In this document: positions 1 through 64,000 of the stretch, piece by piece | How the letters are laid out: every line of letters starts with the position of its first letter | How positions within the stretch are numbered: position 1 is the first letter of the stretch | IMG/VR virus record: IMGVR_UViG_3300011334_000503 | Source: an uncultured virus (IMG/VR IMGVR_UViG_3300011334_000503) | Lineage: Duplodnaviria > Heunggongvirae > Uroviricota > Caudoviricetes | Length of the DNA stretch: 64,000 bases | Strand: one strand, 5' to 3' | Position numbers and translations under genes: made by a program | The notes under the pieces: generated by a model | Told to the model about the DNA's origin: nothing | Databases searched by the model: none | The model's input: only the letters and a program-made list of their open reading frames with translations

Positions 1-942
1 GTATCCAGATCCTCCGTTGGTAATAGTGAATGAGGTTATTAATCCTCCAGATATAGTTGCTACAGCAGTTGCTGCAGTTCCTATTCCATCTGGTTCTTCT
101 ATTAATATACCTATATCCTGATTTACTCCATCAGTATATCCTGTGGCTGAGTGAATAAGATTAAGTCCAGTTACTTGCCCTCCAGAAATTGTAGCGGTCG
201 CGATAGAACATGGAAACGAGAAACAGAACGCGGGATGCTGTAAGTTTAGAATCCTAAGTCCGTAAAAATAACTCGATTCGTATATGTGGAAGTAATCCTT
301 TGTAGGATTAGCTGCGGTCAACCTTACTGTACGCAAGTTGTCTCCAACTATCGCTACTCCAGGAGGAACTACGATAGGGTTTTGCTCGGTGTAGTCTCCT
401 GACCCGACAAATATCGTATATCTTTTTATATTATACGGGCTTTTAGCGCCTAAGCTGTCTACAGCTGCTTTTATCGTTTTGAAAGGCTTGTGAGGCTCTG
501 TACCATCGTTAGTATCTATACCTTCTGGTGAAACATAAAGCCTTTTTGATCCGGACATTGCATTTTCTAGCAAATCTGTCCTTTGATCGAAAGAACCACT
601 GTCTGATTTGTAGCTAGAGGTAAAGTTATTAAACCCAATTAGAGTTGTGTAATTAGGCGCAAAGGATGCAGTGTTAGCGTTGATCGCTTGTGTAGCATAA
701 CTAGCTGTACCTATTAAATTGCCATAAATTTGAGTTATAAAAAAAGATCCGGACACGTCTAAAGATCCAGATACTATAAATGATCCGCTTATTTCAACTC
801 CATCGCTTTTTAGATACAGTCCAGTTGCGCTTCCGGTACCGTCCGATATGTTTTTAAAATTAGGAGTTATTTGCCCGTTATCGCCTACTTTTAGTAACGA
901 TTTGTATGTATCCTTTATCTTTTGTCCAGTTAATGATGCCAT
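1..942 (-). CDS. Virion/tail-fibre-like protein (runs off window start), with beta-helix/DUF1565-like segment
   Basis: Hand-translated from ATG at 942: MASLTGQKIKDTYKSLLKV...LYVSPEGIDTNDG...PFKTIKAA...IFVGSGDYTEQNPIVVPPGVAIVGDNLR; no stop seen before base 1; SGS/TAS-rich. Confidence 0.7.
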   Translation of the reverse strand, partial: MASLTGQKIKDTYKSLLKVGDNGQITPNFKNISDGTGSATGLYLKSDGVEISGSFIVSGSLDVSGSFFITQIYGNLIGTASYATQAINANTASFAPNYTTLIGFNNFTSSYKSDSGSFDQRTDLLENAMSGSKRLYVSPEGIDTNDGTEPHKPFKTIKAAVDSLGAKSPYNIKRYTIFVGSGDYTEQNPIVVPPGVAIVGDNLRTVRLTAANPTKDYFHIYESSYFYGLRILNLQHPAFCFSFPCSIATATISGGQVTGLNLIHSATGYTDGVNQDIGILIEEPDGIGTAATAVATISGGLITSFTITNGGSGY

Positions 943-1012
943 TTTCTTTTTTTAAGTACTATCAATAAATATGAAGTAATTCTATGTTTATCACAACCAG
1001 TTTTCTTAGTTT

Positions 1013-1318
1013 TTACAAACTTCCCGTACTAATAGATCCACTAACAGATAAGTTTCCTACTATAGCTACTGAACCTGATACATCTATCGTTCCAGCTTGA
1101 TAAGCGCTTGAAGTAACTACTGTATTTCCATAAATTATAAAATCGGGTATACCAGTCTTAGTTCCATCCCAGTTTCCAAAAGCTTCATTCCAATTAACGT
1201 CTACGTCTTCTGGATTTTGAAGAGCAGTTGGTACTTTAGATCCACTCAATATAAGTTGATCATCTGCCTCATTGTAATGTAAGTTAGATAGTATTTGTTT
1301 TAGTTTTATTCTTGCCAT
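1013..1318 (-). CDS. Hypothetical virion protein
   Basis: ORF track; SGS-rich C-terminus; structural gene block. Confidence 0.6.
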   Translation of the reverse strand: MARIKLKQILSNLHYNEADDQLILSGSKVPTALQNPEDVDVNWNEAFGNWDGTKTGIPDFIIYGNTVVTSSAYQAGTIDVSGSVAIVGNLSVSGSISTGSL

Positions 1319-1322
1319 AGTA

Positions 1323-1667
1323 TTATAAAAATTTTCCTATTGATATTATAGTATCTCCATATTCAAATTGGTATTGCAAAACTTCTGGATCTATGACTAA
1401 AATAGAGCTACTTAGCGAAGAAGTAAAACTTTGTATAGCTTCAAACTCAAGGCTAGATCCATTTATATAAAATTCAAATTGATCGCTAGAGTTTGGTGGA
1501 AAATCTGAAGGAGCTACTGCCCAACTTCTATTAAAAGTAGCGGTTCTGTAGTCGGTATAAGACCCAGTAATAACAGTATTAGACGCCAAGTAGTTCAAGA
1601 TATCTGCTCTTGAATTAGTGGCGCCTTGTCCAGTACCTTTAACTATTATATTCTTATCTGGTATCAT
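1323..1667 (-). CDS. Hypothetical virion protein, paralogue of the C-terminal domain of 1664..2929
   Basis: Visible alignment NYL..NT...G.Y.....TFN..WA.APS..PPNSS..F....NG...E...IGKF. Confidence 0.7.
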   Translation of the reverse strand: MIPDKNIIVKGTGQGATNSRADILNYLASNTVITGSYTDYRTATFNRSWAVAPSDFPPNSSDQFEFYINGSSLEFEAIQSFTSSLSSSILVIDPEVLQYQFEYGDTIISIGKFL

Positions 1668-2929
1668 ATCGCAGAAAATTTACCGATAGCTATTACTAGA
1701 TCATTAGATTCTAGACTGTATCCAAGCAATGCTGGATTAATAACTAATGTAGAATACGTTATATTGTCTGTAAAAGTATAAGAAGATGGTTCAATGTAGA
1801 CTCCATTCACAAATATATTGAAATTTGATGAACTATTTGGAGGCAAAGGACTAGGAGCTTCTGCCCAGCCTTTATTAAAAGTTACAGAGGTTGAATTTAC
1901 GTAGGTTCCGACTAAACTTGTATTGTTTATTAAGTAATTTGCGTAAATTGGAGTTAATCCTTGTGAACCTCCATCGTTAACAATAATATTAACTCCGTCT
2001 TGAGCTAAAATAGCGCCTAAAGGTTTAAAATTATTCGATCTTTTCTTCACGGCTTCAGTTGATTGTGCGCTATCACTCGTTTCTATTCCAAATATAATCT
2101 TAGAAACCCCATAAACTTTATTCGCACTTGCCAAACTCTTGTTTATCGATTCAGGTATGATGTATCCATTTAAAGTGATGCTAAAAGTGTTTTTTACAGC
2201 TCTGTCTTCTCCCACTTCGTAAGTTATGCTCTCATCGAAAGACTCTATTGAAGAATAAAATTGAAACTTAGTAGGATCTCCCCAATAAGTTCTAGAAGCA
2301 AAGTTTATTGACTCAACTAAAGCGTCCATTTGCTCTACAAAGTAAGTCCAGACTACGCAATCGTAATTTACTGTTACGTAATCAGGAGTTATAGAAGCTA
2401 TATATTCTGTTTCTGGAACTCTATTGTTTAGAACGGCAAAGTTTCCATATACGTTTCTTTTGCTAAAAGTCTTTTGGAACAATTGCATGTTTTTTGTCAC
2501 GTTTCCGTCTATTTTAGAACCAAGACCGCGATTCTGAGTCATGCCTTTTCTTCTAAACATGATCAATGGGGCTAATAGTCTACCGTTTGCGTCCCTATAG
2601 TATCCATCTGCTTGAACTGATTTCCAGTTTTCCGGGTCTCCGTAAAGCACTGGAACGTTTATTTTTGTATTGTTTTGAATAACAAACGGCTTAATGACTT
2701 CTTTGAAATAGTACATTATAGCTTGATCAAAGTCTTGTATTCCTACTTTAAACTCCCTAACGTTGTCATTCTTTAACGATATCTCGTTAGCTCTATTGAT
2801 TTCTGGTTGACCAAGTTTAGTAGGCTCAGAGAATATTTCGGTAGCAGGTAAATACTTAGGATCGTAAGGATCTACGAGCTTACTCATAAACTCACGTCTG
2901 TTCTCTGGTCTCACTACTTGATTAGCCAT
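1664..2929 (-). CDS. Tail terminator/sheath stabiliser-like protein (T4 gp15-like) with extra C-terminal domain
   Basis: INVPVLYGDPE..K and APLIMF motifs; position after two neck genes as in T4 gp13-14-15. Confidence 0.55.
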   Translation of the reverse strand: MANQVVRPENRREFMSKLVDPYDPKYLPATEIFSEPTKLGQPEINRANEISLKNDNVREFKVGIQDFDQAIMYYFKEVIKPFVIQNNTKINVPVLYGDPENWKSVQADGYYRDANGRLLAPLIMFRRKGMTQNRGLGSKIDGNVTKNMQLFQKTFSKRNVYGNFAVLNNRVPETEYIASITPDYVTVNYDCVVWTYFVEQMDALVESINFASRTYWGDPTKFQFYSSIESFDESITYEVGEDRAVKNTFSITLNGYIIPESINKSLASANKVYGVSKIIFGIETSDSAQSTEAVKKRSNNFKPLGAILAQDGVNIIVNDGGSQGLTPIYANYLINNTSLVGTYVNSTSVTFNKGWAEAPSPLPPNSSSNFNIFVNGVYIEPSSYTFTDNITYSTLVINPALLGYSLESNDLVIAIGKFSAI

Positions 2930-3420
2930 TATAATCTATTTAAGTTTATTCCTAACCTATCTGGACTCACGTAATGAGTCTCTAGAATGATTGAGAGTGA
3001 GTTACCGTAGTTTTGTAATCCTTCTGAGTACGCGTAATCATTATCTTTACCAACTATGTATTGGTTTTCATTAACATTATTTACTTCAAAGTAGTGTTCA
3101 TTCCACATCACTATATCTCCAATCTCAGGGAAAACTCCAGTCTCTTGCAAATGATCTTTAAAAAATCTAAATACAGACTTTCTATTAACGTCTATAGCAT
3201 AGTCTATCCTGTTTACTCCAAAATCTCCTCTTTCTATAAGACAGTTTAGTAAAACAGGTCCTATATAATATTTATTTACTGCTTCTCCATACATGTTGAC
3301 TGGAGTATCGCTCAATTTTATTTTGTAATATCCTATTTGCGTAGATATTATATCTTCAAGAAGTTCTCTAGTCATGCTTTTAAATAAGCTAATATCTCTA
3401 AGCGTTCCAAATAATGCCAT
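2929..3420 (-). CDS. Neck/head-closure protein (T4 gp14-like)
   Basis: N-MYGE and PEIGDIV...YFEV motifs; synteny. Confidence 0.6.
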   Translation of the reverse strand: MALFGTLRDISLFKSMTRELLEDIISTQIGYYKIKLSDTPVNMYGEAVNKYYIGPVLLNCLIERGDFGVNRIDYAIDVNRKSVFRFFKDHLQETGVFPEIGDIVMWNEHYFEVNNVNENQYIVGKDNDYAYSEGLQNYGNSLSIILETHYVSPDRLGINLNRL

Positions 3421-4586
3421 TATCCTATGTATATTAAAAGTGGTACTTCCTTAAGTGTGTCTGACAGAGAAGCTTGTTCTGACTGTTTTCTTTCTAATTG
3501 AGACCTTCTAGACATATCTTCAAAATCTTGTCTAAGTTTATCTCTTAAAGCTAATTGAGTTTCTTTACCTTTAGATATAAGATCTGCTCCGTTAAGAGTT
3601 ACTTCTGATCCAGGAATCGGCACTTCAGAGTATTTTCCTCTAACTAGTCCAAGTATTTCTGATGCTAAAGCTAGCGCGTACTCATATATCCACTGCTTTC
3701 CTGGTTGATTAATTTGTGCATACGTTATATTTCCATAAGGCGCTTTTGAAGCATTACTAACTAATCCTGTATTTGCACCATAAGGACTATTTAATATAAC
3801 GTTTGAGGAATCGCTCTTCTTAGAGTATTCGATCCAAACTACCGCATTATCTATTTCAGGTTTTGGAAATATTTTTAATTTGTTGTTGACTATTTCAAAG
3901 CTAAATGCTGAGCGTCTAACTGTATTAGACATCTCGATCTCTTGAATCCTTTGAATGTCCCAATAAACTGGGAAAAGAACGAAGTTAAGACCAGGAGAGT
4001 AAGATGCCCATCCAAAGTTTTCAGTTGCTCCTTGATAGTTTATTGATCCTCCTATGTATGGATCATAGTATTGATTGATAGCTGGCACTCCTTGATAAAA
4101 CACGGTTTGAATAACCATCCTATCTGTAGCGTCTATATAATTGTTTTGTATTCCCCAAGCTTGAAGATCGTATACTTGTTGACCCGCTATGAGAGATAGT
4201 GAACCAGATCTACGATCTACGTTTCCTCCTAACATTGCGGCTTGCCCGTAAGTATCGGAAATATTTATAATGTTCTGTAAAGAAGCTCCTACTACAATAT
4301 TATTTAATTGAGACGCTGTTGGAGCTCCTTCTAAAGAAATATAGTTATCTTTTATCTTGGATTGATAAAGCTCTTCTGCGTATATAGCAACAGATTCTTC
4401 GAAACAAGCATACATTTGATCTTCAATAAGTTCTACATCCATAATAGGATATCCTAACTTAATTGCTATGTATTTAGCTACTTTGTCAGCATCAGCTTGG
4501 AAACTTGCATCGTTATCATAAAATCCGAAAGGCGTATCTCCAGGCGCAAAGCTAGAAGATCCAGGCCATATGGGACGGTTTGCCAT
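3420..4586 (-). CDS. Neck protein (T4 gp13-like adaptor)
   Basis: YIAIKLGYPIMDVEL, WIYEYALAL..E.LG..RGKY, VTLNG..L motifs typical of gp13-like proteins. Confidence 0.75.
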   Translation of the reverse strand: MANRPIWPGSSSFAPGDTPFGFYDNDASFQADADKVAKYIAIKLGYPIMDVELIEDQMYACFEESVAIYAEELYQSKIKDNYISLEGAPTASQLNNIVVGASLQNIINISDTYGQAAMLGGNVDRRSGSLSLIAGQQVYDLQAWGIQNNYIDATDRMVIQTVFYQGVPAINQYYDPYIGGSINYQGATENFGWASYSPGLNFVLFPVYWDIQRIQEIEMSNTVRRSAFSFEIVNNKLKIFPKPEIDNAVVWIEYSKKSDSSNVILNSPYGANTGLVSNASKAPYGNITYAQINQPGKQWIYEYALALASEILGLVRGKYSEVPIPGSEVTLNGADLISKGKETQLALRDKLRQDFEDMSRRSQLERKQSEQASLSDTLKEVPLLIYIG

Positions 4587-4595
4587 AGTTATTTA

Positions 4596-5276
4596 TTATC
4601 TAAAGTTATCGTATACTTTTAATATGTCTTCTACTATTGGATCTCTATGATTAGTCTTTAAGGTAAACACTCCAAATCCAGTAACAGAGGCGAAGTTATC
4701 GCATATAAATTTAAAACCTGATGACTTTCTATCTTTTAAGTCAATTTGAGCAGTATCTCCACACAGTATCATCTTTGATCCTATACACAATCTACCTAAC
4801 ATAAGCTCCATTTGAGGACTGGTTATGTTTTGCGCTTCATCTACTACTACGCAACAATTGGTTAAGTTTCTTCCTCTCATAAAAGCAAGCGGTATTACTT
4901 CTATGTTTCCTTCCATGATCTCTTTATCGATCTTATCTTTGCTATACAACCTATACATATTATCATATATGGCAGCTGTATACGGTGCTAGCTTAGCGTC
5001 TTTATCTCCAGGAAGAAAACCAAGATCTTCTCCAGAAGTAATTGCTGGTCTAGTTAGGATTATCCTCTCTACTTCTTTTCTGAATAACATGTCTAGAGCA
5101 ACTTGCGCTGCTACCATAGATTTTCCAGATCCAGCTTGACCTTTTAAAACCGTTATTTTGTTTTGAAGTATAAAGGACTTAGCTTCCTTTTGCTCTTCGT
5201 TTAATGAAACAGAAAACTTGATTGGATTCTTTAACTTTTTTGCCGATTTTTGTGCAGAATTGTATCCTTCGTTCAT
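4596..5276 (-). CDS. phoH: PhoH-family ATPase
   Basis: GQAGSGKS Walker A, LGFLPGD, FMRGR, VDEAQN, GDTAQIDL. Confidence 0.95.
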   Translation of the reverse strand: MNEGYNSAQKSAKKLKNPIKFSVSLNEEQKEAKSFILQNKITVLKGQAGSGKSMVAAQVALDMLFRKEVERIILTRPAITSGEDLGFLPGDKDAKLAPYTAAIYDNMYRLYSKDKIDKEIMEGNIEVIPLAFMRGRNLTNCCVVVDEAQNITSPQMELMLGRLCIGSKMILCGDTAQIDLKDRKSSGFKFICDNFASVTGFGVFTLKTNHRDPIVEDILKVYDNFR

Positions 5277-5311
5277 GAAACAGTTTTGTATAAATATGTT
5301 CAGACCAAAAT

Positions 5312-5336
5312 AAAAAAGCCTGACCGAAGTCAGGCT
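5312..5336 (-). terminator. Intrinsic terminator after major capsid gene
   Basis: Minus strand AGCCTGAC-TTCG-GTCAGGCT followed by T-run; C(UUCG)G tetraloop. Confidence 0.9.
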
Positions 5337-5363
5337 CTTTAATTTATTGTGTTACCTTAAAGG

Positions 5364-7043
5364 TTAGACAATGTTAAGATCAGATACATGTACCAATCCG
5401 TAGAATTCAGGACGAACCATGGTCATCGCGTAGCGAGTCATGATACCTTTTCTAGGAGTGAAGGTGTTCGGATCGTAGATCAATGGAGTCATGATCAATG
5501 GAACGTAAGGGCTATAAACCGCTCCGCACTCAAGGAACTGACCACCTTTGTAACCCATAAGGATCACGTTCTCAGTCATGTAAGGGTTTTTGTAAACCTT
5601 GTAACGACTGTTAAGGGCACCGATCTTTTGTACACCGAAAGCGTACTTCATTGTATCTGCTGCACCGTCAGTATCAGCTGCGAATCCAGGAATTGATTCC
5701 AAGATGGTAGCGATAGCTGGGGAAACAACCATGAAGTTTGCACCGCCTCTCATTGTACGCTGATGGATGATGTTGCTCACCTTCTGAAGCTTGATACCAA
5801 TTGTTTGGAACCAGCTCATTTGAGTGTAGTAAACACCAGCGGTATTTAGATTAAATCCTGTACCAGTAGCATTGATTTGGTTACCAACCTTAGCAGACCA
5901 GTTTTCTACGATTGGAGCAGCGTTGATCAACATGTCAAGAACTTCGAGGTCGATCTCAAGAGAGATGTGCTCAGAAAGTAGACCGGTCAATTCGGCTTCA
6001 GCATCAAGAGAATGGTAAGCGTTAAGATCTTGTGCAAATTCTGGAGTCCATTGTGCTTTCAACTTACGAGTTTTAGCAGAGATGGTTTGGCTCTTCATCT
6101 GTACGTTAATCTCAGGGATAACGATAGAAGTGTTAGAAGCTGCGTTAGGAACTGAAGGAGAGGTTGTACGATCTTCAAAATCACCACGGCTATTAAAGTC
6201 AGTAGCTTTGTTGAAATAAACTGACCAACCTGGGATACCAGATCCAGTAACTTCTGTTTGAGATGCAGTTACGTAGAAGTTGATGTTACCACCTACAAGT
6301 TCTGTGAAAGCAGGTAACAATTTAGCTGCGTCAAGACCAAAATTAGAACCAGAAGTTATTACGAAAGACCTAACAGTGTTTGGATCAAAAGAAGGAATAG
6401 ATGCAGTTGGAAGAGATACTTTTTTAATTTGTCCAGCCTCAATAGAAGCAGAAACAGAAGAATCAAATCTAACATCAAATTGAGAAGCAGAAACGTAAGG
6501 AACTCCAGCGGCTGAACCGGTAGAAGTTACGAATGCAGAAGATGAGAATTGGTTCAAAGAGTACCCAAATTTACCAGCACCGTATAGAGCGCCAGCAGCT
6601 TGGTTACCAAAGTTTGCACTTGGGGTACCGTAAACTGAATCATTTACTCCAAAAGGAGTCTTGCTATTACCATATTGAAAGTCAAGATAGAATACAAGAC
6701 CTGCAGGAAGGTTCATTGGTTGAACTGAAACGAACTCTTTAGAAGCGATTTGACCGAAAATCTTACGCACCAAAGGAAGAGCTACGCCAGCCCATTGTTC
6801 ACCATTACCAGCAGTAAAAGATGCTTGTGGAGTACCAGCTCCACCGGTTTGAGTAGATTCTACTACAAGCTGTTTAGCTTGGTTTTCGAGGATAACCGCT
6901 ACAGTTGAGCGATCACCTTCGTTGAGGCCTTTAAGAAGACCTGATTTTTGCCACTTAGCAGCGAGCTTGTTAGCAACACTGAACTGATCGAAGTGTGCTG
7001 TTTTGGCTGACTCGTTAAGTAACGATTGTACTAGGTTTGCCAT
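5364..7043 (-). CDS. Major capsid protein (T4 gp23-like)
   Basis: LENQ, VSVQPMNLPAGLVFYL, AKTRKLKAQWTPEFAQDL, YSPYVPL, GIMTRYA. Confidence 0.97.
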   Translation of the reverse strand: MANLVQSLLNESAKTAHFDQFSVANKLAAKWQKSGLLKGLNEGDRSTVAVILENQAKQLVVESTQTGGAGTPQASFTAGNGEQWAGVALPLVRKIFGQIASKEFVSVQPMNLPAGLVFYLDFQYGNSKTPFGVNDSVYGTPSANFGNQAAGALYGAGKFGYSLNQFSSSAFVTSTGSAAGVPYVSASQFDVRFDSSVSASIEAGQIKKVSLPTASIPSFDPNTVRSFVITSGSNFGLDAAKLLPAFTELVGGNINFYVTASQTEVTGSGIPGWSVYFNKATDFNSRGDFEDRTTSPSVPNAASNTSIVIPEINVQMKSQTISAKTRKLKAQWTPEFAQDLNAYHSLDAEAELTGLLSEHISLEIDLEVLDMLINAAPIVENWSAKVGNQINATGTGFNLNTAGVYYTQMSWFQTIGIKLQKVSNIIHQRTMRGGANFMVVSPAIATILESIPGFAADTDGAADTMKYAFGVQKIGALNSRYKVYKNPYMTENVILMGYKGGQFLECGAVYSPYVPLIMTPLIYDPNTFTPRKGIMTRYAMTMVRPEFYGLVHVSDLNIV

Positions 7044-7067
7044 TGTTAAAATATTAATTTTTGATTA

Positions 7068-8102
7068 TTATAGACCTGCTAATTTTTGCCACCTGTTAAC
7101 GAAAGGATCTGCATCGATTACGTTAGTTCGTGGTGATACGCCAGCGGGTTTTGAAGCGTATCCAAATGATTCTTGGATTTGAGATTTCTTTTTAGCAGTC
7201 ACTGACTCCTTAAGAATCTCGAATGTGTTTTTAACCTCTTTTACTGATGTTGCTTTGTCGAAAGCTTTGACCACTTGAATCTTTTGAGACTCTGTAAGAG
7301 TTTTGGCTTTGAAGATTTTGTTCATGTAAAGAAGCTTAGCATTGAGAAGATTAACCTCATTTAAAGATTGAGTAAGTTCAGCAATAGTATGCTTAGCGTC
7401 TTTCAATTCTTTTTCGGTTTCGTCTACTTTTTTGTCTTTTACTTTAACAGAGTGCATATATGCTCCTGCTTTTTTCTCTTGTAAAGAGTCTTCTTCTTCG
7501 AGTTCGGCTAAGATTTCGTCAAGAGAGAATGATTCCTCGTCTTCTACTTCTTCTTTGCTTTCTTCGTCTTCCATGTCTTCCATACCTTCTTCGTCGTCAG
7601 CCATTTCGTCAGATGCCAATTCAGGATTTAGACCTTTGATCTTATCGATCAAATCTTTAAGATCGCCAAGTGAAACAGTAATTTCTTGTGTTTCTTCTGC
7701 GGCTTCATCTCCTTCTGTGTCATCAAACTCTTCAGCTGCTTCGTCTTCGGTTTCAGCTTCTTCAATTTCTTCTGCCTCTTCTAGATCTTCTGATTCTTCG
7801 AGCTCTTCAGAATCTTCTTCAGAAAGTGCGTCAAGTTCAGCGAGAATTTCGTCAAGATCGCCTTCGCCTAGAGTTTCCTCCATGCCATCGTATCCTTCTT
7901 CCATTTCGTGATCCATTCCTTCTTCCATTTCTTCAGTTTCTTCTAGCTCTTCGACTTCATCGAGTTCTTCGGAGAGTTTCAGTCGAACCATTTCTTTGAT
8001 TTGTGGTTCAAAAGCTTCTTGTAGTGCAGACTTTGCGTTCGCCATAGCAGACGCGCGTAAAGCTTTAGCATCAGCAATTGCTTGTTGGTAAATGTTTTCC
8101 AT
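7068..8102 (-). CDS. Prohead core scaffolding protein (gp22-like)
   Basis: Highly acidic, coiled-coil; between protease and capsid genes. Confidence 0.75.
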   Translation of the reverse strand: MENIYQQAIADAKALRASAMANAKSALQEAFEPQIKEMVRLKLSEELDEVEELEETEEMEEGMDHEMEEGYDGMEETLGEGDLDEILAELDALSEEDSEELEESEDLEEAEEIEEAETEDEAAEEFDDTEGDEAAEETQEITVSLGDLKDLIDKIKGLNPELASDEMADDEEGMEDMEDEESKEEVEDEESFSLDEILAELEEEDSLQEKKAGAYMHSVKVKDKKVDETEKELKDAKHTIAELTQSLNEVNLLNAKLLYMNKIFKAKTLTESQKIQVVKAFDKATSVKEVKNTFEILKESVTAKKKSQIQESFGYASKPAGVSPRTNVIDADPFVNRWQKLAGL

Positions 8103-8249
8103 TTTTTAAAAAATTTTTGATTTTTAATTGTCCATTGGTAGGAAAAGTGGGACAATATAGATTTTTTTGTTCTAGCTTCGCAATAGAACCGAAGCATTTT
8201 TATGGTAATAAATATCCGTATTTTTGTATAAACTCACTTATTACCAAAA

Positions 8250-8276
8250 ATAAAAACTCAACCTTACGGGGTTGAG
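8250..8276 (-). terminator. Intrinsic terminator after prohead protease
   Basis: CTCAACC/GGTTGAG stem, followed on minus strand by T-run. Confidence 0.7.
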
Positions 8277-8330
8277 ACGGTTTCGCATCGGTCTAAGAAT
8301 GCTAAACCACGTGATCCTAAAGGTAGCACG

Positions 8331-8960
8331 CTATCTTATGCAGCACTCGCCTGATACATTACAAATGATCTCAGAGATCATCCTGTTCGCTTTGGAGTAC
8401 TTATTTTCTTTATCTATAGTTCTATTGATAGATTCGTTAAGTCCTGAGGTAGGTCTCATGTACGCTCCGTATGTAGATGGCTGCGATACAAAGTCCCAAC
8501 AGATCAAATCAAGATCGTCTTCTACTTGTACAAGACCTTCACCGATAGGCGATACCGATCCAAGTGCTCTTGAAGAGATACCAACTGTGATATTGTTTTG
8601 AAAAAGCTGCTTTAATATGTTCCCTGATGGTGTTGGTAGAATTTCTATATCTCCATAGAGTTCTTTTCCTTCCCACCAAAGTTTAGTTATATTGTGACTA
8701 ACGTTTTTAAGGTTAACAACACTTGATTCTGGATGATCTAATTCTCCTAAAGCTCTATTCTCAGCGATTGGTCCCTGCATGTACTTCTCTACCTGAGTAT
8801 GTAGTATGTCGTAAGGATATATCCTACGATTGGCATTTGGTTTATCGCAAGCTTGTACTAGTCCTGAAACAATCATGTTTCCTACTGCTGACTTTACGCT
8901 TTCGTTTATCCTTTTGGTAGGAATAAACATTGCATGCTCTATAAGAAGTTGCTTAGTCAT
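8331..8960 (-). CDS. Prohead protease (T4 gp21-like)
   Basis: NANRRIYP, ALGELDHP, VSH, GISSRALGS, WDFVSQPS. Confidence 0.95.
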   Translation of the reverse strand: MTKQLLIEHAMFIPTKRINESVKSAVGNMIVSGLVQACDKPNANRRIYPYDILHTQVEKYMQGPIAENRALGELDHPESSVVNLKNVSHNITKLWWEGKELYGDIEILPTPSGNILKQLFQNNITVGISSRALGSVSPIGEGLVQVEDDLDLICWDFVSQPSTYGAYMRPTSGLNESINRTIDKENKYSKANRMISEIICNVSGECCIR

Positions 8961-8961
8961 A

Positions 8962-10464
8962 TTATTTTACAGTTGTAGCTTTTAAAGATGTCACTGATCC
9001 GCCTTTTTGACTAATTTTTTTCTTGAGATCTTGTATAGCTTTGTTGCCTTGTCCAGCAGGAACAGTATCGAGTACTTCATCTGCGCCTTGAGCTGTTTTT
9101 GCTTTTATAACATCTACAGCTTCTTTTTTCATCTTAAATTTCTCTACAATAGTCTTAAACTTCTTTAGTAAAGTATGAATATCTTCTGGTTTGTATTCTA
9201 GAGTTCCTCCAAAAGTTTTTGCGTATGGATTTTTACCTGAGCTTTGATCTTTGTCCCAATTTGCCCACATTTGATCTCTTTCTGCTTTATCGGCATCCAT
9301 TTGAGCTTGGTTGTGCTTCTCTTTAGCAGCGTCTAATACGTTAAGCGTGTAATCTTTTTGATTTCCGTCTTCTAATTCAACTGTTACGATAGATCCTTTT
9401 CTTTCTATTACGATTCCTGTTCCGTCTGGGGTCATGCATTCGTGACCTTTATAGAAATCCGTCCTTTCTTGAGGAGTTGCTCCGCCGATGCCACCACCGG
9501 TTCCGCCATCGTTCTCTTTTATACTATCTTTTTTTTTAAAAAAGTTTAGCATTTCATTGATCATGGTCTCTTTTGTTTCGGACTTCATTACATCCTTAAC
9601 TCCAGTAGGCTTTTTCTTACTACCTTTCATCTCTTTAACGCCCTTTGGCTTTCCTTTTCTGTTTTCTGTCTTAGGAGTAGAGGTATTTTTCTTTTCGTCA
9701 GCGTGACCCTTGATCTTTTTCATCTCATTGTCTTTGTCAACGAAATTATCGCCTTTAACCGGCTTCATTGAGAGTCTCTTATCGTCTTTTTCGATCTGTT
9801 TAGCGTTAGCTAGCTGAGTGTATCTATAAGCCAAAGGATCTTTTGCCATTTTCTTAGCAACTTTCTCTCTAACTTTCTCGTAAGATATGTTATCAAGCAC
9901 TTTAAGCTTAGCCATTTCGTATTCTACGCCTCTTTTGAATTCGTAAACGTTTAATCTGTCTATGATTTGAGCAGTAGTAAGATCGTGAGCTTCGTTTAGT
10001 GAATTTTCTTTATATATAATGTCGTCTAAATCTCCAACAAAAGCAACTGCGGCATATTTTGGTTTAAACATTCCATAAAGATCGACTATGTCGACGTGAT
10101 CCATAGCTCTAGAAGCCTTTTCGTGTTCTTCTGGAGATAATGACATTGCTGATAACTCATCTTCAAACATATTCATCCACGCGTCTTTATCTTCTTCTGA
10201 ACTATCTTTTGTTACTTCGTTTATTTCAGCATTGCTGTCGTAAGCTGCTCCTTCGTGATCAGGAGGTGCTTGACCATGTTGCATCATGGCCATAGTATAG
10301 CCTTCGCTAATCACTCCTTTGTTTTTTAGTATTTTAACTGCATCTTCGTAAGAAGTCAAGTTGCTTATCCAAGGAAGACTGTCATCTTTCCTAGCTTCGT
10401 AAAGAAAGGATTGCTTTGAAACTTTTCCGTTCTTATGGTTCTCGTATAATTTAGCTATTGTCAT
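8962..10464 (-). CDS. Hypothetical head-associated protein
   Basis: Long ORF between portal and protease; several L/I-x-E sites. Confidence 0.6.
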   Translation of the reverse strand: MTIAKLYENHKNGKVSKQSFLYEARKDDSLPWISNLTSYEDAVKILKNKGVISEGYTMAMMQHGQAPPDHEGAAYDSNAEINEVTKDSSEEDKDAWMNMFEDELSAMSLSPEEHEKASRAMDHVDIVDLYGMFKPKYAAVAFVGDLDDIIYKENSLNEAHDLTTAQIIDRLNVYEFKRGVEYEMAKLKVLDNISYEKVREKVAKKMAKDPLAYRYTQLANAKQIEKDDKRLSMKPVKGDNFVDKDNEMKKIKGHADEKKNTSTPKTENRKGKPKGVKEMKGSKKKPTGVKDVMKSETKETMINEMLNFFKKKDSIKENDGGTGGGIGGATPQERTDFYKGHECMTPDGTGIVIERKGSIVTVELEDGNQKDYTLNVLDAAKEKHNQAQMDADKAERDQMWANWDKDQSSGKNPYAKTFGGTLEYKPEDIHTLLKKFKTIVEKFKMKKEAVDVIKAKTAQGADEVLDTVPAGQGNKAIQDLKKKISQKGGSVTSLKATTVK

Positions 10465-10476
10465 GCTAATAAATAT

Positions 10477-10605
10477 TTATCTTCCTTGTCCACGATAAGT
10501 CCTTTCAGATCTATCGTGTTTATTGAAGCTTTTTTGTGATTTTCCTTTTTTTCTTTTACCAAAACTTATTTTCGTTGCGTTACTTGAACCTTTTGCCTTT
10601 GCCAT
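10477..10605 (-). CDS. Small very basic 42-aa protein (not in ORF track)
   Basis: Hand translation MAKAKGSSNATKISFGKRKKGKSQKSFNKHDRSERTYRGQGR; fills the gap between flanking genes. Confidence 0.7.
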   Translation of the reverse strand: MAKAKGSSNATKISFGKRKKGKSQKSFNKHDRSERTYRGQGR

Positions 10606-10617
10606 GACTATTTAAGT

Positions 10618-11709
10618 TTATAAAGATTTCATTTTTTTGTATGCTTCTGCTATACTTTTCTTCATACTTTCCATTGCTTTAGAAGATGAAGAGTATTCTG
10701 TCTCGTTAAGATCTGATTTTAGATTTGAAGCGTACTCTAAAATGTGATTTATCTCTTTTAGTTTTTTGTTAGCAAGCTTAGTAGCCTCTTGAAACTGTTG
10801 TTTTTTGCTTCTAACTTTGATTTCGGTCTTAAGTCCCTCTTTTATTGGTTCTTTTTCCATTTCTTTCTTTTCTTTCTCTTTTTCTTTTTTTTCTCTCTTT
10901 TTTATCTCACTACCTTGCAATCTTAATTGATCGTGAGGTATCATCATCTGCCTTTCGTAAGTAGAACCTCCGCCTTTAGTTACATTAACAGCTACTAAGT
11001 CATCATCAAAAGAAATGACTGTACCGTAGCTTTTATCAGGCCATTTTCCTACTATTTCGACTTTATCTCCAATTTTGAATTCGCCTTGTTTAGTTTCTTC
11101 TCTTTCGTTTATTCCAGCTGCTGCGGCAAATTCATCATAATCGTGAGGATAAGGTTCGCTCATCCATCCTAAAAACCTTCTATAAAGATCAGGAGCTTTG
11201 TCTTTTACATATGTCAATAGCTTTTCTACTTTATCTTTGTCTTTTGTAGATATTAATTCATTAAATTGATCTTCGTTTAGGTTCCAAAGATCTTTATATT
11301 GGAATCCGCCTTTGTCTTTTGTGTGTCCAGCTCTGAATCCTTTTACTTCTTTATATCCTGAATTAGAATCTTCGCTAACTTCTTTGGTATATCCGTACTT
11401 ATATTTCTTAGCTGGAACGTCAAGACCTGGAAGATAGGCTTCGCCTCCTCCAGTAACTGACATCTCTTCCATTTCTCCGACTATTTTTACATCTTCAGCC
11501 ATATCAAAGTGATTGCTAAATACAAAATCTTGAAAGTCTTCAAAATCTTCTATACTTAGCGAGTAATACTGACCTTCAAAATCAATTATGTCTGCAAACT
11601 TGTCATTAAACATATCATCTAACTTCTGATCTGTGATAGCGAAAACCACCTGATCGATGGTTTCGTTCTCTGACATTAATCTTTTGAAGTGAGACTGCAT
11701 GCTACTCAT
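10618..11709 (-). CDS. Hypothetical head-associated protein
   Basis: ORF track; multiple L/I-x-E sites. Confidence 0.6.
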   Translation of the reverse strand: MSSMQSHFKRLMSENETIDQVVFAITDQKLDDMFNDKFADIIDFEGQYYSLSIEDFEDFQDFVFSNHFDMAEDVKIVGEMEEMSVTGGGEAYLPGLDVPAKKYKYGYTKEVSEDSNSGYKEVKGFRAGHTKDKGGFQYKDLWNLNEDQFNELISTKDKDKVEKLLTYVKDKAPDLYRRFLGWMSEPYPHDYDEFAAAAGINEREETKQGEFKIGDKVEIVGKWPDKSYGTVISFDDDLVAVNVTKGGGSTYERQMMIPHDQLRLQGSEIKKREKKEKEKEKKEMEKEPIKEGLKTEIKVRSKKQQFQEATKLANKKLKEINHILEYASNLKSDLNETEYSSSSKAMESMKKSIAEAYKKMKSL

Positions 11710-12559
11710 TCGTTTCTACGTTTTTAATTTCGTTGATCAAATCGTAGTACTGAAGCAGTGTTGATACAGTTTCGTCCTTTATAGTTTCGTTCTCGTGTAT
11801 AGGTTTGATGAATTTTACTACTTCTTTTAGCTTTATAGAAGTAACTTGATCTTTTACAGAATTAGACATCTCTACTAAAGTAGATTTAATCTCTGTAAGT
11901 CTCTTATTAAGATACACTTTTAGATTCTTTGTATCGGATATGTTGTTTATATACTCTTTAAGCACATCCTTTTGATCTTGAGAAAGTCCAACGTATTTTT
12001 TATTGAACTTTTCTACTAGTATTTTGTAAGCAAGAAGCCTAATTTCTTTGTCTTGCTTCATAAACTCTTCTAGAATTTGTGTAGAAGCTGGTTTTTCTTT
12101 AACTTCTTCTCCGCAAATGTGTTCAAGCATTGTTATCTTACTGCTAAGAACTTGATTAACGTTAGTCTTATTATTTTGAGATTCTAAAACGATGTATATA
12201 GACGCGTAAGACTTATAATTGTCAATTTTAGCCTTAAAAAAATTGTCTAGATCGTAATTGTTTTTGATCTCTCTAATCAAATTGTACTTTTCTTTCTTTA
12301 ACTTCTCGTAGTCTAGTTTTTTGTATTGTTCTACGATTGTATTTATGAAAAGTTCTGCTTTTGATTCGTTAAGCTTCTCTGTGTTTATAAAAGAGTTATA
12401 CAAACTGTATTCTCTAGATAATTCAGTTTCAGTAAAGTACTTTTTAAGTATTTTTACAGCTTTAGAGTCCTTATTTTGCAAAAGATCAGCAGTCGTTTGT
12501 CTCACGAGAAGCTCGAAAAGTACGCCTGGGTTTCTAAATTTAGAGTGTTTTAGTGCCAT
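11702..12559 (-). CDS. Hypothetical protein downstream of portal (head assembly region)
   Basis: ORF track; helical; ATATTTAT motif upstream. Confidence 0.65.
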   Translation of the reverse strand: MALKHSKFRNPGVLFELLVRQTTADLLQNKDSKAVKILKKYFTETELSREYSLYNSFINTEKLNESKAELFINTIVEQYKKLDYEKLKKEKYNLIREIKNNYDLDNFFKAKIDNYKSYASIYIVLESQNNKTNVNQVLSSKITMLEHICGEEVKEKPASTQILEEFMKQDKEIRLLAYKILVEKFNKKYVGLSQDQKDVLKEYINNISDTKNLKVYLNKRLTEIKSTLVEMSNSVKDQVTSIKLKEVVKFIKPIHENETIKDETVSTLLQYYDLINEIKNVETNE

Positions 12560-12597
12560 GTTGGATATAAAAATTCCTGTTTATAAATATATAAGGC

Positions 12598-14511
12598 CTA
12601 GTCTAAATTATCGATGATATTATCTTCGTTTAAAACGTCTGGTTGTTCGTATAATTTTACTTTTCTTTTAGCAAATAGTTTCTCTAATGCTACTTTGTTT
12701 TGTAAGTAAACTCCAAGCGTGCTTTCGTTAGTAACTCCCAAAGAAAGATTCATTGAGTCTTCTCCCTTTTCTTCTTTTGACTTCATTCCTTTTTTACCTA
12801 TAGCGTCTCTTCCAAATGATGAATCGTCTGTTCCTATTATTGATTTGTACTTTTGAGGACGACCTGGTACTTTTTTAGGCTCGTTAGGATTCAATTCGTT
12901 GTATCCTGTTGGAACTTCTAAGTTCATGTCTCCCTTGCCGCCGTAAAGACTAGCCAATTGGTGAGGAGTACCGTATGCTTGACCTGAATCTGATGGATCG
13001 TTTCCTTCTTCTTCAATTTGTTTAAATCTAAATGCTCTCTTTTTGTCTTCTATGATCTGGTCCTCTAGTTCAGTGTACTGATCTTCGGAGAAGTGGAATA
13101 TTTTATCATAAATAAAGTCCCTAGGTAGTAGAGAAGATTCCATTGCTTGATTTGCAAGATCGACTTTCTCTTTGAATAGGGCTACCCTTTCTTGATCGTA
13201 GATAATTGAAGGATTAGTAAGAGATATTGTAAAGTTTGCGGCTGATTCATTTGTGTATCCGTTTGCGTATAGATGAACAAGACCAATCTTTGTAAGCTCT
13301 GATATGGCGATCTTTTGAATCCTCTCAACCGTTCTAGCAAAACGAATGTCTTCGGCCGCTAGTGTAGCTTTACCAGTCAAGTCTTTCTCATATCCCATGA
13401 AAGCTTTAGGTATCTTAAGAGCAGCAAAAAGTTTCTCTCTAAAGTATGCTACGTCTTCGATTCCGTTATACTCAAGACCTTTTGCTGTGTCGATTCTTGT
13501 AGTCTGATCGTTGCCTCGAACAGGAATAAAGAAGTCCTCTAGTAAGTTTTGTTGGTTATACTTCAAATTGTACTGACCTGTGTTTGGATCGATAAGAGGA
13601 GTTTTTTTCATCTTATTGATCATTCTTTGCATGTAGTTTTCTACTTCTGTTGGAGGTATCGCTCCTACGTTTACATAGAATATCCTACGCTCTGGAGCTC
13701 TTACAATCCTGTGAATCAACATAGCGTCTTCTATAAGCACATACTGCTTAAATAGCTTGCGCGCTGGCTCTAGATAAGATCTACCATAGGGTAGATAGTT
13801 AACGTCACCAGTAAGCCTGAAATGAGCCATTTCGTAGTTATCAAAATATATGCCTGAGTCGTTATCGTTAAATGTGTTTGAGTATCCAGCAGTATTTGTT
13901 AATGCTGCGTTTGGATCGTATTTAAACCTAACTTCGCTTGGGTTTTTAGGATTATAACCTTCTTCTCTAACGATATTATAAGATGAGAATGGAATTACGT
14001 TGTAAACTCCGTAACCATCAGCAATTTCCATCTTAACAAAGAAATCACCGTACTTACACATGTTTCTAATCCAAGACCAGAGATTAAATTCTACGTTAAG
14101 GATCGAATAGTACAGGTTATAAAGAAGCTTTTGGATGTTTTCGTCAGAAGACCTAATCTGCAATACTTCACCTTGTTCGTTCTTTAGAGTAGCTTCATCA
14201 GCAATGATATCGAGCGCAGACGCTACGATTGCATCAGTATCCATAGAATCGTAATCAGCATAAATTTGAACCCTTGCAGAGCGATAGTTCTGTGCTAGAT
14301 TCAAGTTAACACCGTAAGCGGTAGAAGTAGTGTATACTTTGTTAAACCTATCGATAAGAGAGTTAGTCTGAATGACACCTGAAGTTTGTATCTTGTCAGT
14401 ATCAATGACTTTTAGCATACCACCTCCCTCGTTACGTATAATCACGTCCGTGGAAAACAGTCGTCTTAGCGCTGTAAATAAATTCTCTGGTGGTCTTTGT
14501 TGTTCTGCCAT
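12598..14511 (-). CDS. Portal protein (T4 gp20-like)
   Basis: EDAMLIHRIVRAPERRIFY, EDFFIP.R, YF..KLFAALKIPKA. Confidence 0.95.
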   Translation of the reverse strand: MAEQQRPPENLFTALRRLFSTDVIIRNEGGGMLKVIDTDKIQTSGVIQTNSLIDRFNKVYTTSTAYGVNLNLAQNYRSARVQIYADYDSMDTDAIVASALDIIADEATLKNEQGEVLQIRSSDENIQKLLYNLYYSILNVEFNLWSWIRNMCKYGDFFVKMEIADGYGVYNVIPFSSYNIVREEGYNPKNPSEVRFKYDPNAALTNTAGYSNTFNDNDSGIYFDNYEMAHFRLTGDVNYLPYGRSYLEPARKLFKQYVLIEDAMLIHRIVRAPERRIFYVNVGAIPPTEVENYMQRMINKMKKTPLIDPNTGQYNLKYNQQNLLEDFFIPVRGNDQTTRIDTAKGLEYNGIEDVAYFREKLFAALKIPKAFMGYEKDLTGKATLAAEDIRFARTVERIQKIAISELTKIGLVHLYANGYTNESAANFTISLTNPSIIYDQERVALFKEKVDLANQAMESSLLPRDFIYDKIFHFSEDQYTELEDQIIEDKKRAFRFKQIEEEGNDPSDSGQAYGTPHQLASLYGGKGDMNLEVPTGYNELNPNEPKKVPGRPQKYKSIIGTDDSSFGRDAIGKKGMKSKEEKGEDSMNLSLGVTNESTLGVYLQNKVALEKLFAKRKVKLYEQPDVLNEDNIIDNLD

Positions 14512-14533
14512 TTGTATTAATAATTATGTGAGT

Positions 14534-16132
14534 TTACAATAACCATCGCAAATCTTGAGTCTCCTGACCATTTGGTCCAGGGATATTCATCTGCCATGGA
14601 TTACTATTGAGTGCACTGTTAGCGTTATATAAATCGAATCCTGAATCTGTCTTCGTAAAGTTGTTTAAGCTGTTTCTTAGCAAGCTATCTGCTTCTGTTT
14701 TGTATCTTAAAGACGTGTCTCTAAGGTACATTCCTATTGCAAAAGACATCACTAAGTCGTCATTATATCCATTCATTGCCGCTCCTGAATCGTTTTTCCA
14801 TATAAATACCCTAAGCTCTTCTATTAGTCTTAGTGACTTTATAGTTACGAATTTGTTTTCTACTAAATCACGCATTTTTGCTATTACTAGAGGCTTTGTT
14901 CTGCTTGTTGTAGAGAATCCTGGGACTAGCGCCGAGTTAGAAGCTTGATACTTATCAAGATATTTTTGAAAGTCCATTCCTATTTCCGTTCTATAGCTGT
15001 AGTGAACATTTTGATATCCGCTTTCTACTACTGATTGAACTACATCCCAACCTATACTTGCGTTTTCTACTACAAGCAATGCGTTGTTGTATTCCATTGC
15101 TGCAGAAAGTAAGATTTGCGCGTATTCTCTTGTGCCTGGTTGAGATTTGTACTCTGCCACTTGAGTGATAGTTTCCATTTCAAAGACTTGGAAAGCTGAA
15201 AAGTCAGCTCCGTCTCCTCTTGCTACGTCAGCAACGATGGTATAGAATTTTCGAGGATCGGGATATTCCCAAATCCAATATCCTTTATCTAGACCACGTC
15301 TTTCAATTGGTTCTTGTAAAGTATTTTCTTCGTACCAGTTTAAAACATCTGGAGGAATTACTGTATTACCAGAAGTTACAAAGTCACAATCACACTCTTG
15401 AGCTGCGCTTCTTACTCCAAGATCTTTGTCTTGTTGGTCTCTCCAAGTTTGATTTCTTTCAGGATGAACTGTCCAAGGTAAAGATATAGGTAAAAAGCTA
15501 TTCTCTTTCTTTTGAGCTTTAGTGTAAGTTTGATGGAACCAATTACCCACACCGTTAGGAGTAGATAATGCTATAGCTCCACCACCGGTAGCCAATGTTT
15601 GTTGAGCAGAAGTAAAGATCTCTTCGATCCTATCGATAAACGCGGCTTCGTCAATTACTAGCAAGGTTACGGCTTCAGAACGAGCTGCGTCTCCGGCTGC
15701 AGAAACAGCTTTAATCTGTGATCCGTTATTTAGTCTTAGACTTAATCTATTGTCTTCAGAAGCTGGTATTTTAAGCCACGAGGGCAGATTCTGGTAAGCA
15801 AATCTAACTTTAGTTACCATGTTCTTTGCAGTAGACTGAGTAGTCGCAATTACAAGAACGTTCTTATCCCTTTGAAACAACATTAGCCACAGGGAATATG
15901 CGGATACAAGGGTTGATATACCTAATTGCCTTGATTTGTTTATGACAGAGAACTTATTTGCTTGAAACAATCTAAGTACTTTCTCTTGAAAAGGATATAG
16001 ATTGAAGAGCATCCGTCCTCTTTGTGGATGTTGGATCATGTAATATTTCTTCATGAAATAAACAGGATCCGTAGCACACTTTACGAACTCTTCCTTTACT
16101 TTATCTTTTATAGAAATTTGTTGATCAGACAT
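14534..16132 (-). CDS. Terminase large subunit (T4 gp17-like)
   Basis: KSRQLGIST, IDEAAFI, STPNG, ADVARGDG.D, NDDLVM. Confidence 0.96.
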   Translation of the reverse strand: MSDQQISIKDKVKEEFVKCATDPVYFMKKYYMIQHPQRGRMLFNLYPFQEKVLRLFQANKFSVINKSRQLGISTLVSAYSLWLMLFQRDKNVLVIATTQSTAKNMVTKVRFAYQNLPSWLKIPASEDNRLSLRLNNGSQIKAVSAAGDAARSEAVTLLVIDEAAFIDRIEEIFTSAQQTLATGGGAIALSTPNGVGNWFHQTYTKAQKKENSFLPISLPWTVHPERNQTWRDQQDKDLGVRSAAQECDCDFVTSGNTVIPPDVLNWYEENTLQEPIERRGLDKGYWIWEYPDPRKFYTIVADVARGDGADFSAFQVFEMETITQVAEYKSQPGTREYAQILLSAAMEYNNALLVVENASIGWDVVQSVVESGYQNVHYSYRTEIGMDFQKYLDKYQASNSALVPGFSTTSRTKPLVIAKMRDLVENKFVTIKSLRLIEELRVFIWKNDSGAAMNGYNDDLVMSFAIGMYLRDTSLRYKTEADSLLRNSLNNFTKTDSGFDLYNANSALNSNPWQMNIPGPNGQETQDLRWLL

Positions 16133-16542
16133 TACTTGGTTAGGTATAGGTATCCAAGTCCACCAACGATTGCGTAAGACAATATTTGCGTGAACCTGTA
16201 TTTTACTTTTAGTTTTCTGTGTTGTTTGTAAAGATCAGAATATTGTTTCTGCCAACCTTCTACTTTAGCTGTTTCATTATTAACTTGACTAAGATAGTTA
16301 AGCTCTTTACGTTTATACGTACTTATAATGCTGTCTTTAGCCACTACTTTTTTTTCTACAAGAATTAATTCGTCTTCTTTTACTTTTAGCAACGCAAGAG
16401 CTGAATCTCCTTTGACGAGATCTTTAACAATCATTTTTGCTATTGGGTAGCTTAGTTGTAACTTACTAGTATCCGTAACGCTTTGAGAAAAAACTGTCGA
16501 GCTGAGTAGGAGTATAGCTATCAGCAGCTTTACTTTGTTCAT
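16132..16542 (-). CDS. Spanin-like/lysis accessory protein with signal peptide and C-terminal TM helix
   Basis: Signal peptide MNKVKLLIAILLLSSTVFS-Q, coiled coil, hydrophobic C-terminus; overlaps upstream gene. Confidence 0.45.
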   Translation of the reverse strand: MNKVKLLIAILLLSSTVFSQSVTDTSKLQLSYPIAKMIVKDLVKGDSALALLKVKEDELILVEKKVVAKDSIISTYKRKELNYLSQVNNETAKVEGWQKQYSDLYKQHRKLKVKYRFTQILSYAIVGGLGYLYLTK

Positions 16543-16837
16543 GATAATATTCTTTTATTATTGTAGTTTTTTCTTTTACATTATCTATCTGATAGTCTAA
16601 CTCTTTAATCTTTTCTTCTTCCGAGTATATAACACTATCGTAAGACTTTTGTTGTTTTTGAAGAGCTACCGTTACTTTTTGTAAGCTATCTAATTGAGCT
16701 TTAAAATCGCTAGAGATCTCTCTTTTAGTAGTTAGTAATTGAATCGATAGATACAATATAACTATTACTACTGCAATATACTGCATAATTTTAATAATAG
16801 GCATCCAATTCTTTATGGTAGCTAAAACTTTATTCAT
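16466..16837 (-). CDS. i-spanin-like membrane protein
   Basis: N-terminal TM helix then coiled coil; near endolysin. Confidence 0.5.
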   Translation of the reverse strand: MNKVLATIKNWMPIIKIMQYIAVVIVILYLSIQLLTTKREISSDFKAQLDSLQKVTVALQKQQKSYDSVIYSEEEKIKELDYQIDNVKEKTTIIKEYYHEQSKAADSYTPTQLDSFFSKRYGY

Positions 16838-16846
16838 TTTTTGTTT

Positions 16847-18811
16847 TTAAGATGCTTTAACAAACACCGAAGATACATTAGTTTCTGACTTGGCGTGACT
16901 TATTAGATTTCTTACAAACTTGTCTCTTTGCTCTTCTGTCATAAGACTTAGTTGGTATAGCAATTCTATATTCATGTAGTTGCTAGTTCTGTTAGCTAAA
17001 GGTGCCGCTAAAAAGGATTTGGTAAATTCATCCTCTTTCATTTTGCTTTTTAGTAAAGAGATCTTTTTATATTTGTTATATAGATTTTTTACTACTGTTT
17101 CGTCTGCGTCTTTACATGCAGCTAATACTTCTGTTTGTTCTGGTAAGAATTCTAAGTTACTTCCAGCTTGTACTAGCGCTCTATTTACAGATCTACCTCC
17201 TATTTTACCTCCTGCAGCCTCTTTAGCTTTTATTTCACCTTGCCAACTTGTTACGTTTGAGAAGTTTCTAAACTGTACTTTACCGCCGGTGTAATTAATA
17301 TATACATCTAAAGACTTAAAGAAATTTGTGTCTTTTGGTCCTAAACCTTCGAACTTTTCTGGTCTCTCTACTTGCTTAAGATTATACACTTCTATATTAC
17401 ACTCTCCTGTACACTTTTTAAGAGACACTCCTATAAGCTGTTTCGATTTAAACTTAGAGATCATCCACTTATTTAACTTTTGAATTTCAGTATTTACTGG
17501 TATTTCGTCGATAGCTAAATCGTTAGTCGCCATCCAAATGTCTGCAGGATTCCACTTATTAACGTTTATAGCGCCTTGCACGTACTTTAAACAAGACTTA
17601 GCGGCTCTATCAACATCTGTAGCGATACCAGCACCTCTATAAAATTTAAAGTTGCCTGGATACTTCACGGCTAATCCGTTTGCAGTGCTTATAAGAGACT
17701 TTCTCCAAGAAGGATCATTTTTTATAAAAGATACCATCTCTTCTAGAGAAGATGTAGTGTCTATTCTCTTGGTAGCCTTAGCGTAATTTTTATCGTTTAA
17801 ATCTTTTTCAGATATTTCTGATCCTTTATTATATCTAACTGCGTTAACTAAACACTGAGCCGACTCTTGAAGAGCTGTTTTTGCAGCTCCTCCTCCAGAT
17901 CCTGAACTGCTTTCTCCGTAGTGTCCGGTTACTGACTTCTTTGCTAAACTAACGTATTTTTTCGTGGATACTAGTTTACCTTCATCATTAACTGTCATTA
18001 CTTCGAAGTGATAAGGTCCTTTTGGATCTGAATATGCATCTTTTTTGCCACTTGGTATATCACTTATATTTTTGTAGACTATAGCACCCGATAGTTTTAG
18101 TACAGATTTTACCTTTTCGTCTGTTTCAGGCTTCGCAGTATAATAAGGATTTGGTCCTTTTTTAGTTGTGTAATCCGGGGTTATTGTCAATTCTGTAACT
18201 ATTGATTTTGTTAATAGACCTTCTAAAATTCTTTTGTTTTCTGCCAACTCTTCTTCACCTCCTGCTTCTGCACCAGCTGTTACTTCTTCTTCACCTCCGG
18301 ATGGTAATCCTCCAGTCGCTCCACCTTTTTCTGCCCAATCTCCTTCCATTCCAGTATTTTCTGAATCTCTTGTTCCTTCTTCTGCTCCTTCTGCTCCTTT
18401 GGTTTTCAAAGGAGTTCCGAATCTAAGAAGTCTTGCGATCGCCATCATGCACCTTTCTTTCTCACCGATTCCTGCTAAATAATACCTTTTTCCACTTATG
18501 ATTGCTTCGTAAATGTTCTCTTTCATATAGGTCATGAAAAAGCTTTGTCCATTGTGCAACTGAATCTTGAAGGTAGTTGGCTTTGGCGCTATGTAGAATA
18601 TTGCGTCAACAAATTCTCTGAAATCTTTAGTCATGAGCTCAGTCATGATTTCATTCAAAGTACTGTACTTTTTTAGTATGAATCCCATAGGATCCTTTTC
18701 AAAAGCAGCATTCTTGGGTTTTTCCTTAACTTGTGTAGTCTCCGAATCCACAGTAACTGTTTCTTCGTCTGCTTCTAAGATCATCCTTTTTAAAATTTCT
18801 AAGTCTTTCAT
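16847..18811 (-). CDS. Two-domain protein with C-terminal PD-(D/E)xK-like nuclease domain
   Basis: QES...KWNPADIW...IGVSLKK; acidic Gly/Glu linker; N-terminal MILEA. Confidence 0.5.
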   Translation of the reverse strand: MKDLEILKRMILEADEETVTVDSETTQVKEKPKNAAFEKDPMGFILKKYSTLNEIMTELMTKDFREFVDAIFYIAPKPTTFKIQLHNGQSFFMTYMKENIYEAIISGKRYYLAGIGEKERCMMAIARLLRFGTPLKTKGAEGAEEGTRDSENTGMEGDWAEKGGATGGLPSGGEEEVTAGAEAGGEEELAENKRILEGLLTKSIVTELTITPDYTTKKGPNPYYTAKPETDEKVKSVLKLSGAIVYKNISDIPSGKKDAYSDPKGPYHFEVMTVNDEGKLVSTKKYVSLAKKSVTGHYGESSSGSGGGAAKTALQESAQCLVNAVRYNKGSEISEKDLNDKNYAKATKRIDTTSSLEEMVSFIKNDPSWRKSLISTANGLAVKYPGNFKFYRGAGIATDVDRAAKSCLKYVQGAINVNKWNPADIWMATNDLAIDEIPVNTEIQKLNKWMISKFKSKQLIGVSLKKCTGECNIEVYNLKQVERPEKFEGLGPKDTNFFKSLDVYINYTGGKVQFRNFSNVTSWQGEIKAKEAAGGKIGGRSVNRALVQAGSNLEFLPEQTEVLAACKDADETVVKNLYNKYKKISLLKSKMKEDEFTKSFLAAPLANRTSNYMNIELLYQLSLMTEEQRDKFVRNLISHAKSETNVSSVFVKAS

Positions 18812-18869
18812 CTTTTTTTATGCGAATCTACACATTTATCAGTAAGGTAAAAAAATATATCTTTGTGGT

Positions 18870-19469
18870 CTAGGCTAGCAAAGTATAGTACTCTTTGAAA
18901 TGCTTTATCCTGTCTGGCAATCCTATGGTTCCGCCGTTAACTCTTTTTGTAACTTCTGTCACTATAGCATCTGTTGCTCCTTTATCCGCGATCTTGTGTA
19001 GTCCGTTCTTGTGAAAAAACCAAGCTGCAGAAAGCAATGGGTATTGCGTAGCTACTAAGTCCGGATTGTCTGTGATATTTTCAGCAACAACCAAGTCAAA
19101 GGCTTTATAGTTATCTTTACCAGTAAGCTGAATGTAACCACGACCGCGATACTTGTAGCCTTCACCAGTGGCCTCAGGACCGTTGCCCATACGACCTCCG
19201 TAAACGAGATTAGCGATCTTTTCTGGTTTTCTTTCATACAAAGCTGCTTTTTCTGGCGTAGGAAAATACTTTTTAAATATACCCAATAAACCTTTAGCTC
19301 CATAGTTTAAGTTCTCATTGACTGCTTTAAATCCTCCGGATTCGTGGCCGGCTTGAGCCAAGAAATGAGCTAATCTTAGTGGAGTGTTTAGTTCAAACTT
19401 TGCAATTGTGTCTGGAAGCTGAGCTATTACAGCATCAGGAATGTGTCCTTTTAGTTTATTTATGTCCAT
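18870..19469 (-). CDS. GH19 chitinase-like endolysin
   Basis: AHFLAQAGHESGGF, ENLNY, YRGRGYIQLTGKDNY, VTKRVNGG. Confidence 0.93.
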   Translation of the reverse strand: MDINKLKGHIPDAVIAQLPDTIAKFELNTPLRLAHFLAQAGHESGGFKAVNENLNYGAKGLLGIFKKYFPTPEKAALYERKPEKIANLVYGGRMGNGPEATGEGYKYRGRGYIQLTGKDNYKAFDLVVAENITDNPDLVATQYPLLSAAWFFHKNGLHKIADKGATDAIVTEVTKRVNGGTIGLPDRIKHFKEYYTLLA

Positions 19470-19878
19470 TTTTTATTATTTTTTCCATTATTGATGTAAG
19501 TGAATCTTCTGTTTCTTGTTCTGGTTTTTCTTCTTGTCCGTACTCGTGATAGTTCTCAGCAGCTTGACTTATAAAGTTAGCTGCATTCGTGATGTGATCC
19601 TGAATCCACGCTGGAATATCTTTCTCATCGTTACCCAACTTAGCCTTGAGCTCCATTGCGTGCTTGATGATGGTCTCTATGCTGTTGTTAGCCATAGAAA
19701 CTTCGTGATCCATTCCGTCTTCTTCTATTTTAGCGCCAGCTCTCAACTTTTCAAAGTCTCCAGCATCAATCTTATCAGCCGGTGGATCTAGTTTTGCGAT
19801 CTTTTGTTGCTTAGGAGAAAGTTCTTTTTCTTCTATTTCTTGCAACAAAATACGTTGCCATTGTGAAATACTATTCAT
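19456..19878 (-). CDS. Hypothetical, putative internal head protein
   Basis: N-terminal ILLQE; DHEVSMA and IPAWIQDHIT segments. Confidence 0.6.
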   Translation of the reverse strand: MNSISQWQRILLQEIEEKELSPKQQKIAKLDPPADKIDAGDFEKLRAGAKIEEDGMDHEVSMANNSIETIIKHAMELKAKLGNDEKDIPAWIQDHITNAANFISQAAENYHEYGQEEKPEQETEDSLTSIMEKIIKNGHK

Positions 19879-20165
19879 TATTTTTTCTTTTTAGATTTGC
19901 TTGCTTTTTTCCATAAAGTCTTATCTGCTTTTCTAGCTCCGCCTTTACCAGTAACAAAAGAATTTACTCTTGCCATTGCCCATTGGTGTTGACCAACTCC
20001 TGGACGGTGGCCTGTTTTCCATGCTCCTAGACCTTTTGCGTAAACGCTTTTTAGTACAGTTTTTGATATACCAGTAGATTTTGCTTTGTTCGCTAAAGCT
20101 TTTTCTGTTTGAGGATCGTACTCAAAAATAAACATCTCTTTTAGTATATCTAGTAGATTTATCAT
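19878..20165 (-). CDS. Basic hypothetical protein, putative internal head protein
   Basis: MINLLDILKE leader; VY.KG.GAWKTGHRPG...QWAMARVNSF motif recalled from uncharacterised large-virus proteins. Confidence 0.65.
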   Translation of the reverse strand: MINLLDILKEMFIFEYDPQTEKALANKAKSTGISKTVLKSVYAKGLGAWKTGHRPGVGQHQWAMARVNSFVTGKGGARKADKTLWKKASKSKKKK

Positions 20166-20172
20166 TGTTTTG

Positions 20173-20694
20173 TTATGCTTTTATTTCGCATCTTTGTAGA
20201 AAATCTTTTGTATCAACCACAATTCCTTCTTTTTTGAAATCTTTAAGTCTATCTATCACCATTTTTTTACGATTGTCGATATCTTTGACTTGTTTAAGCA
20301 TATCAACGATTCCGTCTATCATTTCTTTTTGATCTGATGTTTCTTCGTTTACGCTTTCTTTTTTACCAAATCTCTTTTCGTAAGCAGAAGTGGCAGCAGA
20401 CTTTTTAGTCTTGTATTTCTTAGTCTTAGCTTTATCTGAGTAGTCAGCTTCCCACTTTCCATAAGCTGATGGATCGTCTGATTTTAACTTTTTTACTCGA
20501 TTAATTTCTTTCTTCATTGCAGCGGCGTCCTTAGTTAAATACGCAGCTTTTACCTTCGCTTTTTTCTTTTCCTCTTTAACTCTTACGCAATTGGGAACCA
20601 TTCTATTCCCTTTCTTTTTTAGTCCTTTCTGTGAATATCCGTCCCAGCAGGCTTCTGATAATACTTGATCTAATATTTCTTCAAGACTGATCAT
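20173..20694 (-). CDS. Lys-rich hypothetical protein, putative internal head protein
   Basis: VLSE leader; CWDGY..KG.KKKG.RMVPNCV motif. Confidence 0.65.
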   Translation of the reverse strand: MISLEEILDQVLSEACWDGYSQKGLKKKGNRMVPNCVRVKEEKKKAKVKAAYLTKDAAAMKKEINRVKKLKSDDPSAYGKWEADYSDKAKTKKYKTKKSAATSAYEKRFGKKESVNEETSDQKEMIDGIVDMLKQVKDIDNRKKMVIDRLKDFKKEGIVVDTKDFLQRCEIKA

Positions 20695-21461
20695 ATTGTA
20701 TCTTTATTTATTTTTGTGTCTTTCTCAAACTTACTATAAGAAGCTTTATAAGACTTCTGCGTTTCGTCATTTACGTTTTTGGTATACTGCCAGTTCCAAT
20801 ACAGATCGTTGTTTGGTTTGAATCCGTAAAACTTGTGAACTTGTTTCTGTATATCTGTTACCACTTCTCCGTTCCAGTTTTGACCTGTGCAGATGAATCC
20901 TGTTTCTATATCTTTAATGATATTCGATTCACCTAGAGTGTGATGTCTATTTTCTAACCAAGTCAACCTTTCAATTAAGTTTTGGTAGTACATGTTAGTC
21001 TGTCCCCATCTTATAGAACTAAAAAACACGACTGCGTCTGATTCGAGTAGCTCTTTTGATATTTTCCACAGTTCGTCTTTTGGGTTATTGTAACTTGCCC
21101 AACACCTATGTTGTCCGGAAGGATTTTTTTCCTTGTCTTTAAGTTTAGCTTTTGGCAATCCACAGCTGTTACCGTCTTTTCTTGATACGTTGCCTTCGCA
21201 GGCTACTATGTTAAGTTCAGGAACATCAATCAATATACACTTATCGCGCAATTGATCTTGTATATACATCGCAATCATTTTTGATTTCGGTATATCTATG
21301 TCTTTATCATCCCAATTGTATCTGTTAGAGCAACTTAGCAGCAAAATTTTGTCTTTTTTCTTAAGAACATCAATAGTTTTAGTTATTGCCTTCCAAGCAT
21401 CAGATTGCATTTGCTCTTCGTGCAACATTATTTCTCTTACTATTTCAGTTAGACTTATCAT
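20691..21461 (-). CDS. Flavodoxin-like NAD(P)H-dependent FMN reductase family protein
   Basis: LLLSCSNR, ACEGNVS..C..C, LLESDAVVFFSSIRWG, LIERL; start re-called to ATG 21461 (MISLTEIVRE) just after upstream stop. Confidence 0.7.
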   Translation of the reverse strand: MISLTEIVREIMLHEEQMQSDAWKAITKTIDVLKKKDKILLLSCSNRYNWDDKDIDIPKSKMIAMYIQDQLRDKCILIDVPELNIVACEGNVSRKDGNSCGLPKAKLKDKEKNPSGQHRCWASYNNPKDELWKISKELLESDAVVFFSSIRWGQTNMYYQNLIERLTWLENRHHTLGESNIIKDIETGFICTGQNWNGEVVTDIQKQVHKFYGFKPNNDLYWNWQYTKNVNDETQKSYKASYSKFEKDTKINKDTI

Positions 21462-21462
21462 A

Positions 21463-21783
21463 TTACCATTTTCTACATGACCAATACCTTGCTTTCCAAC
21501 GAGGTCCTGGATTAGTATCACATCTGTGTCTCGCTCTAAAACTTTTCCTTCTTGCAGGATTGTTCTTTTTTATCTTTACTCCTTTTTGTCCGAAGTTTAC
21601 TTTAACTACGTTTCCTTTAGCGTTCTTAACGTAGACTTTAAATTTCTTAACATCACCAGCCATCGGCTTTCCCAACTGAACTTTGCGTCCTTTGTACTCG
21701 GCCTCTTGTAAAACGTTTACGTGTTCTAAGATATACTCTTTTAAACACTGAGGACAAAATTCTCCTTCGTGAAGTTCATGCAT
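21463..21783 (-). CDS. Basic hypothetical protein
   Basis: KKFKVYVK...KVNFG...RRKSFRARHRC...ARYWSCRKW; LQE site before the conserved part. Confidence 0.7.
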   Translation of the reverse strand: MHELHEGEFCPQCLKEYILEHVNVLQEAEYKGRKVQLGKPMAGDVKKFKVYVKNAKGNVVKVNFGQKGVKIKKNNPARRKSFRARHRCDTNPGPRWKARYWSCRKW

Positions 21784-22145
21784 TAGTGCAAGAATTTAAG
21801 TTTGTATTTAGTAGATTCAACCAGATTAACTACGTTGTCAATCTCGTTCTGAATGTAAGAGTCTTGTGGAACTTTAGTCCTTATCATATCTACAAACTTA
21901 GAAAGACCTTCGAAGTACATAAGAGCATTATCATCTTCTTTGATAATTCCTTCCATTTTGTATCCACGTAAGATACCATATTTTCCTTGATAAGACTCAA
22001 CAAGTCCGTCTATAAAAGGAATTATGCCTTCGTAATAAGCTTGCAAAGCCAAATGGGCTGCAAATGAGTTTGTCTGTAGGTGGTAAATGTGAGCCTGATT
22101 ACGACTCTGCATTAGTGTTCCGATAAATAAGCCGTAAGGTTCCAT
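21783..22145 (-). CDS. Ferritin/Dps-like four-helix protein
   Basis: AHIYHLQT.SFAAH.AL..YY....D.LVE metal-ligand pattern. Confidence 0.7.
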   Translation of the reverse strand: MEPYGLFIGTLMQSRNQAHIYHLQTNSFAAHLALQAYYEGIIPFIDGLVESYQGKYGILRGYKMEGIIKEDDNALMYFEGLSKFVDMIRTKVPQDSYIQNEIDNVVNLVESTKYKLKFLH

Positions 22146-23014
22146 TATTTTATTTTTTTAGATGCTAATTTAATATCTTTTTTTGATTTATTATCCATGT
22201 AAGAACCGTCTCCCCACCAAGCAATTACTGAATCTGTGTCTGCTGTTGAATGAAAATTTGGTCCAGCATTAAATACATCTACATTTTGTAGATTTTTATT
22301 TGTACTTATTAACTGTTTAGCGAAAGTAAGTGCAGATTTGGGATCTTTAAACTTTTTGCTTTGTCTTACGCCATCTGAGAAGTGCACTTCATAAGCTTCT
22401 TTAAGATCTTTTTTCTTGTCTTCTTCTTTCTTAATTTCTTTTTTAGAGTTTTCTATTTTCTCTAACTTAGTCATAAGATCGTCTATCTTAGTAGCTAATT
22501 GAGCAATAGTTTCTTTGTGAGCTCCTGATTCTTTAGGATTCTCTTTTATCATGCCTACGCACTCACTTCTTTTAGCTTCTAGTTCGTCGATAGCTTTTTT
22601 TAGTCTACCAACTACCACTTCTTTTTTCTTTTCAAGCATTACAGCAGCATCTGTAAACTCTTTGCAAAGCTTTTCTGCCATTACCATAGCAGCTTTTTCG
22701 TCCAAATAAGCTCCGTATACTTGAGAAGCATCGATTCCTGCGCCGTTGATTCCCATCAAAGGATCAACTTTGTGTACCAATTTGTTTGCCGCGCATCCAT
22801 CGTAAGGTCTCTGAACAGCATACATGTCTCCAACTTGATTGTCGAACCCTTGTCCAACATCAACGCCTTCATCTTTAGAAGCCATTTTGCTAAGCTCTTT
22901 TTCAGGAGTTTGTTTTGCGATCTTCGCGATTTTTTTACTTATTGGTTTAGCGCCTCTTTTTGCTGCTAGAGCTGCGCCAAATAATTTTCTTTGTGGTTCT
23001 GATACTGCTGGCAT
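22145..23014 (-). CDS. Hypothetical multi-module protein (DUF3008-like N-terminus)
   Basis: MPAVSEPQRKLFGAALAAKRG; modules separated by LKE-type sites. Confidence 0.6.
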   Translation of the reverse strand: MPAVSEPQRKLFGAALAAKRGAKPISKKIAKIAKQTPEKELSKMASKDEGVDVGQGFDNQVGDMYAVQRPYDGCAANKLVHKVDPLMGINGAGIDASQVYGAYLDEKAAMVMAEKLCKEFTDAAVMLEKKKEVVVGRLKKAIDELEAKRSECVGMIKENPKESGAHKETIAQLATKIDDLMTKLEKIENSKKEIKKEEDKKKDLKEAYEVHFSDGVRQSKKFKDPKSALTFAKQLISTNKNLQNVDVFNAGPNFHSTADTDSVIAWWGDGSYMDNKSKKDIKLASKKIK

Positions 23015-23037
23015 TTATACTAATTTTTTATAAATAT

Positions 23038-23607
23038 TTACAATTTTATGTTTCTCATCTCTTCGATCTTCTCTTTGATCTGTTCGTAAGCTTTTTTCTT
23101 GTCTCCTTGACTCCAATTTTCTTGTTGTCCAGCTTCTGTAAAGAACTGTTCTTTCTCATTATACCATGACTCTACTGCTTGTTCGAAATCTTTTAGACTA
23201 GAATTCTTATTAGCAGTAAGTTGGTCACTTCTATATTCACTCCACTTTCCTTGTACTCTAATATGATGCTCGGTCTCTATAACGCAATCGTAGCACATTC
23301 CTTGAACTGCGTACATTTGCTTATTAATATTCGTGGGCTTCATTGCTTTGCTACACTTAGGACACGATATAGGAAATACAGCAAGCCTTTTAAGCTTATC
23401 TGTTTTTGTTATATTTTGTCTTATTCCGTTTTTTATTGTCCAATTACGTCCTAACTCTTCCCAGATGTCTCCCTCTTTGCGGGATTCTACCTTTTTTTCG
23501 TAACCTGTAAGTACTTGAGTCTTTTCTCCGGCCTTACCTGTGATTAGGTTTCTCATCCTAGTCACGTCTTTCTTTTTAAATTCTTTCTTTAGTTGACCTT
23601 GATTCAT
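23038..23607 (-). CDS. Hypothetical Zn-ribbon protein
   Basis: CPKC...CYDC. Confidence 0.65.
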   Translation of the reverse strand: MNQGQLKKEFKKKDVTRMRNLITGKAGEKTQVLTGYEKKVESRKEGDIWEELGRNWTIKNGIRQNITKTDKLKRLAVFPISCPKCSKAMKPTNINKQMYAVQGMCYDCVIETEHHIRVQGKWSEYRSDQLTANKNSSLKDFEQAVESWYNEKEQFFTEAGQQENWSQGDKKKAYEQIKEKIEEMRNIKL

Positions 23608-23613
23608 AACGTA

Positions 23614-24099
23614 TTATTTTAATTCTATATATGCTAACTTAGCTTTAGATACTGCTTCCGCAAAAGACTTTTTTCCGTTTTCTAGTAAGTATTCTTTTGG
23701 ACTAATTCCAAAGTAGTGATCAAACTCTTTGTTAAAGCTTTCGTATATTACTTCGTTGTGTTGTCCGTATTCTCTAAGTAGTATTCCAGCTTGAGCATTA
23801 GCCTCGTTTTCTATTTCAGATCCAGTTTTACCTGAATCTGATTTTAATCTTCCTTCTTCGTTTTGTTTGTGATGAACCATTTCATGGCAAAGTGTTCTTA
23901 GAATGTCTGCCATATTCCTATTCTTAATATATACGAGGATCTCTGAAGTCTGAGGATTATACTGTCCAAAAGACCTCATCTGTCTGCTCCACTTATTATC
24001 GTTTATGAAAAATACCTTAGGTAACTCTTCAAGTCCTAAAGAATCACTAGCAAATCTTATAAAATTTGTAGCTATCGCTAATTTTTCTTGATCTTCCAT
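23614..24099 (-). CDS. Zincin-like metallopeptidase (HExxH)
   Basis: RTLCHEMVHHKQ followed by E.EANA. Confidence 0.75.
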   Translation of the reverse strand: MEDQEKLAIATNFIRFASDSLGLEELPKVFFINDNKWSRQMRSFGQYNPQTSEILVYIKNRNMADILRTLCHEMVHHKQNEEGRLKSDSGKTGSEIENEANAQAGILLREYGQHNEVIYESFNKEFDHYFGISPKEYLLENGKKSFAEAVSKAKLAYIELK

Positions 24100-24103
24100 A
24101 ATT

Positions 24104-26584
24104 TTATCTTTGAACTGCTCTATTTGCTGCAGTGAATCCTCCTCGATTAACTAACTTTATTGGTCCTGATGGATCGGATATCACGTATCCTTCGCCGCCT
24201 GATTCATCTCCTATAGAAGCTTTTACTCCTAGATCTTGAGAATCTAACTGAGCTATTATGGAGTTCTTTAGGTTGTTTATAGCTTTTACTGCATTGAATA
24301 TCTTTTCTAGATCTGACTGATTCTGTTGAGAATACTCTATCATTTTGGTTTTTTTACCATCACTAATAGTCTTCTCATTCTCCAAGAAATTAATAAACTC
24401 TTTAGCACTAAGCGTATTCATGCTTGCGGCCTTTGAATTCGTAAACTTGTATAGCATGTCAGCGTAATCACTCATTTTTTCTTGACTAAGCTTGCTTTTA
24501 TCGAGCAGTTTGTCTGCAGATTTAGCGCTAGAGACAGCTGATTTAGCTGCGCTCATTAACTTACTGTCTATCTTAGCTCCACTTTTTGGGAACACCGGTG
24601 AGAACACCATGAGTCCTCCTGCTGGATTGAACTTGTACTGCTTTGCGTCCTTAACTCCTGATTCTTTGCCGTCTAAGGATTGATAAACGTGAGGAATAAC
24701 TCCAACTTCGCTTTTGGTTATCTGCTTTCCTAGTTCGCTATTATCAGGAATCTTGTACGTAGTAATATTCGGTTTGAATACGTATTCTCCGTCTACAACT
24801 TCTGGTTTGCTTTGGTATAATAAGTCTCCTTTGAAGTATCCAGTGAGTCCTTTTGGCCAAGAGTTCTTGAACACATCGTAGGCATTTGCCATGCTTTTTG
24901 CGAAAGCAAAATTGGGTTTTGTTCCGCTCTTTTCGGCAGATTTTATTGCCCTATTCTTGAACATCGTCTCTATTTCTTTAGCGCTCTTAGCTTTTCCGTC
25001 GTATCCTTTTGCTGTGAATCCACTCTTGTCTGTTAGAATAAAGTTACCGTTTTCGTCTACTCCAAACACTACGGCTGGTGATCCGTCCCATTTTACGGAT
25101 GTGGTTGACGGGTCTTTTGCTGCTCTATCCATTACTTGTAAAGCTTTCTCTGCGCCCTTAGATCCGTCCCAATATATTAAGTCTTCTGGGTGTTGGATTC
25201 TGGCCGATGCGGCCTCGAGTAACATGAATAATCTTTGTATCTTTTTTAGGGACTCTTTGAGATCTTCTTTTTTAGGAAGTTCAAGACCGTCTTTTGCTAG
25301 ATCCTGTCTCGCTTGTGCTACCCAATCTTCGTACTGCGGCTTATTCTTTATAAATTTAACGATTGCTTCTACGCTTGTTAAGTCTTCAGGTTTTGCTCCC
25401 TGACCAAGTAACTTAGTTGCTATTTCGCTAGGATTTTTACTTATTACTTTGTTTGTTGCTCTATCTACTAGACCATTAAGATAAGACCATTTCATACCTT
25501 GAGCTTTCGCTATACTAGCCAATACTAAGTGCTTGTGAACTCCTTTGTAAGGACTATCCTTAGCTCCGCCTTGCATAGAGAACTTCATAAATTCAACATC
25601 ATCGTTAAACATAAAGTCTGATTGTACAAATCCATTTTTAGGATCTCCTGCTATTGGAGTCTTTACATGGACATTAGTTCCTGACTTTTTAATGTCTGCT
25701 TTATCTATTCCGTTTGATGTAAGCTTATTTATTAATGAATTTTGATCTATTTTATTTTTATCTACTCCAAGATCGAGGTCTCCGCTATCTGCTTTTTTGC
25801 CAGTAGTTCCAAGCATGCTGTCTTTAAGAGAAAGACCAGACTTGTCTTCTAACCAGTCTATCGTTTTGTCTATGTCTGCTAGTTTGATTCTTTGTGTTCC
25901 TTGAAATACATTTCCTCCCTCAACCAATAAAGTACGAATCAGAGTAGAAAGGACCACCCTCTCTTCTATAATCTCGTATATTGGTTTCGCCTCTTTCATA
26001 GAGGTTGCGAATTTTTTTTTAAGCATTGACTCTATTTCAGAATCATACCAACCAAAAATATCTTTGAACTGTTTTGGTGTTGATTTTGGATTAGATAACG
26101 CTTTTCTTATATTTGTTCCACTCATTTCACCTATTCCTTCAATATCGTAAGAAACGTGAGGAGCTACTACTAGATAACCATGTTCTGTGTACGGTTTTAA
26201 TTCTTTGTTGGGTTCGTACTTTTGAAAGTATGTATCGCCTCCGTCTTTTTTCTTGCCTATCTTGAATCTCGCATCCTCTTGCATATCCTTATCTCCTACC
26301 ATAAACACTATTGCTGTAGTCTCTGGATCATATTTTGATGTGATCTCTTCTGCTTTGTACGGATTTTTTACTTGAACTAACTGATTCGTTATTCCGTACT
26401 TGTTAGCGACAGATCTTTTTTCATTAAAATTAAGAGGACTTTTTGGAGGATCTACCTTATCTGAGGTTGCAATATACGTCTTATCAGATCCAAACTTTTT
26501 TTCTAACCACTTAAAAGCATCATAGTGGTGGCGTCCCATCGGTTGAAAACGACCTGGATATATCGCTATGATATTTTTTATCAT
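24104..26584 (-). CDS. Three-domain protein: cytidylyltransferase-like + Pol-beta-type nucleotidyltransferase + ATP-dependent ligase-like domain
   Basis: IYPGRFQPMGRHH; LGTTGKKADSGDLDL; KWDGSPA...FKGDLLY...EGYV...KLV. Confidence 0.7.
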   Translation of the reverse strand: MIKNIIAIYPGRFQPMGRHHYDAFKWLEKKFGSDKTYIATSDKVDPPKSPLNFNEKRSVANKYGITNQLVQVKNPYKAEEITSKYDPETTAIVFMVGDKDMQEDARFKIGKKKDGGDTYFQKYEPNKELKPYTEHGYLVVAPHVSYDIEGIGEMSGTNIRKALSNPKSTPKQFKDIFGWYDSEIESMLKKKFATSMKEAKPIYEIIEERVVLSTLIRTLLVEGGNVFQGTQRIKLADIDKTIDWLEDKSGLSLKDSMLGTTGKKADSGDLDLGVDKNKIDQNSLINKLTSNGIDKADIKKSGTNVHVKTPIAGDPKNGFVQSDFMFNDDVEFMKFSMQGGAKDSPYKGVHKHLVLASIAKAQGMKWSYLNGLVDRATNKVISKNPSEIATKLLGQGAKPEDLTSVEAIVKFIKNKPQYEDWVAQARQDLAKDGLELPKKEDLKESLKKIQRLFMLLEAASARIQHPEDLIYWDGSKGAEKALQVMDRAAKDPSTTSVKWDGSPAVVFGVDENGNFILTDKSGFTAKGYDGKAKSAKEIETMFKNRAIKSAEKSGTKPNFAFAKSMANAYDVFKNSWPKGLTGYFKGDLLYQSKPEVVDGEYVFKPNITTYKIPDNSELGKQITKSEVGVIPHVYQSLDGKESGVKDAKQYKFNPAGGLMVFSPVFPKSGAKIDSKLMSAAKSAVSSAKSADKLLDKSKLSQEKMSDYADMLYKFTNSKAASMNTLSAKEFINFLENEKTISDGKKTKMIEYSQQNQSDLEKIFNAVKAINNLKNSIIAQLDSQDLGVKASIGDESGGEGYVISDPSGPIKLVNRGGFTAANRAVQR

Positions 26585-26604
26585 TTGTTATTTGTTATTC
26601 TCGT

Positions 26605-26832
26605 CTATGGTAATGTAGTAGTGGTAGTAGTCGTACTAGTTGTAGTAGTTGTAGTCGTAGTAGGTGGAGGTGTTGGTGGTACTCCTCCAGCTAAAGCGTC
26701 TCTATCGGTTGAAGCGTAAGCTTTTGGATTTGTAAGTCCATTCAAACTTTGATAAGTGTCTGGAATAACTTGTCCAGAAAAGACGCTCCTATCGGATTTT
26801 GATTTTGCTAGTAAGCTAGAATTCTTTGCCAT
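26605..26832 (-). CDS. Small protein with Pro/Thr-rich C-terminal tail
   Basis: PPTPPPTTTTTTTTSTTTTTTTLP; ATATTTAT motif just upstream of ATG. Confidence 0.65.
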   Translation of the reverse strand: MAKNSSLLAKSKSDRSVFSGQVIPDTYQSLNGLTNPKAYASTDRDALAGGVPPTPPPTTTTTTTTSTTTTTTTLP

Positions 26833-26890
26833 GATAATAAATATCGTTTTTAAATTTTATGCGTGTTTATACACTATTACATATAAATAT

Positions 26891-29800
26891 CTAGTTTGTG
26901 TGTTGTACGTTAGATCTACCGTCTATCTTGTTTATTTCTATTTGGTGATCTACAGCGTCTCTCATTGAGTCTATGTGAGATATAATCATGATAAATTTGA
27001 ATTGATTTTTTAAGTGATCGAAGTAAGATACAATGCTTCCTAAGTTGTTTGTGTCTAATGCTCCGAATCCTTCATCTATCGCTATAAAATTAGGTCTTGG
27101 TAGTGATGATATATTGATAAGAGATGACCTTATAGCTAGACTTGATACAAACTTCTCCATTCCTGAAGTTAGTTCTATAGGCCAGTACCTCTCGTTATCG
27201 TAGGCTATATAAGCATTGATATTCTTGTCGTCAGGATAAAGCACTACTTGAAAATCTACTAGCTGTTGAAGTATAGCGTTTATCTCATCTTGCAATTGAG
27301 GTATTGTATTTGATATTAATTCGTGAGGAACTCCGTCTCTGTGAACTGCTTCGCTATAGTACTTATAAACATCGTACTTGGATTGAAGCTTTACCAACTC
27401 AGTAAGATCGTTTGTGTACTTGTCTCTATTTGAACTAAGGGAGTTTACTTTTATCAGAGCCTCAGTAAGATCGTCGCTTACTATTTTAAGGTTGTTCTCT
27501 ACTGTTTTATACTCTAGTTCGTAAGAATCTATCCTAGATTGCACTTGAGCGTTCTGTTCTATCTTCTTTTTTTCTTTTCTGTAAGTATCTAGCTCAGACT
27601 CTTTGTCTTTTATTTTTTGTTTTATGTTTGTTTGATCTATTTGTACCTTCTGAAGATCTGATTGTAACTTTAATGACTTCTTTTCTTTATCATTTATTAT
27701 TTGTAATAAGGCATCGTACTCTCTTTTGTGCTCCTCTACATTACCTAGCTTTTTAATCTGCTGATCTATAATTTCGATGTCTGTTTCTATTGTGTCTTTT
27801 TGTTTTATAAGATCCTCATGACTCTGTTTTGTAGAAATAGCGTCTTTTACAAATACATTATTCATACAATAAGAACAATTCTCGTCGTATTCCAACTCAT
27901 TTAACTTATCTAGTTTATCTTTTTGATGGGATAAGTGAATATTAAGCTTATTAAGCTCTATATTTGCGGTATTTTTAAGTTTATTTAGATCTTTTAGCGA
28001 TTGTAGTCTTTTATTTAGTTCTTCTATTTGTACTCTTTCTAATGTATTGTTATAAGTCGCTAAATGTTCTTTTATAGTAGTATGTTCTAATGCTATTATA
28101 GCTTCTTCAGTAACTTGTTTCTTTAGATCTTCTTCTAGAGACAACACTTCTGATCTTACTTGCTGTTCGTCTATCGCTTTAGAGCTTACTGATTGAAGCA
28201 TGATGTGCTCTTCAAGTATTCTTTTATTTAGACTATCCTTATCAATAATTAAATTATCTTTTTGGATCTTTAGATCGTCTATTTTTTGGTTTATTTCTGT
28301 TTTTTCTTGATCTATTTTAGATATTTCAGTAGAATGATCTACTTTTTGGTACTGTTTCATTACTGCAGAGATATCTTTCATCTCGTTGTTAGCAAAGTCG
28401 TACATAGTTTCGAACACATTGATGTCCAGGAACTGACTGAGTAGCTCTTTTCTATCCTTTTGGTTCATATCTATGAATCCAGAATTAGCTCCCTGTGCGC
28501 TCAGGGCAGTCAGAGTGAAGTCCTCGTAGCTTCCTAACACAGATCTTATGCTAGCATTAGTGTCGTTTCTTTCTTTACCGTTTAATGAGATTTTATTCCC
28601 TAAATCATCGGTATAATAGAAGTTAACTTTTACCCTAACGTTACCATTCTTTTCTCTCAATCCATCTCTTTCTATTACATAGTTTTTGCCATCTAACTCA
28701 AAATCTAGCTTACAATAAAACGTATTTGAAGAGCTATTTAGCACTTGAGAAGATCTATTCGTCTTAGAGCACTTGTCAAATACACAATAACTAAGAGCAT
28801 CCAGTAGAGTAGACTTGCCTGATGCGTTTGCTGCAAATATACCATAAGTTCCAGCCATATCAGTAAAGTCTATAGTATTATCTTTACCGTAACTAAACAT
28901 GTTTTCGAACTCAAATTTCTTTGGCAGCCAAACTATATTCCTTGAACTCTCTGTTTTTGGTAACTGTTGATTAATATAAGCATTTATAGATCTTATGCTT
29001 TCTTTTTGATCATCAGTTAGCTTATGCTTTTTACTTAAAAACTTCTCTATTAATGAGTTTTGCTGATGTTCGTCTCTTACATCTACTACTCTGCTTGATC
29101 TATGACTTGGATTATTTAATTCTTGTGGACCATTTATTCTCTGTATTGATTGCTCTACTATGGTTCTTTCGCTTTTAATTCCACTAATGATCTCTTTTAG
29201 TCTAATCTGATCGGTATTAGTATGTCGAACTCTAAGATATAAATTAGTAGGTAGATTTTCAGGAATGGGATCGTGCTTTCCATTTTCTACATACACAGTA
29301 TAGAATGCTGTATCGTTTGGTATACTAACGTATTCGCTAGATTTGTCTTTTAAGTTCCATACTAGAATACCGTGATCTAAGCTCTCTCCGTGATTCTGTT
29401 GAATTAGCGATCCAGGGTATGCTATTGTTTTCTCTTCATTAAGATATTGTAACTTATGAATGTCTCCAAGTAGAGTGATATCAAATCCATCGAAGTGTTT
29501 AGTTGTTATCTTTCCTCCTTCTAACTTGAATCCTACTTCAGTAAGCGCATTCTGTACAGCACCATGATACATACAGATCTTATAATCAGCCTCTATATCT
29601 GAAGCACATATATAATTATCGTCAAACACCGACCAATGACAGAAGGTCACATTTCCTATATTGAATACTTCGCTGTTCACTGAGTAATATAGATTCTTGT
29701 GATTAAGCGCATTGACTATTGGAGTCAAGGCATCCATTCTGTGGTTATTATTTAGATTAGCATCGTGATTTCCAGGAATAAGTAAAACTGGAGCTATATC

Positions 29801-30043
29801 TGCCAATGACTTTAGTAGATCTTGCACTTCGAATACTAGCTCAGGAGTTACGTCTGTTTTAGAGTGAACTATGTCTCCAGTCAATACTATTAGAGACTTA
29901 TCGTCTACTGACCAAAAAATCTTTTCTTTTAGCAGATGAAAAACTCTTCTGTATTCTTTGTGTCTTTTAAAATTCCTAATATGAATATCGCTAACGTGAT
30001 ATATCTTATTAACTTCAGATAAATTTAATACGTTCTTAATCAT
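26891..30043 (-). CDS. Fused Mre11/SbcD nuclease - Rad50/SbcC ATPase (gp47-gp46 fusion)
   Basis: SDIH, GD, PGNHD, GDIH phosphoesterase motifs; NASGKST, CSYC hook, TSGME, IDEGFG, ISH. Confidence 0.92.
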   Translation of the reverse strand: MIKNVLNLSEVNKIYHVSDIHIRNFKRHKEYRRVFHLLKEKIFWSVDDKSLIVLTGDIVHSKTDVTPELVFEVQDLLKSLADIAPVLLIPGNHDANLNNNHRMDALTPIVNALNHKNLYYSVNSEVFNIGNVTFCHWSVFDDNYICASDIEADYKICMYHGAVQNALTEVGFKLEGGKITTKHFDGFDITLLGDIHKLQYLNEEKTIAYPGSLIQQNHGESLDHGILVWNLKDKSSEYVSIPNDTAFYTVYVENGKHDPIPENLPTNLYLRVRHTNTDQIRLKEIISGIKSERTIVEQSIQRINGPQELNNPSHRSSRVVDVRDEHQQNSLIEKFLSKKHKLTDDQKESIRSINAYINQQLPKTESSRNIVWLPKKFEFENMFSYGKDNTIDFTDMAGTYGIFAANASGKSTLLDALSYCVFDKCSKTNRSSQVLNSSSNTFYCKLDFELDGKNYVIERDGLREKNGNVRVKVNFYYTDDLGNKISLNGKERNDTNASIRSVLGSYEDFTLTALSAQGANSGFIDMNQKDRKELLSQFLDINVFETMYDFANNEMKDISAVMKQYQKVDHSTEISKIDQEKTEINQKIDDLKIQKDNLIIDKDSLNKRILEEHIMLQSVSSKAIDEQQVRSEVLSLEEDLKKQVTEEAIIALEHTTIKEHLATYNNTLERVQIEELNKRLQSLKDLNKLKNTANIELNKLNIHLSHQKDKLDKLNELEYDENCSYCMNNVFVKDAISTKQSHEDLIKQKDTIETDIEIIDQQIKKLGNVEEHKREYDALLQIINDKEKKSLKLQSDLQKVQIDQTNIKQKIKDKESELDTYRKEKKKIEQNAQVQSRIDSYELEYKTVENNLKIVSDDLTEALIKVNSLSSNRDKYTNDLTELVKLQSKYDVYKYYSEAVHRDGVPHELISNTIPQLQDEINAILQQLVDFQVVLYPDDKNINAYIAYDNERYWPIELTSGMEKFVSSLAIRSSLINISSLPRPNFIAIDEGFGALDTNNLGSIVSYFDHLKNQFKFIMIISHIDSMRDAVDHQIEINKIDGRSNVQHTN

Positions 30044-30969
30044 GCTGTCAACATCATCTTTTTTAGCAAGAAGTCTGAGAATGTCATTGGTCTTGCTTTG
30101 TGTAATAATTCCGTTATCTTTTCAAATCCTAGATCTGATGGATCTTTTCCATCTAATTCAATCAGGTATACTTCTTTTCCCATGTTAACTAGCTTTTCTG
30201 AATAGTTAAGCGCTTCTTTCAGAGCGTCTTTGTCTAATGCAAGATACACTGTTTTTACTTGAGATTCTGCTAGTTTTAGCATTATAGCTTTTGGTATTGT
30301 CTTACCAAATAATGGTATTGCGTTTCTTTTTATTGCAATTGCATCAAATATACCTTCACAAAGTATAACTGGAACTGACCAGTTTATGGTGTTTTCTAAT
30401 CCTATAATTTCTGCTTTGTTACATGTTGGAGCGTCAAACTTTCTTGAAGGATTCTTTTCGAAAGACCTTGCCATAAAGTAGTTAGCGATACCTCTTTTGT
30501 TGTAAGAAGGTATGATAACTCTGTTTCTATATCTACCATTAGAGCAATATCCTATGTTATATTTTATGATATCGCTTTCAGTAATACCTCTAGATTTTAC
30601 GTAAGCTAGAGCTTGTCTTTTTTCTAGAGTATTGTTATCGTCTAACAAGCTTATGAATTCTTTAGGCAAACTAACCGTAGTGATTATGCTCTCGTCTTGC
30701 TTTTTAAGATATCCTAAGTATCCCTTCAGTTCAACTATCTTATCGCTTGGCGCACCTATTTTGTTTAGTAGAGTAACAGGATTTTGTCCTTTTGTGGCAG
30801 GATGACATGTAAAACAATTATATTTTCCAGTATTTAGATTAACAATAAGTTTTGGGTTCTTGTGATTACATATAGGACAATAAAATCCATAGTCACCAGT
30901 TTTTGGAAACTGCTTGCCTTTACCAAGAACAGATTCTAAAACTCCAAGTATTAAACCTTCATTATTCAT
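30040..30969 (-). CDS. DNA primase (DnaG/gp61-like)
   Basis: CPIC...CFTC Zn finger, RVIIP, CEGIFDA, LDKDA, KDPSD TOPRIM motifs. Confidence 0.9.
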   Translation of the reverse strand: MNNEGLILGVLESVLGKGKQFPKTGDYGFYCPICNHKNPKLIVNLNTGKYNCFTCHPATKGQNPVTLLNKIGAPSDKIVELKGYLGYLKKQDESIITTVSLPKEFISLLDDNNTLEKRQALAYVKSRGITESDIIKYNIGYCSNGRYRNRVIIPSYNKRGIANYFMARSFEKNPSRKFDAPTCNKAEIIGLENTINWSVPVILCEGIFDAIAIKRNAIPLFGKTIPKAIMLKLAESQVKTVYLALDKDALKEALNYSEKLVNMGKEVYLIELDGKDPSDLGFEKITELLHKARPMTFSDFLLKKMMLTA

Positions 30970-30974
30970 ATTAT

Positions 30975-31053
30975 CAAATATAATACAATTTATTGACTTA
31001 ATAAAATAAATGTGAAATATATTTTTTTATTTGAATTTTATTTGTTATATTTA
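30975..31053. promoter_or_regulatory. Divergent Bacteroidota-type promoters (TAnnTTTG/A -7 boxes)
   Basis: TATATTTG on minus (30975-30982) before primase; TATATTTA on plus (31046-31053). Confidence 0.55.
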
Positions 31054-31059
31054 CTTTAA

Positions 31060-31255
31060 TAACGTCGAACTGTATCGCTACGACATAGCCTGGTGAGATT
31101 CCACGAGTGATCGAAATAGCGGACCAGAGTGCATCGACTACCAGGAGAGGACAGTAAATCGCCTCCAGGTATATAAATAGAAGGTTTTAATAAAAGTTGA
31201 AATTGAATATCGGTAGAATCCGACGGTATAAAGTCCGCTAGAGTTTTTCAACCAT
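31060..31255 (+). ncRNA. Candidate structured RNA / long leader
   Basis: GC-richer non-coding tract with three complementary pairs (see findings). Confidence 0.4.
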
Positions 31256-31305
31256 AAACAAAATTCGAAACAAGTGTCAAAAAAACAATACTCTAAAAAT
31301 TCTCT

Positions 31306-31470
31306 ATGCAACAAAATGAAGAAAACATAGAACATCAAGAAATTTCAGAAGAACAACTAGAAGCTCTCTACATCTTCTTATCAATTAGTTGGGAAACATT
31401 CACAGATGATGAAAAAGAGTATTGGAAAATAATTATGGAAAAGATAGACCCAGAATTTAACTATGAGTAA
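31306..31470 (+). CDS. Small acidic 54-aa protein (not in ORF track)
   Basis: MQQNEENIEHQEISEEQLEALYIFLSISWETFTDDEKEYWKIIMEKIDPEFNYE; overlaps next start. Confidence 0.65.
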   Translation: MQQNEENIEHQEISEEQLEALYIFLSISWETFTDDEKEYWKIIMEKIDPEFNYE

Positions 31471-31777
31471 CAAAATAGAATTATACGTACTAGACGGATG
31501 CGAGAAATGCACTAGGATAAAATATGCTCTTATTTCTGAAGAGATAGAATATGAAGAGATGAACTGTACTAGTTCTGAAAATAAGAAGTGCGATAACTTA
31601 GAAGACCGGGTAGATTGCGGCAAATATCCAATGGCAGTAGTAAAGAAAAGAGGAGCTACAAGCGTAATCTACTTCTGCGAAAAACAGTCTACTGGAGGAA
31701 CTACCGTGATTAATAAAAGAATTCCTGTAGACTCTGAAGATAAGTTTATCCAAGAAATAAAAAAGGCTTACTTTTAA
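31463..31777 (+). CDS. Glutaredoxin-like protein
   Basis: LYVLDGCEKC; YP cis-Pro motif. Confidence 0.75.
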   Translation: MSNKIELYVLDGCEKCTRIKYALISEEIEYEEMNCTSSENKKCDNLEDRVDCGKYPMAVVKKRGATSVIYFCEKQSTGGTTVINKRIPVDSEDKFIQEIKKAYF

Positions 31778-31787
31778 AAAAAAGTTT

Positions 31788-32429
31788 ATGAAAAAGGTTT
31801 CTGCTGAACAGATTCAAGAGAATCTAGATAAGTTTTATTCTTACATTGATCAATACATTTCTGAAGATAGACGAGAAAATCTGAAGGAATTCTACAAAGG
31901 AATTGAAGAGACTCTATCTACTTCTCCTGCTTCTTCTAAACATGCACATCACAATTGTTTTCCTGGAGGTTATCTTGATCACGTTCTTAGAGTTATTGAA
32001 TCAGCATTAGTATTTGACAGAGTGTGGTCAAAGTTTGGTCAGAAAATAGATTATACAACTGAAGAACTGGTTTTTTCAGCAATTAATCATGATCTTGGAA
32101 AGCTAGGAACAAATGATCAACCATTCTATGTTCCTAACGATTCCCAATGGCACATAGAGAAGCAAGGAGCGTACTATAAGTACAATACTAATATAACACA
32201 TATGAGGATTGCAGATCGCAGCCTGTATTACCTCCAGCAAGCAGGAATACCTGTTACAGAAACAGAATTCTTAGCAATAAAATTACACGATGGTCTTTAC
32301 GAAGAGGGAAACAAAGCTTACTATATGCCTTACGGACAAGACTTTCAAATTAAAACAAATTTAGTTCACATTCTTCATCAAGCAGATCTAATGTCCGCTA
32401 AGATCGAAGATCAAATAAACAAATCATGA
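31788..32429 (+). CDS. HD-domain phosphohydrolase
   Basis: HHNCFPGGYLDHV, HDLGK, HDG, HQAD. Confidence 0.85.
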   Translation: MKKVSAEQIQENLDKFYSYIDQYISEDRRENLKEFYKGIEETLSTSPASSKHAHHNCFPGGYLDHVLRVIESALVFDRVWSKFGQKIDYTTEELVFSAINHDLGKLGTNDQPFYVPNDSQWHIEKQGAYYKYNTNITHMRIADRSLYYLQQAGIPVTETEFLAIKLHDGLYEEGNKAYYMPYGQDFQIKTNLVHILHQADLMSAKIEDQINKS

Positions 32430-32701
32430 TAATAACATGGATAGTAGTAGCACTTTGGGTGCTAACAGTAGTTGGATACGTTGTATTTAATCTGTATCAA
32501 AAGAATAGAAAGTTAGAAAATATGGTAGTAAAGCAACAGCTTTTTATCAACGAAGTTATGGCTAACTATAAAGAGATCGATCTTCTGGTAGATAAAATAG
32601 ATAAAACTCTTTGGGTTCAATCTGATCCTGAGTTTCTACAATTGATCGAAGAGATGAAGAATCTTCAAGGAATGATTAAACAATATACAGAAAGTAAGTA
32701 A
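32426..32701 (+). CDS. Small membrane-anchored protein
   Basis: N-terminal TM helix plus coiled coil. Confidence 0.6.
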   Translation: MIITWIVVALWVLTVVGYVVFNLYQKNRKLENMVVKQQLFINEVMANYKEIDLLVDKIDKTLWVQSDPEFLQLIEEMKNLQGMIKQYTESK

Positions 32702-32703
32702 GC

Positions 32704-33453
32704 ATGGAAGAAATAGTAGAAGTTGTAGAGGTAGAACTTACTAAAAAAGGTCAACCAAGAAAGAGAAAACCCAAAACAAAGAATAATTACTTTACAGAAG
32801 ATACTGAAGAGGCTATCTTAGAATATAGGCGAAGTACTAATCAAGCTACGAGAAATAAAATATATAACCAAAGAATTCACCATGGTTTTTATAAGCTCGC
32901 TGAAAATATCATTCATACATTCAAGTTCTATTACACAGAAGTAGATAAAATAGAAGACCTTAAATACGAAGTGGTATCTTTCTTGCTTCAGAAATTAGAT
33001 CTATATGATCAATCAAAAGGTAAAGCCTATTCTTATTTTGGAACTATTGCTAAAAGATATCTCATTATCTACAATCAAAAAAACTACAAAAAGTTGGTTA
33101 ATAAGATTGATATTCCTAATAACGAAGAAGACGATGAAAGTTTTAAACAAGCAATTATAGTAAAGGAATATTCAGAACCTGATAGGGGAGATATTATTGA
33201 AAGATTCTCTATACTTTTAGAATCTAAAATACCTACATTATTCGAAAAACAAGACGAGATAAATGTAGCTTACGCCATACTAGAGATCTTTAAAAAAAGG
33301 GAAAACATAGAGATATTCAATAAAAAAGCCCTTTTTATCTATATTAAAGAGATGACAGACTGTCAATCTAACACAATAACTAAGGTAATTAAGAAAATAA
33401 AAGGATTGTACGTTCAAATACTCAATAACTATATTGAGAATGCGGACTATTGA
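32704..33453 (+). CDS. Late-transcription sigma factor (T4 gp55-like)
   Basis: NYFT, KLAENI...F..Y, KAYSYFGTIA resemble the gp55 sigma-2 region. Confidence 0.65.
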   Translation: MEEIVEVVEVELTKKGQPRKRKPKTKNNYFTEDTEEAILEYRRSTNQATRNKIYNQRIHHGFYKLAENIIHTFKFYYTEVDKIEDLKYEVVSFLLQKLDLYDQSKGKAYSYFGTIAKRYLIIYNQKNYKKLVNKIDIPNNEEDDESFKQAIIVKEYSEPDRGDIIERFSILLESKIPTLFEKQDEINVAYAILEIFKKRENIEIFNKKALFIYIKEMTDCQSNTITKVIKKIKGLYVQILNNYIENADY

Positions 33454-33476
33454 TATTTATTTATAAACTTAGTTCC

Positions 33477-33860
33477 ATGGAAGAACAAAGCAAAGAGATA
33501 TTTGAAGGAAAAACAATTTCTGATCTTGCAAAAGAAATATATAACAAACACAAAGAGCAAGACGAGGCCCTAAAATCAAGAATAAACCAGTTGGGAGACA
33601 TGGTAGAAAGTCCTGGTGATGCTATCGTTATTGTTCCCATGCTAAAAGGATACTTTGATTCAAGTCTTAAGAACGATGAGGTCCTAATGAAAATGCTTCA
33701 AATATTTCAAAAGCAAGAAGAAAAGAAAGCTGCTGGTGCAGAAGATTCAAGTCTTCTTACAGAAAAAGATATTCAACAGCTATTTAGCGAAGTTTCTAGT
33801 TACACAGTATCGGCTACAGAATCAAAACAAATAACAGAGGAACCTAAAGATGGCCAATGA
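33477..33860 (+). CDS. Hypothetical protein
   Basis: Start re-called to ATG 33477 after ATATTTAT motif. Confidence 0.6.
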   Translation: MEEQSKEIFEGKTISDLAKEIYNKHKEQDEALKSRINQLGDMVESPGDAIVIVPMLKGYFDSSLKNDEVLMKMLQIFQKQEEKKAAGAEDSSLLTEKDIQQLFSEVSSYTVSATESKQITEEPKDGQ

Positions 33861-35085
33861 TATAATATTTGGTTCTACTCCTGAAGGAGGCGTAGGAAGT
33901 AGTCACGGTCAATACTTTATTATTGGTCGTGTTACTAGTATTGTGCTTGGAGAATTCTTTGACGACGGAAAAACTAAAAACCCAGAGTATAATAGTCCTG
34001 CTGATGTAGGTAAAGTAGATTTTGAGATGCTATACACTGGTCTTAATTTAAGAAGAGCCAACAAAGTGTCTAAGTCTGCTTTTCCTATATTCTCTTTTAT
34101 TAAACAGTATCCTGTTATAGGAGAAATTGTTTACATAGTTTCTGGACCTTCTGATGGTCTTAACGATAATTACAAGAATCAAAAGCTTTTTTATTATCCT
34201 CCTTTTTCTTTATGGAATGCTGTTAACCATAACGCATTTCCAAACATGGATCAGTATTCTGAGTTCTTAAAATACTATTCTCAACAACCAGGATATCAAG
34301 GATCGACTGACGCAGCTCAAGCAAAGTTACCTCTTGGAGTGTATTTTCAAGAGAATCCAAAAGTAAAGTCTTTAAAACCTTTTGAAGGAGACTCATTAAT
34401 AGAAGGAAGATTTGGTCAATCTATAAGATTTGGTAGTTCTAATCCAAACAGAGGAGACAACGATACATGGTCAATAGGAGTATCTCAAAGCGATTATCAA
34501 GGGAAACCGATAACAATAATTGTAAACGGTCAAGGAAAACCAAGTGTAAAAAACTCCGATCTATTTTCTCCTACTGTAGAAGACATTTCTAGGGACGACT
34601 CATCAATCTATCTAACATCGGGTCAACCTATAAGAACGCTAAACATATCTGATATAAGATCTAAAAAGTATGAATTTCCTTATAAAGGAAATCAAGCTTT
34701 AATATGTTCAGATAGAGTAATGTTATTTTCAAAAAAAGAAAACGTAATACTATTTTCTAAAAAAGAAGTAGGCATATCAGCCAATACGATAGTTAGTGTA
34801 TACTCAGGAGAAAACACTGTTATAAATTCTCCTAAAATTCAACTTGGAGATGAGTTTGCAAGAGAGCAGGCGATGTTAGGAACAACGTTTACAATACAAT
34901 TAAAAAGACTATTAGAGAACTTAATTTCAGCAGCAGGTTATCTACAGGATGCTTCTACTAGCGATCCAGGAACTACTGCTGTTAAAGCTAGAATAGCTGG
35001 TAAAGAGATGCAACATGCTAGTCAAGTTATGTTAAACTACTTAAATGAAGAATTACACTTGTCTAAAACTACATATATTAAGTAA
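33850..35085 (+). CDS. Baseplate hub/spike-like protein (gp5-like OB fold plus beta-repeat)
   Basis: YPVIGEIV, EGDSLIEGRFGQSIRFGS; upstream of gp25. Confidence 0.55.
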   Translation: MANDIIFGSTPEGGVGSSHGQYFIIGRVTSIVLGEFFDDGKTKNPEYNSPADVGKVDFEMLYTGLNLRRANKVSKSAFPIFSFIKQYPVIGEIVYIVSGPSDGLNDNYKNQKLFYYPPFSLWNAVNHNAFPNMDQYSEFLKYYSQQPGYQGSTDAAQAKLPLGVYFQENPKVKSLKPFEGDSLIEGRFGQSIRFGSSNPNRGDNDTWSIGVSQSDYQGKPITIIVNGQGKPSVKNSDLFSPTVEDISRDDSSIYLTSGQPIRTLNISDIRSKKYEFPYKGNQALICSDRVMLFSKKENVILFSKKEVGISANTIVSVYSGENTVINSPKIQLGDEFAREQAMLGTTFTIQLKRLLENLISAAGYLQDASTSDPGTTAVKARIAGKEMQHASQVMLNYLNEELHLSKTTYIK

Positions 35086-37028
35086 TGGCGGTAAGCAAAA
35101 TTATACAAGCTAAGATAGATAAAAAGACTTCTCAATTAACTGATACACAGAAGGCAAAAGCTGTCGCGTATAAAGATAAAGTAGATAAAAGTAATGCTAG
35201 AAAAGAAGCGAATTTTAAAGACACTTCTTCAAAGTTAAGTGGAAAAACTATAAAATCTTTTGGGTTACAAAATACTACCTCAGCTACTGGATTAGAGAAA
35301 GCAATATTCATCGCAGGAGATGCACTAATAAAAACACAACAAGCAGTAGATGATATATTTTACGGTAAGTTTGAAGGAGTTCCAGAAGAAGTAAAAAACA
35401 AATTTACTAGATCTATAAAAAAAGCAATAGACGAAGGATTAATGAATACTTTCGATAAGCTTTCTGAAATAGATTTGTGTAATGTTTTAAATGCCGCACT
35501 AAATAAAGATCCAAAATCTTCTAAATTTGATCCAGAAAATAAACCAACTAGTGATTTAGGTATTGCTAAATGGACTTTGCAAAAAGCTGCTTACGATACA
35601 CAATTAAAAATAGATGAATATTATTCTAGTTATACTGATACTTCAAATCAAGAATCAAAAGCAAAGGCAGTATACTCAATAGTAAACGAAATAAAAGATT
35701 CTTTCAAAGAGATATCGGATCCAACTGCAGTATCTGCCTTAAGAGATCCTAAGTTAGTTTCAAGTTTTCCTCAAATATCTACTGTTACTTCAACTCTAGA
35801 AAAGTACTTTGGAGACTTTAATAAGTACACTGATTATAGGCAAATCCCTTCACAGGATCTACAAAGACTTATAAATAATATCGATAGAGTAAGAGAAATA
35901 TGTATATTGATACAAGGGCTTACTACTCCAGCTTCTGCTATAAGTTTTGTAGACTCAGTTTTTCCTAATGCTAATATAGCAGAACAAATTGCTAGACTTG
36001 AAAAATTAATTCCAATTGAGCAACTTTATAGATTTCTAACTATAGTGGTCAAAACTCTTGGTAAATTACAATCTATATGTAATATGTTCTCTACGTTTAT
36101 TGCTTTTGGCCAAAAGATCATAAGCATAATGGTTTTGGTAGTAAAAGCATTAAAGATAGTAGTTAAGTTCATAAAAGCTCTACCTATTCCTTTAGTATTT
36201 GTTGTTTCTGGAGTAGTTACTACAATAGATGATCTTTTACAAAATGTTGTTATAAAGTTTTTAGATAAAATATTACAAGTCTTAAACCAAATAAATGTAT
36301 TATTATCATTATGTGCAGCTATAGTAGAGCAAGTTAGCGTAGGAATATACTACATAGTTAGTGTGATTAATACAATGTTAGAAAATCTAAAAGGCTGCAC
36401 TAATGTAGATAAACAGCTTATTAGCGATATGGAGACTCAAAGAGATAACCTATTGAGTACAGCAAACGGATTTGAAAGTTTTGTAGATAATTACAAAAAT
36501 AAAAATACCGAAAGTAACAACACATTAGGGAAATATACCATTCAAATAGTAACAGAGGAAGTAGTAGATGATGCTATAAACTTAAGAAGACGATATGGAA
36601 TAGCTCAAGAGGTAAATGGTACTATTGTAGCTAAGTCACAACCTACATTTGCATCAGATGATAGAATTATAATTAATGAAGTGAAACAACAGTTAGCTAG
36701 TCTCGGACTTATAAAATCAGAAAATTTATCTTCATTCACTCTTGAAGAATTAGCTACTATAGAAGAGTCTCTTAAGTTTTTAATGGATGATAATATATCG
36801 TTAAATGAAGTACAAAATACAGATTTTGATAATGGACTTGATTCTGGAAATAATGAAAATGAAAATAATGGCGTTGGACTCAATGCATTTGCTAACAAAC
36901 TTCAAGGGGGAAAGAAACTTAGAGAGAGAATGAGAAAAATGATGAAGCAAAACTCTGATAAACTTAAAACTAGTTTATCTTCTAGTGGAACAAATTTAAC
37001 TTTTAACACAGCAAACTTGCCTCAATAA
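35085..37028 (+). CDS. Hypothetical helical baseplate/tail-associated protein with long hydrophobic segment
   Basis: ORF track; amphipathic/hydrophobic central region. Confidence 0.5.
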   Translation: MAVSKIIQAKIDKKTSQLTDTQKAKAVAYKDKVDKSNARKEANFKDTSSKLSGKTIKSFGLQNTTSATGLEKAIFIAGDALIKTQQAVDDIFYGKFEGVPEEVKNKFTRSIKKAIDEGLMNTFDKLSEIDLCNVLNAALNKDPKSSKFDPENKPTSDLGIAKWTLQKAAYDTQLKIDEYYSSYTDTSNQESKAKAVYSIVNEIKDSFKEISDPTAVSALRDPKLVSSFPQISTVTSTLEKYFGDFNKYTDYRQIPSQDLQRLINNIDRVREICILIQGLTTPASAISFVDSVFPNANIAEQIARLEKLIPIEQLYRFLTIVVKTLGKLQSICNMFSTFIAFGQKIISIMVLVVKALKIVVKFIKALPIPLVFVVSGVVTTIDDLLQNVVIKFLDKILQVLNQINVLLSLCAAIVEQVSVGIYYIVSVINTMLENLKGCTNVDKQLISDMETQRDNLLSTANGFESFVDNYKNKNTESNNTLGKYTIQIVTEEVVDDAINLRRRYGIAQEVNGTIVAKSQPTFASDDRIIINEVKQQLASLGLIKSENLSSFTLEELATIEESLKFLMDDNISLNEVQNTDFDNGLDSGNNENENNGVGLNAFANKLQGGKKLRERMRKMMKQNSDKLKTSLSSSGTNLTFNTANLPQ

Positions 37029-37040
37029 TATTTATACTAT

Positions 37041-37490
37041 ATGGAAAAGAAAAGCGCAAATGAAATCATAAGGCAAATAATAAGGGAAGAGATTACCCGA
37101 GCCTTAAGAACTGAGCTTCCTAAGATCCTTAGCGAATCAACAAAATCAGTTACAGCTCAGCCAAAAAAATCAAATCAACCTCCGATGACTTTAAACTCAT
37201 CTCCTATGGTAAGGTTTGAAGACATTAAATTTAAACAATCAAGCAATCCTTTAGCTTCTTTGCTAAATGAAACCGCTAAAGACATGCTCAACGAAGACAG
37301 CGCAATGCACTTCTCAACATCAGATGTAAGCGCAGGAATGCATCCAGCAATGGCATTTCAACCAAGAGAAGTTGCAACAGGAGGAGTAAATGATATGCTA
37401 GCTACAGCAAAACCTAGCTCTAACATAGATGCTGTACAAATAAATGTTGTTCCCGACTATTCTGCAATGATGGAAAAAATGGGAATTTAA
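37041..37490 (+). CDS. Hypothetical protein with multiple L/I-x-E sites
   Basis: IIREE, ILSES, LLNET, MLNED. Confidence 0.6.
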   Translation: MEKKSANEIIRQIIREEITRALRTELPKILSESTKSVTAQPKKSNQPPMTLNSSPMVRFEDIKFKQSSNPLASLLNETAKDMLNEDSAMHFSTSDVSAGMHPAMAFQPREVATGGVNDMLATAKPSSNIDAVQINVVPDYSAMMEKMGI

Positions 37491-37492
37491 TC

Positions 37493-37906
37493 GTGGCGTA
37501 TAACCTTAGAAAAATATCGCCCCTTGATCTTAAGCCTTCAACTGGAGTTGGAGTTAAGTTACCTTTTGCTGGACCAAGTGTGTTTACTACTGTATACACT
37601 ACTAAGGAGCAGTTAAAGTACAATATACTTAATTATATGCTTACTGATCTTGGAGAGAGACCTATGAATCCTAATTTTGGAATGGGACTTAGATCAAGAC
37701 TTTTCGAAAGTATTACTGAAAGTACTCTTGATGATATTAAACAATCCATACAAACACAAATAGAGAATATGTTTCCAGTAGTTCAGATACAGAGATTAGA
37801 CGTTATAGGACAACCGGGTTATAACTCTATAAACATACAATTTAGTTATACTATAAAGACTTCTAAAGAAACAGATTCAATACTATTAAAGATACAAAAC
37901 GTCTAA
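37493..37906 (+). CDS. Baseplate wedge protein (gp25-like)
   Basis: NILNYMLT..GERPMNPNFG..L...LFE. Confidence 0.9.
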   Translation: MAYNLRKISPLDLKPSTGVGVKLPFAGPSVFTTVYTTKEQLKYNILNYMLTDLGERPMNPNFGMGLRSRLFESITESTLDDIKQSIQTQIENMFPVVQIQRLDVIGQPGYNSINIQFSYTIKTSKETDSILLKIQNV

Positions 37907-37907
37907 G

Positions 37908-39755
37908 ATGCCTAATAATATAGATGTAAAATACCTAAACAAAGACTTTTCGACGTTTAAAAACGAACTGATAGAATACGCTAAGTCGTACTATCCTACT
38001 GTTTACAACGATTTTAGTCAAGCGTCACCAGGAAGCATGTTCATTGAAATGGCTTCTTATGTTGGAGACGTACTTTCTTTCTACTTAGATAACCAACTTC
38101 AAGAAACTTTCTTACAGTATGCTAAGCAAAAGAATAACTTGTATACCATGGCATACATGCTTGGTTACAGACCTAAAGTCGTATCTGCCGCCATAGTAGA
38201 TCTTGATGTTTACATGAGAGTTAACGCATTAGGCAGCACTCCAAACACTTATCCAGACTGGTCTTCAGCCATAACTATTCAACCTGGAATGCAGGTAAAA
38301 TCTAGTGTATCGAATAACGTTTCTTTTTACGTTCCAAATAAAGTAGATTTTACTATATCTTCTTCAATGGATCCAACAGACGTTAGTGTGTATACTATAG
38401 ACGGATCTGGAAATCCTACAAGCTATCTATTAAAGAAAGGTACTCAAGCTTTATCTGGTCAAGTTAAAACTACTACTTCTACTTTTGGAAACGCACAAAG
38501 GTATTCTACAATCACTGTACAAGACAGCGATATTATATCAGTTCTTAAAGTAGTAGATTCTAGTAATAATGTATGGTACGAAGTTCCTTACTTAGCTCAA
38601 GATTACATACTTAATCCTGTAGAAAACACAGCGTTGAACTATCCTTTTTTGTATCAATACGCTAATCAAGTGCCGTATATGCTACAAAAGGTAAACGTAC
38701 CTAGAAGATTCACAACGAGATTTAAAACAGATAATACTCTAGTTCTTGAGTTCGGACCAGGAATTAATTCTGTAGCAGACTCAGCCGTAGTTCCCAATCC
38801 TAATACTGTTGGTGTGGGACTTACTACTGGATTGACTTTACTAAATACTGCTTTTGATCCAACTAACTTTGTTACTACACAGACTTATGGACTGGCTCCT
38901 CAAAATACTACGCTTACAGTAACTTATCTAGCAGGAGGAGGATCAGAATATAACGTTCTTTCCAATCAATTGACGATTCCTACTTCAATTAGCGCTGGAT
39001 CTGGGGATACTACTACAGTAGTTACAAACAATCCTAATCCTGCTTCTGGTGGTGGAGACGGAGATACAGTAGAAGAACTAAGACAGAATATAGCAGTAGA
39101 GTTCTCAAGTCAATTAAGAGCAGTTACGCAAGAAGACTACTTAGCAAGAGCATTAAGTATGCCGCCTAAGTTTGGAAAAATAGCTAAGGCTTTTATCACA
39201 AAAGACGATGGAACATTTACAAACTACACTAATAACGATCCTAATCAAAAGGATCAGATCTTAGTTAGTATGTATGTTCTAGGTCTTAACAGTAACGGAA
39301 ATCTAGCGGTCCCTTCATCTGCTCTTATTCAAAATTTACAAACTTATATCTCTGAATACAGAATGATGACAGATGCTGTAGACATAAAACCAGCATACAT
39401 AATCAATATAGGTTGTAATTTTGATATAACTGTAAGACCGAACTATACCAGTCAAGATGTTATCTCTAGATGTTTGATTCAACTACAAGAATACTTTAAC
39501 GTAGATAACTGGCAGATCAATCAACCTTTACAGCTATCAGATGTTTATACTTTGCTTGATCAAGTTGTAGGAGTTCAAACAGTTAAGAAGGTAGAAATAG
39601 TAAATAAGACTGGAGTTTCTAGTGGATACTCTGAATTTAGCTACGACATACCTGGAGCTATATTAAACAACGTTATCTATCCGTCTTTAGATCCAAGCAT
39701 ATTCGAAGTAAAATATCCAAATTCAGATATTCAAGGTAGAGTAGTAACAATGTAA
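37908..39755 (+). CDS. Baseplate wedge protein (gp6 / baseplate J-like)
   Basis: DF...K..L, ASYVGDVLSFYLD, LGYRP, GGGDGDTVEELR, RAVT.EDY. Confidence 0.9.
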   Translation: MPNNIDVKYLNKDFSTFKNELIEYAKSYYPTVYNDFSQASPGSMFIEMASYVGDVLSFYLDNQLQETFLQYAKQKNNLYTMAYMLGYRPKVVSAAIVDLDVYMRVNALGSTPNTYPDWSSAITIQPGMQVKSSVSNNVSFYVPNKVDFTISSSMDPTDVSVYTIDGSGNPTSYLLKKGTQALSGQVKTTTSTFGNAQRYSTITVQDSDIISVLKVVDSSNNVWYEVPYLAQDYILNPVENTALNYPFLYQYANQVPYMLQKVNVPRRFTTRFKTDNTLVLEFGPGINSVADSAVVPNPNTVGVGLTTGLTLLNTAFDPTNFVTTQTYGLAPQNTTLTVTYLAGGGSEYNVLSNQLTIPTSISAGSGDTTTVVTNNPNPASGGGDGDTVEELRQNIAVEFSSQLRAVTQEDYLARALSMPPKFGKIAKAFITKDDGTFTNYTNNDPNQKDQILVSMYVLGLNSNGNLAVPSSALIQNLQTYISEYRMMTDAVDIKPAYIINIGCNFDITVRPNYTSQDVISRCLIQLQEYFNVDNWQINQPLQLSDVYTLLDQVVGVQTVKKVEIVNKTGVSSGYSEFSYDIPGAILNNVIYPSLDPSIFEVKYPNSDIQGRVVTM

Positions 39756-39765
39756 TAAAAAGAAA

Positions 39766-40872
39766 ATGGCAGTATATAAAATATTCCCTTCCTCAGATGC
39801 AACTCTATATTCTAAATTTCCAGCTCAAAATACTGGATTAGACGAAATACTAGAAGTCGCGGCAAAGAATAGTGATGATCCACAAAATTCGTTAATAGCA
39901 GGCGTATCTAGTAGTATACTGTACGATGATATAAGAAGAAGTTTAATAAGATTTAGCGATGAAGATTTAAACAAAATAAAACTTTTTTCAACTGGATCTT
40001 GGAAAGCTGGACTTAAACTGTATTTGGCAGATGCTGATAATTTAAGTACTACGTATAGCTTAGAAGTTAGACAAGTTTCTCAATCTTGGGATATGGGAAC
40101 TGGGAAATTTGCTGACAGTCCTGAAACTAGAAACGGAGTTTGTTGGTACAACACATCGTCTTATGTCTCAGCAAATAATTCATGGGCTACAAACGCTAGT
40201 CAATATTTTATGACTCCTGGAGGTGGATCTTGGACTGGATCTTATTTTGGTTCTCAATCTTTTGATTACAAAGCTAATAAGGATCCAAACGTAGATGTGA
40301 CACGTATAGTTGACTCTTGGTTTAGTGGGTCAGCTAATAACGGATTTTTGGTTAAACTTCCAAAAAACATAGAAAGTAGTAGTGTTAGCTATATAGGACT
40401 TAGCTTCTTTAGCGTAGATACTCACACAATATATCCTCCTACTTTAGAAATGAAATGGGATGATAGCTCTTACACTGGAAGTTTATCTGAGATATCTAAT
40501 TCTGATTTTGTAGTTACTATAGGAAATAACCAAGGAATTTATAAAATACAAACAGAAAGAGTTAAATTTAGAATCAACGCTAGAGACAAATATCCAGCTA
40601 GAGTATTTACAACTTCTTCTTTATATACAACAAATAAAAGACTTCCACAATCTACTTATTGGGCTATACAAGATCTAAAAACTACAGATATGGTAGTTGA
40701 TTTTGATACTAATTTTACTAAAGTTAGTTACGATCAAAACGGAAGTTTTGCTAGTCTTTATCTAAACGGTTTAGAACCAGAAAGGTACTACAAACTACTA
40801 GTAAAGACTACACTACCTACAGGAGAAACTATAGATGTGGATAATGATTGTATTTTTAAAATAACTAGATAA
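39766..40872 (+). CDS. Virion structural protein (baseplate region)
   Basis: DATLYS...NTGLDEILE, RSLIRF, W.MGTG, PPTLEMKWDD; beta-rich. Confidence 0.65.
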   Translation: MAVYKIFPSSDATLYSKFPAQNTGLDEILEVAAKNSDDPQNSLIAGVSSSILYDDIRRSLIRFSDEDLNKIKLFSTGSWKAGLKLYLADADNLSTTYSLEVRQVSQSWDMGTGKFADSPETRNGVCWYNTSSYVSANNSWATNASQYFMTPGGGSWTGSYFGSQSFDYKANKDPNVDVTRIVDSWFSGSANNGFLVKLPKNIESSSVSYIGLSFFSVDTHTIYPPTLEMKWDDSSYTGSLSEISNSDFVVTIGNNQGIYKIQTERVKFRINARDKYPARVFTTSSLYTTNKRLPQSTYWAIQDLKTTDMVVDFDTNFTKVSYDQNGSFASLYLNGLEPERYYKLLVKTTLPTGETIDVDNDCIFKITR

Positions 40873-41213
40873 TGGCAAATCAAGTAACTCTAGTAAAAAA
40901 AATATATAACACTCGTGAGTACGAAAGCGCAATAGACAATAGTTTTAGCGAGCTAGTGACTCCAATAATAAACGTTCCAGACACAGGAGTAACAGTATCA
41001 CAATTCTTTGATTACTACGATCAATTGTTTTACGATATACCTGTAGATGGAGATGTAAATTCACACACATATCTTGTTCAACAAAGTCAACAATACATTG
41101 GTGGATCAGTGATAGATATAGAAAAGCAAGCTCTCATAGAGGAGATTAATGCTCTTAGACAGCAATTGTTAGATTTGAATCAGACTTTTACTACAATAAA
41201 CAACTTAATGTAA
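40872..41213 (+). CDS. Hypothetical baseplate-region protein
   Basis: ORF track; translational coupling. Confidence 0.6.
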   Translation: MANQVTLVKKIYNTREYESAIDNSFSELVTPIINVPDTGVTVSQFFDYYDQLFYDIPVDGDVNSHTYLVQQSQQYIGGSVIDIEKQALIEEINALRQQLLDLNQTFTTINNLM

Positions 41214-41214
41214 C

Positions 41215-44200
41215 GTGGAAATAGTTAACGTATTATATTCTGGACAGGGAAAGACTTTACAAAATTACACTCCAAAAGATGAGAGTTTAGTTTCTTCAAA
41301 CTACATAAACATGTCTTTTGGAGATTCTAACGATCGAGTAGAATTATTTGTATACGATGTAAATGGAAATCTTCTAACTTCAGTTTACGATTATAGAGGT
41401 TATACCCCTTACCAAATTATAGATCCTGTTACAGGAAAATTTGATAAGATACTTATAGATCCTGTAGCCGATGCAAAGACTTTGGGATTTGATAGGGGAT
41501 CATTTAATATACAGTACGAGTTTCACAAAAATTTATTTAGCTCTTCTGACTTAAGAAGGTTTTGGATAAAAGAAATATCTCCATCAAGAACAGAATTAAA
41601 ATTAAGTTCACAGACAATATCAGAAGCAGATATTATAAATGGATTTAATCAGTATCAAGCTTATATTAGTCTAAAGAACTATTACCCAGATTTTTATCTA
41701 AACTTTGGTAATAACGATCAGCTTATTGCAATAAATGCCACGACTGTTACAGACGACACTGGCACATATTTAGTAATTAAGCTTTATGAACCTCTTCCAT
41801 TCGATTACGATGTGAAGACACAGCTCTGGATATACGATGACATATCAGAATCTGTTAGTTACGATGTAGAGATACAAATTCAGGCAGAGGTATCATCAAC
41901 CCAGAACTCACTAAGAGGACCAAACTTTAATGTGAGGATAGGAGAGAAAAATACGCAAACTACTCCTTATTATACTTATGCTTCTTTGTTAGCAAGTCCA
42001 GTTACTTCTTCTTTTAGACAGTTAGCTAGTTACTATCAAGATAAAGCGATAAGTATAAACTTAGACTTTACAGACTTTAGCAACTTTGTTCATTTTTCCA
42101 GTGCCACCGAAAGAGTGAATAATTTTGTATATAAAATGAGTCTGATTGAAAACTATAACAAGCAGATCGTAAGCCAATCAGCGATAGTTGGCAACGCTAC
42201 AGTTAAGTCAAATACGATAACCACATTACAAACTTCTGTATCTAATATTGTAGAAAATTTTGATATCTACGAATACTACTTGTACTATTCATCAGAATCT
42301 TTTGCGTGGCCTAAATACAACAAAGTAAAGCCGTATCAAAACGTTTCAGTTACCTCTTCTCTTGCTTTAAATTGGTTAGGTAGCGAAACTACGGTACCAA
42401 GTCAATATACCTCATCACTACTATACTCTGCTTCTTTATACGATGATACTAATAAAGATATACTAAGGGGAACTATGCCTCAGTATATATACGATGATGC
42501 AAACAATCAACCCTATGTGACTTTTGTTGACATGATCGGTCAGCATTTTGATAACATTTGGGTTTATTACAAAGACGTAACGAATAGATTTAATGCAACT
42601 AACGATCCAAGTACAGGTATCTCTATAGATATGGTATCTGATGCCCTTAAAGGCATGGGAATGGAACTCTACACAAATACAAATGTTTCTGATAATGTTT
42701 ATTACGATTTGTTTGGATACAATTACGATGGATCTTTACTTCCTCCAACAGGATCAGAAAAGATCAATACATACGTTACTTCAAGTTTAACAACTCAAGG
42801 ATCTAAAGTTTTACAGCAAGAGATATATAAAAGGATCTATCATAACTTACCTTACTTACTAAAGTCAAGAGGAACTCAAAGATCGATAAAAGCATTGATT
42901 TCTATTTACGGAATTCCAGAAAATGTGCTTACTGTAAATGAATTCGGTGGATACAATAGAAGTCTAATAGATGGAGTAGATTCAATAAATAATAATAAAG
43001 TAACAGCAATTACTTCTAGCCTTCATATATCTTCTAGCGTACTTTCTCCTTATTCAACTTTACAGTATTACAACAATAATTCAAGAAGAAACTCCACAAA
43101 TATAGAAGTTGGTTTCTCTATAGCAGACGTACTAAACGATAACATTACTTCTTCTCTAGGATATTTTGATATAGATCAACTTATAGGAAATCCAAAAGAT
43201 CAGTACTCTTCATCTTATACTCCATTAGTTAGCGCAAGTAATTCTTACTTTTCAGCGTATACACAACCTCACAGTGTTTGGGAGTACATAAGATTGATTA
43301 AGTACTTTAACAATTCTCTGTTTAAGACTATAAAAGACTTCGTTCCAGCTAGAGCAAACTTATCTACTGGTATCATAGTTAAAAGTCACATCTTAGAAAG
43401 AAACAAGTACGCTAGACACGAACCAAGCGCAAGCATCGATCAAATGTCTCAATCAATAGACATGTTGACTCTTAGTGCTGAGCCTGGAAACATATTTTCT
43501 GGATCTAACACTAATTGGAACGCGGTTGAAATTACTCCTGTTGGTCTAGTTCCTATAAGCAGCTCTCAAAACGTAGAGAAGCTTACAGGTCAGTTTGGAG
43601 GAACAGAGATAGTAGTTACTAATGGAGATGCTCTAAGTCAAGCAGAGAACTCTAATAACGCTTCTGTGGGATTAGTTTCGGTTACCCCAAGCGCTTTATT
43701 CCAAAACGTTAGTCAATCAGTTAGGTCTAATAGATTTTTTGATCTAGACTACAATTTTAATCAATTAGTTCCAACCAACTTTGGAATAGTTACGCAATCT
43801 ATAAGCAATTCAATAAGCAATAACTATAATACGTACACTAATCCAAACAGTCCTTACGCGTACGTTCAAGATTATAACTATGCTACTAGACACTTTACAG
43901 ATCCTAGATACTACGGATCTAACACAATTAGTGCTAAGTATAACACTTATACTGTTGGTGATATGTCATATGGCAAAACTGCTGCTATTGATAAGATAAA
44001 ATATCAATATGCTTATTTAGTAGACATATACAGTTCTTCTCTATTTTTTCCAAATAGATCTAATGCTCAAATAAAATACTTAATTGATAATAATCAAAAC
44101 GTACTAGATCTAACTAAAGTTAATACAAATATATTTGAAGTTCAAAATGTATATAAATCTGGAGAAAACGTAGACGTATCATTGTTTAAGTATGATGAAA

Positions 44201-45381
44201 AGAATCCATATTCTCAGCAATTAGCAAATAATCCAACACTTCAAATATTTGAAGGAGGATTTAGATACCTTCCCATATTACATAACATTAGCGGATCTGC
44301 CGTAACTCAGACATATAATTTAACTAGTCCCATTGAAATTACTATAACTGCTGGTGGAGGGTCTACTCCATCAGATGCTGTATTATTACCTGCTAACTGG
44401 ACCATGAGTTGGATTGTAACTGAGACTCCTACGGAACCGTGTGATACTAGTCAATTTGATATATATCTTAAAGCCACTTACAATAATGGAAATGTACCGT
44501 ATAATGTAAATGTAGAGGCTTCTATAACTTTACCAGAAGATCCTTCAACAGGTACATACGTTGCTAGAGTAGTATATATAAGTGTACTTAATGGAACTTC
44601 TAATAATAATATTCAAGTATCTTATATTAGTGCTTATACTGCAAAATCTTGTGGTGGTGGAACTAGCACTGCTATAATAGGAAGCGCTGCATCATCTACA
44701 TATTGGCCTACTGCTATAAGCGAGGGATATGTATATATTCAAGGCATTATATCTCGTGGTGGTGGTGGTGGAACAGGCGGTGGATCAAGTACATTAACGT
44801 ATTATACACCTTTTATAACTAGTTCTCAACCTTGTCTATATTTTATAAGCGAATCAAACCAAGTAGTATTTAATTCAGAATTGGCTTATTACTACTCAAA
44901 TGGAATAACATTTGATTCATTTTCTGATCCAGCCTTTACGGCTTCTCTTTTAGACAATGTATTACTTCCATTTACTTTAAATACCGGCGATAGAATATCT
45001 TTTTATGATTCAGCTTCACGACTTGGATGGAATGAAAACTTTGAATACACAATTAAAAACGTAATTTTTACAGGCTCTGGGGTGACAGGATCGAGAATAT
45101 ATTCAGAGTTAGATCGCCCTGTAAACTTAGCTCTATTTAGTTCTGGATCAACTGTTCCAACAGAAAGTTTTTCTGGAGCTCGTTGGAGAGCTTGTAGATA
45201 TATTGTATGGAAACACGTACCTGATGAAACTAACGTGATGCTTAGATACAATCCAAAAGATTCAAGTATAGTTGAAGAAGGACTATTGTTTCCTCAGTAT
45301 ATCTCTGAAGAAGTAAAAACTAACTCTGGTAACACTGTGAAGTCTCTTAGAGCTCAAAATCTTTTACCACCTAGTCCTTAA
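41215..45381 (+). CDS. Large baseplate/tail structural protein
   Basis: 1388 aa; HNLPYLLKSRGT.RSI..LI..YG and IKDFVPARA resemble gp7/tail-I-like wedge motifs. Confidence 0.65.
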   Translation: MEIVNVLYSGQGKTLQNYTPKDESLVSSNYINMSFGDSNDRVELFVYDVNGNLLTSVYDYRGYTPYQIIDPVTGKFDKILIDPVADAKTLGFDRGSFNIQYEFHKNLFSSSDLRRFWIKEISPSRTELKLSSQTISEADIINGFNQYQAYISLKNYYPDFYLNFGNNDQLIAINATTVTDDTGTYLVIKLYEPLPFDYDVKTQLWIYDDISESVSYDVEIQIQAEVSSTQNSLRGPNFNVRIGEKNTQTTPYYTYASLLASPVTSSFRQLASYYQDKAISINLDFTDFSNFVHFSSATERVNNFVYKMSLIENYNKQIVSQSAIVGNATVKSNTITTLQTSVSNIVENFDIYEYYLYYSSESFAWPKYNKVKPYQNVSVTSSLALNWLGSETTVPSQYTSSLLYSASLYDDTNKDILRGTMPQYIYDDANNQPYVTFVDMIGQHFDNIWVYYKDVTNRFNATNDPSTGISIDMVSDALKGMGMELYTNTNVSDNVYYDLFGYNYDGSLLPPTGSEKINTYVTSSLTTQGSKVLQQEIYKRIYHNLPYLLKSRGTQRSIKALISIYGIPENVLTVNEFGGYNRSLIDGVDSINNNKVTAITSSLHISSSVLSPYSTLQYYNNNSRRNSTNIEVGFSIADVLNDNITSSLGYFDIDQLIGNPKDQYSSSYTPLVSASNSYFSAYTQPHSVWEYIRLIKYFNNSLFKTIKDFVPARANLSTGIIVKSHILERNKYARHEPSASIDQMSQSIDMLTLSAEPGNIFSGSNTNWNAVEITPVGLVPISSSQNVEKLTGQFGGTEIVVTNGDALSQAENSNNASVGLVSVTPSALFQNVSQSVRSNRFFDLDYNFNQLVPTNFGIVTQSISNSISNNYNTYTNPNSPYAYVQDYNYATRHFTDPRYYGSNTISAKYNTYTVGDMSYGKTAAIDKIKYQYAYLVDIYSSSLFFPNRSNAQIKYLIDNNQNVLDLTKVNTNIFEVQNVYKSGENVDVSLFKYDEKNPYSQQLANNPTLQIFEGGFRYLPILHNISGSAVTQTYNLTSPIEITITAGGGSTPSDAVLLPANWTMSWIVTETPTEPCDTSQFDIYLKATYNNGNVPYNVNVEASITLPEDPSTGTYVARVVYISVLNGTSNNNIQVSYISAYTAKSCGGGTSTAIIGSAASSTYWPTAISEGYVYIQGIISRGGGGGTGGGSSTLTYYTPFITSSQPCLYFISESNQVVFNSELAYYYSNGITFDSFSDPAFTASLLDNVLLPFTLNTGDRISFYDSASRLGWNENFEYTIKNVIFTGSGVTGSRIYSELDRPVNLALFSSGSTVPTESFSGARWRACRYIVWKHVPDETNVMLRYNPKDSSIVEEGLLFPQYISEEVKTNSGNTVKSLRAQNLLPPSP

Positions 45382-45446
45382 TCAACTATAAAGATTAAAA
45401 AGTAAAAACAAAGATATTTATTTATAAACAACGCAATTATTAACTC

Positions 45447-46106
45447 ATGTCATATTTAAGTAGCACATCTGTAGTCGTAGATGCAATTCTAACAAAGAAA
45501 GGCAGAGAACTTCTTTCAAGAAACGACGGTTCTTTTCAAATAACTCAATTCTCTTTGTCAGACGACGAAATCGATTACACTCTGTACAATCCTAATCATC
45601 CTTCAGGATCAGCGTTTTACGGCGAAGCTATCGAAGCTATGCCAATAATTCAAGCGTATCCTGACGATCAAGAGATTATGAAATACAAGCTTATTACTCT
45701 TCCAAGAGGAACAGCTAAAATTCCTGTACTTAGCGTTGGATATTCTAACATAGTCCTTAAACAAGGATCTTCACTATCTATTACTCCTCAAACTTTGAAC
45801 TATCTTGGAGCTACATCTACTTTCGAAGCTTCTGGATACGTTGCTACAATTGCGGATGTAAGAACTACGGCTACTTTTAACGGAGTAGGAATAAACACAC
45901 CTGAAGCTACCTCTTTAAACTCTACTACAACAATAGGAACTAACGTTAGTAAAACTGTTATTGGCACAACTATCAATATCACTGCTACGACTATTAATAC
46001 ATTGTTTGGTACTAATACAAGTCTATACACAACATTAGTAGTAGTCGGACGCGATTCAGGAGCAAGGATTTCAGTACCAGTTCAAATAGTAAAAGTTAAC
46101 CAATAA
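45447..46106 (+). CDS. Virion structural protein (baseplate/tail)
   Basis: VDAILTKKGRELL, ITQFSLSDDEIDY. Confidence 0.65.
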   Translation: MSYLSSTSVVVDAILTKKGRELLSRNDGSFQITQFSLSDDEIDYTLYNPNHPSGSAFYGEAIEAMPIIQAYPDDQEIMKYKLITLPRGTAKIPVLSVGYSNIVLKQGSSLSITPQTLNYLGATSTFEASGYVATIADVRTTATFNGVGINTPEATSLNSTTTIGTNVSKTVIGTTINITATTINTLFGTNTSLYTTLVVVGRDSGARISVPVQIVKVNQ

Positions 46107-46118
46107 TATTAACTACAA

Positions 46119-47150
46119 ATGTCATTTACAGCAATAGCACCAACAGATCTAGTAGTATCTTCAGACTCGGTAACAGCACCAGCATGGAGTACAAATATTC
46201 CAACACTCGCTACTTTTTTTACTTCATCAACTGCAGATAAGACCTATTACTTAGACGTGTATAACGATAGCGTAGGACTTACGAACTCTGCTATTCAATT
46301 CTCTATAGCGTACGGTAATATTAATGGATCCGGATCAGCACCACTAAACTCTCTTATTCCAGGCGTAAGTCCAACAAGGATAAACTTTGGACAATTTAGA
46401 AATATTATATTTGGAGACGCTGAAACTAAATTCAACTTTGGAACCGGGAATACTGGATCACTTGATATGATCGCTATTCAAATAGATAGAAATCGATATA
46501 AAGAAAGTTTATTTCTTGGAACGTTTAATCTAGGACTAAAAGTTGGATCAGATAGTTTAATTCTTACTAATAACTCTAATGATGTAAGCACAGTAACTTT
46601 TGTAGATGGAGGAAGAGTGTATAATATCGTATCAGGTTCTAATGGAAGCGCTCAAAGTAGCCCACTAATTTCAGGAGCTCCCGCTAAAGGATACACTCCT
46701 TCAGGAAGTTACGGTCTTTTTCTTCCAGACATTGGCTTGATTGTTTTAAACCCTAAAGCATTAGGATGTCCAGTAGGTCAAGGAGGATTAGCTATATCAT
46801 TATCATCTACAAATACTCCAGCTGCTAATATATCAAACTTACAAACTGTATATCAAGCTATCTCTGCGAGCGCAAACTTTCAACTTAATTCTCAAGAGAC
46901 TATCTCTTCTGATTATGTGTTCGTAAGAATCCCTAACGCTGGATATAATTACTCTACCAACCCATCATTTGTTTCTGGATCTTCTGGAGAAATGATTTAC
47001 TCTAACTTTATAAACAGTCCTCAGACTTATATCACTACTGTGGGAATGTACAACAATAATAACGAACTTTTGGCTGTAGCTAAATTATCTAAGCCACTAG
47101 TGAAAGATTTTACAAAAGAAGCATTAGTTAGAGTTAAATTGGATTGGTAA
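46119..47150 (+). CDS. Virion structural protein with tail-collar-like C-terminal domain
   Basis: YITTVGMYNNNNELLAVAKLSKP...VKLDW. Confidence 0.65.
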   Translation: MSFTAIAPTDLVVSSDSVTAPAWSTNIPTLATFFTSSTADKTYYLDVYNDSVGLTNSAIQFSIAYGNINGSGSAPLNSLIPGVSPTRINFGQFRNIIFGDAETKFNFGTGNTGSLDMIAIQIDRNRYKESLFLGTFNLGLKVGSDSLILTNNSNDVSTVTFVDGGRVYNIVSGSNGSAQSSPLISGAPAKGYTPSGSYGLFLPDIGLIVLNPKALGCPVGQGGLAISLSSTNTPAANISNLQTVYQAISASANFQLNSQETISSDYVFVRIPNAGYNYSTNPSFVSGSSGEMIYSNFINSPQTYITTVGMYNNNNELLAVAKLSKPLVKDFTKEALVRVKLDW

Positions 47151-47162
47151 TTAAAATAAAAA

Positions 47163-48827
47163 ATGAGTCGCGGACAGAACACTATAAAACGTTCAGAAGT
47201 TTCCACCACTCCTATTTTACTAAAATATTCTGCGTCTTACGATAGCTCATCGTTTACAGCAAATGGTATTACGGTAAATAGAGGAGTAAACACTTCTTTT
47301 GATAGAGATGGAAGTAATTATTTAAACTATGCTCTAGTAAAACAACTTTACTATCAAGAGTATCTTACAGGATCTTTATTATTTAGTTCTAGTTTTTGGA
47401 ATTCTTCGAATCAATCTACCGCCGCTGAAGGAACTTTTGATAATGATTATAGGTATTTTCCTACTAGTTCTAGCGCGCAACTTGCAGTAATAGGAATTTC
47501 TAGAACTTCTTTTGGAGAACAAATAGCTAGAAAAAGTTTAGTAATTACTGGAAGCACATATCGACTAATTGACGACGGAAACGGAAATGTAATAGACACA
47601 TACATTGCAGGATCACAACCATCGACTAATGACGCGTATGCATCATCTGGAGTAAGATTATATTCTCCCGGATATAGCACAAAAGGAACCGGTACAGCAT
47701 TGGAATGGAATACTGCATATGTTGGAGGATCTTATGCTGGTACTTTTTGGACTAATCCAGTAACCGCGAATAGAACAGGTAGATTAAACTACTCAGGTCT
47801 TTGGTCTGCAAAATCATTGACTTATTTTGGAGACTTCGCTATAGATTTTAATATCACTGTTACTGCAGGTACATATTATCTTGGAATAGGTTGTGATAAC
47901 TATGGATCTGTTTATATAGATGATACATTAGTAGTTTCTTTGGGACTTCCAGACGGAAACGGAACTAATTTTAGGCACTGGCACATATATCCAGTTAGCT
48001 TAACCACAGGGACTCATACAATAAAATATATAGTAACAAATGCAGGCATCCCAGATCCAAGCAATCCTGGAGCGATGGGTATTGAAGTATATAATAATAC
48101 TCAAACACAAATATCTGCTAGTATAGCTGCATCTCCAATGGGATCATCTATTCCAGGAGGACTTAATATTATATATTCTTCAAAAGATTATTTAACTAAT
48201 ACAACATATACTCAAAATAATCATGTAGGAAATATATTATATTCTCAAGGCGTGATTATTATCACAGACGAGGAATATCAATACGCGATGATTCCGTATT
48301 CAGGTCCTCCAACTACTACAACGACTAGTACAACGAGCACCACTACAACCGCGACTCCAACTACTACTACGACTAGCACTACTACGAGTACTACAACAGT
48401 TCCAACGACTACGACTACGAGTACTACAACAAGTACTACAACAGTTCCAACTACGACGACTACAACTAGTACCACTACGAGTACGACTACTGTGCCAACA
48501 ACAACCACAACCACTAGTACCACAACAAGCACTACGACAGTTCCGACGACCACAACTACGACTAGCACCACTACAAGTACCACGACGTCTACTACATACG
48601 ATATATATTTAGCGGATCAATATCAGTGTTCTGATTGTACAGTTAGCTCTGCGAATGTGCTTGTTGCGTTTCCAACTGGACAATCGGTGGTAATAGGAAG
48701 GTGGTATCCCGATGGCAATGATGCTCTTCATACTTATAAAATACTCAGTACGTCAACTGGTGCAGGTTACATACTAACTAACGCGTACGGATCGTTTACT
48801 AGTTGCGCTTCTGCCTGTATCATATAA
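47163..48827 (+). CDS. Tail-associated protein with PA14-like domain and mucin-like Thr-rich tract
   Basis: AGTYYLGIGCDNYGSVYIDD...VSLTTGTHTI (PA14-like); about 95-aa T/S/P tract; Cys-containing tip. Confidence 0.7.
   Translation: MSRGQNTIKRSEVSTTPILLKYSASYDSSSFTANGITVNRGVNTSFDRDGSNYLNYALVKQLYYQEYLTGSLLFSSSFWNSSNQSTAAEGTFDNDYRYFPTSSSAQLAVIGISRTSFGEQIARKSLVITGSTYRLIDDGNGNVIDTYIAGSQPSTNDAYASSGVRLYSPGYSTKGTGTALEWNTAYVGGSYAGTFWTNPVTANRTGRLNYSGLWSAKSLTYFGDFAIDFNITVTAGTYYLGIGCDNYGSVYIDDTLVVSLGLPDGNGTNFRHWHIYPVSLTTGTHTIKYIVTNAGIPDPSNPGAMGIEVYNNTQTQISASIAASPMGSSIPGGLNIIYSSKDYLTNTTYTQNNHVGNILYSQGVIIITDEEYQYAMIPYSGPPTTTTTSTTSTTTTATPTTTTTSTTTSTTTVPTTTTTSTTTSTTTVPTTTTTTSTTTSTTTVPTTTTTTSTTTSTTTVPTTTTTTSTTTSTTTSTTYDIYLADQYQCSDCTVSSANVLVAFPTGQSVVIGRWYPDGNDALHTYKILSTSTGAGYILTNAYGSFTSCASACII
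48312..48596 (+). repeat. Coding Thr-rich tandem repeat, unit about (V/T)PTTTTT(T)STTTSTTT
   Basis: Directly visible; all four Thr codons mixed. Confidence 0.95.
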
Positions 48828-48862
48828 GTGATAAAAAATAGTATATAAATTAATAAATTGTT

Positions 48863-49819
48863 ATGAAAAATTTACGCTACATGTGTGCTCAGCCAAGACT
48901 AGTATACTACGCTTGGCAAGTAGAAGTTATGATCAATAACTTTATCAAGCACGGAATTAACCCAAACAACATAGATATCCTGGTCGCTTGGAATCCTAAC
49001 GACGATACTAGCAAGCCAGAAACAGTAGAGATGTGGAACAAATTAGCATCTCATTATAACACAGTAAGGTTCTTTTTTTATCAAGATACCAGAGAGCAAC
49101 CAATTCGCTACATATCTTCGATAAGACCAAATGTACTTAAGCAACATTTTAAAAAGCATCCAGAACTTCAGTACGAAGCAATATTCTACCACGATTGCGA
49201 TATAGCTTTCACTAAGAATCCAGACTTCTCTAAGTTTTTAGATGACGACATGTGGTACTTAAGCGATACCAATAGCTATATCAACTACGACTATATAATA
49301 TCTAAGGGACAAGACGTTTACGACAAGATGTGTGAAATAGTAAAGATGCCCAAGATGATTCCTAAGCTCATGAACGATCATTCTGGCGGAGCTCAATACA
49401 TACTTAAGAATATAGATTGGATGTTCTGGGATAAAGTAGAAACAGATTCTGAGAAGCTTTATTACGAGATATCTCAATTGAATAATCAAAAGAAAGCTTT
49501 AGATCCTAGTCACCATGAATTACAAATATGGTGTGCAGATATGTGGGCAGTTTTGTGGAACGGATGGATAAAAGGACACGAGACTCAAGTAGTAAAAGAA
49601 ATGGAATTTTGTTGGGGAACAGATTCTTTAAACCGATGGGAAGAGGTAACTATATATCATAACGCAGGAGTTACATGCTCTTGTGGAGGAAAGTTTTACA
49701 AAGCTAATTACAGGGATACCCTACCATATAATTTAAGTCTTCGAACAAAAGACGATAACTGTAGTCACTTATATTACCAAGAAATTAAAGAAGTAGAAAC
49801 TAAAACTTGTTTGCTATGA
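48863..49819 (+). CDS. Glycosyltransferase resembling peptidyl-Ser/Hyp O-glycosyltransferases (GT96/GT95-like)
   Basis: YYAWQVEVM, Y..SIRP..L...F, YHDCDI (DxD), GGAQY, WCADMWA. Confidence 0.6.
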   Translation: MKNLRYMCAQPRLVYYAWQVEVMINNFIKHGINPNNIDILVAWNPNDDTSKPETVEMWNKLASHYNTVRFFFYQDTREQPIRYISSIRPNVLKQHFKKHPELQYEAIFYHDCDIAFTKNPDFSKFLDDDMWYLSDTNSYINYDYIISKGQDVYDKMCEIVKMPKMIPKLMNDHSGGAQYILKNIDWMFWDKVETDSEKLYYEISQLNNQKKALDPSHHELQIWCADMWAVLWNGWIKGHETQVVKEMEFCWGTDSLNRWEEVTIYHNAGVTCSCGGKFYKANYRDTLPYNLSLRTKDDNCSHLYYQEIKEVETKTCLL

Positions 49820-50580
49820 AAAAAATAGGAATCGTTATATTGGCCACTAATGCTTACTTTGTTTTAGGAGTTAGATTTATTAAAAGATTTAATCACTTTT
49901 ACAAAGGAGATAGAAAAGTAAAGTTTTATTTCTTTTCGGACCAAGATCCAAAAGATTGTATATCTGAGGACATAGACGTAAGTTATCACTATGATAAGCA
50001 CGATAATTGGCAAGACGGAACTAACTCAAAATTCAAAAACATAGTAGTAATAAAAGAAGACTTAGATAAGGATTGCGATTACGTTTATTATTTTGATGCT
50101 GATACTAATATCCACAGAGATTTTACCGAAGACTGGTTTTTGGGAGATCTGGTTGGAGGAGAACACTACGGTAATCGAGATTGGTTGAAAAACGGAGCTG
50201 GATTCGATAGGAATCCTGAGTCTAAGGCTTACGTTCCGTTGGACAGTAAGCTGCCTTACACTTATCACTACGGAGCTTTCTTTGGCGGAAGAACTGATAT
50301 TGTTATTGATTTTTGTAACACTCTTATAGACTATCAGATAGAGGACAAGAAAATAGGATACGAACCGGGAGTTAACGACGAGAGTTATATAAACAAGTAC
50401 TTTCATTTTAATCCTCCAACGTACACAGTGCCTTGCGATAAGTTTGCTTTCGCAATAAGCGATAAGGGAGGAATAGGAGATACTAGATATCCTACGCTAA
50501 ACGTGTCAGAGATAAAAGATCAGATCTTACAATTGAAATACGATATTTTCGATATTAAAGAGGGAAAAGTCTATGAGTAA
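49816..50580 (+). CDS. GT6-family glycosyltransferase (ABO/alpha-1,3-Gal(NAc) transferase-like)
   Basis: KIGIVILAT..Y, YYFDAD, YHYGAFFGG, NDESYINKYF; ATGA overlap with upstream gene. Confidence 0.85.
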   Translation: MKKIGIVILATNAYFVLGVRFIKRFNHFYKGDRKVKFYFFSDQDPKDCISEDIDVSYHYDKHDNWQDGTNSKFKNIVVIKEDLDKDCDYVYYFDADTNIHRDFTEDWFLGDLVGGEHYGNRDWLKNGAGFDRNPESKAYVPLDSKLPYTYHYGAFFGGRTDIVIDFCNTLIDYQIEDKKIGYEPGVNDESYINKYFHFNPPTYTVPCDKFAFAISDKGGIGDTRYPTLNVSEIKDQILQLKYDIFDIKEGKVYE

Positions 50581-51427
50581 AGTAATAATATACACGACTC
50601 ACTATATAAAACCAGAGTTCATAAAATTACAATACGAGCAGTTTAAAAAGTATTGTAAAGACAATTACGAACTGGTGATAGTTAACAACGGAAAAGACAC
50701 CGAGTTAGAAGATCAAATAAGAGACGCGTCGTCTTCGCTAGGATTAAGATGTATAGACTTTGAAAAACGAAAAGACGTTCCGTTGTTTTGTTCTCAGCAT
50801 CACACAGTTTGTTTAGAAAATATTTTAAAAAATCACATAAAAAAAGACGATCCACAAAACTTAACCGTAATTACAGACAATGACGTTTTTCCGTTTAGAC
50901 CGTTCAGCTTCTTAGAAATTATAAATGGAAAAAAAGTTGGAGGTATGTATCAACAAAGAAATTATCATGGAATAGAACATGAGTACGTAGCCTCTATATT
51001 CATGATGTTTTATAATGACGTAGATATGTCTGATTTTAGTTTTCATAATGGAGTTGGAGATACAGGTTGCGGAACTTTTACGCTTCTAAAAAAGTATGAT
51101 ACAGAATATGTAAAACACACTGCCGCGATAGATACAGAAAAAGATTACATATTCACAGATAACAATAGACAATTTCCCTATTTAGAAAAGTATAGGTGTC
51201 AATTTATACATAATTGCTTTATACACTACTATCGAGGATCTAACTGGTCAGAATCCGATCCTAATTACCATGAAGAGAAAATGAATTTTTTATTATCCTT
51301 TTTAAATGATAAAAATAGTTATGGAATAAATTTAGACAGTAATGTATGCTATGGTACCGCGCATTCTGATAAAGGATATAATGGAGTAGATCATAACTAT
51401 AGAAATTATAAATTTGTAACAAAGTAG
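50573..51427 (+). CDS. GT-A fold glycosyltransferase-like protein
   Basis: ELVIVNN, ITDNDVFP (DxD), GDTG, HYYRGSNW. Confidence 0.6.
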   Translation: MSKVIIYTTHYIKPEFIKLQYEQFKKYCKDNYELVIVNNGKDTELEDQIRDASSSLGLRCIDFEKRKDVPLFCSQHHTVCLENILKNHIKKDDPQNLTVITDNDVFPFRPFSFLEIINGKKVGGMYQQRNYHGIEHEYVASIFMMFYNDVDMSDFSFHNGVGDTGCGTFTLLKKYDTEYVKHTAAIDTEKDYIFTDNNRQFPYLEKYRCQFIHNCFIHYYRGSNWSESDPNYHEEKMNFLLSFLNDKNSYGINLDSNVCYGTAHSDKGYNGVDHNYRNYKFVTK

Positions 51428-51440
51428 TATTTATTAGTAC

Positions 51441-51743
51441 ATGCCAATAGCTTATTCCCCATACACGATGTCATTTCAAGCTCAGACTACAATATACCAA
51501 AACGAGGTTCGGTGTCATGTAAATGAGAACGATTTTAATTATACTCAGAATCCAAGCGCAACTATTTCTGGATCCTTTGGACAATACGAAAACGGTATCA
51601 CAGGATCAGACTTTAAGCCTTATGCGACTACAGTTGGATTGTACAACGATAAAAACGAATTGATAGTAGTAGGAAAACTTTCTACACCTTACCCAATTCC
51701 TTCAAACACAGACATCACATTTGTTATTAAGTGGGATAGCTAA
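51441..51743 (+). CDS. Stand-alone tail-collar-like domain, paralogous to C-terminus of 46119..47150
   Basis: FNYTQNPS...YATTVGLYNDKNELIVVGKLSTP...IKWD. Confidence 0.75.
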   Translation: MPIAYSPYTMSFQAQTTIYQNEVRCHVNENDFNYTQNPSATISGSFGQYENGITGSDFKPYATTVGLYNDKNELIVVGKLSTPYPIPSNTDITFVIKWDS

Positions 51744-51764
51744 TATTTATACCAAATAGGTTTA

Positions 51765-52244
51765 ATGAATTGGTTATACGAAAATAAAGAAATGAAACAG
51801 TTATCGGATTTCCCAGAAAACTGTGTTGGTTTTGTCTACGTTATTAAGAACAAAGAGAACGGTAGGATCTACGTAGGTAAAAAGATTCTACACAATAACC
51901 TCACAAAGAAACTTACTAAAAAAGAGATAGAAGCTTGGATAAAACCTGGTAGAGTACCAAAGAAAAGAAAAGAAGTAAAGGAAAGCAATTGGCAATCCTA
52001 CTACGGAAGTTCCAAGACCCTGCTCGAAGACATTACCAAACTTGGTAAAGAGGGATTCGAAAGACAAGTACTAAGACCTTGCTATACCAAAAAAGAGTTA
52101 AGCTACTACGAAGTTTATTATCAAATAAAGATGGAAGTTTTACACATAGATTCTTATAATGAGAATATAGGCGGTAAGTTCTTCCGTAAGGATACAGGCC
52201 AGATCCTAGAACAGTCCCAAGATAATTCCGGGACTGCTGGATAG
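51765..52244 (+). CDS. GIY-YIG family endonuclease (Seg-like)
   Basis: GFVYVI.N..NGRIYVGKK, YYGSS, YNENI. Confidence 0.8.
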   Translation: MNWLYENKEMKQLSDFPENCVGFVYVIKNKENGRIYVGKKILHNNLTKKLTKKEIEAWIKPGRVPKKRKEVKESNWQSYYGSSKTLLEDITKLGKEGFERQVLRPCYTKKELSYYEVYYQIKMEVLHIDSYNENIGGKFFRKDTGQILEQSQDNSGTAG

Positions 52245-52262
52245 ATCAAAATCTATAGGACA

Positions 52263-53255
52263 TTAATACATTAACTCCCTCTGAACTATCTTGTCCAAGA
52301 AGTCAGGATGATTACTAAGATTAAATTTAGAATCAAATATCCAAGTATAAGGGATGTTTTTAGTGGGTCTTTTTTCTCCATGCGATATTGCGATGTGTTT
52401 CCAAAAGAAACAGGTTTTATCTTCTACGTTCAAGTACTTCTGACTTGTCATCGGATTAGAAGGGTGATTAACTAGGGTGGCCATCTGATCTAGCCACATA
52501 TCTGCTTGTTTGTTTTCAGGTATAAAGTCTCCGCTCTCGTTAATAGTGTACTTCACCTTACCGTTTAGGTTCTGTCCTCCAAACACTTGATGCAGACCAT
52601 CGAAGTGACCAGTGCCACCAAAAAGAATAGACTCTGGATTAACTAAGTGAGGATAACTCATTGCGATGTATCTTGCAGTATTTTTGCAAGGATACAGCGG
52701 ACTTCTAAAGTTTTGGTGTTCCTTAAAGTACTTCTCAAGAATCTTTGCAAATCCCATCATTGAGTAAGGAGTGCCTCTCTTTTCGGCTTCGTCAAGAACG
52801 TACGCAAGATCCTTAGCAGCTTTTCTTGGTCCTTCTAAAAGCCAATCCTTAACGTTAGTTCCCTTAGGATAATATATCTGAAACAGATCGTTTCTAGCGT
52901 GTCTGTTCTCAACAAAGAATTCCCTTGTCGCGTCCTTACCCTCTGTCATTAATTTTGTTAGAGTTCCCCAATGTTCGTTAGAGAAAGAGAAAACAAGGGT
53001 ATAGTACATCCTTAGTTCGTTATCTGTAACAGATTGCATAAGATCACAGTAAGGATGCTCGTGCCAGTGAAGGCGATGAGAGAATATCTGATACTCGTCC
53101 TTCAATAGATCGTCTTGCCTATCGTCGAACTTCTTACAGAACTCAAAGAACTTATCGATCCTTTGATCTAGAGTCCAATCCCTCATCCAAGAGTCTTTTG
53201 GTTTTTTACCTTTGAATTCTACTTCGCACGTATTTGTGTAAACTATTTGGCTCAT
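52263..53255 (-). CDS. Putative DNA base-modification protein (aGPT-PPlase/amino acid:DNA transferase-like), paralogue 2
   Basis: C-terminal NVEDKTC and FGGTG, shared pattern with the neighbour; family call is tentative. Confidence 0.35.
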   Translation of the reverse strand: MSQIVYTNTCEVEFKGKKPKDSWMRDWTLDQRIDKFFEFCKKFDDRQDDLLKDEYQIFSHRLHWHEHPYCDLMQSVTDNELRMYYTLVFSFSNEHWGTLTKLMTEGKDATREFFVENRHARNDLFQIYYPKGTNVKDWLLEGPRKAAKDLAYVLDEAEKRGTPYSMMGFAKILEKYFKEHQNFRSPLYPCKNTARYIAMSYPHLVNPESILFGGTGHFDGLHQVFGGQNLNGKVKYTINESGDFIPENKQADMWLDQMATLVNHPSNPMTSQKYLNVEDKTCFFWKHIAISHGEKRPTKNIPYTWIFDSKFNLSNHPDFLDKIVQRELMY

Positions 53256-54427
53256 AATGTGTAAAGTGCTTTTACTTTTTCTTTGTATTGTTGTTCTGTC
53301 ATGTTAACAGCTTTGATAATTTTATCATCTGATGGGTGATCCTTAATTCCGTTAAAAGAAGGAATTAGATTAAGATCAAGCATTGCCTTCTGACGACCGT
53401 ATGGATGATCCTTTATTGTAGAACTGTTCCACACGTGGTCGAAATCAAGGTGATCGTAATCAGAACCAGGTTTTACGTAGTTCTCAATCCACCTAATGAA
53501 GTCACATGCAACGTCCTCCATGTTGTACGGGACTTCGCCAGTGTCTTCGTATACTTTTTGCATAACAGAATCTAAGAAAGTGATTTCATCCATCTTGATA
53601 GACTTCTTAGCTAAGTAACTGATACACTCTTTGGCGTTGGTACCGTAATAGAATACCGACTCTCGGTTTACAAAATCAGGGAACCAGTCAGCGACATCAG
53701 CAATGAATGCTGCGTACTGAAACTTGTAAGCTCTAAGACCGTTATCCTTGTTCCAAGCAAACATGAAGTCACCGATTTCCCTAAGATTCTTTTTAGGTCC
53801 TGTCTCTAAGAATGTGGCTACTGCTTCAGATAGTTGTGGTAAGAATTCACACATAAAATAATCTCCACCTCTCTTGTACTTGCCTTGTGGTTTTGGAAAG
53901 CTAGGAAACTGGTATCCTACTGATGTGTAGAAAGGTCGCCAAGCCCCTTTGATGATATCAACCATCTGTGGAATGTTATCTGCCTGATGCATCTCAAACA
54001 AAAGTGTGTTGTGATAACCAGAAGGCTTCTTAGCGTAGTTAATACCTGATCCTGTAAGACGGTGAAACAAAAGTAGATAGATCCACTCTTTAAGACCAAA
54101 CACTTGCTGCTTACCAGTCCAGTTCTTCGCTACAGTTTCTCTCTGTTTAAAACAGAGTCCCTGCTCCATCTTTTTCCAATAAGGATGATCTTCTGTCCAT
54201 CCGTAAAACACGTCGTTAACGATCTGAGAGAATCCAGCATACTTGCGTTCTACTACATCGTAGAGTTCAACGTGAAGCATAAGATCATCTTCGATGCCGC
54301 ATGTAGCGTGCTTTTCTATTCCTAGATTACAAAGTTCTTGTTGCTTTTTTGCTAGAGTGTAATAGTAAATAAACTCTTCGTAATACCTTGTGGGTTGTAT
54401 CCACTTTGACGATGGTGTAGTACTCAT
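53252..54427 (-). CDS. Putative DNA base-modification protein (aGPT-PPlase/amino acid:DNA transferase-like), paralogue 1
   Basis: LYDVVERKY, AFIADVADW, YYGTNA, NMEDVACDFIRW; family call is tentative. Confidence 0.4.
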   Translation of the reverse strand: MSTTPSSKWIQPTRYYEEFIYYYTLAKKQQELCNLGIEKHATCGIEDDLMLHVELYDVVERKYAGFSQIVNDVFYGWTEDHPYWKKMEQGLCFKQRETVAKNWTGKQQVFGLKEWIYLLLFHRLTGSGINYAKKPSGYHNTLLFEMHQADNIPQMVDIIKGAWRPFYTSVGYQFPSFPKPQGKYKRGGDYFMCEFLPQLSEAVATFLETGPKKNLREIGDFMFAWNKDNGLRAYKFQYAAFIADVADWFPDFVNRESVFYYGTNAKECISYLAKKSIKMDEITFLDSVMQKVYEDTGEVPYNMEDVACDFIRWIENYVKPGSDYDHLDFDHVWNSSTIKDHPYGRQKAMLDLNLIPSFNGIKDHPSDDKIIKAVNMTEQQYKEKVKALYTL

Positions 54428-54434
54428 TAAAAAC

Positions 54435-55235
54435 TTAATTGTGTGATTGTTGACTAATATAAATATCGTTAGCTGATAAATTTCTTGCTTTTATTCGATC
54501 GAATACAGCGCTAACCTGCTGAGTATAGAAGTTCTCGTCTGATACTAGCGGAGCCTCTTCGTTAACCCATTCTTCCTTAGCGTGACCGAATCCCATGATC
54601 TTGATGTACCTGTGGCCTCTCTGATTCGAAGCGATAGACTTTACTTTCTCCGTAGCTTCCAACTGAGTCCTTGCCATAACGCAACAAGCGTAATCCCTAC
54701 ACACGTTCCAATTGTTAATGATAAGCCTTTCATCTTCGTAGTGTAGGTAGTATACGAGCATTGGTACGTATTCGCTAGACTCTCTCTTTTCCCTTTCCAT
54801 TTCGGCTCTTGCCCAATCAACGTACCAGTTAAGAACGTGGTCATCTACTTGGGTATCGTACTGAAACAATTGAAAGACTTTCCAAGAATCTAGCGCGTAC
54901 TTACCCACGCCGTACATTTTTTCTAATTCAAATAATGGAATCTCAGCAGAATCGTACTTTCTAACTAGCTCTATCCACTGCATAGAGAACGTCTTCCACG
55001 CTTTGGCCCGTTTGTTATAGAATCCTAAGATCTTGATCATCTTAGCGATCTCTGAGTCCTCTGCTAACACTAGCTTTTCTGGAGTTGGGAACCTCTCAAA
55101 GAATTCGTGACGAATCTGGTCTACTTGTTTGTGACTTGTTTGATTGAGCATGAAGCATACCATTAACATTTTCCATGGGTCTTCGCGATACTCTTCTTGA
55201 CGTGTCTCGTAGGGAGAGGTTGGTAGTTTGTACAT
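54435..55235 (-). CDS. HhH-GPD DNA glycosylase (MBD4-like) with C-terminal extension
   Basis: QE..REDPWKML..CFMLNQTS, LGFYNKRA, GVGKYALDS..VF, DDHVL..Y. Confidence 0.85.
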   Translation of the reverse strand: MYKLPTSPYETRQEEYREDPWKMLMVCFMLNQTSHKQVDQIRHEFFERFPTPEKLVLAEDSEIAKMIKILGFYNKRAKAWKTFSMQWIELVRKYDSAEIPLFELEKMYGVGKYALDSWKVFQLFQYDTQVDDHVLNWYVDWARAEMEREKRESSEYVPMLVYYLHYEDERLIINNWNVCRDYACCVMARTQLEATEKVKSIASNQRGHRYIKIMGFGHAKEEWVNEEAPLVSDENFYTQQVSAVFDRIKARNLSANDIYISQQSHN

Positions 55236-55294
55236 AACTTTGATTTAAGTAAATGTACTAATAAAGATCGAAATAAAAAAAATTAAATTAGCAG

Positions 55295-55936
55295 TTAACC
55301 TACTCTATTAACGGTAACTATTAAAGATGGAACTTCTGGACCTCCTCCAAGACCTGCGGAAGCTGATACAAATGCGTTATTAGAAGCTCCGACCACTGAC
55401 CACATTATTTGATAGTAGTCGTTAGGAGCAGCTGACACAAACCAGTTCCATGCAGGTGTAGCCACATCGTTGGATCCTCCTGCTAAGGTAACACCTGTGT
55501 TAGACCAAGGAACATCGATATTATTTTTCCTGATCCAAATGTAAACGTTTGATGTAGTTCCAGTAGACTTAGCTAGCTGAGCTGAGAATTGAATATCGTA
55601 AAACCCTCCGCTAGCGAATTTGATTTTATCAAACGTAGATCCAGAAATAGAGATCCCAGAAGAGAAGTCAGTTGTGTTAAGGGACATCGTAGCTGGAGTA
55701 GATAAAGCGCCTGCTATAATATTCTGAGTGTGATAGAAAGATCCGTAATAAGAGGTCGGAGCAAAAGATCCGGTCTGACTAGGTAGTATCACCGAAGAGG
55801 ATATCTGATTGAATACGGTAGATCCCAGGTTTTGGACTGTGGTTTTTTTCGTAACTCCTCCGTTAACTATTGGAAAAACGTCAGCGGCTAAAGGGATTGC
55901 AAGTGCTGGCAGTCCTGATATCGGTAAATCTGGCAT
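55295..55936 (-). CDS. Virion fibre/decoration-like protein
   Basis: MPDLPISGLP...FPIVNGGVTKKT leader; beta-rich body; TGS/SGS/SAS motifs. Confidence 0.55.
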   Translation of the reverse strand: MPDLPISGLPALAIPLAADVFPIVNGGVTKKTTVQNLGSTVFNQISSSVILPSQTGSFAPTSYYGSFYHTQNIIAGALSTPATMSLNTTDFSSGISISGSTFDKIKFASGGFYDIQFSAQLAKSTGTTSNVYIWIRKNNIDVPWSNTGVTLAGGSNDVATPAWNWFVSAAPNDYYQIMWSVVGASNNAFVSASAGLGGGPEVPSLIVTVNRVG

Positions 55937-55940
55937 AGGT

Positions 55941-56207
55941 TTAAATTTCTACTGTTACGTATATTCTTGATCCGTCTTCTTGTAAAACGTAAAATAAGTT
56001 TTCTTGTTGTAGGAATCCCTCGTTTACTATTTCTTTCGCTCTTACGTTTCCTCCACCACCTCTAGCGCAATTAACATTCTGCACCATCCACTCGTTCATT
56101 TCGCACACATAATAGTTATAACGCCTAGTCTGCTCAGTAAGCGACATTATTTTTATGTGAGGAAGAGAGATATACTCTTTCCAACTGTATACGTAAGGCA
56201 TTTCCAT
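55941..56207 (-). CDS. Hypothetical protein
   Basis: Start re-called to ATG 56207 (MEMPYVYSW) after ATATTTAT; the longer ORF-track version overlaps tRNA-Leu. Confidence 0.6.
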   Translation of the reverse strand: MEMPYVYSWKEYISLPHIKIMSLTEQTRRYNYYVCEMNEWMVQNVNCARGGGGNVRAKEIVNEGFLQQENLFYVLQEDGSRIYVTVEI

Positions 56208-56236
56208 ACTGCTATAAATATGTGAAAATGTAATTG

Positions 56237-56321
56237 TGCCCCAGACGGGAATCGAACCCGTACTCGCTTTCAGCGAACAAGATTTTAAGTCTTGCGTGTC
56301 TACCGGTTCCACCACCGGGGC
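56237..56321 (-). tRNA. tRNA-Leu(TAA)
   Basis: GCCCCGG acceptor, CAAGA-CTTAAAA-TCTTG anticodon arm, long variable arm, GTTCGATTC; CCA not encoded. Confidence 0.92.
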
Positions 56322-56442
56322 TGGTCGGGTCTCTCCCCGTGTGTCACTTGCTGAGATCATTACCGGCGGCCGCACTGTACATAACCTAGACAAGTTGTAC
56401 AGATTCTCCATTTAGGGCTCTCTTTAAGTTACTTTCCCCTCG

Positions 56443-56524
56443 TAGTCAGAGTAGGATTCGAACCTACAACGCACAACCATTCTTCAGGATGAGATGCCGT
56501 TTTCCCATTACGTGCTACCTGACT
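56443..56524 (-). ncRNA. tRNA-like RNA without canonical anticodon arm
   Basis: AGTCAGG/TCTGACT acceptor and GTAGG-TTCGAAT-CCTAC T arm intact. Confidence 0.6.
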
Positions 56525-56581
56525 ATAAGAGTGCAGTGAGATCTAGATTCTCTGCGGCTACTGCACATTTTATCCGCTTTG

Positions 56582-56647
56582 TAGTCAGGGTGGGATTCGA
56601 ACCCACAACGGAAACTATCGCAACCGCTTTTCTTAAGCTACCCGACT
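56582..56647 (-). ncRNA. Minimal 66-nt tRNA-like RNA
   Basis: AGTCGGG/CCTGACT acceptor, GCTT/AAGC D stem, GTGGG-TTCGAAT-CCCAC T arm; anticodon arm collapsed. Confidence 0.6.
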
Positions 56648-56943
56648 ATTTAGGAAAGCAGAAGATGGGTGCGTAGACATCTGCTTTTACGATTGGCGTT
56701 ACTTCGGTTTCTACACCTCCTCGCTTACATTCCAACTTTTTAATGAAGGTGTAAGGTTTCCCAATCAACCTAATTTGCAATCCTATTCCCCAGTGGAATT
56801 GCTTTACACTGCTGACTAACGATTCAGAGGAGTAGTGTGCTTCGTAATCCTTTTCGATACTATCTCAAGGCAATTAGAGAGGCATTCCTGAGTTTTCGAT
56901 CCCGTGGCCTGCGGGCTAGTTTCGTAGACTCACTGTGTTCAGG

Positions 56944-57100
56944 CTGTCAGGGAAGGATTCGAACCTTCATGCTGTGATTCGGTAGTGGACAAAATAGCCG
57001 GCTTTGTGGTCAACCCATATCCCGTCTACCTTTTTCAGATTCAGCGCCCTCGAGACAAGAGGGTGTGTATGCCGTTGCGTACGCTTTTCACCACCTGACA
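56944..57100 (-). tRNA. Oversized (157 nt) tRNA-Asp(GTC)-like RNA
   Basis: TGTCAGG/CCTGACA acceptor plus G73, CCCTC-TTGTCTC-GAGGG arm, GAAGG-TTCGAAT-CCTTC T arm; very long variable region. Confidence 0.65.
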
Positions 57101-57105
57101 ATTTG

Positions 57106-57187
57106 TGCCCCATATCGGACTCGAACCGATACACCGTAAGGAACTAGATCCTAAGTCTAGCGCGTCTACCAATTTCGCCAACGGGGC
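57106..57187 (-). tRNA. tRNA-Leu(TAG)
   Basis: CTAGA-CTTAGGA-TCTAG anticodon arm; canonical D and T arms. Confidence 0.92.
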
Positions 57188-57195
57188 ATTCTCTG

Positions 57196-57269
57196 TGGAC
57201 CTTGTAGGACTTGAACCTACGACCCCCTGATTATGAGTCAGATGCTCTAACCAACTGAGCTAAAAGTCC
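57196..57269 (-). tRNA. tRNA with CAT anticodon (Ile2-like or Met)
   Basis: GGACTTTTAGCTCAGTTGGTTAGAGCA..CTCATAATC resembles bacterial tRNA-Ile2. Confidence 0.88.
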
Positions 57270-57289
57270 GTTATCTGTTAGATAGGATG

Positions 57290-57297
57290 TAAATATA
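57290..57297 (-). promoter_or_regulatory. Host-type -7 promoter box for the tRNA/ncRNA cluster
   Basis: TATATTTA(C) about 20 nt upstream of first tRNA. Confidence 0.5.
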
Positions 57298-57313
57298 CGA
57301 CAATAATATCAAT

Positions 57314-57345
57314 AAAAAACCCCTAACTTTTCAGTAGGGGCTTTT
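57314..57345. terminator. Probable intrinsic (possibly bidirectional) terminator
   Basis: CCCCTA/TAGGGG stem flanked by A-run and T-run. Confidence 0.7.
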
Positions 57346-57367
57346 CTTTTTTATCTTTACGTTCTTA

Positions 57368-57688
57368 CTATTTGAAGAACTCGGCCAACTTAACTCTTAA
57401 CTCCTGAACGTCGTCATCGTCTAGTCCTGTCTTTTTAATAAGATTCCTCATGTGATCCATCATTACGTTGAATACTTCGTCAACTTTACCGCTGCCTTCC
57501 ATTAGTTCTTCATCTGGACCCAAAGGATCGTTCTCTCCGTCCTGAGGATTAAGATCAAAATCTTCTGCGCTTTGGTAATCGTAATCGTCATCCTCAAGCA
57601 TCTTTTCTGGTTGGGTATAGTTACCATAACCACTAGTTTCTTTTAGAAGAGGATTATTCTTGAGGTATTTATTGAAATTAAATTCCAT
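57368..57688 (-). CDS. Acidic hypothetical protein with FNFNKYL..NPLLKE leader
   Basis: Start re-called to ATG 57688; leader resembles that of upstream gene. Confidence 0.65.
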   Translation of the reverse strand: MEFNFNKYLKNNPLLKETSGYGNYTQPEKMLEDDDYDYQSAEDFDLNPQDGENDPLGPDEELMEGSGKVDEVFNVMMDHMRNLIKKTGLDDDDVQELRVKLAEFFK

Positions 57689-57698
57689 AGTTTTTGTT

Positions 57699-58454
57699 TT
57701 ATCTGCATTTAGACATGCTAGCAGCTGTTCTGTTTCCTTCGTCGTCAACTCTATAGCACTTACCGTTGATTAATTGGTAACTAGATTCGTATTCATTTAT
57801 TTGACTTTCGAAATTTTTTCCTTTAGCAGCTGCTTCTGAATGAGCATCAATAAACATCTTACACATTTCTAATACGTCTTCTGGTTCGAATCCATCGTCA
57901 AGCAAAAACATAATGCCCTTTTCGATCTGATCTCCACCCAAATCAAACATCCTGTCAAAGTCTCCGCTATCAACAGGACTAGCGGCATCTCTTTGAGCTT
58001 GAGCGAAAGAATCGTCAGCGTAGACGTTCTCTGGCTTTTCTAATTCGTTAGTGATAGCGGGACCACTTTTTGCATCATACTTTCCGTCGTACTGCTCACC
58101 GTCTGGTTCGCCTTCGCTCATCTCACCGTTAAGAAGTTCAGGATAATAATGCGCAATAGACTCTTCGTCCATGTCATAGAATTCGCTTCTAAGATAACCA
58201 AGAATGTCTTCCTTTCTACCAGTAACTTCGTAAGTACCAGGATTTTCTGTCTCTTTTACTTGGATATTAAAATCAGCAAATGATCTTTGCGCGTATGTAT
58301 CCATTGCAGGATCCCATGACATATCAAGTTCAATAGTCATCATGTCGCTCTCCTCTTCTCTTAGAGGCATAAGATCAACGTAACCGCCGATGCTTTCGTT
58401 AAGCAGTTTGTTTCCGTGGCGTAGATAGCCTTTTAAATCGAAATTATCTTGCAT
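57699..58454 (-). CDS. Acidic hypothetical protein with FDLKGYL..NKLLNE leader
   Basis: ORF track; ATATTTAT upstream. Confidence 0.7.
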   Translation of the reverse strand: MQDNFDLKGYLRHGNKLLNESIGGYVDLMPLREEESDMMTIELDMSWDPAMDTYAQRSFADFNIQVKETENPGTYEVTGRKEDILGYLRSEFYDMDEESIAHYYPELLNGEMSEGEPDGEQYDGKYDAKSGPAITNELEKPENVYADDSFAQAQRDAASPVDSGDFDRMFDLGGDQIEKGIMFLLDDGFEPEDVLEMCKMFIDAHSEAAAKGKNFESQINEYESSYQLINGKCYRVDDEGNRTAASMSKCR

Positions 58455-58534
58455 TGCTTTATTTTTTGGTTATAAATATGCGTTCGGTAAGAACAAAAAT
58501 CCCCCAGTTGGGGCCCTATACACGTATATACACA

Positions 58535-59026
58535 CTACCTTATGGTGAGCAGTTGACCGAGCTCCTCGATCACTTTAACAGCGTCAGCCGATTTGATCTC
58601 AAACCCTTCACGACGTGGATTGACCCTGTACCCCATAAGTTCTAGCCTTTCGTGCACCGCTTGTTCAAGGATCCTAGAGTTCAAACACTTATACTTGTAA
58701 ACAGGAATCCAAGGAGTAATGACGCCTGTGGCCGAGTTGATCTCTTTAACTCGTTGGTTAACGCTAGTCGTAGTCATGCCAATCTTGCAGATCCCAGGTA
58801 TTCCCTTGTTGACGAGAACGTAGACAAATTCAGGCTTATGAACCGAATCAGTAGGATCCATGATACCTTCTTGATAATAAGTAACATCGTCCCAGCCCTC
58901 AAATTCGGGATCTTGACTCGGAGTAAACGTAAACGCTACGGCCTTGCGACAGCAGTTAGGATCTCCAGATTGGATCTTTACGTACCTATATGTCTCTTCT
59001 TGAGTTATCCTTTTCATCGGTTCCAT
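58535..59026 (-). CDS. T5orf172-type GIY-YIG domain protein
   Basis: FVYVL.N...PG.CKIGMT....QR..E......E..VH..L...R...REGF. Confidence 0.8.
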   Translation of the reverse strand: MEPMKRITQEETYRYVKIQSGDPNCCRKAVAFTFTPSQDPEFEGWDDVTYYQEGIMDPTDSVHKPEFVYVLVNKGIPGICKIGMTTTSVNQRVKEINSATGVITPWIPVYKYKCLNSRILEQAVHERLELMGYRVNPRREGFEIKSADAVKVIEELGQLLTIR

Positions 59027-59032
59027 AATAGA

Positions 59033-59317
59033 TTATTTAGAGAACAAAGTCTTGATAGCTAACCAAAGCAAAGCAAAAGGAGCAGCAAAAACGGCAGATA
59101 GGGCAAGAGCAGCTATGTGGATTACGTAGCCGCAGATAAAGAAGCCAGCGCTAAAACCAACGACCTTTCCGCCAAGGCTCACATCGAACGGCATGATAAG
59201 AAACCCAAGGATAAACGCGGCCAAGAGAATCATGGCCAGACCAGCAAGGATCCTAAAGAATTTAACGGTCAAAAAACCGATAGCGAGGCAGACCAAGATA
59301 AAGATAACGTACGACAT
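59033..59317 (-). CDS. Small multi-pass membrane protein
   Basis: Almost entirely hydrophobic; AAAGTT-ATG start at 59317. Confidence 0.65.
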   Translation of the reverse strand: MSYVIFILVCLAIGFLTVKFFRILAGLAMILLAAFILGFLIMPFDVSLGGKVVGFSAGFFICGYVIHIAALALSAVFAAPFALLWLAIKTLFSK

Positions 59318-59603
59318 AACTTTAATTTTTAGACTCAAAAGACCCACAACAATCGGCCTGCTGCATCCGGCTAACCAGGTCAGATCAGGACCCGACTGTT
59401 GTGTATAATCTTAAGAGAGAGTTTTAGTAGCCCAAAACAGCTCGGGTGACTTAGACGGCTTGAGAGTAGGTGAGCGCTTGGTAATACATACCTTTTTCTG
59501 TGAAAGGATTAGAATACAGGTTCCATCCTCGTGATAGTCGTTGGTTAACCTGTTCTGCTAGTTCTTGCGCGTTTGAGGCGCTTAGGATTGCGTACTGCAT
59601 ATA

Positions 59604-59786
59604 CTATTTGTTTTTGGTGATTGATTCGATTCTTTCGGTCTTGATCCAGGCTGTTAGGATCCATATAGCGCATGCTAGAGGCCAAGACCAGGCCGAAAAG
59701 CCCGACTGAAACGTGAAGACTGCTGCTGTGATAGAGCTAACAAGACCGAGAACGAAAAACGTCCTTTCTAGATTGATCATTTTCAT
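59604..59786 (-). CDS. Small two-TM membrane protein
   Basis: Two hydrophobic helices; AAAGTT-ATG start. Confidence 0.6.
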   Translation of the reverse strand: MKMINLERTFFVLGLVSSITAAVFTFQSGFSAWSWPLACAIWILTAWIKTERIESITKNK

Positions 59787-59808
59787 AACTTTCGTATTTT
59801 AGGTAAAT

Positions 59809-60072
59809 TTACTGCTTTTTTTCTAATTCTGAAAGTTGATCTTTGTAGTGAGCTATGGACTCAGAGTAACTGGCTAGCCCCTGACGCATGACCTTAAGGT
59901 CACTTTTAAGGTCGACGATCTGCTCCTCTTGCAAATTGACTAGTCGTTTTAGGTGGTTGATGATCTCGTCCCGATCTTTGATTGCCTCTTTGTAAAGTGC
60001 GATTAGGTCTGACTGAGTGGCGATTAGACTGACCATTGCCTCTTGCGTTTCTGCTTTGAATAGGTTAAACAT
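59809..60072 (-). CDS. Coiled-coil hypothetical protein
   Basis: ORF track. Confidence 0.6.
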   Translation of the reverse strand: MFNLFKAETQEAMVSLIATQSDLIALYKEAIKDRDEIINHLKRLVNLQEEQIVDLKSDLKVMRQGLASYSESIAHYKDQLSELEKKQ

Positions 60073-60098
60073 ATTTCTGTATTTACTTTTTTGACAGG

Positions 60099-60341
60099 TT
60101 AGAAATTTTTCTCGGGGTTTAAGAACAGATCGAAGTACGCGTGATCGAAAGCTGAGGCCAGGTCCGTGCCTTTGATGTATATATTTTTAACCTCGTACAG
60201 ATACTCGTCCAGAATTCCGTCGTACTTTGCGCGTGTAAGGTATTCCATCAATTGCTTGAATTCGTTGTAGTCCAGGACTTCCGAGATTTCGTTCAGACTT
60301 ATAGCGAGAAAGGTGAGGTCGTTTGTAAGATCCGTATTCAT
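60099..60341 (-). CDS. Hypothetical protein (tandem paralogue B)
   Basis: Start re-called to MNTDL; weak similarity to neighbour. Confidence 0.55.
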   Translation of the reverse strand: MNTDLTNDLTFLAISLNEISEVLDYNEFKQLMEYLTRAKYDGILDEYLYEVKNIYIKGTDLASAFDHAYFDLFLNPEKNF

Positions 60342-60351
60342 TGTATTTTTT

Positions 60352-60576
60352 TTAATAAAGGTCTCCTGGTTCTTCTGCAATTACTTCGTTCTCGTAGGCA
60401 CAAAAGAGAGCAGCTTGCATAGGGTGTCCAATGTTGATGTAAAACTGTATCTTGTCTAGGTACGCATAGAGTCTGTTTATTTTCTGTGCTTCTGGTAAAG
60501 TTTCTAGAAAGGATTGGAAGTCTTCGGGAGTAACATTGTTCTCTATGATTTTTAGTAGTGGAATCAAATCTGTCAT
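60352..60576 (-). CDS. Hypothetical protein (tandem paralogue A)
   Basis: Start re-called to MTDLIP. Confidence 0.55.
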   Translation of the reverse strand: MTDLIPLLKIIENNVTPEDFQSFLETLPEAQKINRLYAYLDKIQFYINIGHPMQAALFCAYENEVIAEEPGDLY

Positions 60577-60741
60577 GTGTAAATTTGTAAATATGTTTTT
60601 GATTAGGTGAAATTTTTCTGGGAGTTGGCGACGGACCAAAGCATAGGGCCCCGGCCCCTGGCCCTTCCTGGCTCCGAAAACTAATGCTTTGGCAGGGAGC
60701 TAGCGCACCGCTAGTGGTACGCCAGCACCTTGCCGCCGCTC

Positions 60742-61548
60742 TTAGTTCGCGTAGGCGTCTGCTAATGTCCAGAGACCTTGGTTGAGGGTCATGTCCTGTA
60801 TAGGATTGGTGATCGGCCTAGCTGTTCTGTTGTTCATCTGGAATCCTCCTTTGATCAGATTCTCTTGGACTCGGTTGAAGACGTGCCACAACGTATTGCT
60901 GTCATCCTCTCTGCGTCGTGAAGACAGGATCTCGTTGATCTCGTAGTCTTCGGCTTGGCGATCGGTGTTGAGTCGCATCGCTAATGCCTCGATAGCGAAG
61001 GCGGACCGCTGTCCTGCTGTCATCTCTATTCCGTTCCACCTAGAGATCTTGCCTACTACTGAGCTCATGCCTTCGATCTTCTCAGAGATAAGGTCCTTTA
61101 CGGATTGGAAGTCCAGCTTTGTGTGGCGCTCTCTGAATCCTCCGAAGTCTTGGTCCTTGATCATGAGGCCGTTGGAACATACTAACCTAAACATTCCCAT
61201 CTCGAACTTGATCGGCATTACGCCGTCGTGGGAGTTAACCAAGATCACGGTTGGCTTGGCTTCTAGCTTACCGTCAGAACCCTTGACAGACAATTCTGGG
61301 TGCTGGAACTGTACGATGTGCGTACCGAAGTCCTTTCTGAGGTCGCTCTTTGTGGCTGACTGCTTAGCATCTGTGAGGACAAAGCCGAGGTCGTTCATGT
61401 GGCTGATGACTTCGGTTGTCGGTGTGAACTTGTAGCGGTTTAAATTGATGTGCGCTGCGGGTCTGGTGGCTGCGATGGCTGGTGCCTTTTCGATTGCTTC
61501 TTCGAGGCTGAGTACGCGGCTAGTGTTGAAGGTGCTAATGTTGTTCAT
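60742..61548 (-). CDS. DUF932/DUF945-family protein
   Basis: ILVNSHDG, GMFRLVCSNGL, LW.VFNRVQENLIKGG, LN..LW.LA. Confidence 0.85.
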   Translation of the reverse strand: MNNISTFNTSRVLSLEEAIEKAPAIAATRPAAHINLNRYKFTPTTEVISHMNDLGFVLTDAKQSATKSDLRKDFGTHIVQFQHPELSVKGSDGKLEAKPTVILVNSHDGVMPIKFEMGMFRLVCSNGLMIKDQDFGGFRERHTKLDFQSVKDLISEKIEGMSSVVGKISRWNGIEMTAGQRSAFAIEALAMRLNTDRQAEDYEINEILSSRRREDDSNTLWHVFNRVQENLIKGGFQMNNRTARPITNPIQDMTLNQGLWTLADAYAN

Positions 61549-61635
61549 AACTTTTATTTTTTGTTCTATGTAAATATAATCGTTTCTGGTGATCTGGTAA
61601 AACTTTTCTTAAAGTATTTTAGAAAGTTTTTATTG

Positions 61636-61854
61636 TCAACCAACGGGTTGTGTCAGGTTGGTTAATACCTGATGGAGGTACTCTACTTCCAGACTTTCTT
61701 TACAGTACTGCTCTTCCATCCACTTGGCGTTCTTGTGGGTGGAGTCTTCTCCAAATAGTCTGATCATCTCCTCGATCCTCTGGAGTCTGGTATCAAGTGC
61801 TGTTCTGAGAAGCTCGATCTGACGGTCGTTAAGTTCTAAGTTGTGGTAAGTCAT
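61636..61854 (-). CDS. Hypothetical early protein
   Basis: Start re-called to ATG 61854 downstream of promoter-like box. Confidence 0.55.
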   Translation of the reverse strand: MTYHNLELNDRQIELLRTALDTRLQRIEEMIRLFGEDSTHKNAKWMEEQYCKESLEVEYLHQVLTNLTQPVG

Positions 61855-62240
61855 GCTCTTATTGTTTGGTAACAGGGTAAAAGTACCCCTTTCTGGTGAC
61901 AATATATAGTACTAGAGCAAGTATTTTTAGAAGTTTTTAGTTTGTCTAATCCTGGAATCCTGGGCTGAGGGTCATCTAACCAGGTCCCCTGGGGCTGAAT
62001 GGGGTTTAGCCTCCAGACCTGCATTGGCTTCTATTGGAAATCAGCGCGTTATGAAACTACAATACCCCTGCGTCTTGGCATGGGGTGCAACTGGGGGGTG
62101 AGATATGTTTACTTTCGCGTCTGGCTTTAGAGAGGATCCAGCGGCTCTGACCTTTATTCTTTAGTATTCGTCTCTTCGTCCCTTGTTATTGCTCCGTCCA
62201 GCGGTGCAGGGAATGTCACTCCTACTGTCAATAAATATCT

Positions 62241-62297
62241 GAAAAAAGAAAAGGAGGCGGGGACTGAAAGAATCTGTTACCAAACCCAGTCCCCGCT
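62241..62297 (-). terminator. Strong hairpin/terminator after HTH gene
   Basis: GCGGGGACTG/CAGTCCCCGC 10-bp stem, T-rich tail on minus strand. Confidence 0.65.
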
Positions 62298-62314
62298 TAC
62301 CTTAGGGTGAAGGC

Positions 62315-62566
62315 TTAGTTCATTACTGAATCAAGCTTCTTGACGTTAGAGATACGACCGCGGGTCATATCGTAGGCCTTGTTCAGGATAACGTCGTTAA
62401 AATACTTACCACTTACTACGTCAGAGACGTGTGTAGCTGAATACCCGGTTGCTTCTGACACGCGAGTGATATCGCCTGTACGGAGTTTACGGTTGATCCT
62501 AGCGGCTTTCTGAATGTAGGTCAGCTTAGTGTAAGAGCTTGGCCTGCTTGAGTTTGATGTTTGCAT
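62315..62566 (-). CDS. Small HTH DNA-binding protein
   Basis: GDITRVSEATGYSATHVSDVVSG helix-turn-helix pattern. Confidence 0.7.
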   Translation of the reverse strand: MQTSNSSRPSSYTKLTYIQKAARINRKLRTGDITRVSEATGYSATHVSDVVSGKYFNDVILNKAYDMTRGRISNVKKLDSVMN

Positions 62567-62898
62567 GTAACCTGTTTTTGTTGTTTGTTATTTAATTAAC
62601 CTATGTAAATATACGACTTATTTGCTTCTGTATTGTTGCTTATGTTTTCGGTACGTATCTTTTTTTCACTTTTTTCTTTTATTTTTTTGTTTCGTTGCGA
62701 TAGCAGGTTGTATTGTACTAAGAACGTTTATTTTTTTGTTTAGGTGGGTTTACAGGTTTACTGTTACCCCGTTATTTTATTTTTTTCTTGCGAGTATTCC
62801 CCCCCTTAGGGACGTTATAAAAAGGGACCCGCTTTCTTCGTTGCTATACGGTTTTCTTACCCACTCGGTCATCGTGTCATATACCACCGTTTTCTTTG

Positions 62899-63084
62899 TC
62901 AAGGTGTCATAGAGGGGATTGCCGCTTTTGTCACTATCTGTATGTCACCTTGTCCTATCAGGTAGCCTTGTATAAAGCCATTGATCCAAAACTGTTTGTC
63001 GTACTCGTCGCAGTGGTGACACCCCTCCCACGTTTCTTCTGCCAGTTTTCTTATCTCTTCTAGCGTGAGTTCTTTCTTTTGCAT
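62899..63084 (-). CDS. Small hypothetical protein
   Basis: ORF track; coupled to gcvH; CHHC. Confidence 0.55.
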   Translation of the reverse strand: MQKKELTLEEIRKLAEETWEGCHHCDEYDKQFWINGFIQGYLIGQGDIQIVTKAAIPSMTP

Positions 63085-63085
63085 G

Positions 63086-63469
63086 TTAGTATCCTACTAG
63101 GGCTTTGTATTGTTCTGCTGTTAGTAGATCCTTTGTTTCTTCTTTGTTCTCTATCTGCACCTTTACCATCCAACCTTGACCGTAAGGATCTGTATTCACT
63201 AGTTCTGGACTTGTATCCATTAGGGGATTTGTTTCTGGTATCCTTGCTGATATTGGCATGAACAGGTCTGATACTGTCTTTACTGCTTCCACTGTTCCGA
63301 AGGTTGTGTCTTTGGTTATCTCCTTGGTTGATGGTTTCTCTGTCTCTACGTATATTATGTCTCCCAGTTCGGACTGTGCAAACTCTGTTATTCCTATTGT
63401 GGCTTTGTCCTCCTCTATTAGGATCCACTCGTGTTCTTTTGTGTATCTAAGAGTCTCGGGAAATGTCAT
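63086..63469 (-). CDS. gcvH: Glycine cleavage system H protein (lipoyl carrier)
   Basis: LRYTKEHEWI, IGITEFAQSELGDIIYVE, VEAVKTVSD (lipoyl Lys), PELVNTDPYGQGW. Confidence 0.92.
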   Translation of the reverse strand: MTFPETLRYTKEHEWILIEEDKATIGITEFAQSELGDIIYVETEKPSTKEITKDTTFGTVEAVKTVSDLFMPISARIPETNPLMDTSPELVNTDPYGQGWMVKVQIENKEETKDLLTAEQYKALVGY

Positions 63470-63687
63470 TGGTTATTTGTATTAAAGGTTTCAAGGTAGT
63501 ATTCTTCTGCCGTTAACGCTCTACCTAAAAATGTAGGTAGGTTTCCGTGTTTCCATGATTCTATTATCTGCTCCTTGAATACGAGTTTTGCATCTTCTAA
63601 TATTTGGTTAGGATCACACTCTACTGTACCCATTAGACATTTTCTTAAAGCTTGATCGTAAAATTCTACTGCTGTTTGGTGTGTCAT
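63466..63687 (-). CDS. Small hypothetical protein
   Basis: QTAVE...AEEYY.ETF pattern; coupled to gcvH. Confidence 0.6.
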   Translation of the reverse strand: MTHQTAVEFYDQALRKCLMGTVECDPNQILEDAKLVFKEQIIESWKHGNLPTFLGRALTAEEYYLETFNTNNQ

Positions 63688-63688
63688 A

Positions 63689-63907
63689 TTATAGTTTTTC
63701 TATTTCTTTTTGTACTTGTTGCCAATATTTTACCCTTGCTTCAATTACATCCATTGAAACTGATGGTTCTATGTTTGCTATTATCTCATTCACTGCTATC
63801 AATGCACATTTCTTTTTATGTTCCCAATTCTCTTTACCGTATACCCAACCGTCTGTCAATGTAATATATTTATGGACTAACTCCTGTGCTTTTTCTTTTG
63901 GTGCCAT
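63689..63907 (-). CDS. Small hypothetical protein
   Basis: PKEKA.EL...K.CALIAV.EII...YWQ.V..EIEKL pattern. Confidence 0.6.
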   Translation of the reverse strand: MAPKEKAQELVHKYITLTDGWVYGKENWEHKKKCALIAVNEIIANIEPSVSMDVIEARVKYWQQVQKEIEKL

Positions 63908-64000
63908 AGTTATTTGTTTTTAACTGATTGAATTAGTTTTTTCAAGCATTCAAGTTGGGCTTGTTCAATAGATAAATTTCTATCATATTCAATAAACCTA

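Follow-up and report, generated by a model that had tools for sequence, protein, structure and literature searches.

Bacterial LigD holds a polymerase, a ligase and a phosphoesterase in one chain, and in phage T4 the gp21 protease trims the internal proteins and Alt, which are targeted to the capsid as cargo. In Phaeocystis globosa virus 16T, the base-excision repair enzyme PgVPolX is described as a family-X polymerase (PolX) joined in one protein with a ligase that depends on NAD+ (PMC5537341). RlaP nucleotidyltransferases are reported to add one or two nucleotides to RNA, after which ligation follows (PMC7824862; bioRxiv 10.64898/2025.12.29.696909).

The window (the whole stretch of 64,000 nucleotides analysed, IMG/VR record IMGVR_UViG_3300011334_000503) comes from a distant T4-like phage and carries a gene with relations to each of these systems. 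According to the original prediction, this gene is a single open reading frame encoding three unrelated nucleotidyl-transfer enzymes. We recovered one minus-strand frame of 826 amino acids, and its predicted folds are indeed of three types: PF01467-type, family-X-like and ligase-superfamily. Every motif string on which the prediction was built was located in the translation (PGRFQPMGRHH, residues 10–20; GTTG...SGDLDL, 259–273; VQSDF, 320–324; KWDG, 498–501; GDLLY, 586–590; EGYV, 798–801; KLV, 810–812), as were the three junction strings (LLVE-GG, 219–224; LKE-S, 450–453; MLLE-AA, 454–459), and the proposed domain ranges agree with the boundaries from alignment and folding (Table 1). The fusion matched 835 database proteins at E ≤ 1e-3, many of them 810–830 amino acids long with the same architecture, and an alignment of 23 sequences contained invariant, catalytic-looking residues in D269, D271, D323, K498, D500, G501, D587, E798, G799, K810 and R814. 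For these reasons we do not consider the fusion frame to be a product of chance.

Table 1. Coordinates of the fusion gene, its parts and other genes of the window
Feature	Position	Strand	Basis
Whole ORF (protein P0001), 826 aa + stop	24104..26584	-	ATG-to-stop reading frame
Domain 1, residues 1-200, HIGH/PF01467-class adenylyltransferase, NMNAT/PPAT-like	25985..26584	-	profiles + Atlas
Degenerate HxGH motif PGRFQPMGRHH, residues 10-20	26525..26557	-	conservation in close homologues
Second nucleotide-binding motif S155-G-T-x-x-R160	26105..26122	-	conservation in close homologues
Linker 1, residues 201-222, ending L-L-V-E222 before G223-G-N	25919..25984	-	alignment
Domain 2, residues 223-445, family-X polymerase-like palm + thumb	25250..25918	-	AF2, Foldseek, VIA
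NTP/metal motif G259-T-T-G-K-K-A-D-S-G-D269-L-D271	25772..25810	-	23-sequence alignment
Third carboxylate D323 (in VQSDF)	25616..25618	-	23-sequence alignment
Linker 2, residues 446-457, with L-K-E452 and M-L-L-E457	25214..25249	-	alignment
Domain 3, residues 458-826, DUF6267, predicted ligase/capping-type nucleotidyltransferase fold without OB domain	24107..25213	-	Pfam, AF2, VIA
Motif I K498-W-D-G, presumed adenylylated lysine	25082..25093	-	DUF6267 alignment
Helical insertion, residues 674-781, between motif III/IIIa sheet and motif IV	24242..24565	-	DSSP on AF2 model: helices, domain residues 220-327
Motif IV E798-G-Y-V + motif V K810-L-V-x-R814	24155..24193	-	DUF6267 alignment
75-aa ORF upstream of fusion gene + promoter-like ATATTTATA	26605..26889	-	
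Prohead protease, Peptidase_S77, gp21-like, candidate processing enzyme	8331..8960	-	Pfam PF03420 E=1.1e-24
HhH-GPD base-excision glycosylase-like gene	54435..55235	-	Pfam PF00730 E=9.3e-10

The middle domain had been described as Pol-beta-like, and structural searches with its AF2 model (pLDDT 93.1) sharpened this to a family-X polymerase palm followed by a PolX-type thumb, the nucleotide-selection subdomain. All Foldseek PDB matches listed (ranks 1–50, repeats dropped) were Pol lambda, mu or beta, the best with E=4.5e-5. Using VIA, we found that Pol beta, Pol lambda, TthPolX, ASFV PolX and TdT aligned with 154–173 residues of the domain at Z 9.1–10.1 (Pol beta, Z 10.1, 163 aligned; ASFV Pol X, Z 9.5, 154/176 residues aligned). 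Nucleotidyltransferases outside PolX reached Z ≤7.4 with about 90 aligned, and CD-NTases and OAS-like enzymes reached Z ≤6.4 over about 90 palm residues. The 8-kDa dRP-lyase and fingers (HhH) subdomains are missing, as in ASFV Pol X, and the Pol beta alignment opens at Pol beta residue 142, with only 11 domain-2 residues upstream. In the NTP/metal motif, G259, T260, G262, S267, G268, D269 and D271 were invariant (23/23 sequences), as were Q321, D323 and M325. Sequence searches returned no polymerase family for this domain at E ≤ 1 in Pfam or NCBIfam, no PolX chain at E ≤ 10 in the PDB (single sequence and two family profiles), no detectable similarity to ASFV Pol X in PDB sequence or profile searches, and no RlaP (PF10127) match to the fusion protein at E ≤ 1 in Pfam. 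As modelled, domain 2 is like a family-X polymerase, specifically the minimal ASFV Pol X, and if this reading holds it would be a phage polymerase X of a kind not seen before.

The N-terminal domain is a viral PF01467/HIGH-class adenylyltransferase, closest to NMNAT and PPAT. It matched PHROG 395 cytidyltransferase (1.4e-4) and, under the gathering cut-off of 21, Pfam CTP_transf_like (E=0.02, 15.5 bits); PDB sequence searches gave only weak matches, to PPAT and NMNAT, the best for its family profile being the NMNAT 2qjt (E=0.0048), and a homologue with the same architecture as the window protein (P0025) has a precomputed PF01467 match. PF01467 clusters accounted for 28/30 Atlas feature matches. 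The Atlas model aligned over 193 residues to a PF01467 cluster (TM 0.79/0.86, both models being predicted), in keeping with a Rossmann-like fold of that family. Residues P10, G11, R12, F13, P15, H19 and H20 of the degenerate HxGH motif were invariant in 16/16 close homologues. Other domain-1 subfamilies keep the canonical P-H-x-G-H (P-H-G-G-H, F-H-K-G-H), with which the last His alone of the window's P-M-G-R-H-H aligns. Equally invariant (16/16) were S155, G156, T157 and R160 of the second motif, which we take to resemble the ISxTxxR motif of NMNAT and PPAT.

The C-terminal domain belongs to DUF6267 (Pfam PF19782, E=5.2e-38, 131.8 bits against a cut-off of 27), with residues 463–825 spanning profile positions 4–375 of 376. 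Among genes of aquatic T4-like phages that still lack an explanation, DUF6267 is one of the most widespread, with 1136 clusters at 50% identity (E ≤ 1e-3) and occurrences in 116 cultured-phage records; a full-text literature search on its name returned no paper, and we found none on the triple fusion. Sequence searches (Pfam, PDB sequences, family profiles) placed the domain in no ligase family. The domain-wise fold check that had been proposed gave a divided result: domain 2 was matched by Foldseek and VIA, but domain 3 (AF2 pLDDT 95.6) by VIA only, Foldseek giving nothing at E ≤ 1e-3 (best E 0.22). The ligase grouping came from the exhaustive VIA search alone, in which the best 24 of 50 rows were all ligases at Z 5.2–7.1 (NgrRnl 5cot, Z 7.1, 189 aligned; TbREL1, 6.8; T4 Rnl1, 6.3; T4 Rnl2, 6.1); according to the tool, models without a match typically also reach best scores at this level (Z ≤7.1). 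RNA and DNA ligases were separated by a Z gap of about 1, which is a tie. None of the 50 rows was an NAD+-dependent ligase, and NAD+ use stays compatible with the result.

Motif I residues K498, D500 and G501 were invariant in 52/52 diverse DUF6267 sequences, and so were E344, G345, K356 and R360 (domain numbering; motifs IV/V). Candidate motifs III (D587 in GDLLY) and IIIa (F603-K-P-N) are conserved, motifs III–V being assigned by order and strand position only. No OB domain follows motif V, as only 16 residues lie beyond K810 and the model closes with one short helix. The model lends modest support to a ligase-superfamily fold, with RNA ligases as the nearest solved structures.

The three modules occur in several arrangements among relatives. 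The adenylyltransferase is N-terminal in some and C-terminal in others, and the C-terminal copy of one relative (P0040) is of the same subtype as the window's N-terminal copy. A census of 261 proteins based on crude motifs gave PolX-Lig 53, PolX-Lig-CT 42, CT-PolX-Lig 35 and Lig alone 80. In cyanophages S-CAM4 and S-SZBM1 the DUF6267 gene adjoins a cytidylyltransferase gene, in Atu_ph07 a weak PF09414 RNA_ligase match falls in a gene that overlaps the one for a domain-2 homologue (hhalign E=4e-21), and in a near relative (L012) the same domain 1 is joined directly to a different KxDG-bearing domain, without PolX. Because relatives permute the modules, swap them or encode them as neighbours, the three probably function together.

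Some proposed links were rejected. The DUF6267 profile found nothing by hhalign in the alternative C-terminal domain of L012, and against the Atu_ph07 RNA-ligase-like gene it aligned the motif I stretch only (E=0.056, probability 1%). The genes upstream of DUF6267 did not qualify as PolX modules, either in S-CAM4 (gp099, a homologue of window ORF 16847-18811; BLASTP E>10) or in S-SZBM1 (SSZBM1_142; hhalign probability 0.9%). We also observed that the fusion locus differs between near-identical phage backbones.

Genes around the fusion are predicted to function in DNA metabolism, the fusion gene coming after a primase gene and a fused SbcCD-like gene. Inspection of the intergenic stretch between the 75-aa ORF and the fusion gene found no ATATTTATA-type motif, so the two are probably co-transcribed. 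The T4-type late promoter motif TATAAATA occurred 15 times against 8.45 expected, but close to genes the copies are antisense, with TATTTATA on the sense strand, and we therefore make no claim that the fusion is a late gene. The HhH-GPD glycosylase-like gene could supply a possible step upstream of the fusion if the substrate is DNA, a link that we infer. Since the closest database record to the window is a 30-kb fragment (G001), the absence of canonical ligases was tested in other carriers: PF01068 and PF01653 were absent from 2/2 complete cyanophage genomes tested, and neither was found in a relative that is 63% complete (G002).

Taken together, we lean slightly towards a modular enzyme for nucleic-acid end repair. 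The family-X-polymerase-like domain would add the missing nucleotide(s) to a 3'-OH via a D269/D271/D323 two-metal site, and the DUF6267 domain would next close the break by way of a lysyl-nucleotide formed at K498. The nucleotide cofactor would be supplied or regenerated by the HIGH-class adenylyltransferase, NAD+ from NMN and ATP being the simplest guess. This reading draws on three predicted folds, on the conservation of the catalytic residues and on modules that are coupled in evolution; the reaction order, cofactor role and substrate are our extrapolation from them. PgVPolX and the RlaP systems serve as precedents. The reading is weakened by sequence searches that assign domains 2 and 3 to no polymerase or ligase family, by the modest structural match of domain 3 and by a domain 1 that scores under the Pfam cut-off and carries a degenerate HxGH motif. 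As the substrate, DNA seems evenly balanced between yes and no, RNA appreciably less probable and anything else improbable. The DNA role is weakened because domain 3 is without the OB domain of DNA ligases and has RNA ligases as its nearest structures, and the RNA role is weakened by the PolX fold of domain 2. The DNA role is favoured by the primase and SbcCD-like neighbours, the glycosylase-like gene and the lack of PF01068/PF01653 in the two cyanophages. We consider DNA gap filling and sealing at least as likely as the RNA/tRNA end repair or NAD and signal-nucleotide roles suggested in the original prediction.

Repair of RNA or tRNA is the strongest of the alternatives, although we consider it rather unlikely. 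The PolX-like domain would restore lost 3' nucleotides and DUF6267 would reseal the strand, countering host anticodon nucleases or other RNases by the logic of RlaP with an RNA ligase. NgrRnl, TbREL1, T4 Rnl1 and T4 Rnl2 as best structural neighbours of a domain 3 that has no OB domain fit this explanation, as do the Atu_ph07 homologue beside its weak RNA_ligase gene and the published RlaP and ligase systems of jumbo phages. However, the RNA and DNA ligases tied in the VIA search, and domain 2 fits family-X DNA polymerases over palm and thumb rather than PF10127. No end-healing kinase or phosphatase was recognised beside the fusion gene in the window, and its neighbours belong, by annotation, to DNA metabolism.

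The junctions between the domains had been likened to gp21 protease sites. Residues E222, G224 and E457 were invariant in the 23-sequence alignment. The pattern [LIVMF]-x-E directly precedes GGN in 144/147 domain-2 starts and lies ≤8 aa before R-I-x-H-x-E-D in 151/152 internal domain-3 cases (background 0.136). A hydrophobic-x-Glu (h-x-E), for which the background rate is 0.017 per position, was also present in 22/24 of the domain 3-to-adenylyltransferase junctions listed, of 47 found. Stand-alone domain-2 proteins have h-x-E before GGN in 115/120 cases, with four of the other five beginning M-GGN, and stand-alone DUF6267 proteins carry leaders of the form M-(K/R)-h-x-(E/D)-h in 20/49 cases versus 15/205 other proteins. 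The invariant junction Glu falls in segments modelled as disordered (in the domain 2 and domain 3 models, pLDDT stays <50 over the opening 4 and 6 residues, respectively).

Evidence from virions points both ways. The annotation of PA5oct gp253, which is homologous to domain 2 (hhalign E=2.9e-15), lists it as a structural protein detected with ESI-MS/MS, and NMNAT-like or cytidylyltransferase proteins have been reported in four cyanomyovirus virion proteomes, but the authors of the S-CREM2 paper note that such enzymes may be co-purifying contaminants. An S77 protease is encoded in the window and in 5/5 carrier records. This protease, the near-universal h-x-E at every junction type and the domain 1 and 2 homologues in virions favour cleavage. 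Against it, the fusion has no targeting leader (its N-terminus, M-I-K-N-I-I-A-I-Y-P-G, is strand 1 of domain 1, and stand-alone domain-2 leaders are only 4–9 aa), the G-G-N-x-F that follows the junction Glu shows the conservation of a functional motif, much stronger than cleavage alone would require, and the DUF6267 protein SSZBM1_141 is missing from the list of 30 S-SZBM1 virion proteins. We tentatively entertain, a little short of an even chance, that the chain is a precursor cut by the S77 prohead protease after E222 and E457 into three capsid-carried enzymes. It is considerably more speculative, and in our judgement improbable, that these would be injected with the DNA as a miniature polymerase X, a ligase of a new class and an enzyme resembling NMNAT, the last of these rebuilding NAD+ from ligase-released NMN so that breaks in the incoming genome or defence-cut RNA could be filled and sealed despite depleted NAD+.

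An uncleaved cytoplasmic DNA enzyme appears somewhat less probable than RNA repair. It would act during replication and repair, serving base-excision repair, gap repair or nick sealing in phages without a canonical DNA ligase, and the h-x-E would be domain caps. The primase and SbcCD-like neighbours, the glycosylase-like gene, the missing PF01068/PF01653 ligases, the absent leader and the retention of E-G-G-N-x-F as a block are all compatible with this, and PgVPolX is described as active in the form of an intact fusion. The RNA-ligase-like, OB-less domain 3 fits less well, as do the invariant Glu in segments modelled as disordered, the recurrence of h-x-E at a third, permuted junction and the homologues in virion proteomes. 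Least probable, and quite doubtful, is a counter-defence enzyme that joins no nucleic acid, for example by rebuilding NAD+ or by destroying or mimicking a signalling nucleotide: the NMNAT-like domain 1, the published NAD+ synthesis of phages by HIGH nucleotidyltransferases and a locus that varies between near-identical backbones, as counter-defence genes often do, are outweighed by ligase motifs that indicate a polynucleotide substrate, by the shorter, palm-only match of CD-NTases and OAS-like enzymes relative to PolX and by the lack of a visible Nampt-like or Nudix partner in the window.

If DUF6267 is a ligase tied to a PolX and an NMNAT-like enzyme, as the end-repair reading proposes, a new ligase family would be named, and it would be a candidate for the canonical DNA ligase missing from the two complete cyanomyovirus genomes tested. 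If the junctions are real protease sites, the protein would be the first case of a tailed-phage capsid with polyprotein-style enzyme cargo. The T4 cargo is a close precedent for the latter, sharing the S77 protease family, and in our protein a hydrophobic-x-Glu marks every module border. However, T4 cargo consists of single enzymes, while the window encodes a three-enzyme chain that has no N-terminal leader and for which processing is predicted.

For the ligase-like domain, NgrRnl (Rnl5 of Naegleria gruberi), TbREL1 and T4 Rnl2 share an adenylyltransferase domain without an OB domain. Identity to NgrRnl/Rnl2-type ligases is only 10–13% with modest Z, and domain 3 differs from them by a stretch of helices, about 108 residues long, inserted ahead of motif IV. 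It also has a conserved N-terminal R-I-x-H-x-E-D element, which is not known from those families. RlaP (PF10127) with RNA ligase in bacteria and jumbo phages likewise couples, genomically, a nucleotidyltransferase of the Pol-beta superfamily to a ligase, but domain 2 falls outside PF10127 and its thumb is of the PolX type, and DUF6267 stands in place of Rnl1/Rnl2 ligases.

Among repair systems, LigD resembles the fusion in keeping its repair polymerase and its ligase on a single chain with one further module for end processing; its parts are a primase-polymerase fold, an OB-bearing ligase and a phosphoesterase, whereas the third module here is a HIGH nucleotidyltransferase. ASFV Pol X (PDB 5hr9) is, like domain 2, a minimal palm and thumb PolX of about 175 aa that is paired with a viral repair ligase, although its polymerase and its conventional DNA ligase are separate genes and the window has a fused DUF6267. 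PgVPolX likewise has a viral family-X core and a ligase in one chain, and was shown to fill and seal a gap (PMC5537341). There the ligase can be recognised as an NAD+-dependent DNA ligase, dRP/AP lyase activity is present, and neither a third adenylyltransferase domain nor head-protease-type junctions are described; the window protein has an RNA-ligase-like DUF6267 without OB and a domain 2 that lacks the 8-kDa part and the fingers. PgVPolX belongs to a giant virus of eukaryotes, the fusion described here to a phage; if our reading is true, phages would have in this fusion an equivalent of the repair modules of the viruses ASFV and PgV.

Sequence comparison indicates that the fusion gene is real and widespread. 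All motif strings quoted in the original prediction, which proposed three nucleotidyl-transfer domains in one chain, were found in the translation at the positions claimed, and homologues numbered 835 proteins at E ≤ 1e-3, many of which are 810–830 aa long with an identical layout. The window comes from a distant T4-like phage, with head genes for a Gp23-type capsid protein, a Gp20-type portal, a large terminase, and a prohead protease; by capsid protein, its nearest cultured relatives are Flavobacterium phage immuto (54% identity), Microcystis phage Mel-JY01, and Rhodothermus phage RM378. Genes are ordered on one strand as primase and a fused Mre11/Rad50-like gene, the fusion gene, small unknown genes, an endolysin, and the head module. 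The Mre11/Rad50-like product joins a calcineurin-like phosphoesterase (Mre11/SbcD-like, residues 13–222) to an SbcC/Rad50-like ATPase, functions that are encoded by two separate genes in T4.

Several further features were observed around the fusion gene and elsewhere in the window. Directly upstream lies a small ORF with a C-terminal proline run and about 20 threonines, which is kept in relatives at 55%–100% identity. The protein encoded directly downstream contains an H-E-x-x-H motif and has weak metallopeptidase matches (DUF6782, M78, and SprT-like), all below cut-off; its longer homologue in the relative's sequence record L012 has an extra C-terminal part bearing D-M-D-G-V-L, a motif that, by eye, looks like that of a HAD phosphatase. 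Nine genes have, 12–57 nt ahead of their starts and always in their own orientation, the sense-strand motif (A)TATTTATA; it corresponds to the T4 late-promoter word in reverse complement and may be a promoter element of this phage. The tRNA genes sit where G+C climbs from about 0.34 to 0.43–0.46 (56–62 kb).

Features of the window and of L012, a sequence record of one of its relatives
Feature	Coordinates	Strand	Remarks
Prohead protease	8331-8960		Peptidase_S77 (Pfam)
Block with leaders	16847-21521	(-)	16847-18811, 19878-20165, 20173-20694, internal Met of 20691-21521
DUF5824 protein	19878-20165	(-)	95 aa
Downstream protein	23614-24099	(-)	161 aa
Fusion gene	24104..26584	(-)	single ORF, 826 aa
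Upstream ORF	26605-26832	(-)	75 aa
SbcD-SbcC-like fusion	26891-30043	(-)	single ORF, 1050 aa
Family-6 glycosyltransferase	49807-50580	(+)	
SegE-like GIY-YIG homing endonuclease	51765-52244	(+)	
HhH-GPD superfamily glycosylase-like gene	54435-55235	(-)	PF00730, E=9.3e-10
tRNA genes Leu-TAA, Leu-TAG, Met-CAT	56236-57269	(-)	
T5orf172			near tRNA genes
DUF932			near tRNA genes
Glycine-cleavage H-protein gene	63086-63469		near tRNA genes
(A)TATTTATA 8-base motif starts	5289, 12582, 23029, 26882, 37029, 45419, 51744, 54458, 58471		
L012 fusion variant	9283-10977		564-aa ORF; window-type domain 1 plus a different domain, without PolX
L012 homologue of downstream protein	10980-11852		290 aa

Domain 2 of the fusion protein is predicted to adopt a family-X polymerase fold, a kinship that was invisible to all sequence methods used (Pfam, NCBIfam, and PDB sequence and profile searches). 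Its AlphaFold2 model, built from 44 sequences, had a mean pLDDT of 93.1, and every Foldseek match listed (ranks 1–50, extra chains per entry omitted) was Pol lambda, mu, or beta, the best at E=4.5e-5 with TM 0.54–0.57 over 184–199 columns. The first nine ranks in the exhaustive structure search (VIA) were likewise all family-X polymerases, including Pol beta (Z 10.1, 163 residues aligned), Pol lambda and Thermus PolX (both 9.8), and TdT (9.1), while TUTases, CD-NTases, poly(A) polymerase, and the CCA-adding enzyme aligned over only about 90 palm residues (Z ≤ 7.4). Given these ranks and the palm-only matches of other Pol-beta-superfamily enzymes, the model is best described as a palm and a PolX-type thumb, with neither the 8-kDa part nor the fingers. 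The African swine fever virus enzyme ASFV Pol X (Z 9.5, 154 of 176 residues aligned) has the same reduced architecture. The metal- and NTP-binding residues G259, G262, S267, G268, D269, D271, and D323 were invariant in 23 of 23 sequences.

Domain 3 corresponds to Pfam DUF6267 (E=5.2e-38), a family that no paper named in a full-text literature search. Its model, from 52 diverse sequences, reached a pLDDT of 95.6, and Foldseek returned nothing for it at E ≤ 1e-3. In VIA, the top 24 rows were exclusively ligases, LigIV and Trl1 among them, with Z values (NgrRnl 7.1 over 189 residues, TbREL1 6.8, T4 Rnl1 6.3, T4 Rnl2 6.1, LigIII 6.0) that are modest and of a size the tool itself warns is common. 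We regard domain 3 as probably ligase-like on the uniform family of these matches and the motifs together. K498-x-D-G, E798-G, K810, and R814 were invariant in all 52 sequences, and H465, E467, D468, D587, and F603 were conserved in at least 90%. In the model, about 108 residues form a helical insertion ahead of motif IV, and since only 16 residues follow motif V, the domain lacks an OB domain. RNA and DNA ligases differ by only about one Z unit as neighbours, which amounts to a tie.

Domain 1 resembles a HIGH-class adenylyltransferase. It matched Pfam CTP_transf_like below cut-off (E=0.02) and the PHROG "cytidyltransferase" family at 1.4e-4, and 28 of 30 feature matches in the ESM Atlas were viral PF01467 clusters (TM 0.79/0.86 to one of them). 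The family profile weakly matched NMNAT (2qjt, E=0.0048) and PPATs, and NCBIfam models for NMNAT, NaMNAT, and PPAT all matched domain 1 relatives under their cut-offs. In the window's subfamily, HxGH has degenerated to G-R-H-H, where H19 and H20 are unchanged in all 16 sequences; other subfamilies retain the canonical form. S155-G-T-x-x-R160 is also invariant. Separately, the small DUF5824 protein of the window matches the C-terminal end (positions 605–675 of 678) of a family that PHROG names cytidyltransferase, which hints that this domain is fused to cytidyltransferase-type enzymes elsewhere.

Patterns of fusion and adjacency across relatives suggest that the three modules belong together. 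The adenylyltransferase is N-terminal, as in the window, or C-terminal, and the C-terminal copy of the homologous fusion protein P0040 shares its subtype with the N-terminal copy of the window. A crude motif census of 261 proteins, a set biased by the manner of retrieval, gave domain 3 (Lig) alone in 80, PolX-Lig in 53, PolX-Lig-CT in 42, and CT-PolX-Lig in 35, where CT is the adenylyltransferase; 17 had no motif, and the rest were minor classes. Domain 2 also often occurs by itself, in proteins of about 241 aa; among sequences of 127–406 aa, 478 match it at E ≤ 1e-5. DUF6267 adjoins a cytidylyltransferase gene in cyanophages S-CAM4 and S-SZBM1, beside primase-helicase and MazG. Atu_ph07 encodes a homologue of domain 2 (E=4e-21) whose gene overlaps another that weakly matches RNA_ligase.

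The locus itself is a recombination mosaic, with three forms among phages whose flanking genes are 78%–95% identical to those of the window. In records L011 and L008–L010 (around 10001; flanking genes 77%–95% identical), another adenylyltransferase subtype replaces the first 145 residues, and the remainder of the L011 protein is just 55% identical to the window's. In the L012 variant, a 340-aa domain with K-I-D-G and E-G-I-V-V is joined directly to domain 1, and the junction is again L-L-A-E-G-G. The Atlas placed this domain with clusters having DUF6267 in 21%–24% of members, and hhalign did not link it to DUF6267.

The original prediction had the chain cut by the prohead protease and injected. 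Processing by the phage's S77 protease is conceivable, but we lean slightly against it. The protease is encoded in the window and in five of five carrier records. The pattern [LIVMF]-x-E (background 0.017 per position and 0.136 within 8 residues) directly precedes G-G-N at 144 of 147 domain-2 starts and in 115 of 120 stand-alone domain-2 proteins; four of the other five begin M-G-G-N, and one has no G-G-N near its start. With the cultured homologues starting M-S-G-N (PA5oct) and M-G-G-R (Atu_ph07), a free G-G-N end could be common to all forms. The pattern is likewise present no more than 8 residues ahead of R-I-x-H-x-E-D, in 151 of 152 cases where this element is internal and in 38 of 44 where it is N-terminal, and it follows domain 3 at 22 of 24 listed junctions of the permuted type (47 found). 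Both junction glutamates, E222 and E457, are modelled at pLDDT <50, and M-(K/R)-h-x-(E/D)-h starts mark 20 of 49 stand-alone DUF6267 proteins versus 15 of 205 others. However, the fusion protein's N-terminus has no leader, the leaders of stand-alone domain-2 proteins span only 4–9 residues, and the conservation of G-G-N-x-F resembles that of a working motif.

Evidence on packaging also points both ways. Four starts in one block of the window have similar leaders ending in hydrophobic-x-Glu, so that the block may encode head cargo. The product of its ORF 16847-18811 has a homologue (31% identity, E=2.5e-23) in gp099 of cyanophage S-CAM4, whose gene adjoins DUF6267 in that genome. PA5oct gp253, homologous to domain 2, carries the annotation of a structural protein detected by ESI-MS/MS, and the PA5oct paper gives 93 virion-associated proteins. 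S-SZBM1 (Table 1) and S-CREM2 (Table 3) both have the cytidylyltransferase among their listed virion proteins, and the S-CREM2 paper states this for S-CBWM1 and S-SCSM1 too. Against packaging, the DUF6267 protein SSZBM1_141 is absent from the S-SZBM1 virion list, the S-CREM2 authors caution about co-purifying contaminants, and the cyanophage cytidylyltransferases are related to domain 1 only remotely (BLASTP E=0.002 and 0.36).

The simplest reading is that the fusion enzyme would carry out fill-and-seal repair. Its substrate may be DNA, as favoured by the PolX fold, the neighbouring DNA-metabolism genes, and a base-excision glycosylase-like gene in the window. A further point for DNA is that neither a PF01068 nor a PF01653 ligase was found in two of two complete genomes of cyanophages or in G002, a relative that is 63% complete; PA5oct and Atu_ph07, with only the domain-2 homologue, do possess one or the other. 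Alternatively, the substrate may be RNA, as favoured by the RNA-ligase-like, OB-less domain 3 and the pairing seen in Atu_ph07. As an idea only, domain 1 could regenerate NAD+ for a ligase that uses it.

Known systems offer a parallel for either substrate of such fill-and-seal repair. A literature search on PolX and ligase in jumbo bacteriophages found nothing related, judged by title and abstract. For DNA, PgVPolX (PMC5537341) joins a PolX to an NAD+-dependent ligase in a single chain and repairs intermediates of base excision. For RNA, RlaP NTases (bioRxiv 10.64898/2025.12.29.696909 and, for jumbo phages, PMC7824862) extend damaged RNA by one or two nucleotides, and an RNA ligase then seals it.

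Follow-up and report, generated by a model that had tools for sequence, protein, structure and literature searches.

A candidate phage-encoded protein O-glycosylation cassette behind a threonine-rich stalk gene in an uncultured T4-like myophage

Why would a tailed phage carry three glycosyltransferase (GT) genes directly behind a gene that encodes a long and nearly pure run of threonine? This arrangement was found in the window, the whole 64,000-nucleotide stretch of uncultured virus DNA that was analysed, and the first-pass annotation proposed that the enzymes build mucin-type glycans on the threonine-rich protein. The explanation that fits best, to which we assign a probability of about 0.68, is that the locus serves phage-encoded protein O-glycosylation, as a cassette within the baseplate or fibre module of a T4-like aquatic myophage related to Flavobacterium phages.

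The candidate acceptor gene, ORF1, is followed on the same strand by ORF2, ORF3 and ORF4 (Table 1). ORF1 and ORF2 are separated by 35 nt, ORF2 and ORF3 overlap by 4 nt, and ORF3 and ORF4 by 8 nt; a conserved DxD motif is present in each of ORF2, ORF3 and ORF4, in agreement with the earlier description of tightly packed DxD genes, the last two overlapping their upstream neighbours. No plus-strand terminator-like sites were found between the cassette genes. Baseplate-wedge genes lie upstream (37493-39755), and ORF1 is preceded by a 343-aa ORF (46119-47150). The C-terminal part of the latter is similar to the 100-aa ORF that directly follows the cassette (42% identity over 74 aa, E 9e-12), and counterparts of about 100 aa follow the GT cassette in two related loci, L012 and L055.

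Table 1. Positions of the proposed cassette components and associated features in the window.
Feature	Position	Strand	Basis
Candidate acceptor (ORF1), modular, 554 aa	47163..48827	+	ORF call
Thr/Ser/Pro tract, 95 residues, proposed O-glycosylation acceptor	48312..48596	+	Composition count
Glycosyltransferase 1 (ORF2), 318 aa, phrog_4417, GT8-like retaining GT-A, proposed initiator	48863..49819	+	PHROG, AF2, Foldseek
Glycosyltransferase 2 (ORF3), 254 aa, GT6, proposed alpha-1,3-Gal/GalNAc-type extender or cap	49816..50580	+	Pfam, PDB alignment
Glycosyltransferase 3 (ORF4), 284 aa, orphan DxD GT-A, proposed further extender	50573..51427	+	AF2, Foldseek
100-aa ORF directly after the cassette (context)	51441..51743	+	BLASTP
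Possible second acceptor, 75-aa ORF ending PPTPPPTTTTTTTTSTTTTTTTLP	26605..26832	-	Thr-rich tail, 26614-26673

The composition count bore out the tract of about 95 T/S/P residues: residues 384-478 of ORF1 comprise 72 Thr, 13 Ser, 5 Pro, 4 Val and 1 Ala. This composition is far from chance, because a degenerate 48-nt tandem repeat (~4.5 copies, 76% matches) underlies it. Elsewhere in the window, the only comparable long tract is the 20-residue tail of a putative 75-aa gene, which gave no family match and for which a single identical copy was found elsewhere. Alignment of ORF1 with its relatives (172 found) revealed a common N-terminal anchor (aa 1-145 plus 353-376, the latter aligning with aa 151-174 of the relatives), split by the insertion of a ~207-aa domain at aa 146-352, and the tract is followed by a 74-aa, Cys-containing C-terminal domain. 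The insert is possibly PA14-like, as was suggested earlier; it has no Pfam match, even piecewise at E values up to 10, and the support found for it consists of weak Atlas leads and of 5 of 120 listed relatives that contain a true PA14 domain at a different position. ORF1 matched no family in Pfam or PHROG and belongs to no recognised structural-protein family; its earlier designation as a tail protein reflects only its position downstream of the baseplate-wedge genes.

ORF2 matches phrog_4417 (1.3e-61), with no match in Pfam or NCBIfam, and no solved structure was matched by the sequences of its family. All of the motifs noted at first reading (W18/Q19, Y83..RP, DCD and WCADMW) were found and are conserved; across 44 sequences, D113 of the DCD motif (111-113) is invariant and D111 is at least 90% conserved, and Q178 and H266 are also invariant. 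Foldseek searches with the AF2 model (pLDDT 96.8) returned WbbM (1.6e-8), UGGT, LARGE1, glycogenin and LgtC, and fold comparison (VIA) gave Z scores of 15.4 for glycogenin (rmsd 3.4, 228 aa), 14.6 for LgtC and 13.2 for GlyE. The model thus confidently predicts a GT-A fold, on which the original proposal had been made to depend, closest to GT8-type retaining enzymes. The more specific assignment to GT96 or GT95 was not established. Plant and algal HPAT (GT95) and SGT1 (GT96) act directly on peptide hydroxyls, and a weak HPAT match (Pfam PF23452) is shared by 2 of 44 ORF2 relatives (best E 1.3e-4) and by 10% of the members of one neighbouring Atlas cluster, whereas neither ORF2 itself nor 8 isolate homologues gave this match.

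The assignment of ORF3 to GT6 held up well. The GAFFGG and DESYINKY motifs are present, the Pfam cut-off was passed (PF03414, E 1.8e-16; 60.3 bits, with the cut-off at 25), and the protein matches phrog_3317 as well as BoGT6a (4.8e-16) and the ABO transferases (~1e-12) in the PDB. In alignments with solved GT6 enzymes, FDAD is placed against FNAN, and NDESYINKYF against HDESLINKYF. The score lies under the NCBIfam Gltr_6 cut-off (87.8 versus 250 bits); by Pfam and PDB alignment, ORF3 is a true GT6 enzyme that retains the DXD and catalytic-Glu motifs. ORF4, with 42 relatives, gave no Pfam, PHROG or NCBIfam match. Both aspartates of its DND motif (D102 and D104 of 102-104) are invariant in 40 sequences, and its AF2 model (pLDDT 91.8) matched BoGT6a (4.1e-6), SpsA, GlcAT-P, TarP and ColGalT1 with TM values of 0.35-0.45, so that it is confidently modelled as a generic GT-A enzyme. 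By these results, all three GTs are GT-A enzymes.

Comparative genomics provided good support for the idea that the enzymes modify the neighbouring Thr-rich protein and share one cassette with it. Among the best 80 IMG/VR loci for ORF2, the 73 with at least 1 kb of upstream sequence were counted. A strict Thr/Ser tract was found within 3 kb upstream of the ORF2 homologue in 50 loci (55 by a looser tract rule), compared with 1 of 73 downstream; beyond 3 kb, the frequencies were 10/61 upstream and 1/55 downstream. When the GTs were collapsed at 70% identity, the asymmetry persisted (15 of 21 clusters versus 1 of 21; Fisher p=1.4e-5). There are exceptions, of a kind that the first-pass annotation had said would count against it: 18 of the 73 loci contain an ORF2-family GT without a Thr-rich tract inside 3 kb even when the looser criterion is applied, among them the close relatives L012 and L055, in which the acceptor homologue is reduced to a bare 176-aa anchor. 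The same GT trio recurs in only two of the 80 loci (L004 and L006), a further point against the proposal. The presumed tailoring genes downstream vary among the relatives, with GT6, GT32-type, GT2 or GT25 enzymes in 22 of 71 loci, and methyltransferases, an acetyltransferase, radical SAM and a 2OG oxygenase also occurring there.

Because 56 of the 60 tract proteins in the IMG/VR set link into one modular family, much of this association may be inherited synteny, and the independent weight falls on 12 isolated phages that we chose by hand for diversity from 77 isolate records (hosts: Enterococcus, Lactobacillus, Lacticaseibacillus, Levilactobacillus, Lactococcus, Staphylococcus, Clostridium, Arcanobacterium and Chryseobacterium). 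In 11 of these 12, a Thr-rich tract or tail is encoded by the gene that directly precedes the ORF2 homologue; seven of these genes are annotated as encoding a capsid, tail or structural protein, and a second virion protein with a Thr-rich tail is frequent. In the small siphophages phiFL1A and CHPC836, capsid and tail-tube proteins that end in poly-Thr flank the ORF2 homologue, which is the sole recognisable GT (a Pfam GT family was found in 0 of 65 larger CDS scanned). In the reverse direction, an ORF2-family GT was present at 7 of 53 sampled viral poly-Thr loci, in all 7 immediately downstream and on the same strand; the other 46 have none inside 3.5 kb, indicating that the tracts need no such GT nearby.

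Loci in which GT or tract occurs without the other, together with the inflation of the association by shared ancestry, would be expected if the enzymes acted elsewhere, for example on glycans of the host envelope, for exclusion or conversion, or on other virion proteins, and the tract were an unglycosylated syntenic spacer. The usual acceptors of GT6, GT2 and GT32-type enzymes, which build oligosaccharides, are sugars or lipids, and this would suit such targets. We nevertheless regard this explanation as unlikely: in unrelated phages, and next to unrelated acceptors (capsid, tail tube and fibre), the GT is always just downstream. The models of ORF2 and ORF4 also predict compact GT-A proteins whose first strand begins at residue 4, with no terminal membrane helix evident in their secondary structure, and lytic T4-like phages would probably gain little from surface conversion of a host that is about to die.

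DNA-modifying phage enzymes of the GT-A and GT-B types are well known. GTs of the GREB1 and J-base types are covered in PMC7968844, and with such precedents the three enzymes could be imagined to glycosylate phage DNA, T-even-like, on hydroxymethylated bases, leaving the Thr tract as an unrelated flexible linker. An HhH-GPD-like gene (54435-55235) and two unknown genes are located on the opposite strand, 1-4 kb away, and these neighbours make a role in DNA modification conceivable for ORF3 and ORF4. As an account of the cassette, this is very improbable. In small temperate siphophages, the ORF2 family resides within late structural modules, directly after capsid or tail-tube genes, and no Pfam base-hydroxymethylation or hypermodification family was detected in the larger CDS scanned, where the sole related match was a small methyltransferase annotated as DNA cytosine methyltransferase. 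The strongly one-sided association with encoded Thr tracts also argues against DNA as the substrate, as do the fold matches listed for ORF2, a protein without sequence match to solved structures; these matches are GT-A enzymes that act on sugars, lipids or proteins.

The stalk might also be glycosylated with ORF2 as an extender, the chain being begun by a host enzyme or by the GT6 or ORF4 enzyme. The pneumococcal GT8 enzyme GlyE, one of the ORF2 fold matches, is an extender and not an initiator. We consider this role for ORF2 quite unlikely, given that its homologue is the sole GT recognised in phiFL1A and CHPC836 and that the ORF2 family is constant while its partners vary. The ORF2-like domain also comes first in fusions: 9 of 22 family representatives, hand-picked among 150 listed (18 of >500 aa and 4 of 403-453 aa), have GT6, GT2 or GT7C as a second GT domain on its C-terminal side.

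In the O-glycosylation pathway that we favour and infer from this locus, ORF1 would be the acceptor, displaying its near-pure Thr/Ser stalk between the body and the small C-terminal domain. ORF2, as a soluble enzyme, would transfer the first sugar onto stalk Thr/Ser hydroxyls in the cytoplasm of the infected cell, and ORF3 and ORF4 would then extend or cap the chain, using host nucleotide sugars, to give a mucin-like glycosylated stalk on the assembled particle. Such a coat could shield against proteases or antibodies, stiffen the stalk or serve adhesion.

Several known systems resemble parts of this scheme. In eukaryotic mucin-type O-glycosylation, dense Thr/Ser/Pro tandem repeats serve as the acceptor for a stepwise build-up that in animals ends in GT6-type caps; the cassette differs in having no domain like the GT27 polypeptide GalNAc-transferases and no lectin domain, and its enzymes are small and soluble, which suggests the cytoplasm rather than the secretory pathway as the site. 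ORF3 aligns over ~200 residues with the GT6 family (BoGT6a, human ABO transferases and alpha-1,3-galactosyltransferase) and keeps the catalytic Glu motif. It has a DXD (FDAD) where BoGT6a has NAN; metal-dependent animal GT6 enzymes keep the DXD. Glycogenin attaches glucose to a side chain of a protein, and it and LgtC (GT8) are the best structural matches to the whole ORF2 model (rmsd 3.4-3.6 over 228-235 residues), which also shares a DxD; with 8-11% sequence identity and no Pfam GT8 match, this likeness is one of fold and not of family membership.

In serine-rich-repeat adhesins of Gram-positive bacteria, several soluble cytoplasmic GTs O-glycosylate the long Ser/Thr repeats step by step, first GtfA/B and then GT8-type GlyE and others, GlyE acting on the pneumococcal serine-rich-repeat protein. 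The likeness lies in the fold match of ORF2 to GlyE. The cassette revealed no initiator of the GtfA/B type (GT4, GT-B), however, and the acceptor is Thr-rich rather than Ser-rich, and viral. In mycobacteriophages (Che8 and relatives; Freeman et al. 2023, Cell Host Microbe 31:1216), phage GTs reportedly glycosylate virion proteins, forming a glycan shield, as summarised in PMC11256854 and PMC12582341. By these summaries, the two systems share phage-encoded GTs and a proposed virion-protein target. Here, in contrast, the constant enzyme belongs to an unnamed GT8-like family (phrog_4417), the acceptor would be a long near-pure Thr stalk on a baseplate-module protein with the GT genes directly after it, and the hosts belong to Bacteroidota and Bacillota rather than to Actinomycetota. 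If our reading is correct, the cassette would represent O-glycosylation of a virion protein as a variant on the mycobacteriophage theme.

ORF1 to ORF4, all of which were found as the first-pass annotation gave them, are read here as a candidate, still unproven, cytoplasmic mucin-like O-glycosylation cassette with an orphan GT8-like initiator, and a probability of about two in three is assigned to this reading. The tract of about 95 Thr, Ser and Pro residues that had been claimed for the candidate acceptor, ORF1, was borne out by a composition count (72 Thr, 13 Ser, 5 Pro, 4 Val, and 1 Ala), and its coding DNA is a degenerate 48-nt tandem repeat. A 101-aa poly-Val ORF opposite the tract is the mirror image of the tract, and was rejected as a gene. 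The three genes that follow are as tightly packed as had been proposed, with a 35-nt gap before ORF2 and overlaps of 4 nt (ORF2/ORF3) and 8 nt (ORF3/ORF4); no terminator-like sites were found on the plus strand between the cassette genes, and each of ORF2 to ORF4 carries a DxD motif that is conserved within its respective family. The T4-type late promoter word TATAAATT lies 19 nt upstream of ORF2, but was set aside as evidence because 16 such words occur on the plus strand of the AT-rich window. Sigma-70 and terminator scans remained at background level.

Coordinates of the cassette and of the features discussed with it
Feature	Position (nt)	Strand	Details
826-aa protein	24104-26584	-	nucleotidyltransferase-like motif GRFQPMGRHH at its start
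75-aa ORF	26605-26832	-	ends in PPTPPPTTTTTTTTSTTTTTTTLP; between the SbcC-like nuclease gene and the 826-aa gene
Baseplate-wedge subunits	37493-39755		upstream of the cassette
343-aa ORF	46119-47150	+	directly before ORF1
ORF1, candidate acceptor	47163-48827	+	554 aa
Thr/Ser tract of ORF1	48312-48596	+	residues 384-478
ORF2, proposed initiating glycosyltransferase	48863-49819	+	318 aa
ORF3, GT6	49816-50580	+	254 aa
ORF4, orphan GT-A	50573-51427	+	284 aa
100-aa ORF	51441-51743	+	directly after the glycosyltransferase cassette; resembles the 343-aa ORF in its C-terminal part (42% identity over 74 aa, E 9e-12)
segE-type GIY-YIG homing endonuclease	51765-52244	+	directly after the cassette; Pfam 7.4e-29
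Two conserved-looking ORFs	within 52263-55235	-	330 and 391 aa; no family
HhH-GPD (endonuclease III/MutY-like) protein	within 52263-55235	-	266 aa; adjoins the 330- and 391-aa ORFs; E 9e-12, far under cut-off

Alignment of ORF1 to its relatives revealed a common N-terminal anchor (aa 1-145) that picks up again at aa 353-376, so that aa 146-352 appear to be an inserted domain; past the anchor follow the stalk, formed by the tract, and a 74-residue Cys-containing end domain. A PA14-like domain had also been proposed for ORF1. No match to Pfam PA14 (PF07691) was obtained up to E 10 with the whole protein or its pieces, the Atlas leads were weak (a feature score of 0.75, and structure rows of PA14 clusters with TM <0.4 on a poor model), and the true PA14 domain present in 5 of the 120 ORF1 relatives listed lies beyond the anchor, at aa 259-355, a position other than that of the ORF1 insert; the PA14 identity of the insert is therefore kept as a lead. 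Pfam and PHROG searches with ORF1, whole and in pieces, gave no usable family, and a match of 110 residues to a head-protein PHROG, at E 0.002, was set aside. Gene order is the ground on which ORF1 is taken as a putative virion or structural protein. The 75-aa ORF may be a second poly-Thr-tagged protein of the same phage; it matched no family, and just one identical copy of it was found elsewhere.

The earlier assignment of ORF3 to GT6 was upheld by Pfam PF03414 (60.3 bits with a cut-off of 25, E 1.8e-16) and by alignment over about 200 residues to the Bacteroides ovatus enzyme BoGT6a and the human ABO transferases, the GT6 chains in the PDB matching at E 4.8e-16 (BoGT6a) to 1e-9. The catalytic-Glu motif NDESYINKYF of ORF3 falls opposite HDESLINKYF of BoGT6a, where the chain of the E192Q mutant has Gln, and FDAD occupies the DXD/NXN position, at which BoGT6a has FNAN. 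By sequence, ORF3 is thus a member of the GT6 family, lying outside the NCBIfam subfamily Gltr_6 (NF041524; 87.8 bits, cut-off 250).

ORF2 belongs to phrog_4417 (E 1.3e-61), a family with 3665 matches among 3830 candidates and at least 858 representatives at 50% identity. It matched no NCBIfam family and no Pfam family (E up to 0.1 or 1), falling outside Glyco_transf_8, and searches of solved structures with the sequences of ORF2 and ORF4, and with the ORF2 profile, gave nothing meaningful. TALE-repeat matches over 30 residues in the sequence searches were dismissed as spurious. The AlphaFold model of ORF2 (pLDDT 96.8, pTM 0.93) was matched by Foldseek to WbbM (1.6e-8), UGGT, LARGE1, XXYLT1, glycogenin, and LgtC, and by VIA to glycogenin (Z 15.4, rmsd 3.4, 228 aa), LgtC (14.6), the Skp1 alpha-galactosyltransferase (14.4), and GlyE (13.2). 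The model thus predicts a GT-A fold for ORF2, nearest to GT8-type retaining enzymes. The DxD motif is DCD at residues 111-113, with D113 invariant and D111 at least 90% conserved among 44 sequences, and the motifs singled out in the first-pass annotation (W18, Y83, D111/D113, and W223, M227, W228) do correspond to conserved family positions. The kinship to GT95/GT96 proposed from those motifs has no more than a faint echo in the sequences: Pfam HPAT (GT95, PF23452) had no match in ORF2 or in any of 8 isolate homologues, matched 2 of the 44 aligned relatives weakly (best E 1.3e-4), and occurs on 10% of the members of one neighbouring Atlas cluster. ORF4 has 42 relatives, and its D102 and D104 are invariant in 40 sequences; its model (pLDDT 91.8) matched many GT-A enzymes at a modest TM of 0.35-0.45.

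The association of the ORF2 family with Thr-rich tracts was examined in the 80 best IMG/VR loci with an ORF2 homologue, a tract being any 20-residue window in which Ser and Thr together make up 17 residues or more and Thr alone 8 or more, within an ORF of 60 codons or longer, and the loci with at least 1 kb in a given zone serving as its denominator. Tracts were found within 3 kb upstream of the homologue in 50/73 loci and at 3-8 kb upstream in 10/61, compared to 1/73 and 1/55 in the corresponding downstream zones, and nearly all upstream tracts lie on the strand of the glycosyltransferase. A looser tract rule raised the upstream count to 55/73, and when the glycosyltransferases were collapsed at 70% identity, 15 of 21 clusters had a tract upstream and 1 of 21 downstream (Fisher p=1.4e-5). 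However, masking of the tracts left 56 of the 60 tract proteins joined in one modular family, so that shared ancestry explains part of the association. Under the looser rule, the expected pairing with a Thr-rich partner stood in 55 loci, and failed in the other 18, which have no such tract nearby and count against the main reading; these include one whole lineage (L015-L026) and two close relatives (L012 and L055), whose acceptor homologue consists of the 176-aa anchor only. In the reverse direction, 80 viral loci with ten consecutive Thr codons were sampled, of which 53 have the run inside an ORF of 80 codons or more. An ORF2-family enzyme was present within 3.5 kb in only 7 of these 53, which likewise counts against the main reading, although in all 7 it lies immediately downstream and on the same strand.

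Independent evidence comes from isolated phages. An ORF2 homologue is present in 77 isolate records; 12 of these, picked by the analyst for diversity, were examined, and in 11 the upstream gene has Thr-rich sequence. In Enterococcus phage phiFL1A the homologue follows a major tail protein ending in NGTTTTTSTTTTTTSSTTTTTTTQASSK, and the end of gp45 also has Thr runs. In Lactococcus phages CHPC836 and 1706, runs such as TTTTTTTTHHD form the end of the capsid protein and also of the tail-tube or major structural protein. Thr tails are likewise present in Clostridium phiCTP1 (gp18), Lacticaseibacillus R3.3, Lactobacillus Semele (gp074/075), Staphylococcus PG-2021_4, and Arcanobacterium TPWB06; Levilactobacillus ENFP1 has TTVAP repeats, Lactobacillus LP65 TETQTQ repeats, and Chryseobacterium MA9V-3 two tract proteins just upstream. 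The exception is Enterococcus Planchet, in which the upstream capsid gene is without a tail and a tail protein, encoded about 1.7 kb downstream, shows no more than a short Thr-rich end. In TPWB06 (L092:3164-3926), the major tail protein ending in a Thr run is overlapped in another frame by a 68-aa ORF made almost entirely of Thr repeats, which may represent a frameshift-extended form of the tail-tube protein with a longer tag.

The isolates also bear on the alternative that the ORF2 family acts on DNA. Among 65 of the 118 annotated CDS of phiFL1A and CHPC836, namely those of about 105 residues and above, no Pfam glycosyltransferase family and no base-hydroxymethylation or hypermodification family was detected, the sole related match being a small methyltransferase annotated as a DNA cytosine methyltransferase. 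The ORF2 homologue is thus the only candidate glycosyltransferase in these two phages, which, together with the absence of a base-modification family among the CDS scanned, favours a peptide-directed enzyme that starts the chain and disfavours DNA as its substrate. On the other side of the balance, the HhH-GPD-like gene and its two neighbours of no known family, which lie on the other strand past the homing endonuclease, have a possible DNA-base-directed function, and were counted against the main reading.

The partners of ORF2 homologues lend the main reading further support. In the 22 of 150 listed family representatives that were sampled for fusions (18 of >500 aa and 4 of 403-453 aa), the fused domains were GT6 in 3, GT2 in 3 (2 of them also with a GT32-type region), GT7-type in 3, and radical SAM/SPASM in 1, and the added glycosyltransferase domain was always C-terminal to the ORF2-like domain. 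The first two ORFs downstream of the homologue were scanned in relatives (133 distinct ORFs, 71 loci): 22 loci have a Pfam glycosyltransferase (GT6, GT32-type, GT2, or GT25), 9 have a methyltransferase, and 2 have cytidylyltransferase-like domains, while a 2OG oxygenase, a radical SAM enzyme, and a hexapeptide acyltransferase were each seen once. The exact ORF2-ORF3-ORF4 trio recurs in only two of the 80 loci (L004 and L006). A constant first enzyme with variable partners is the pattern of a glycan-building cassette. In some relatives, radical SAM/SPASM takes the place of further glycosyltransferases, either after the homologue (L012:8954-9982) or fused to it (P0168, an ORF2-family protein), which suggests chemical tailoring of the sugar or peptide. 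The cytidylyltransferase-like domains lie inside very large ORFs downstream of the homologue (L048 and L062), and are noted here alongside the nucleotidyltransferase-like motif of the 826-aa protein in the window. An ORF of 286-291 aa with an EHD motif and no Pfam family follows the homologue in 30 of the 80 loci (for example L015:9595-10452), and may be another orphan transferase.

The window derives from a T4-like myophage with a G+C content of about 35%, and encodes a gp23-type major head protein, portal, large terminase, and prohead protease, as well as an SbcC-like nuclease, primase, PhoH, and the segE-type homing endonuclease. Its head protein shares 54% identity with that of the 160-kb Flavobacterium phages vB_FspM_immuto and 27% with those of T4-type coliphages. 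No near-identical DNA was found in the isolate collection, and the nearest record, a 30-kb fragment (G001), lacks the cassette. The cassette forms the end of a long plus-strand block that starts with the baseplate genes and continues with a 1388-aa protein and two unknowns, and, as the resemblance between the ORFs directly before and after it indicates, is bracketed by related modules. Homologues of the homing endonuclease occupy the same position in L009, L012, and L055, which would fit a mobile or swap-prone spot past the cassette.

A broader proposal is put forward tentatively, and less firmly than the cassette itself: phrog_4417 might be a widely occurring, soluble polypeptide O-glycosyltransferase for which poly-Thr serves as a portable tag, so that any phage protein bearing the tag, be it capsid, tail tube, or fibre, would receive a sugar coat in the cytoplasm. 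Swappable downstream GT6, GT2, and GT32-type enzymes, methyl- and acetyltransferases, and radical SAM enzymes would diversify the coat. Mucin-like glycan layers would then be present on many phages whose hosts are Bacteroidota, Bacillota, or uncultured aquatic organisms, and in the present phage these layers might bear blood-group-like alpha-Gal/GalNAc caps. In the literature covered, which lay largely outside subscription journals, no account was found of the ORF2 family, nor of poly-Thr tails that become glycosylated in these phages.

Glycosylated phage particles were long regarded as exceptional, and in the one well-studied case, that of the mycobacteriophages, glycosylation alters how antibodies see the phage. 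If the proposal is correct, one uncharacterised enzyme family of at least 858 representatives would mark many phages as sugar-coated, including the 77 isolates, which infect lactic acid bacteria, enterococci, staphylococci, and others. This would bear on phage therapy, through immune recognition and clearance, and on dairy phage biology, particle stability, and adhesion, while a short poly-Thr tag and one small soluble enzyme could be of use in glyco-engineering. The ORF2 family would also be a directly testable candidate for a bacterial-virus counterpart of mucin-type initiation.

None of the 77 isolates whose records include an ORF2 homologue is a mycobacteriophage. In mycobacteriophages, virion glycosylation by phage-encoded glycosyltransferases is established, according to two citing papers (PMC11256854, PMC12582341). 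The present cassette has in common with the mycobacteriophage-type system both the phage-encoded glycosyltransferases and a Ser/Thr-rich candidate acceptor, whose putative structural role is suggested by position.
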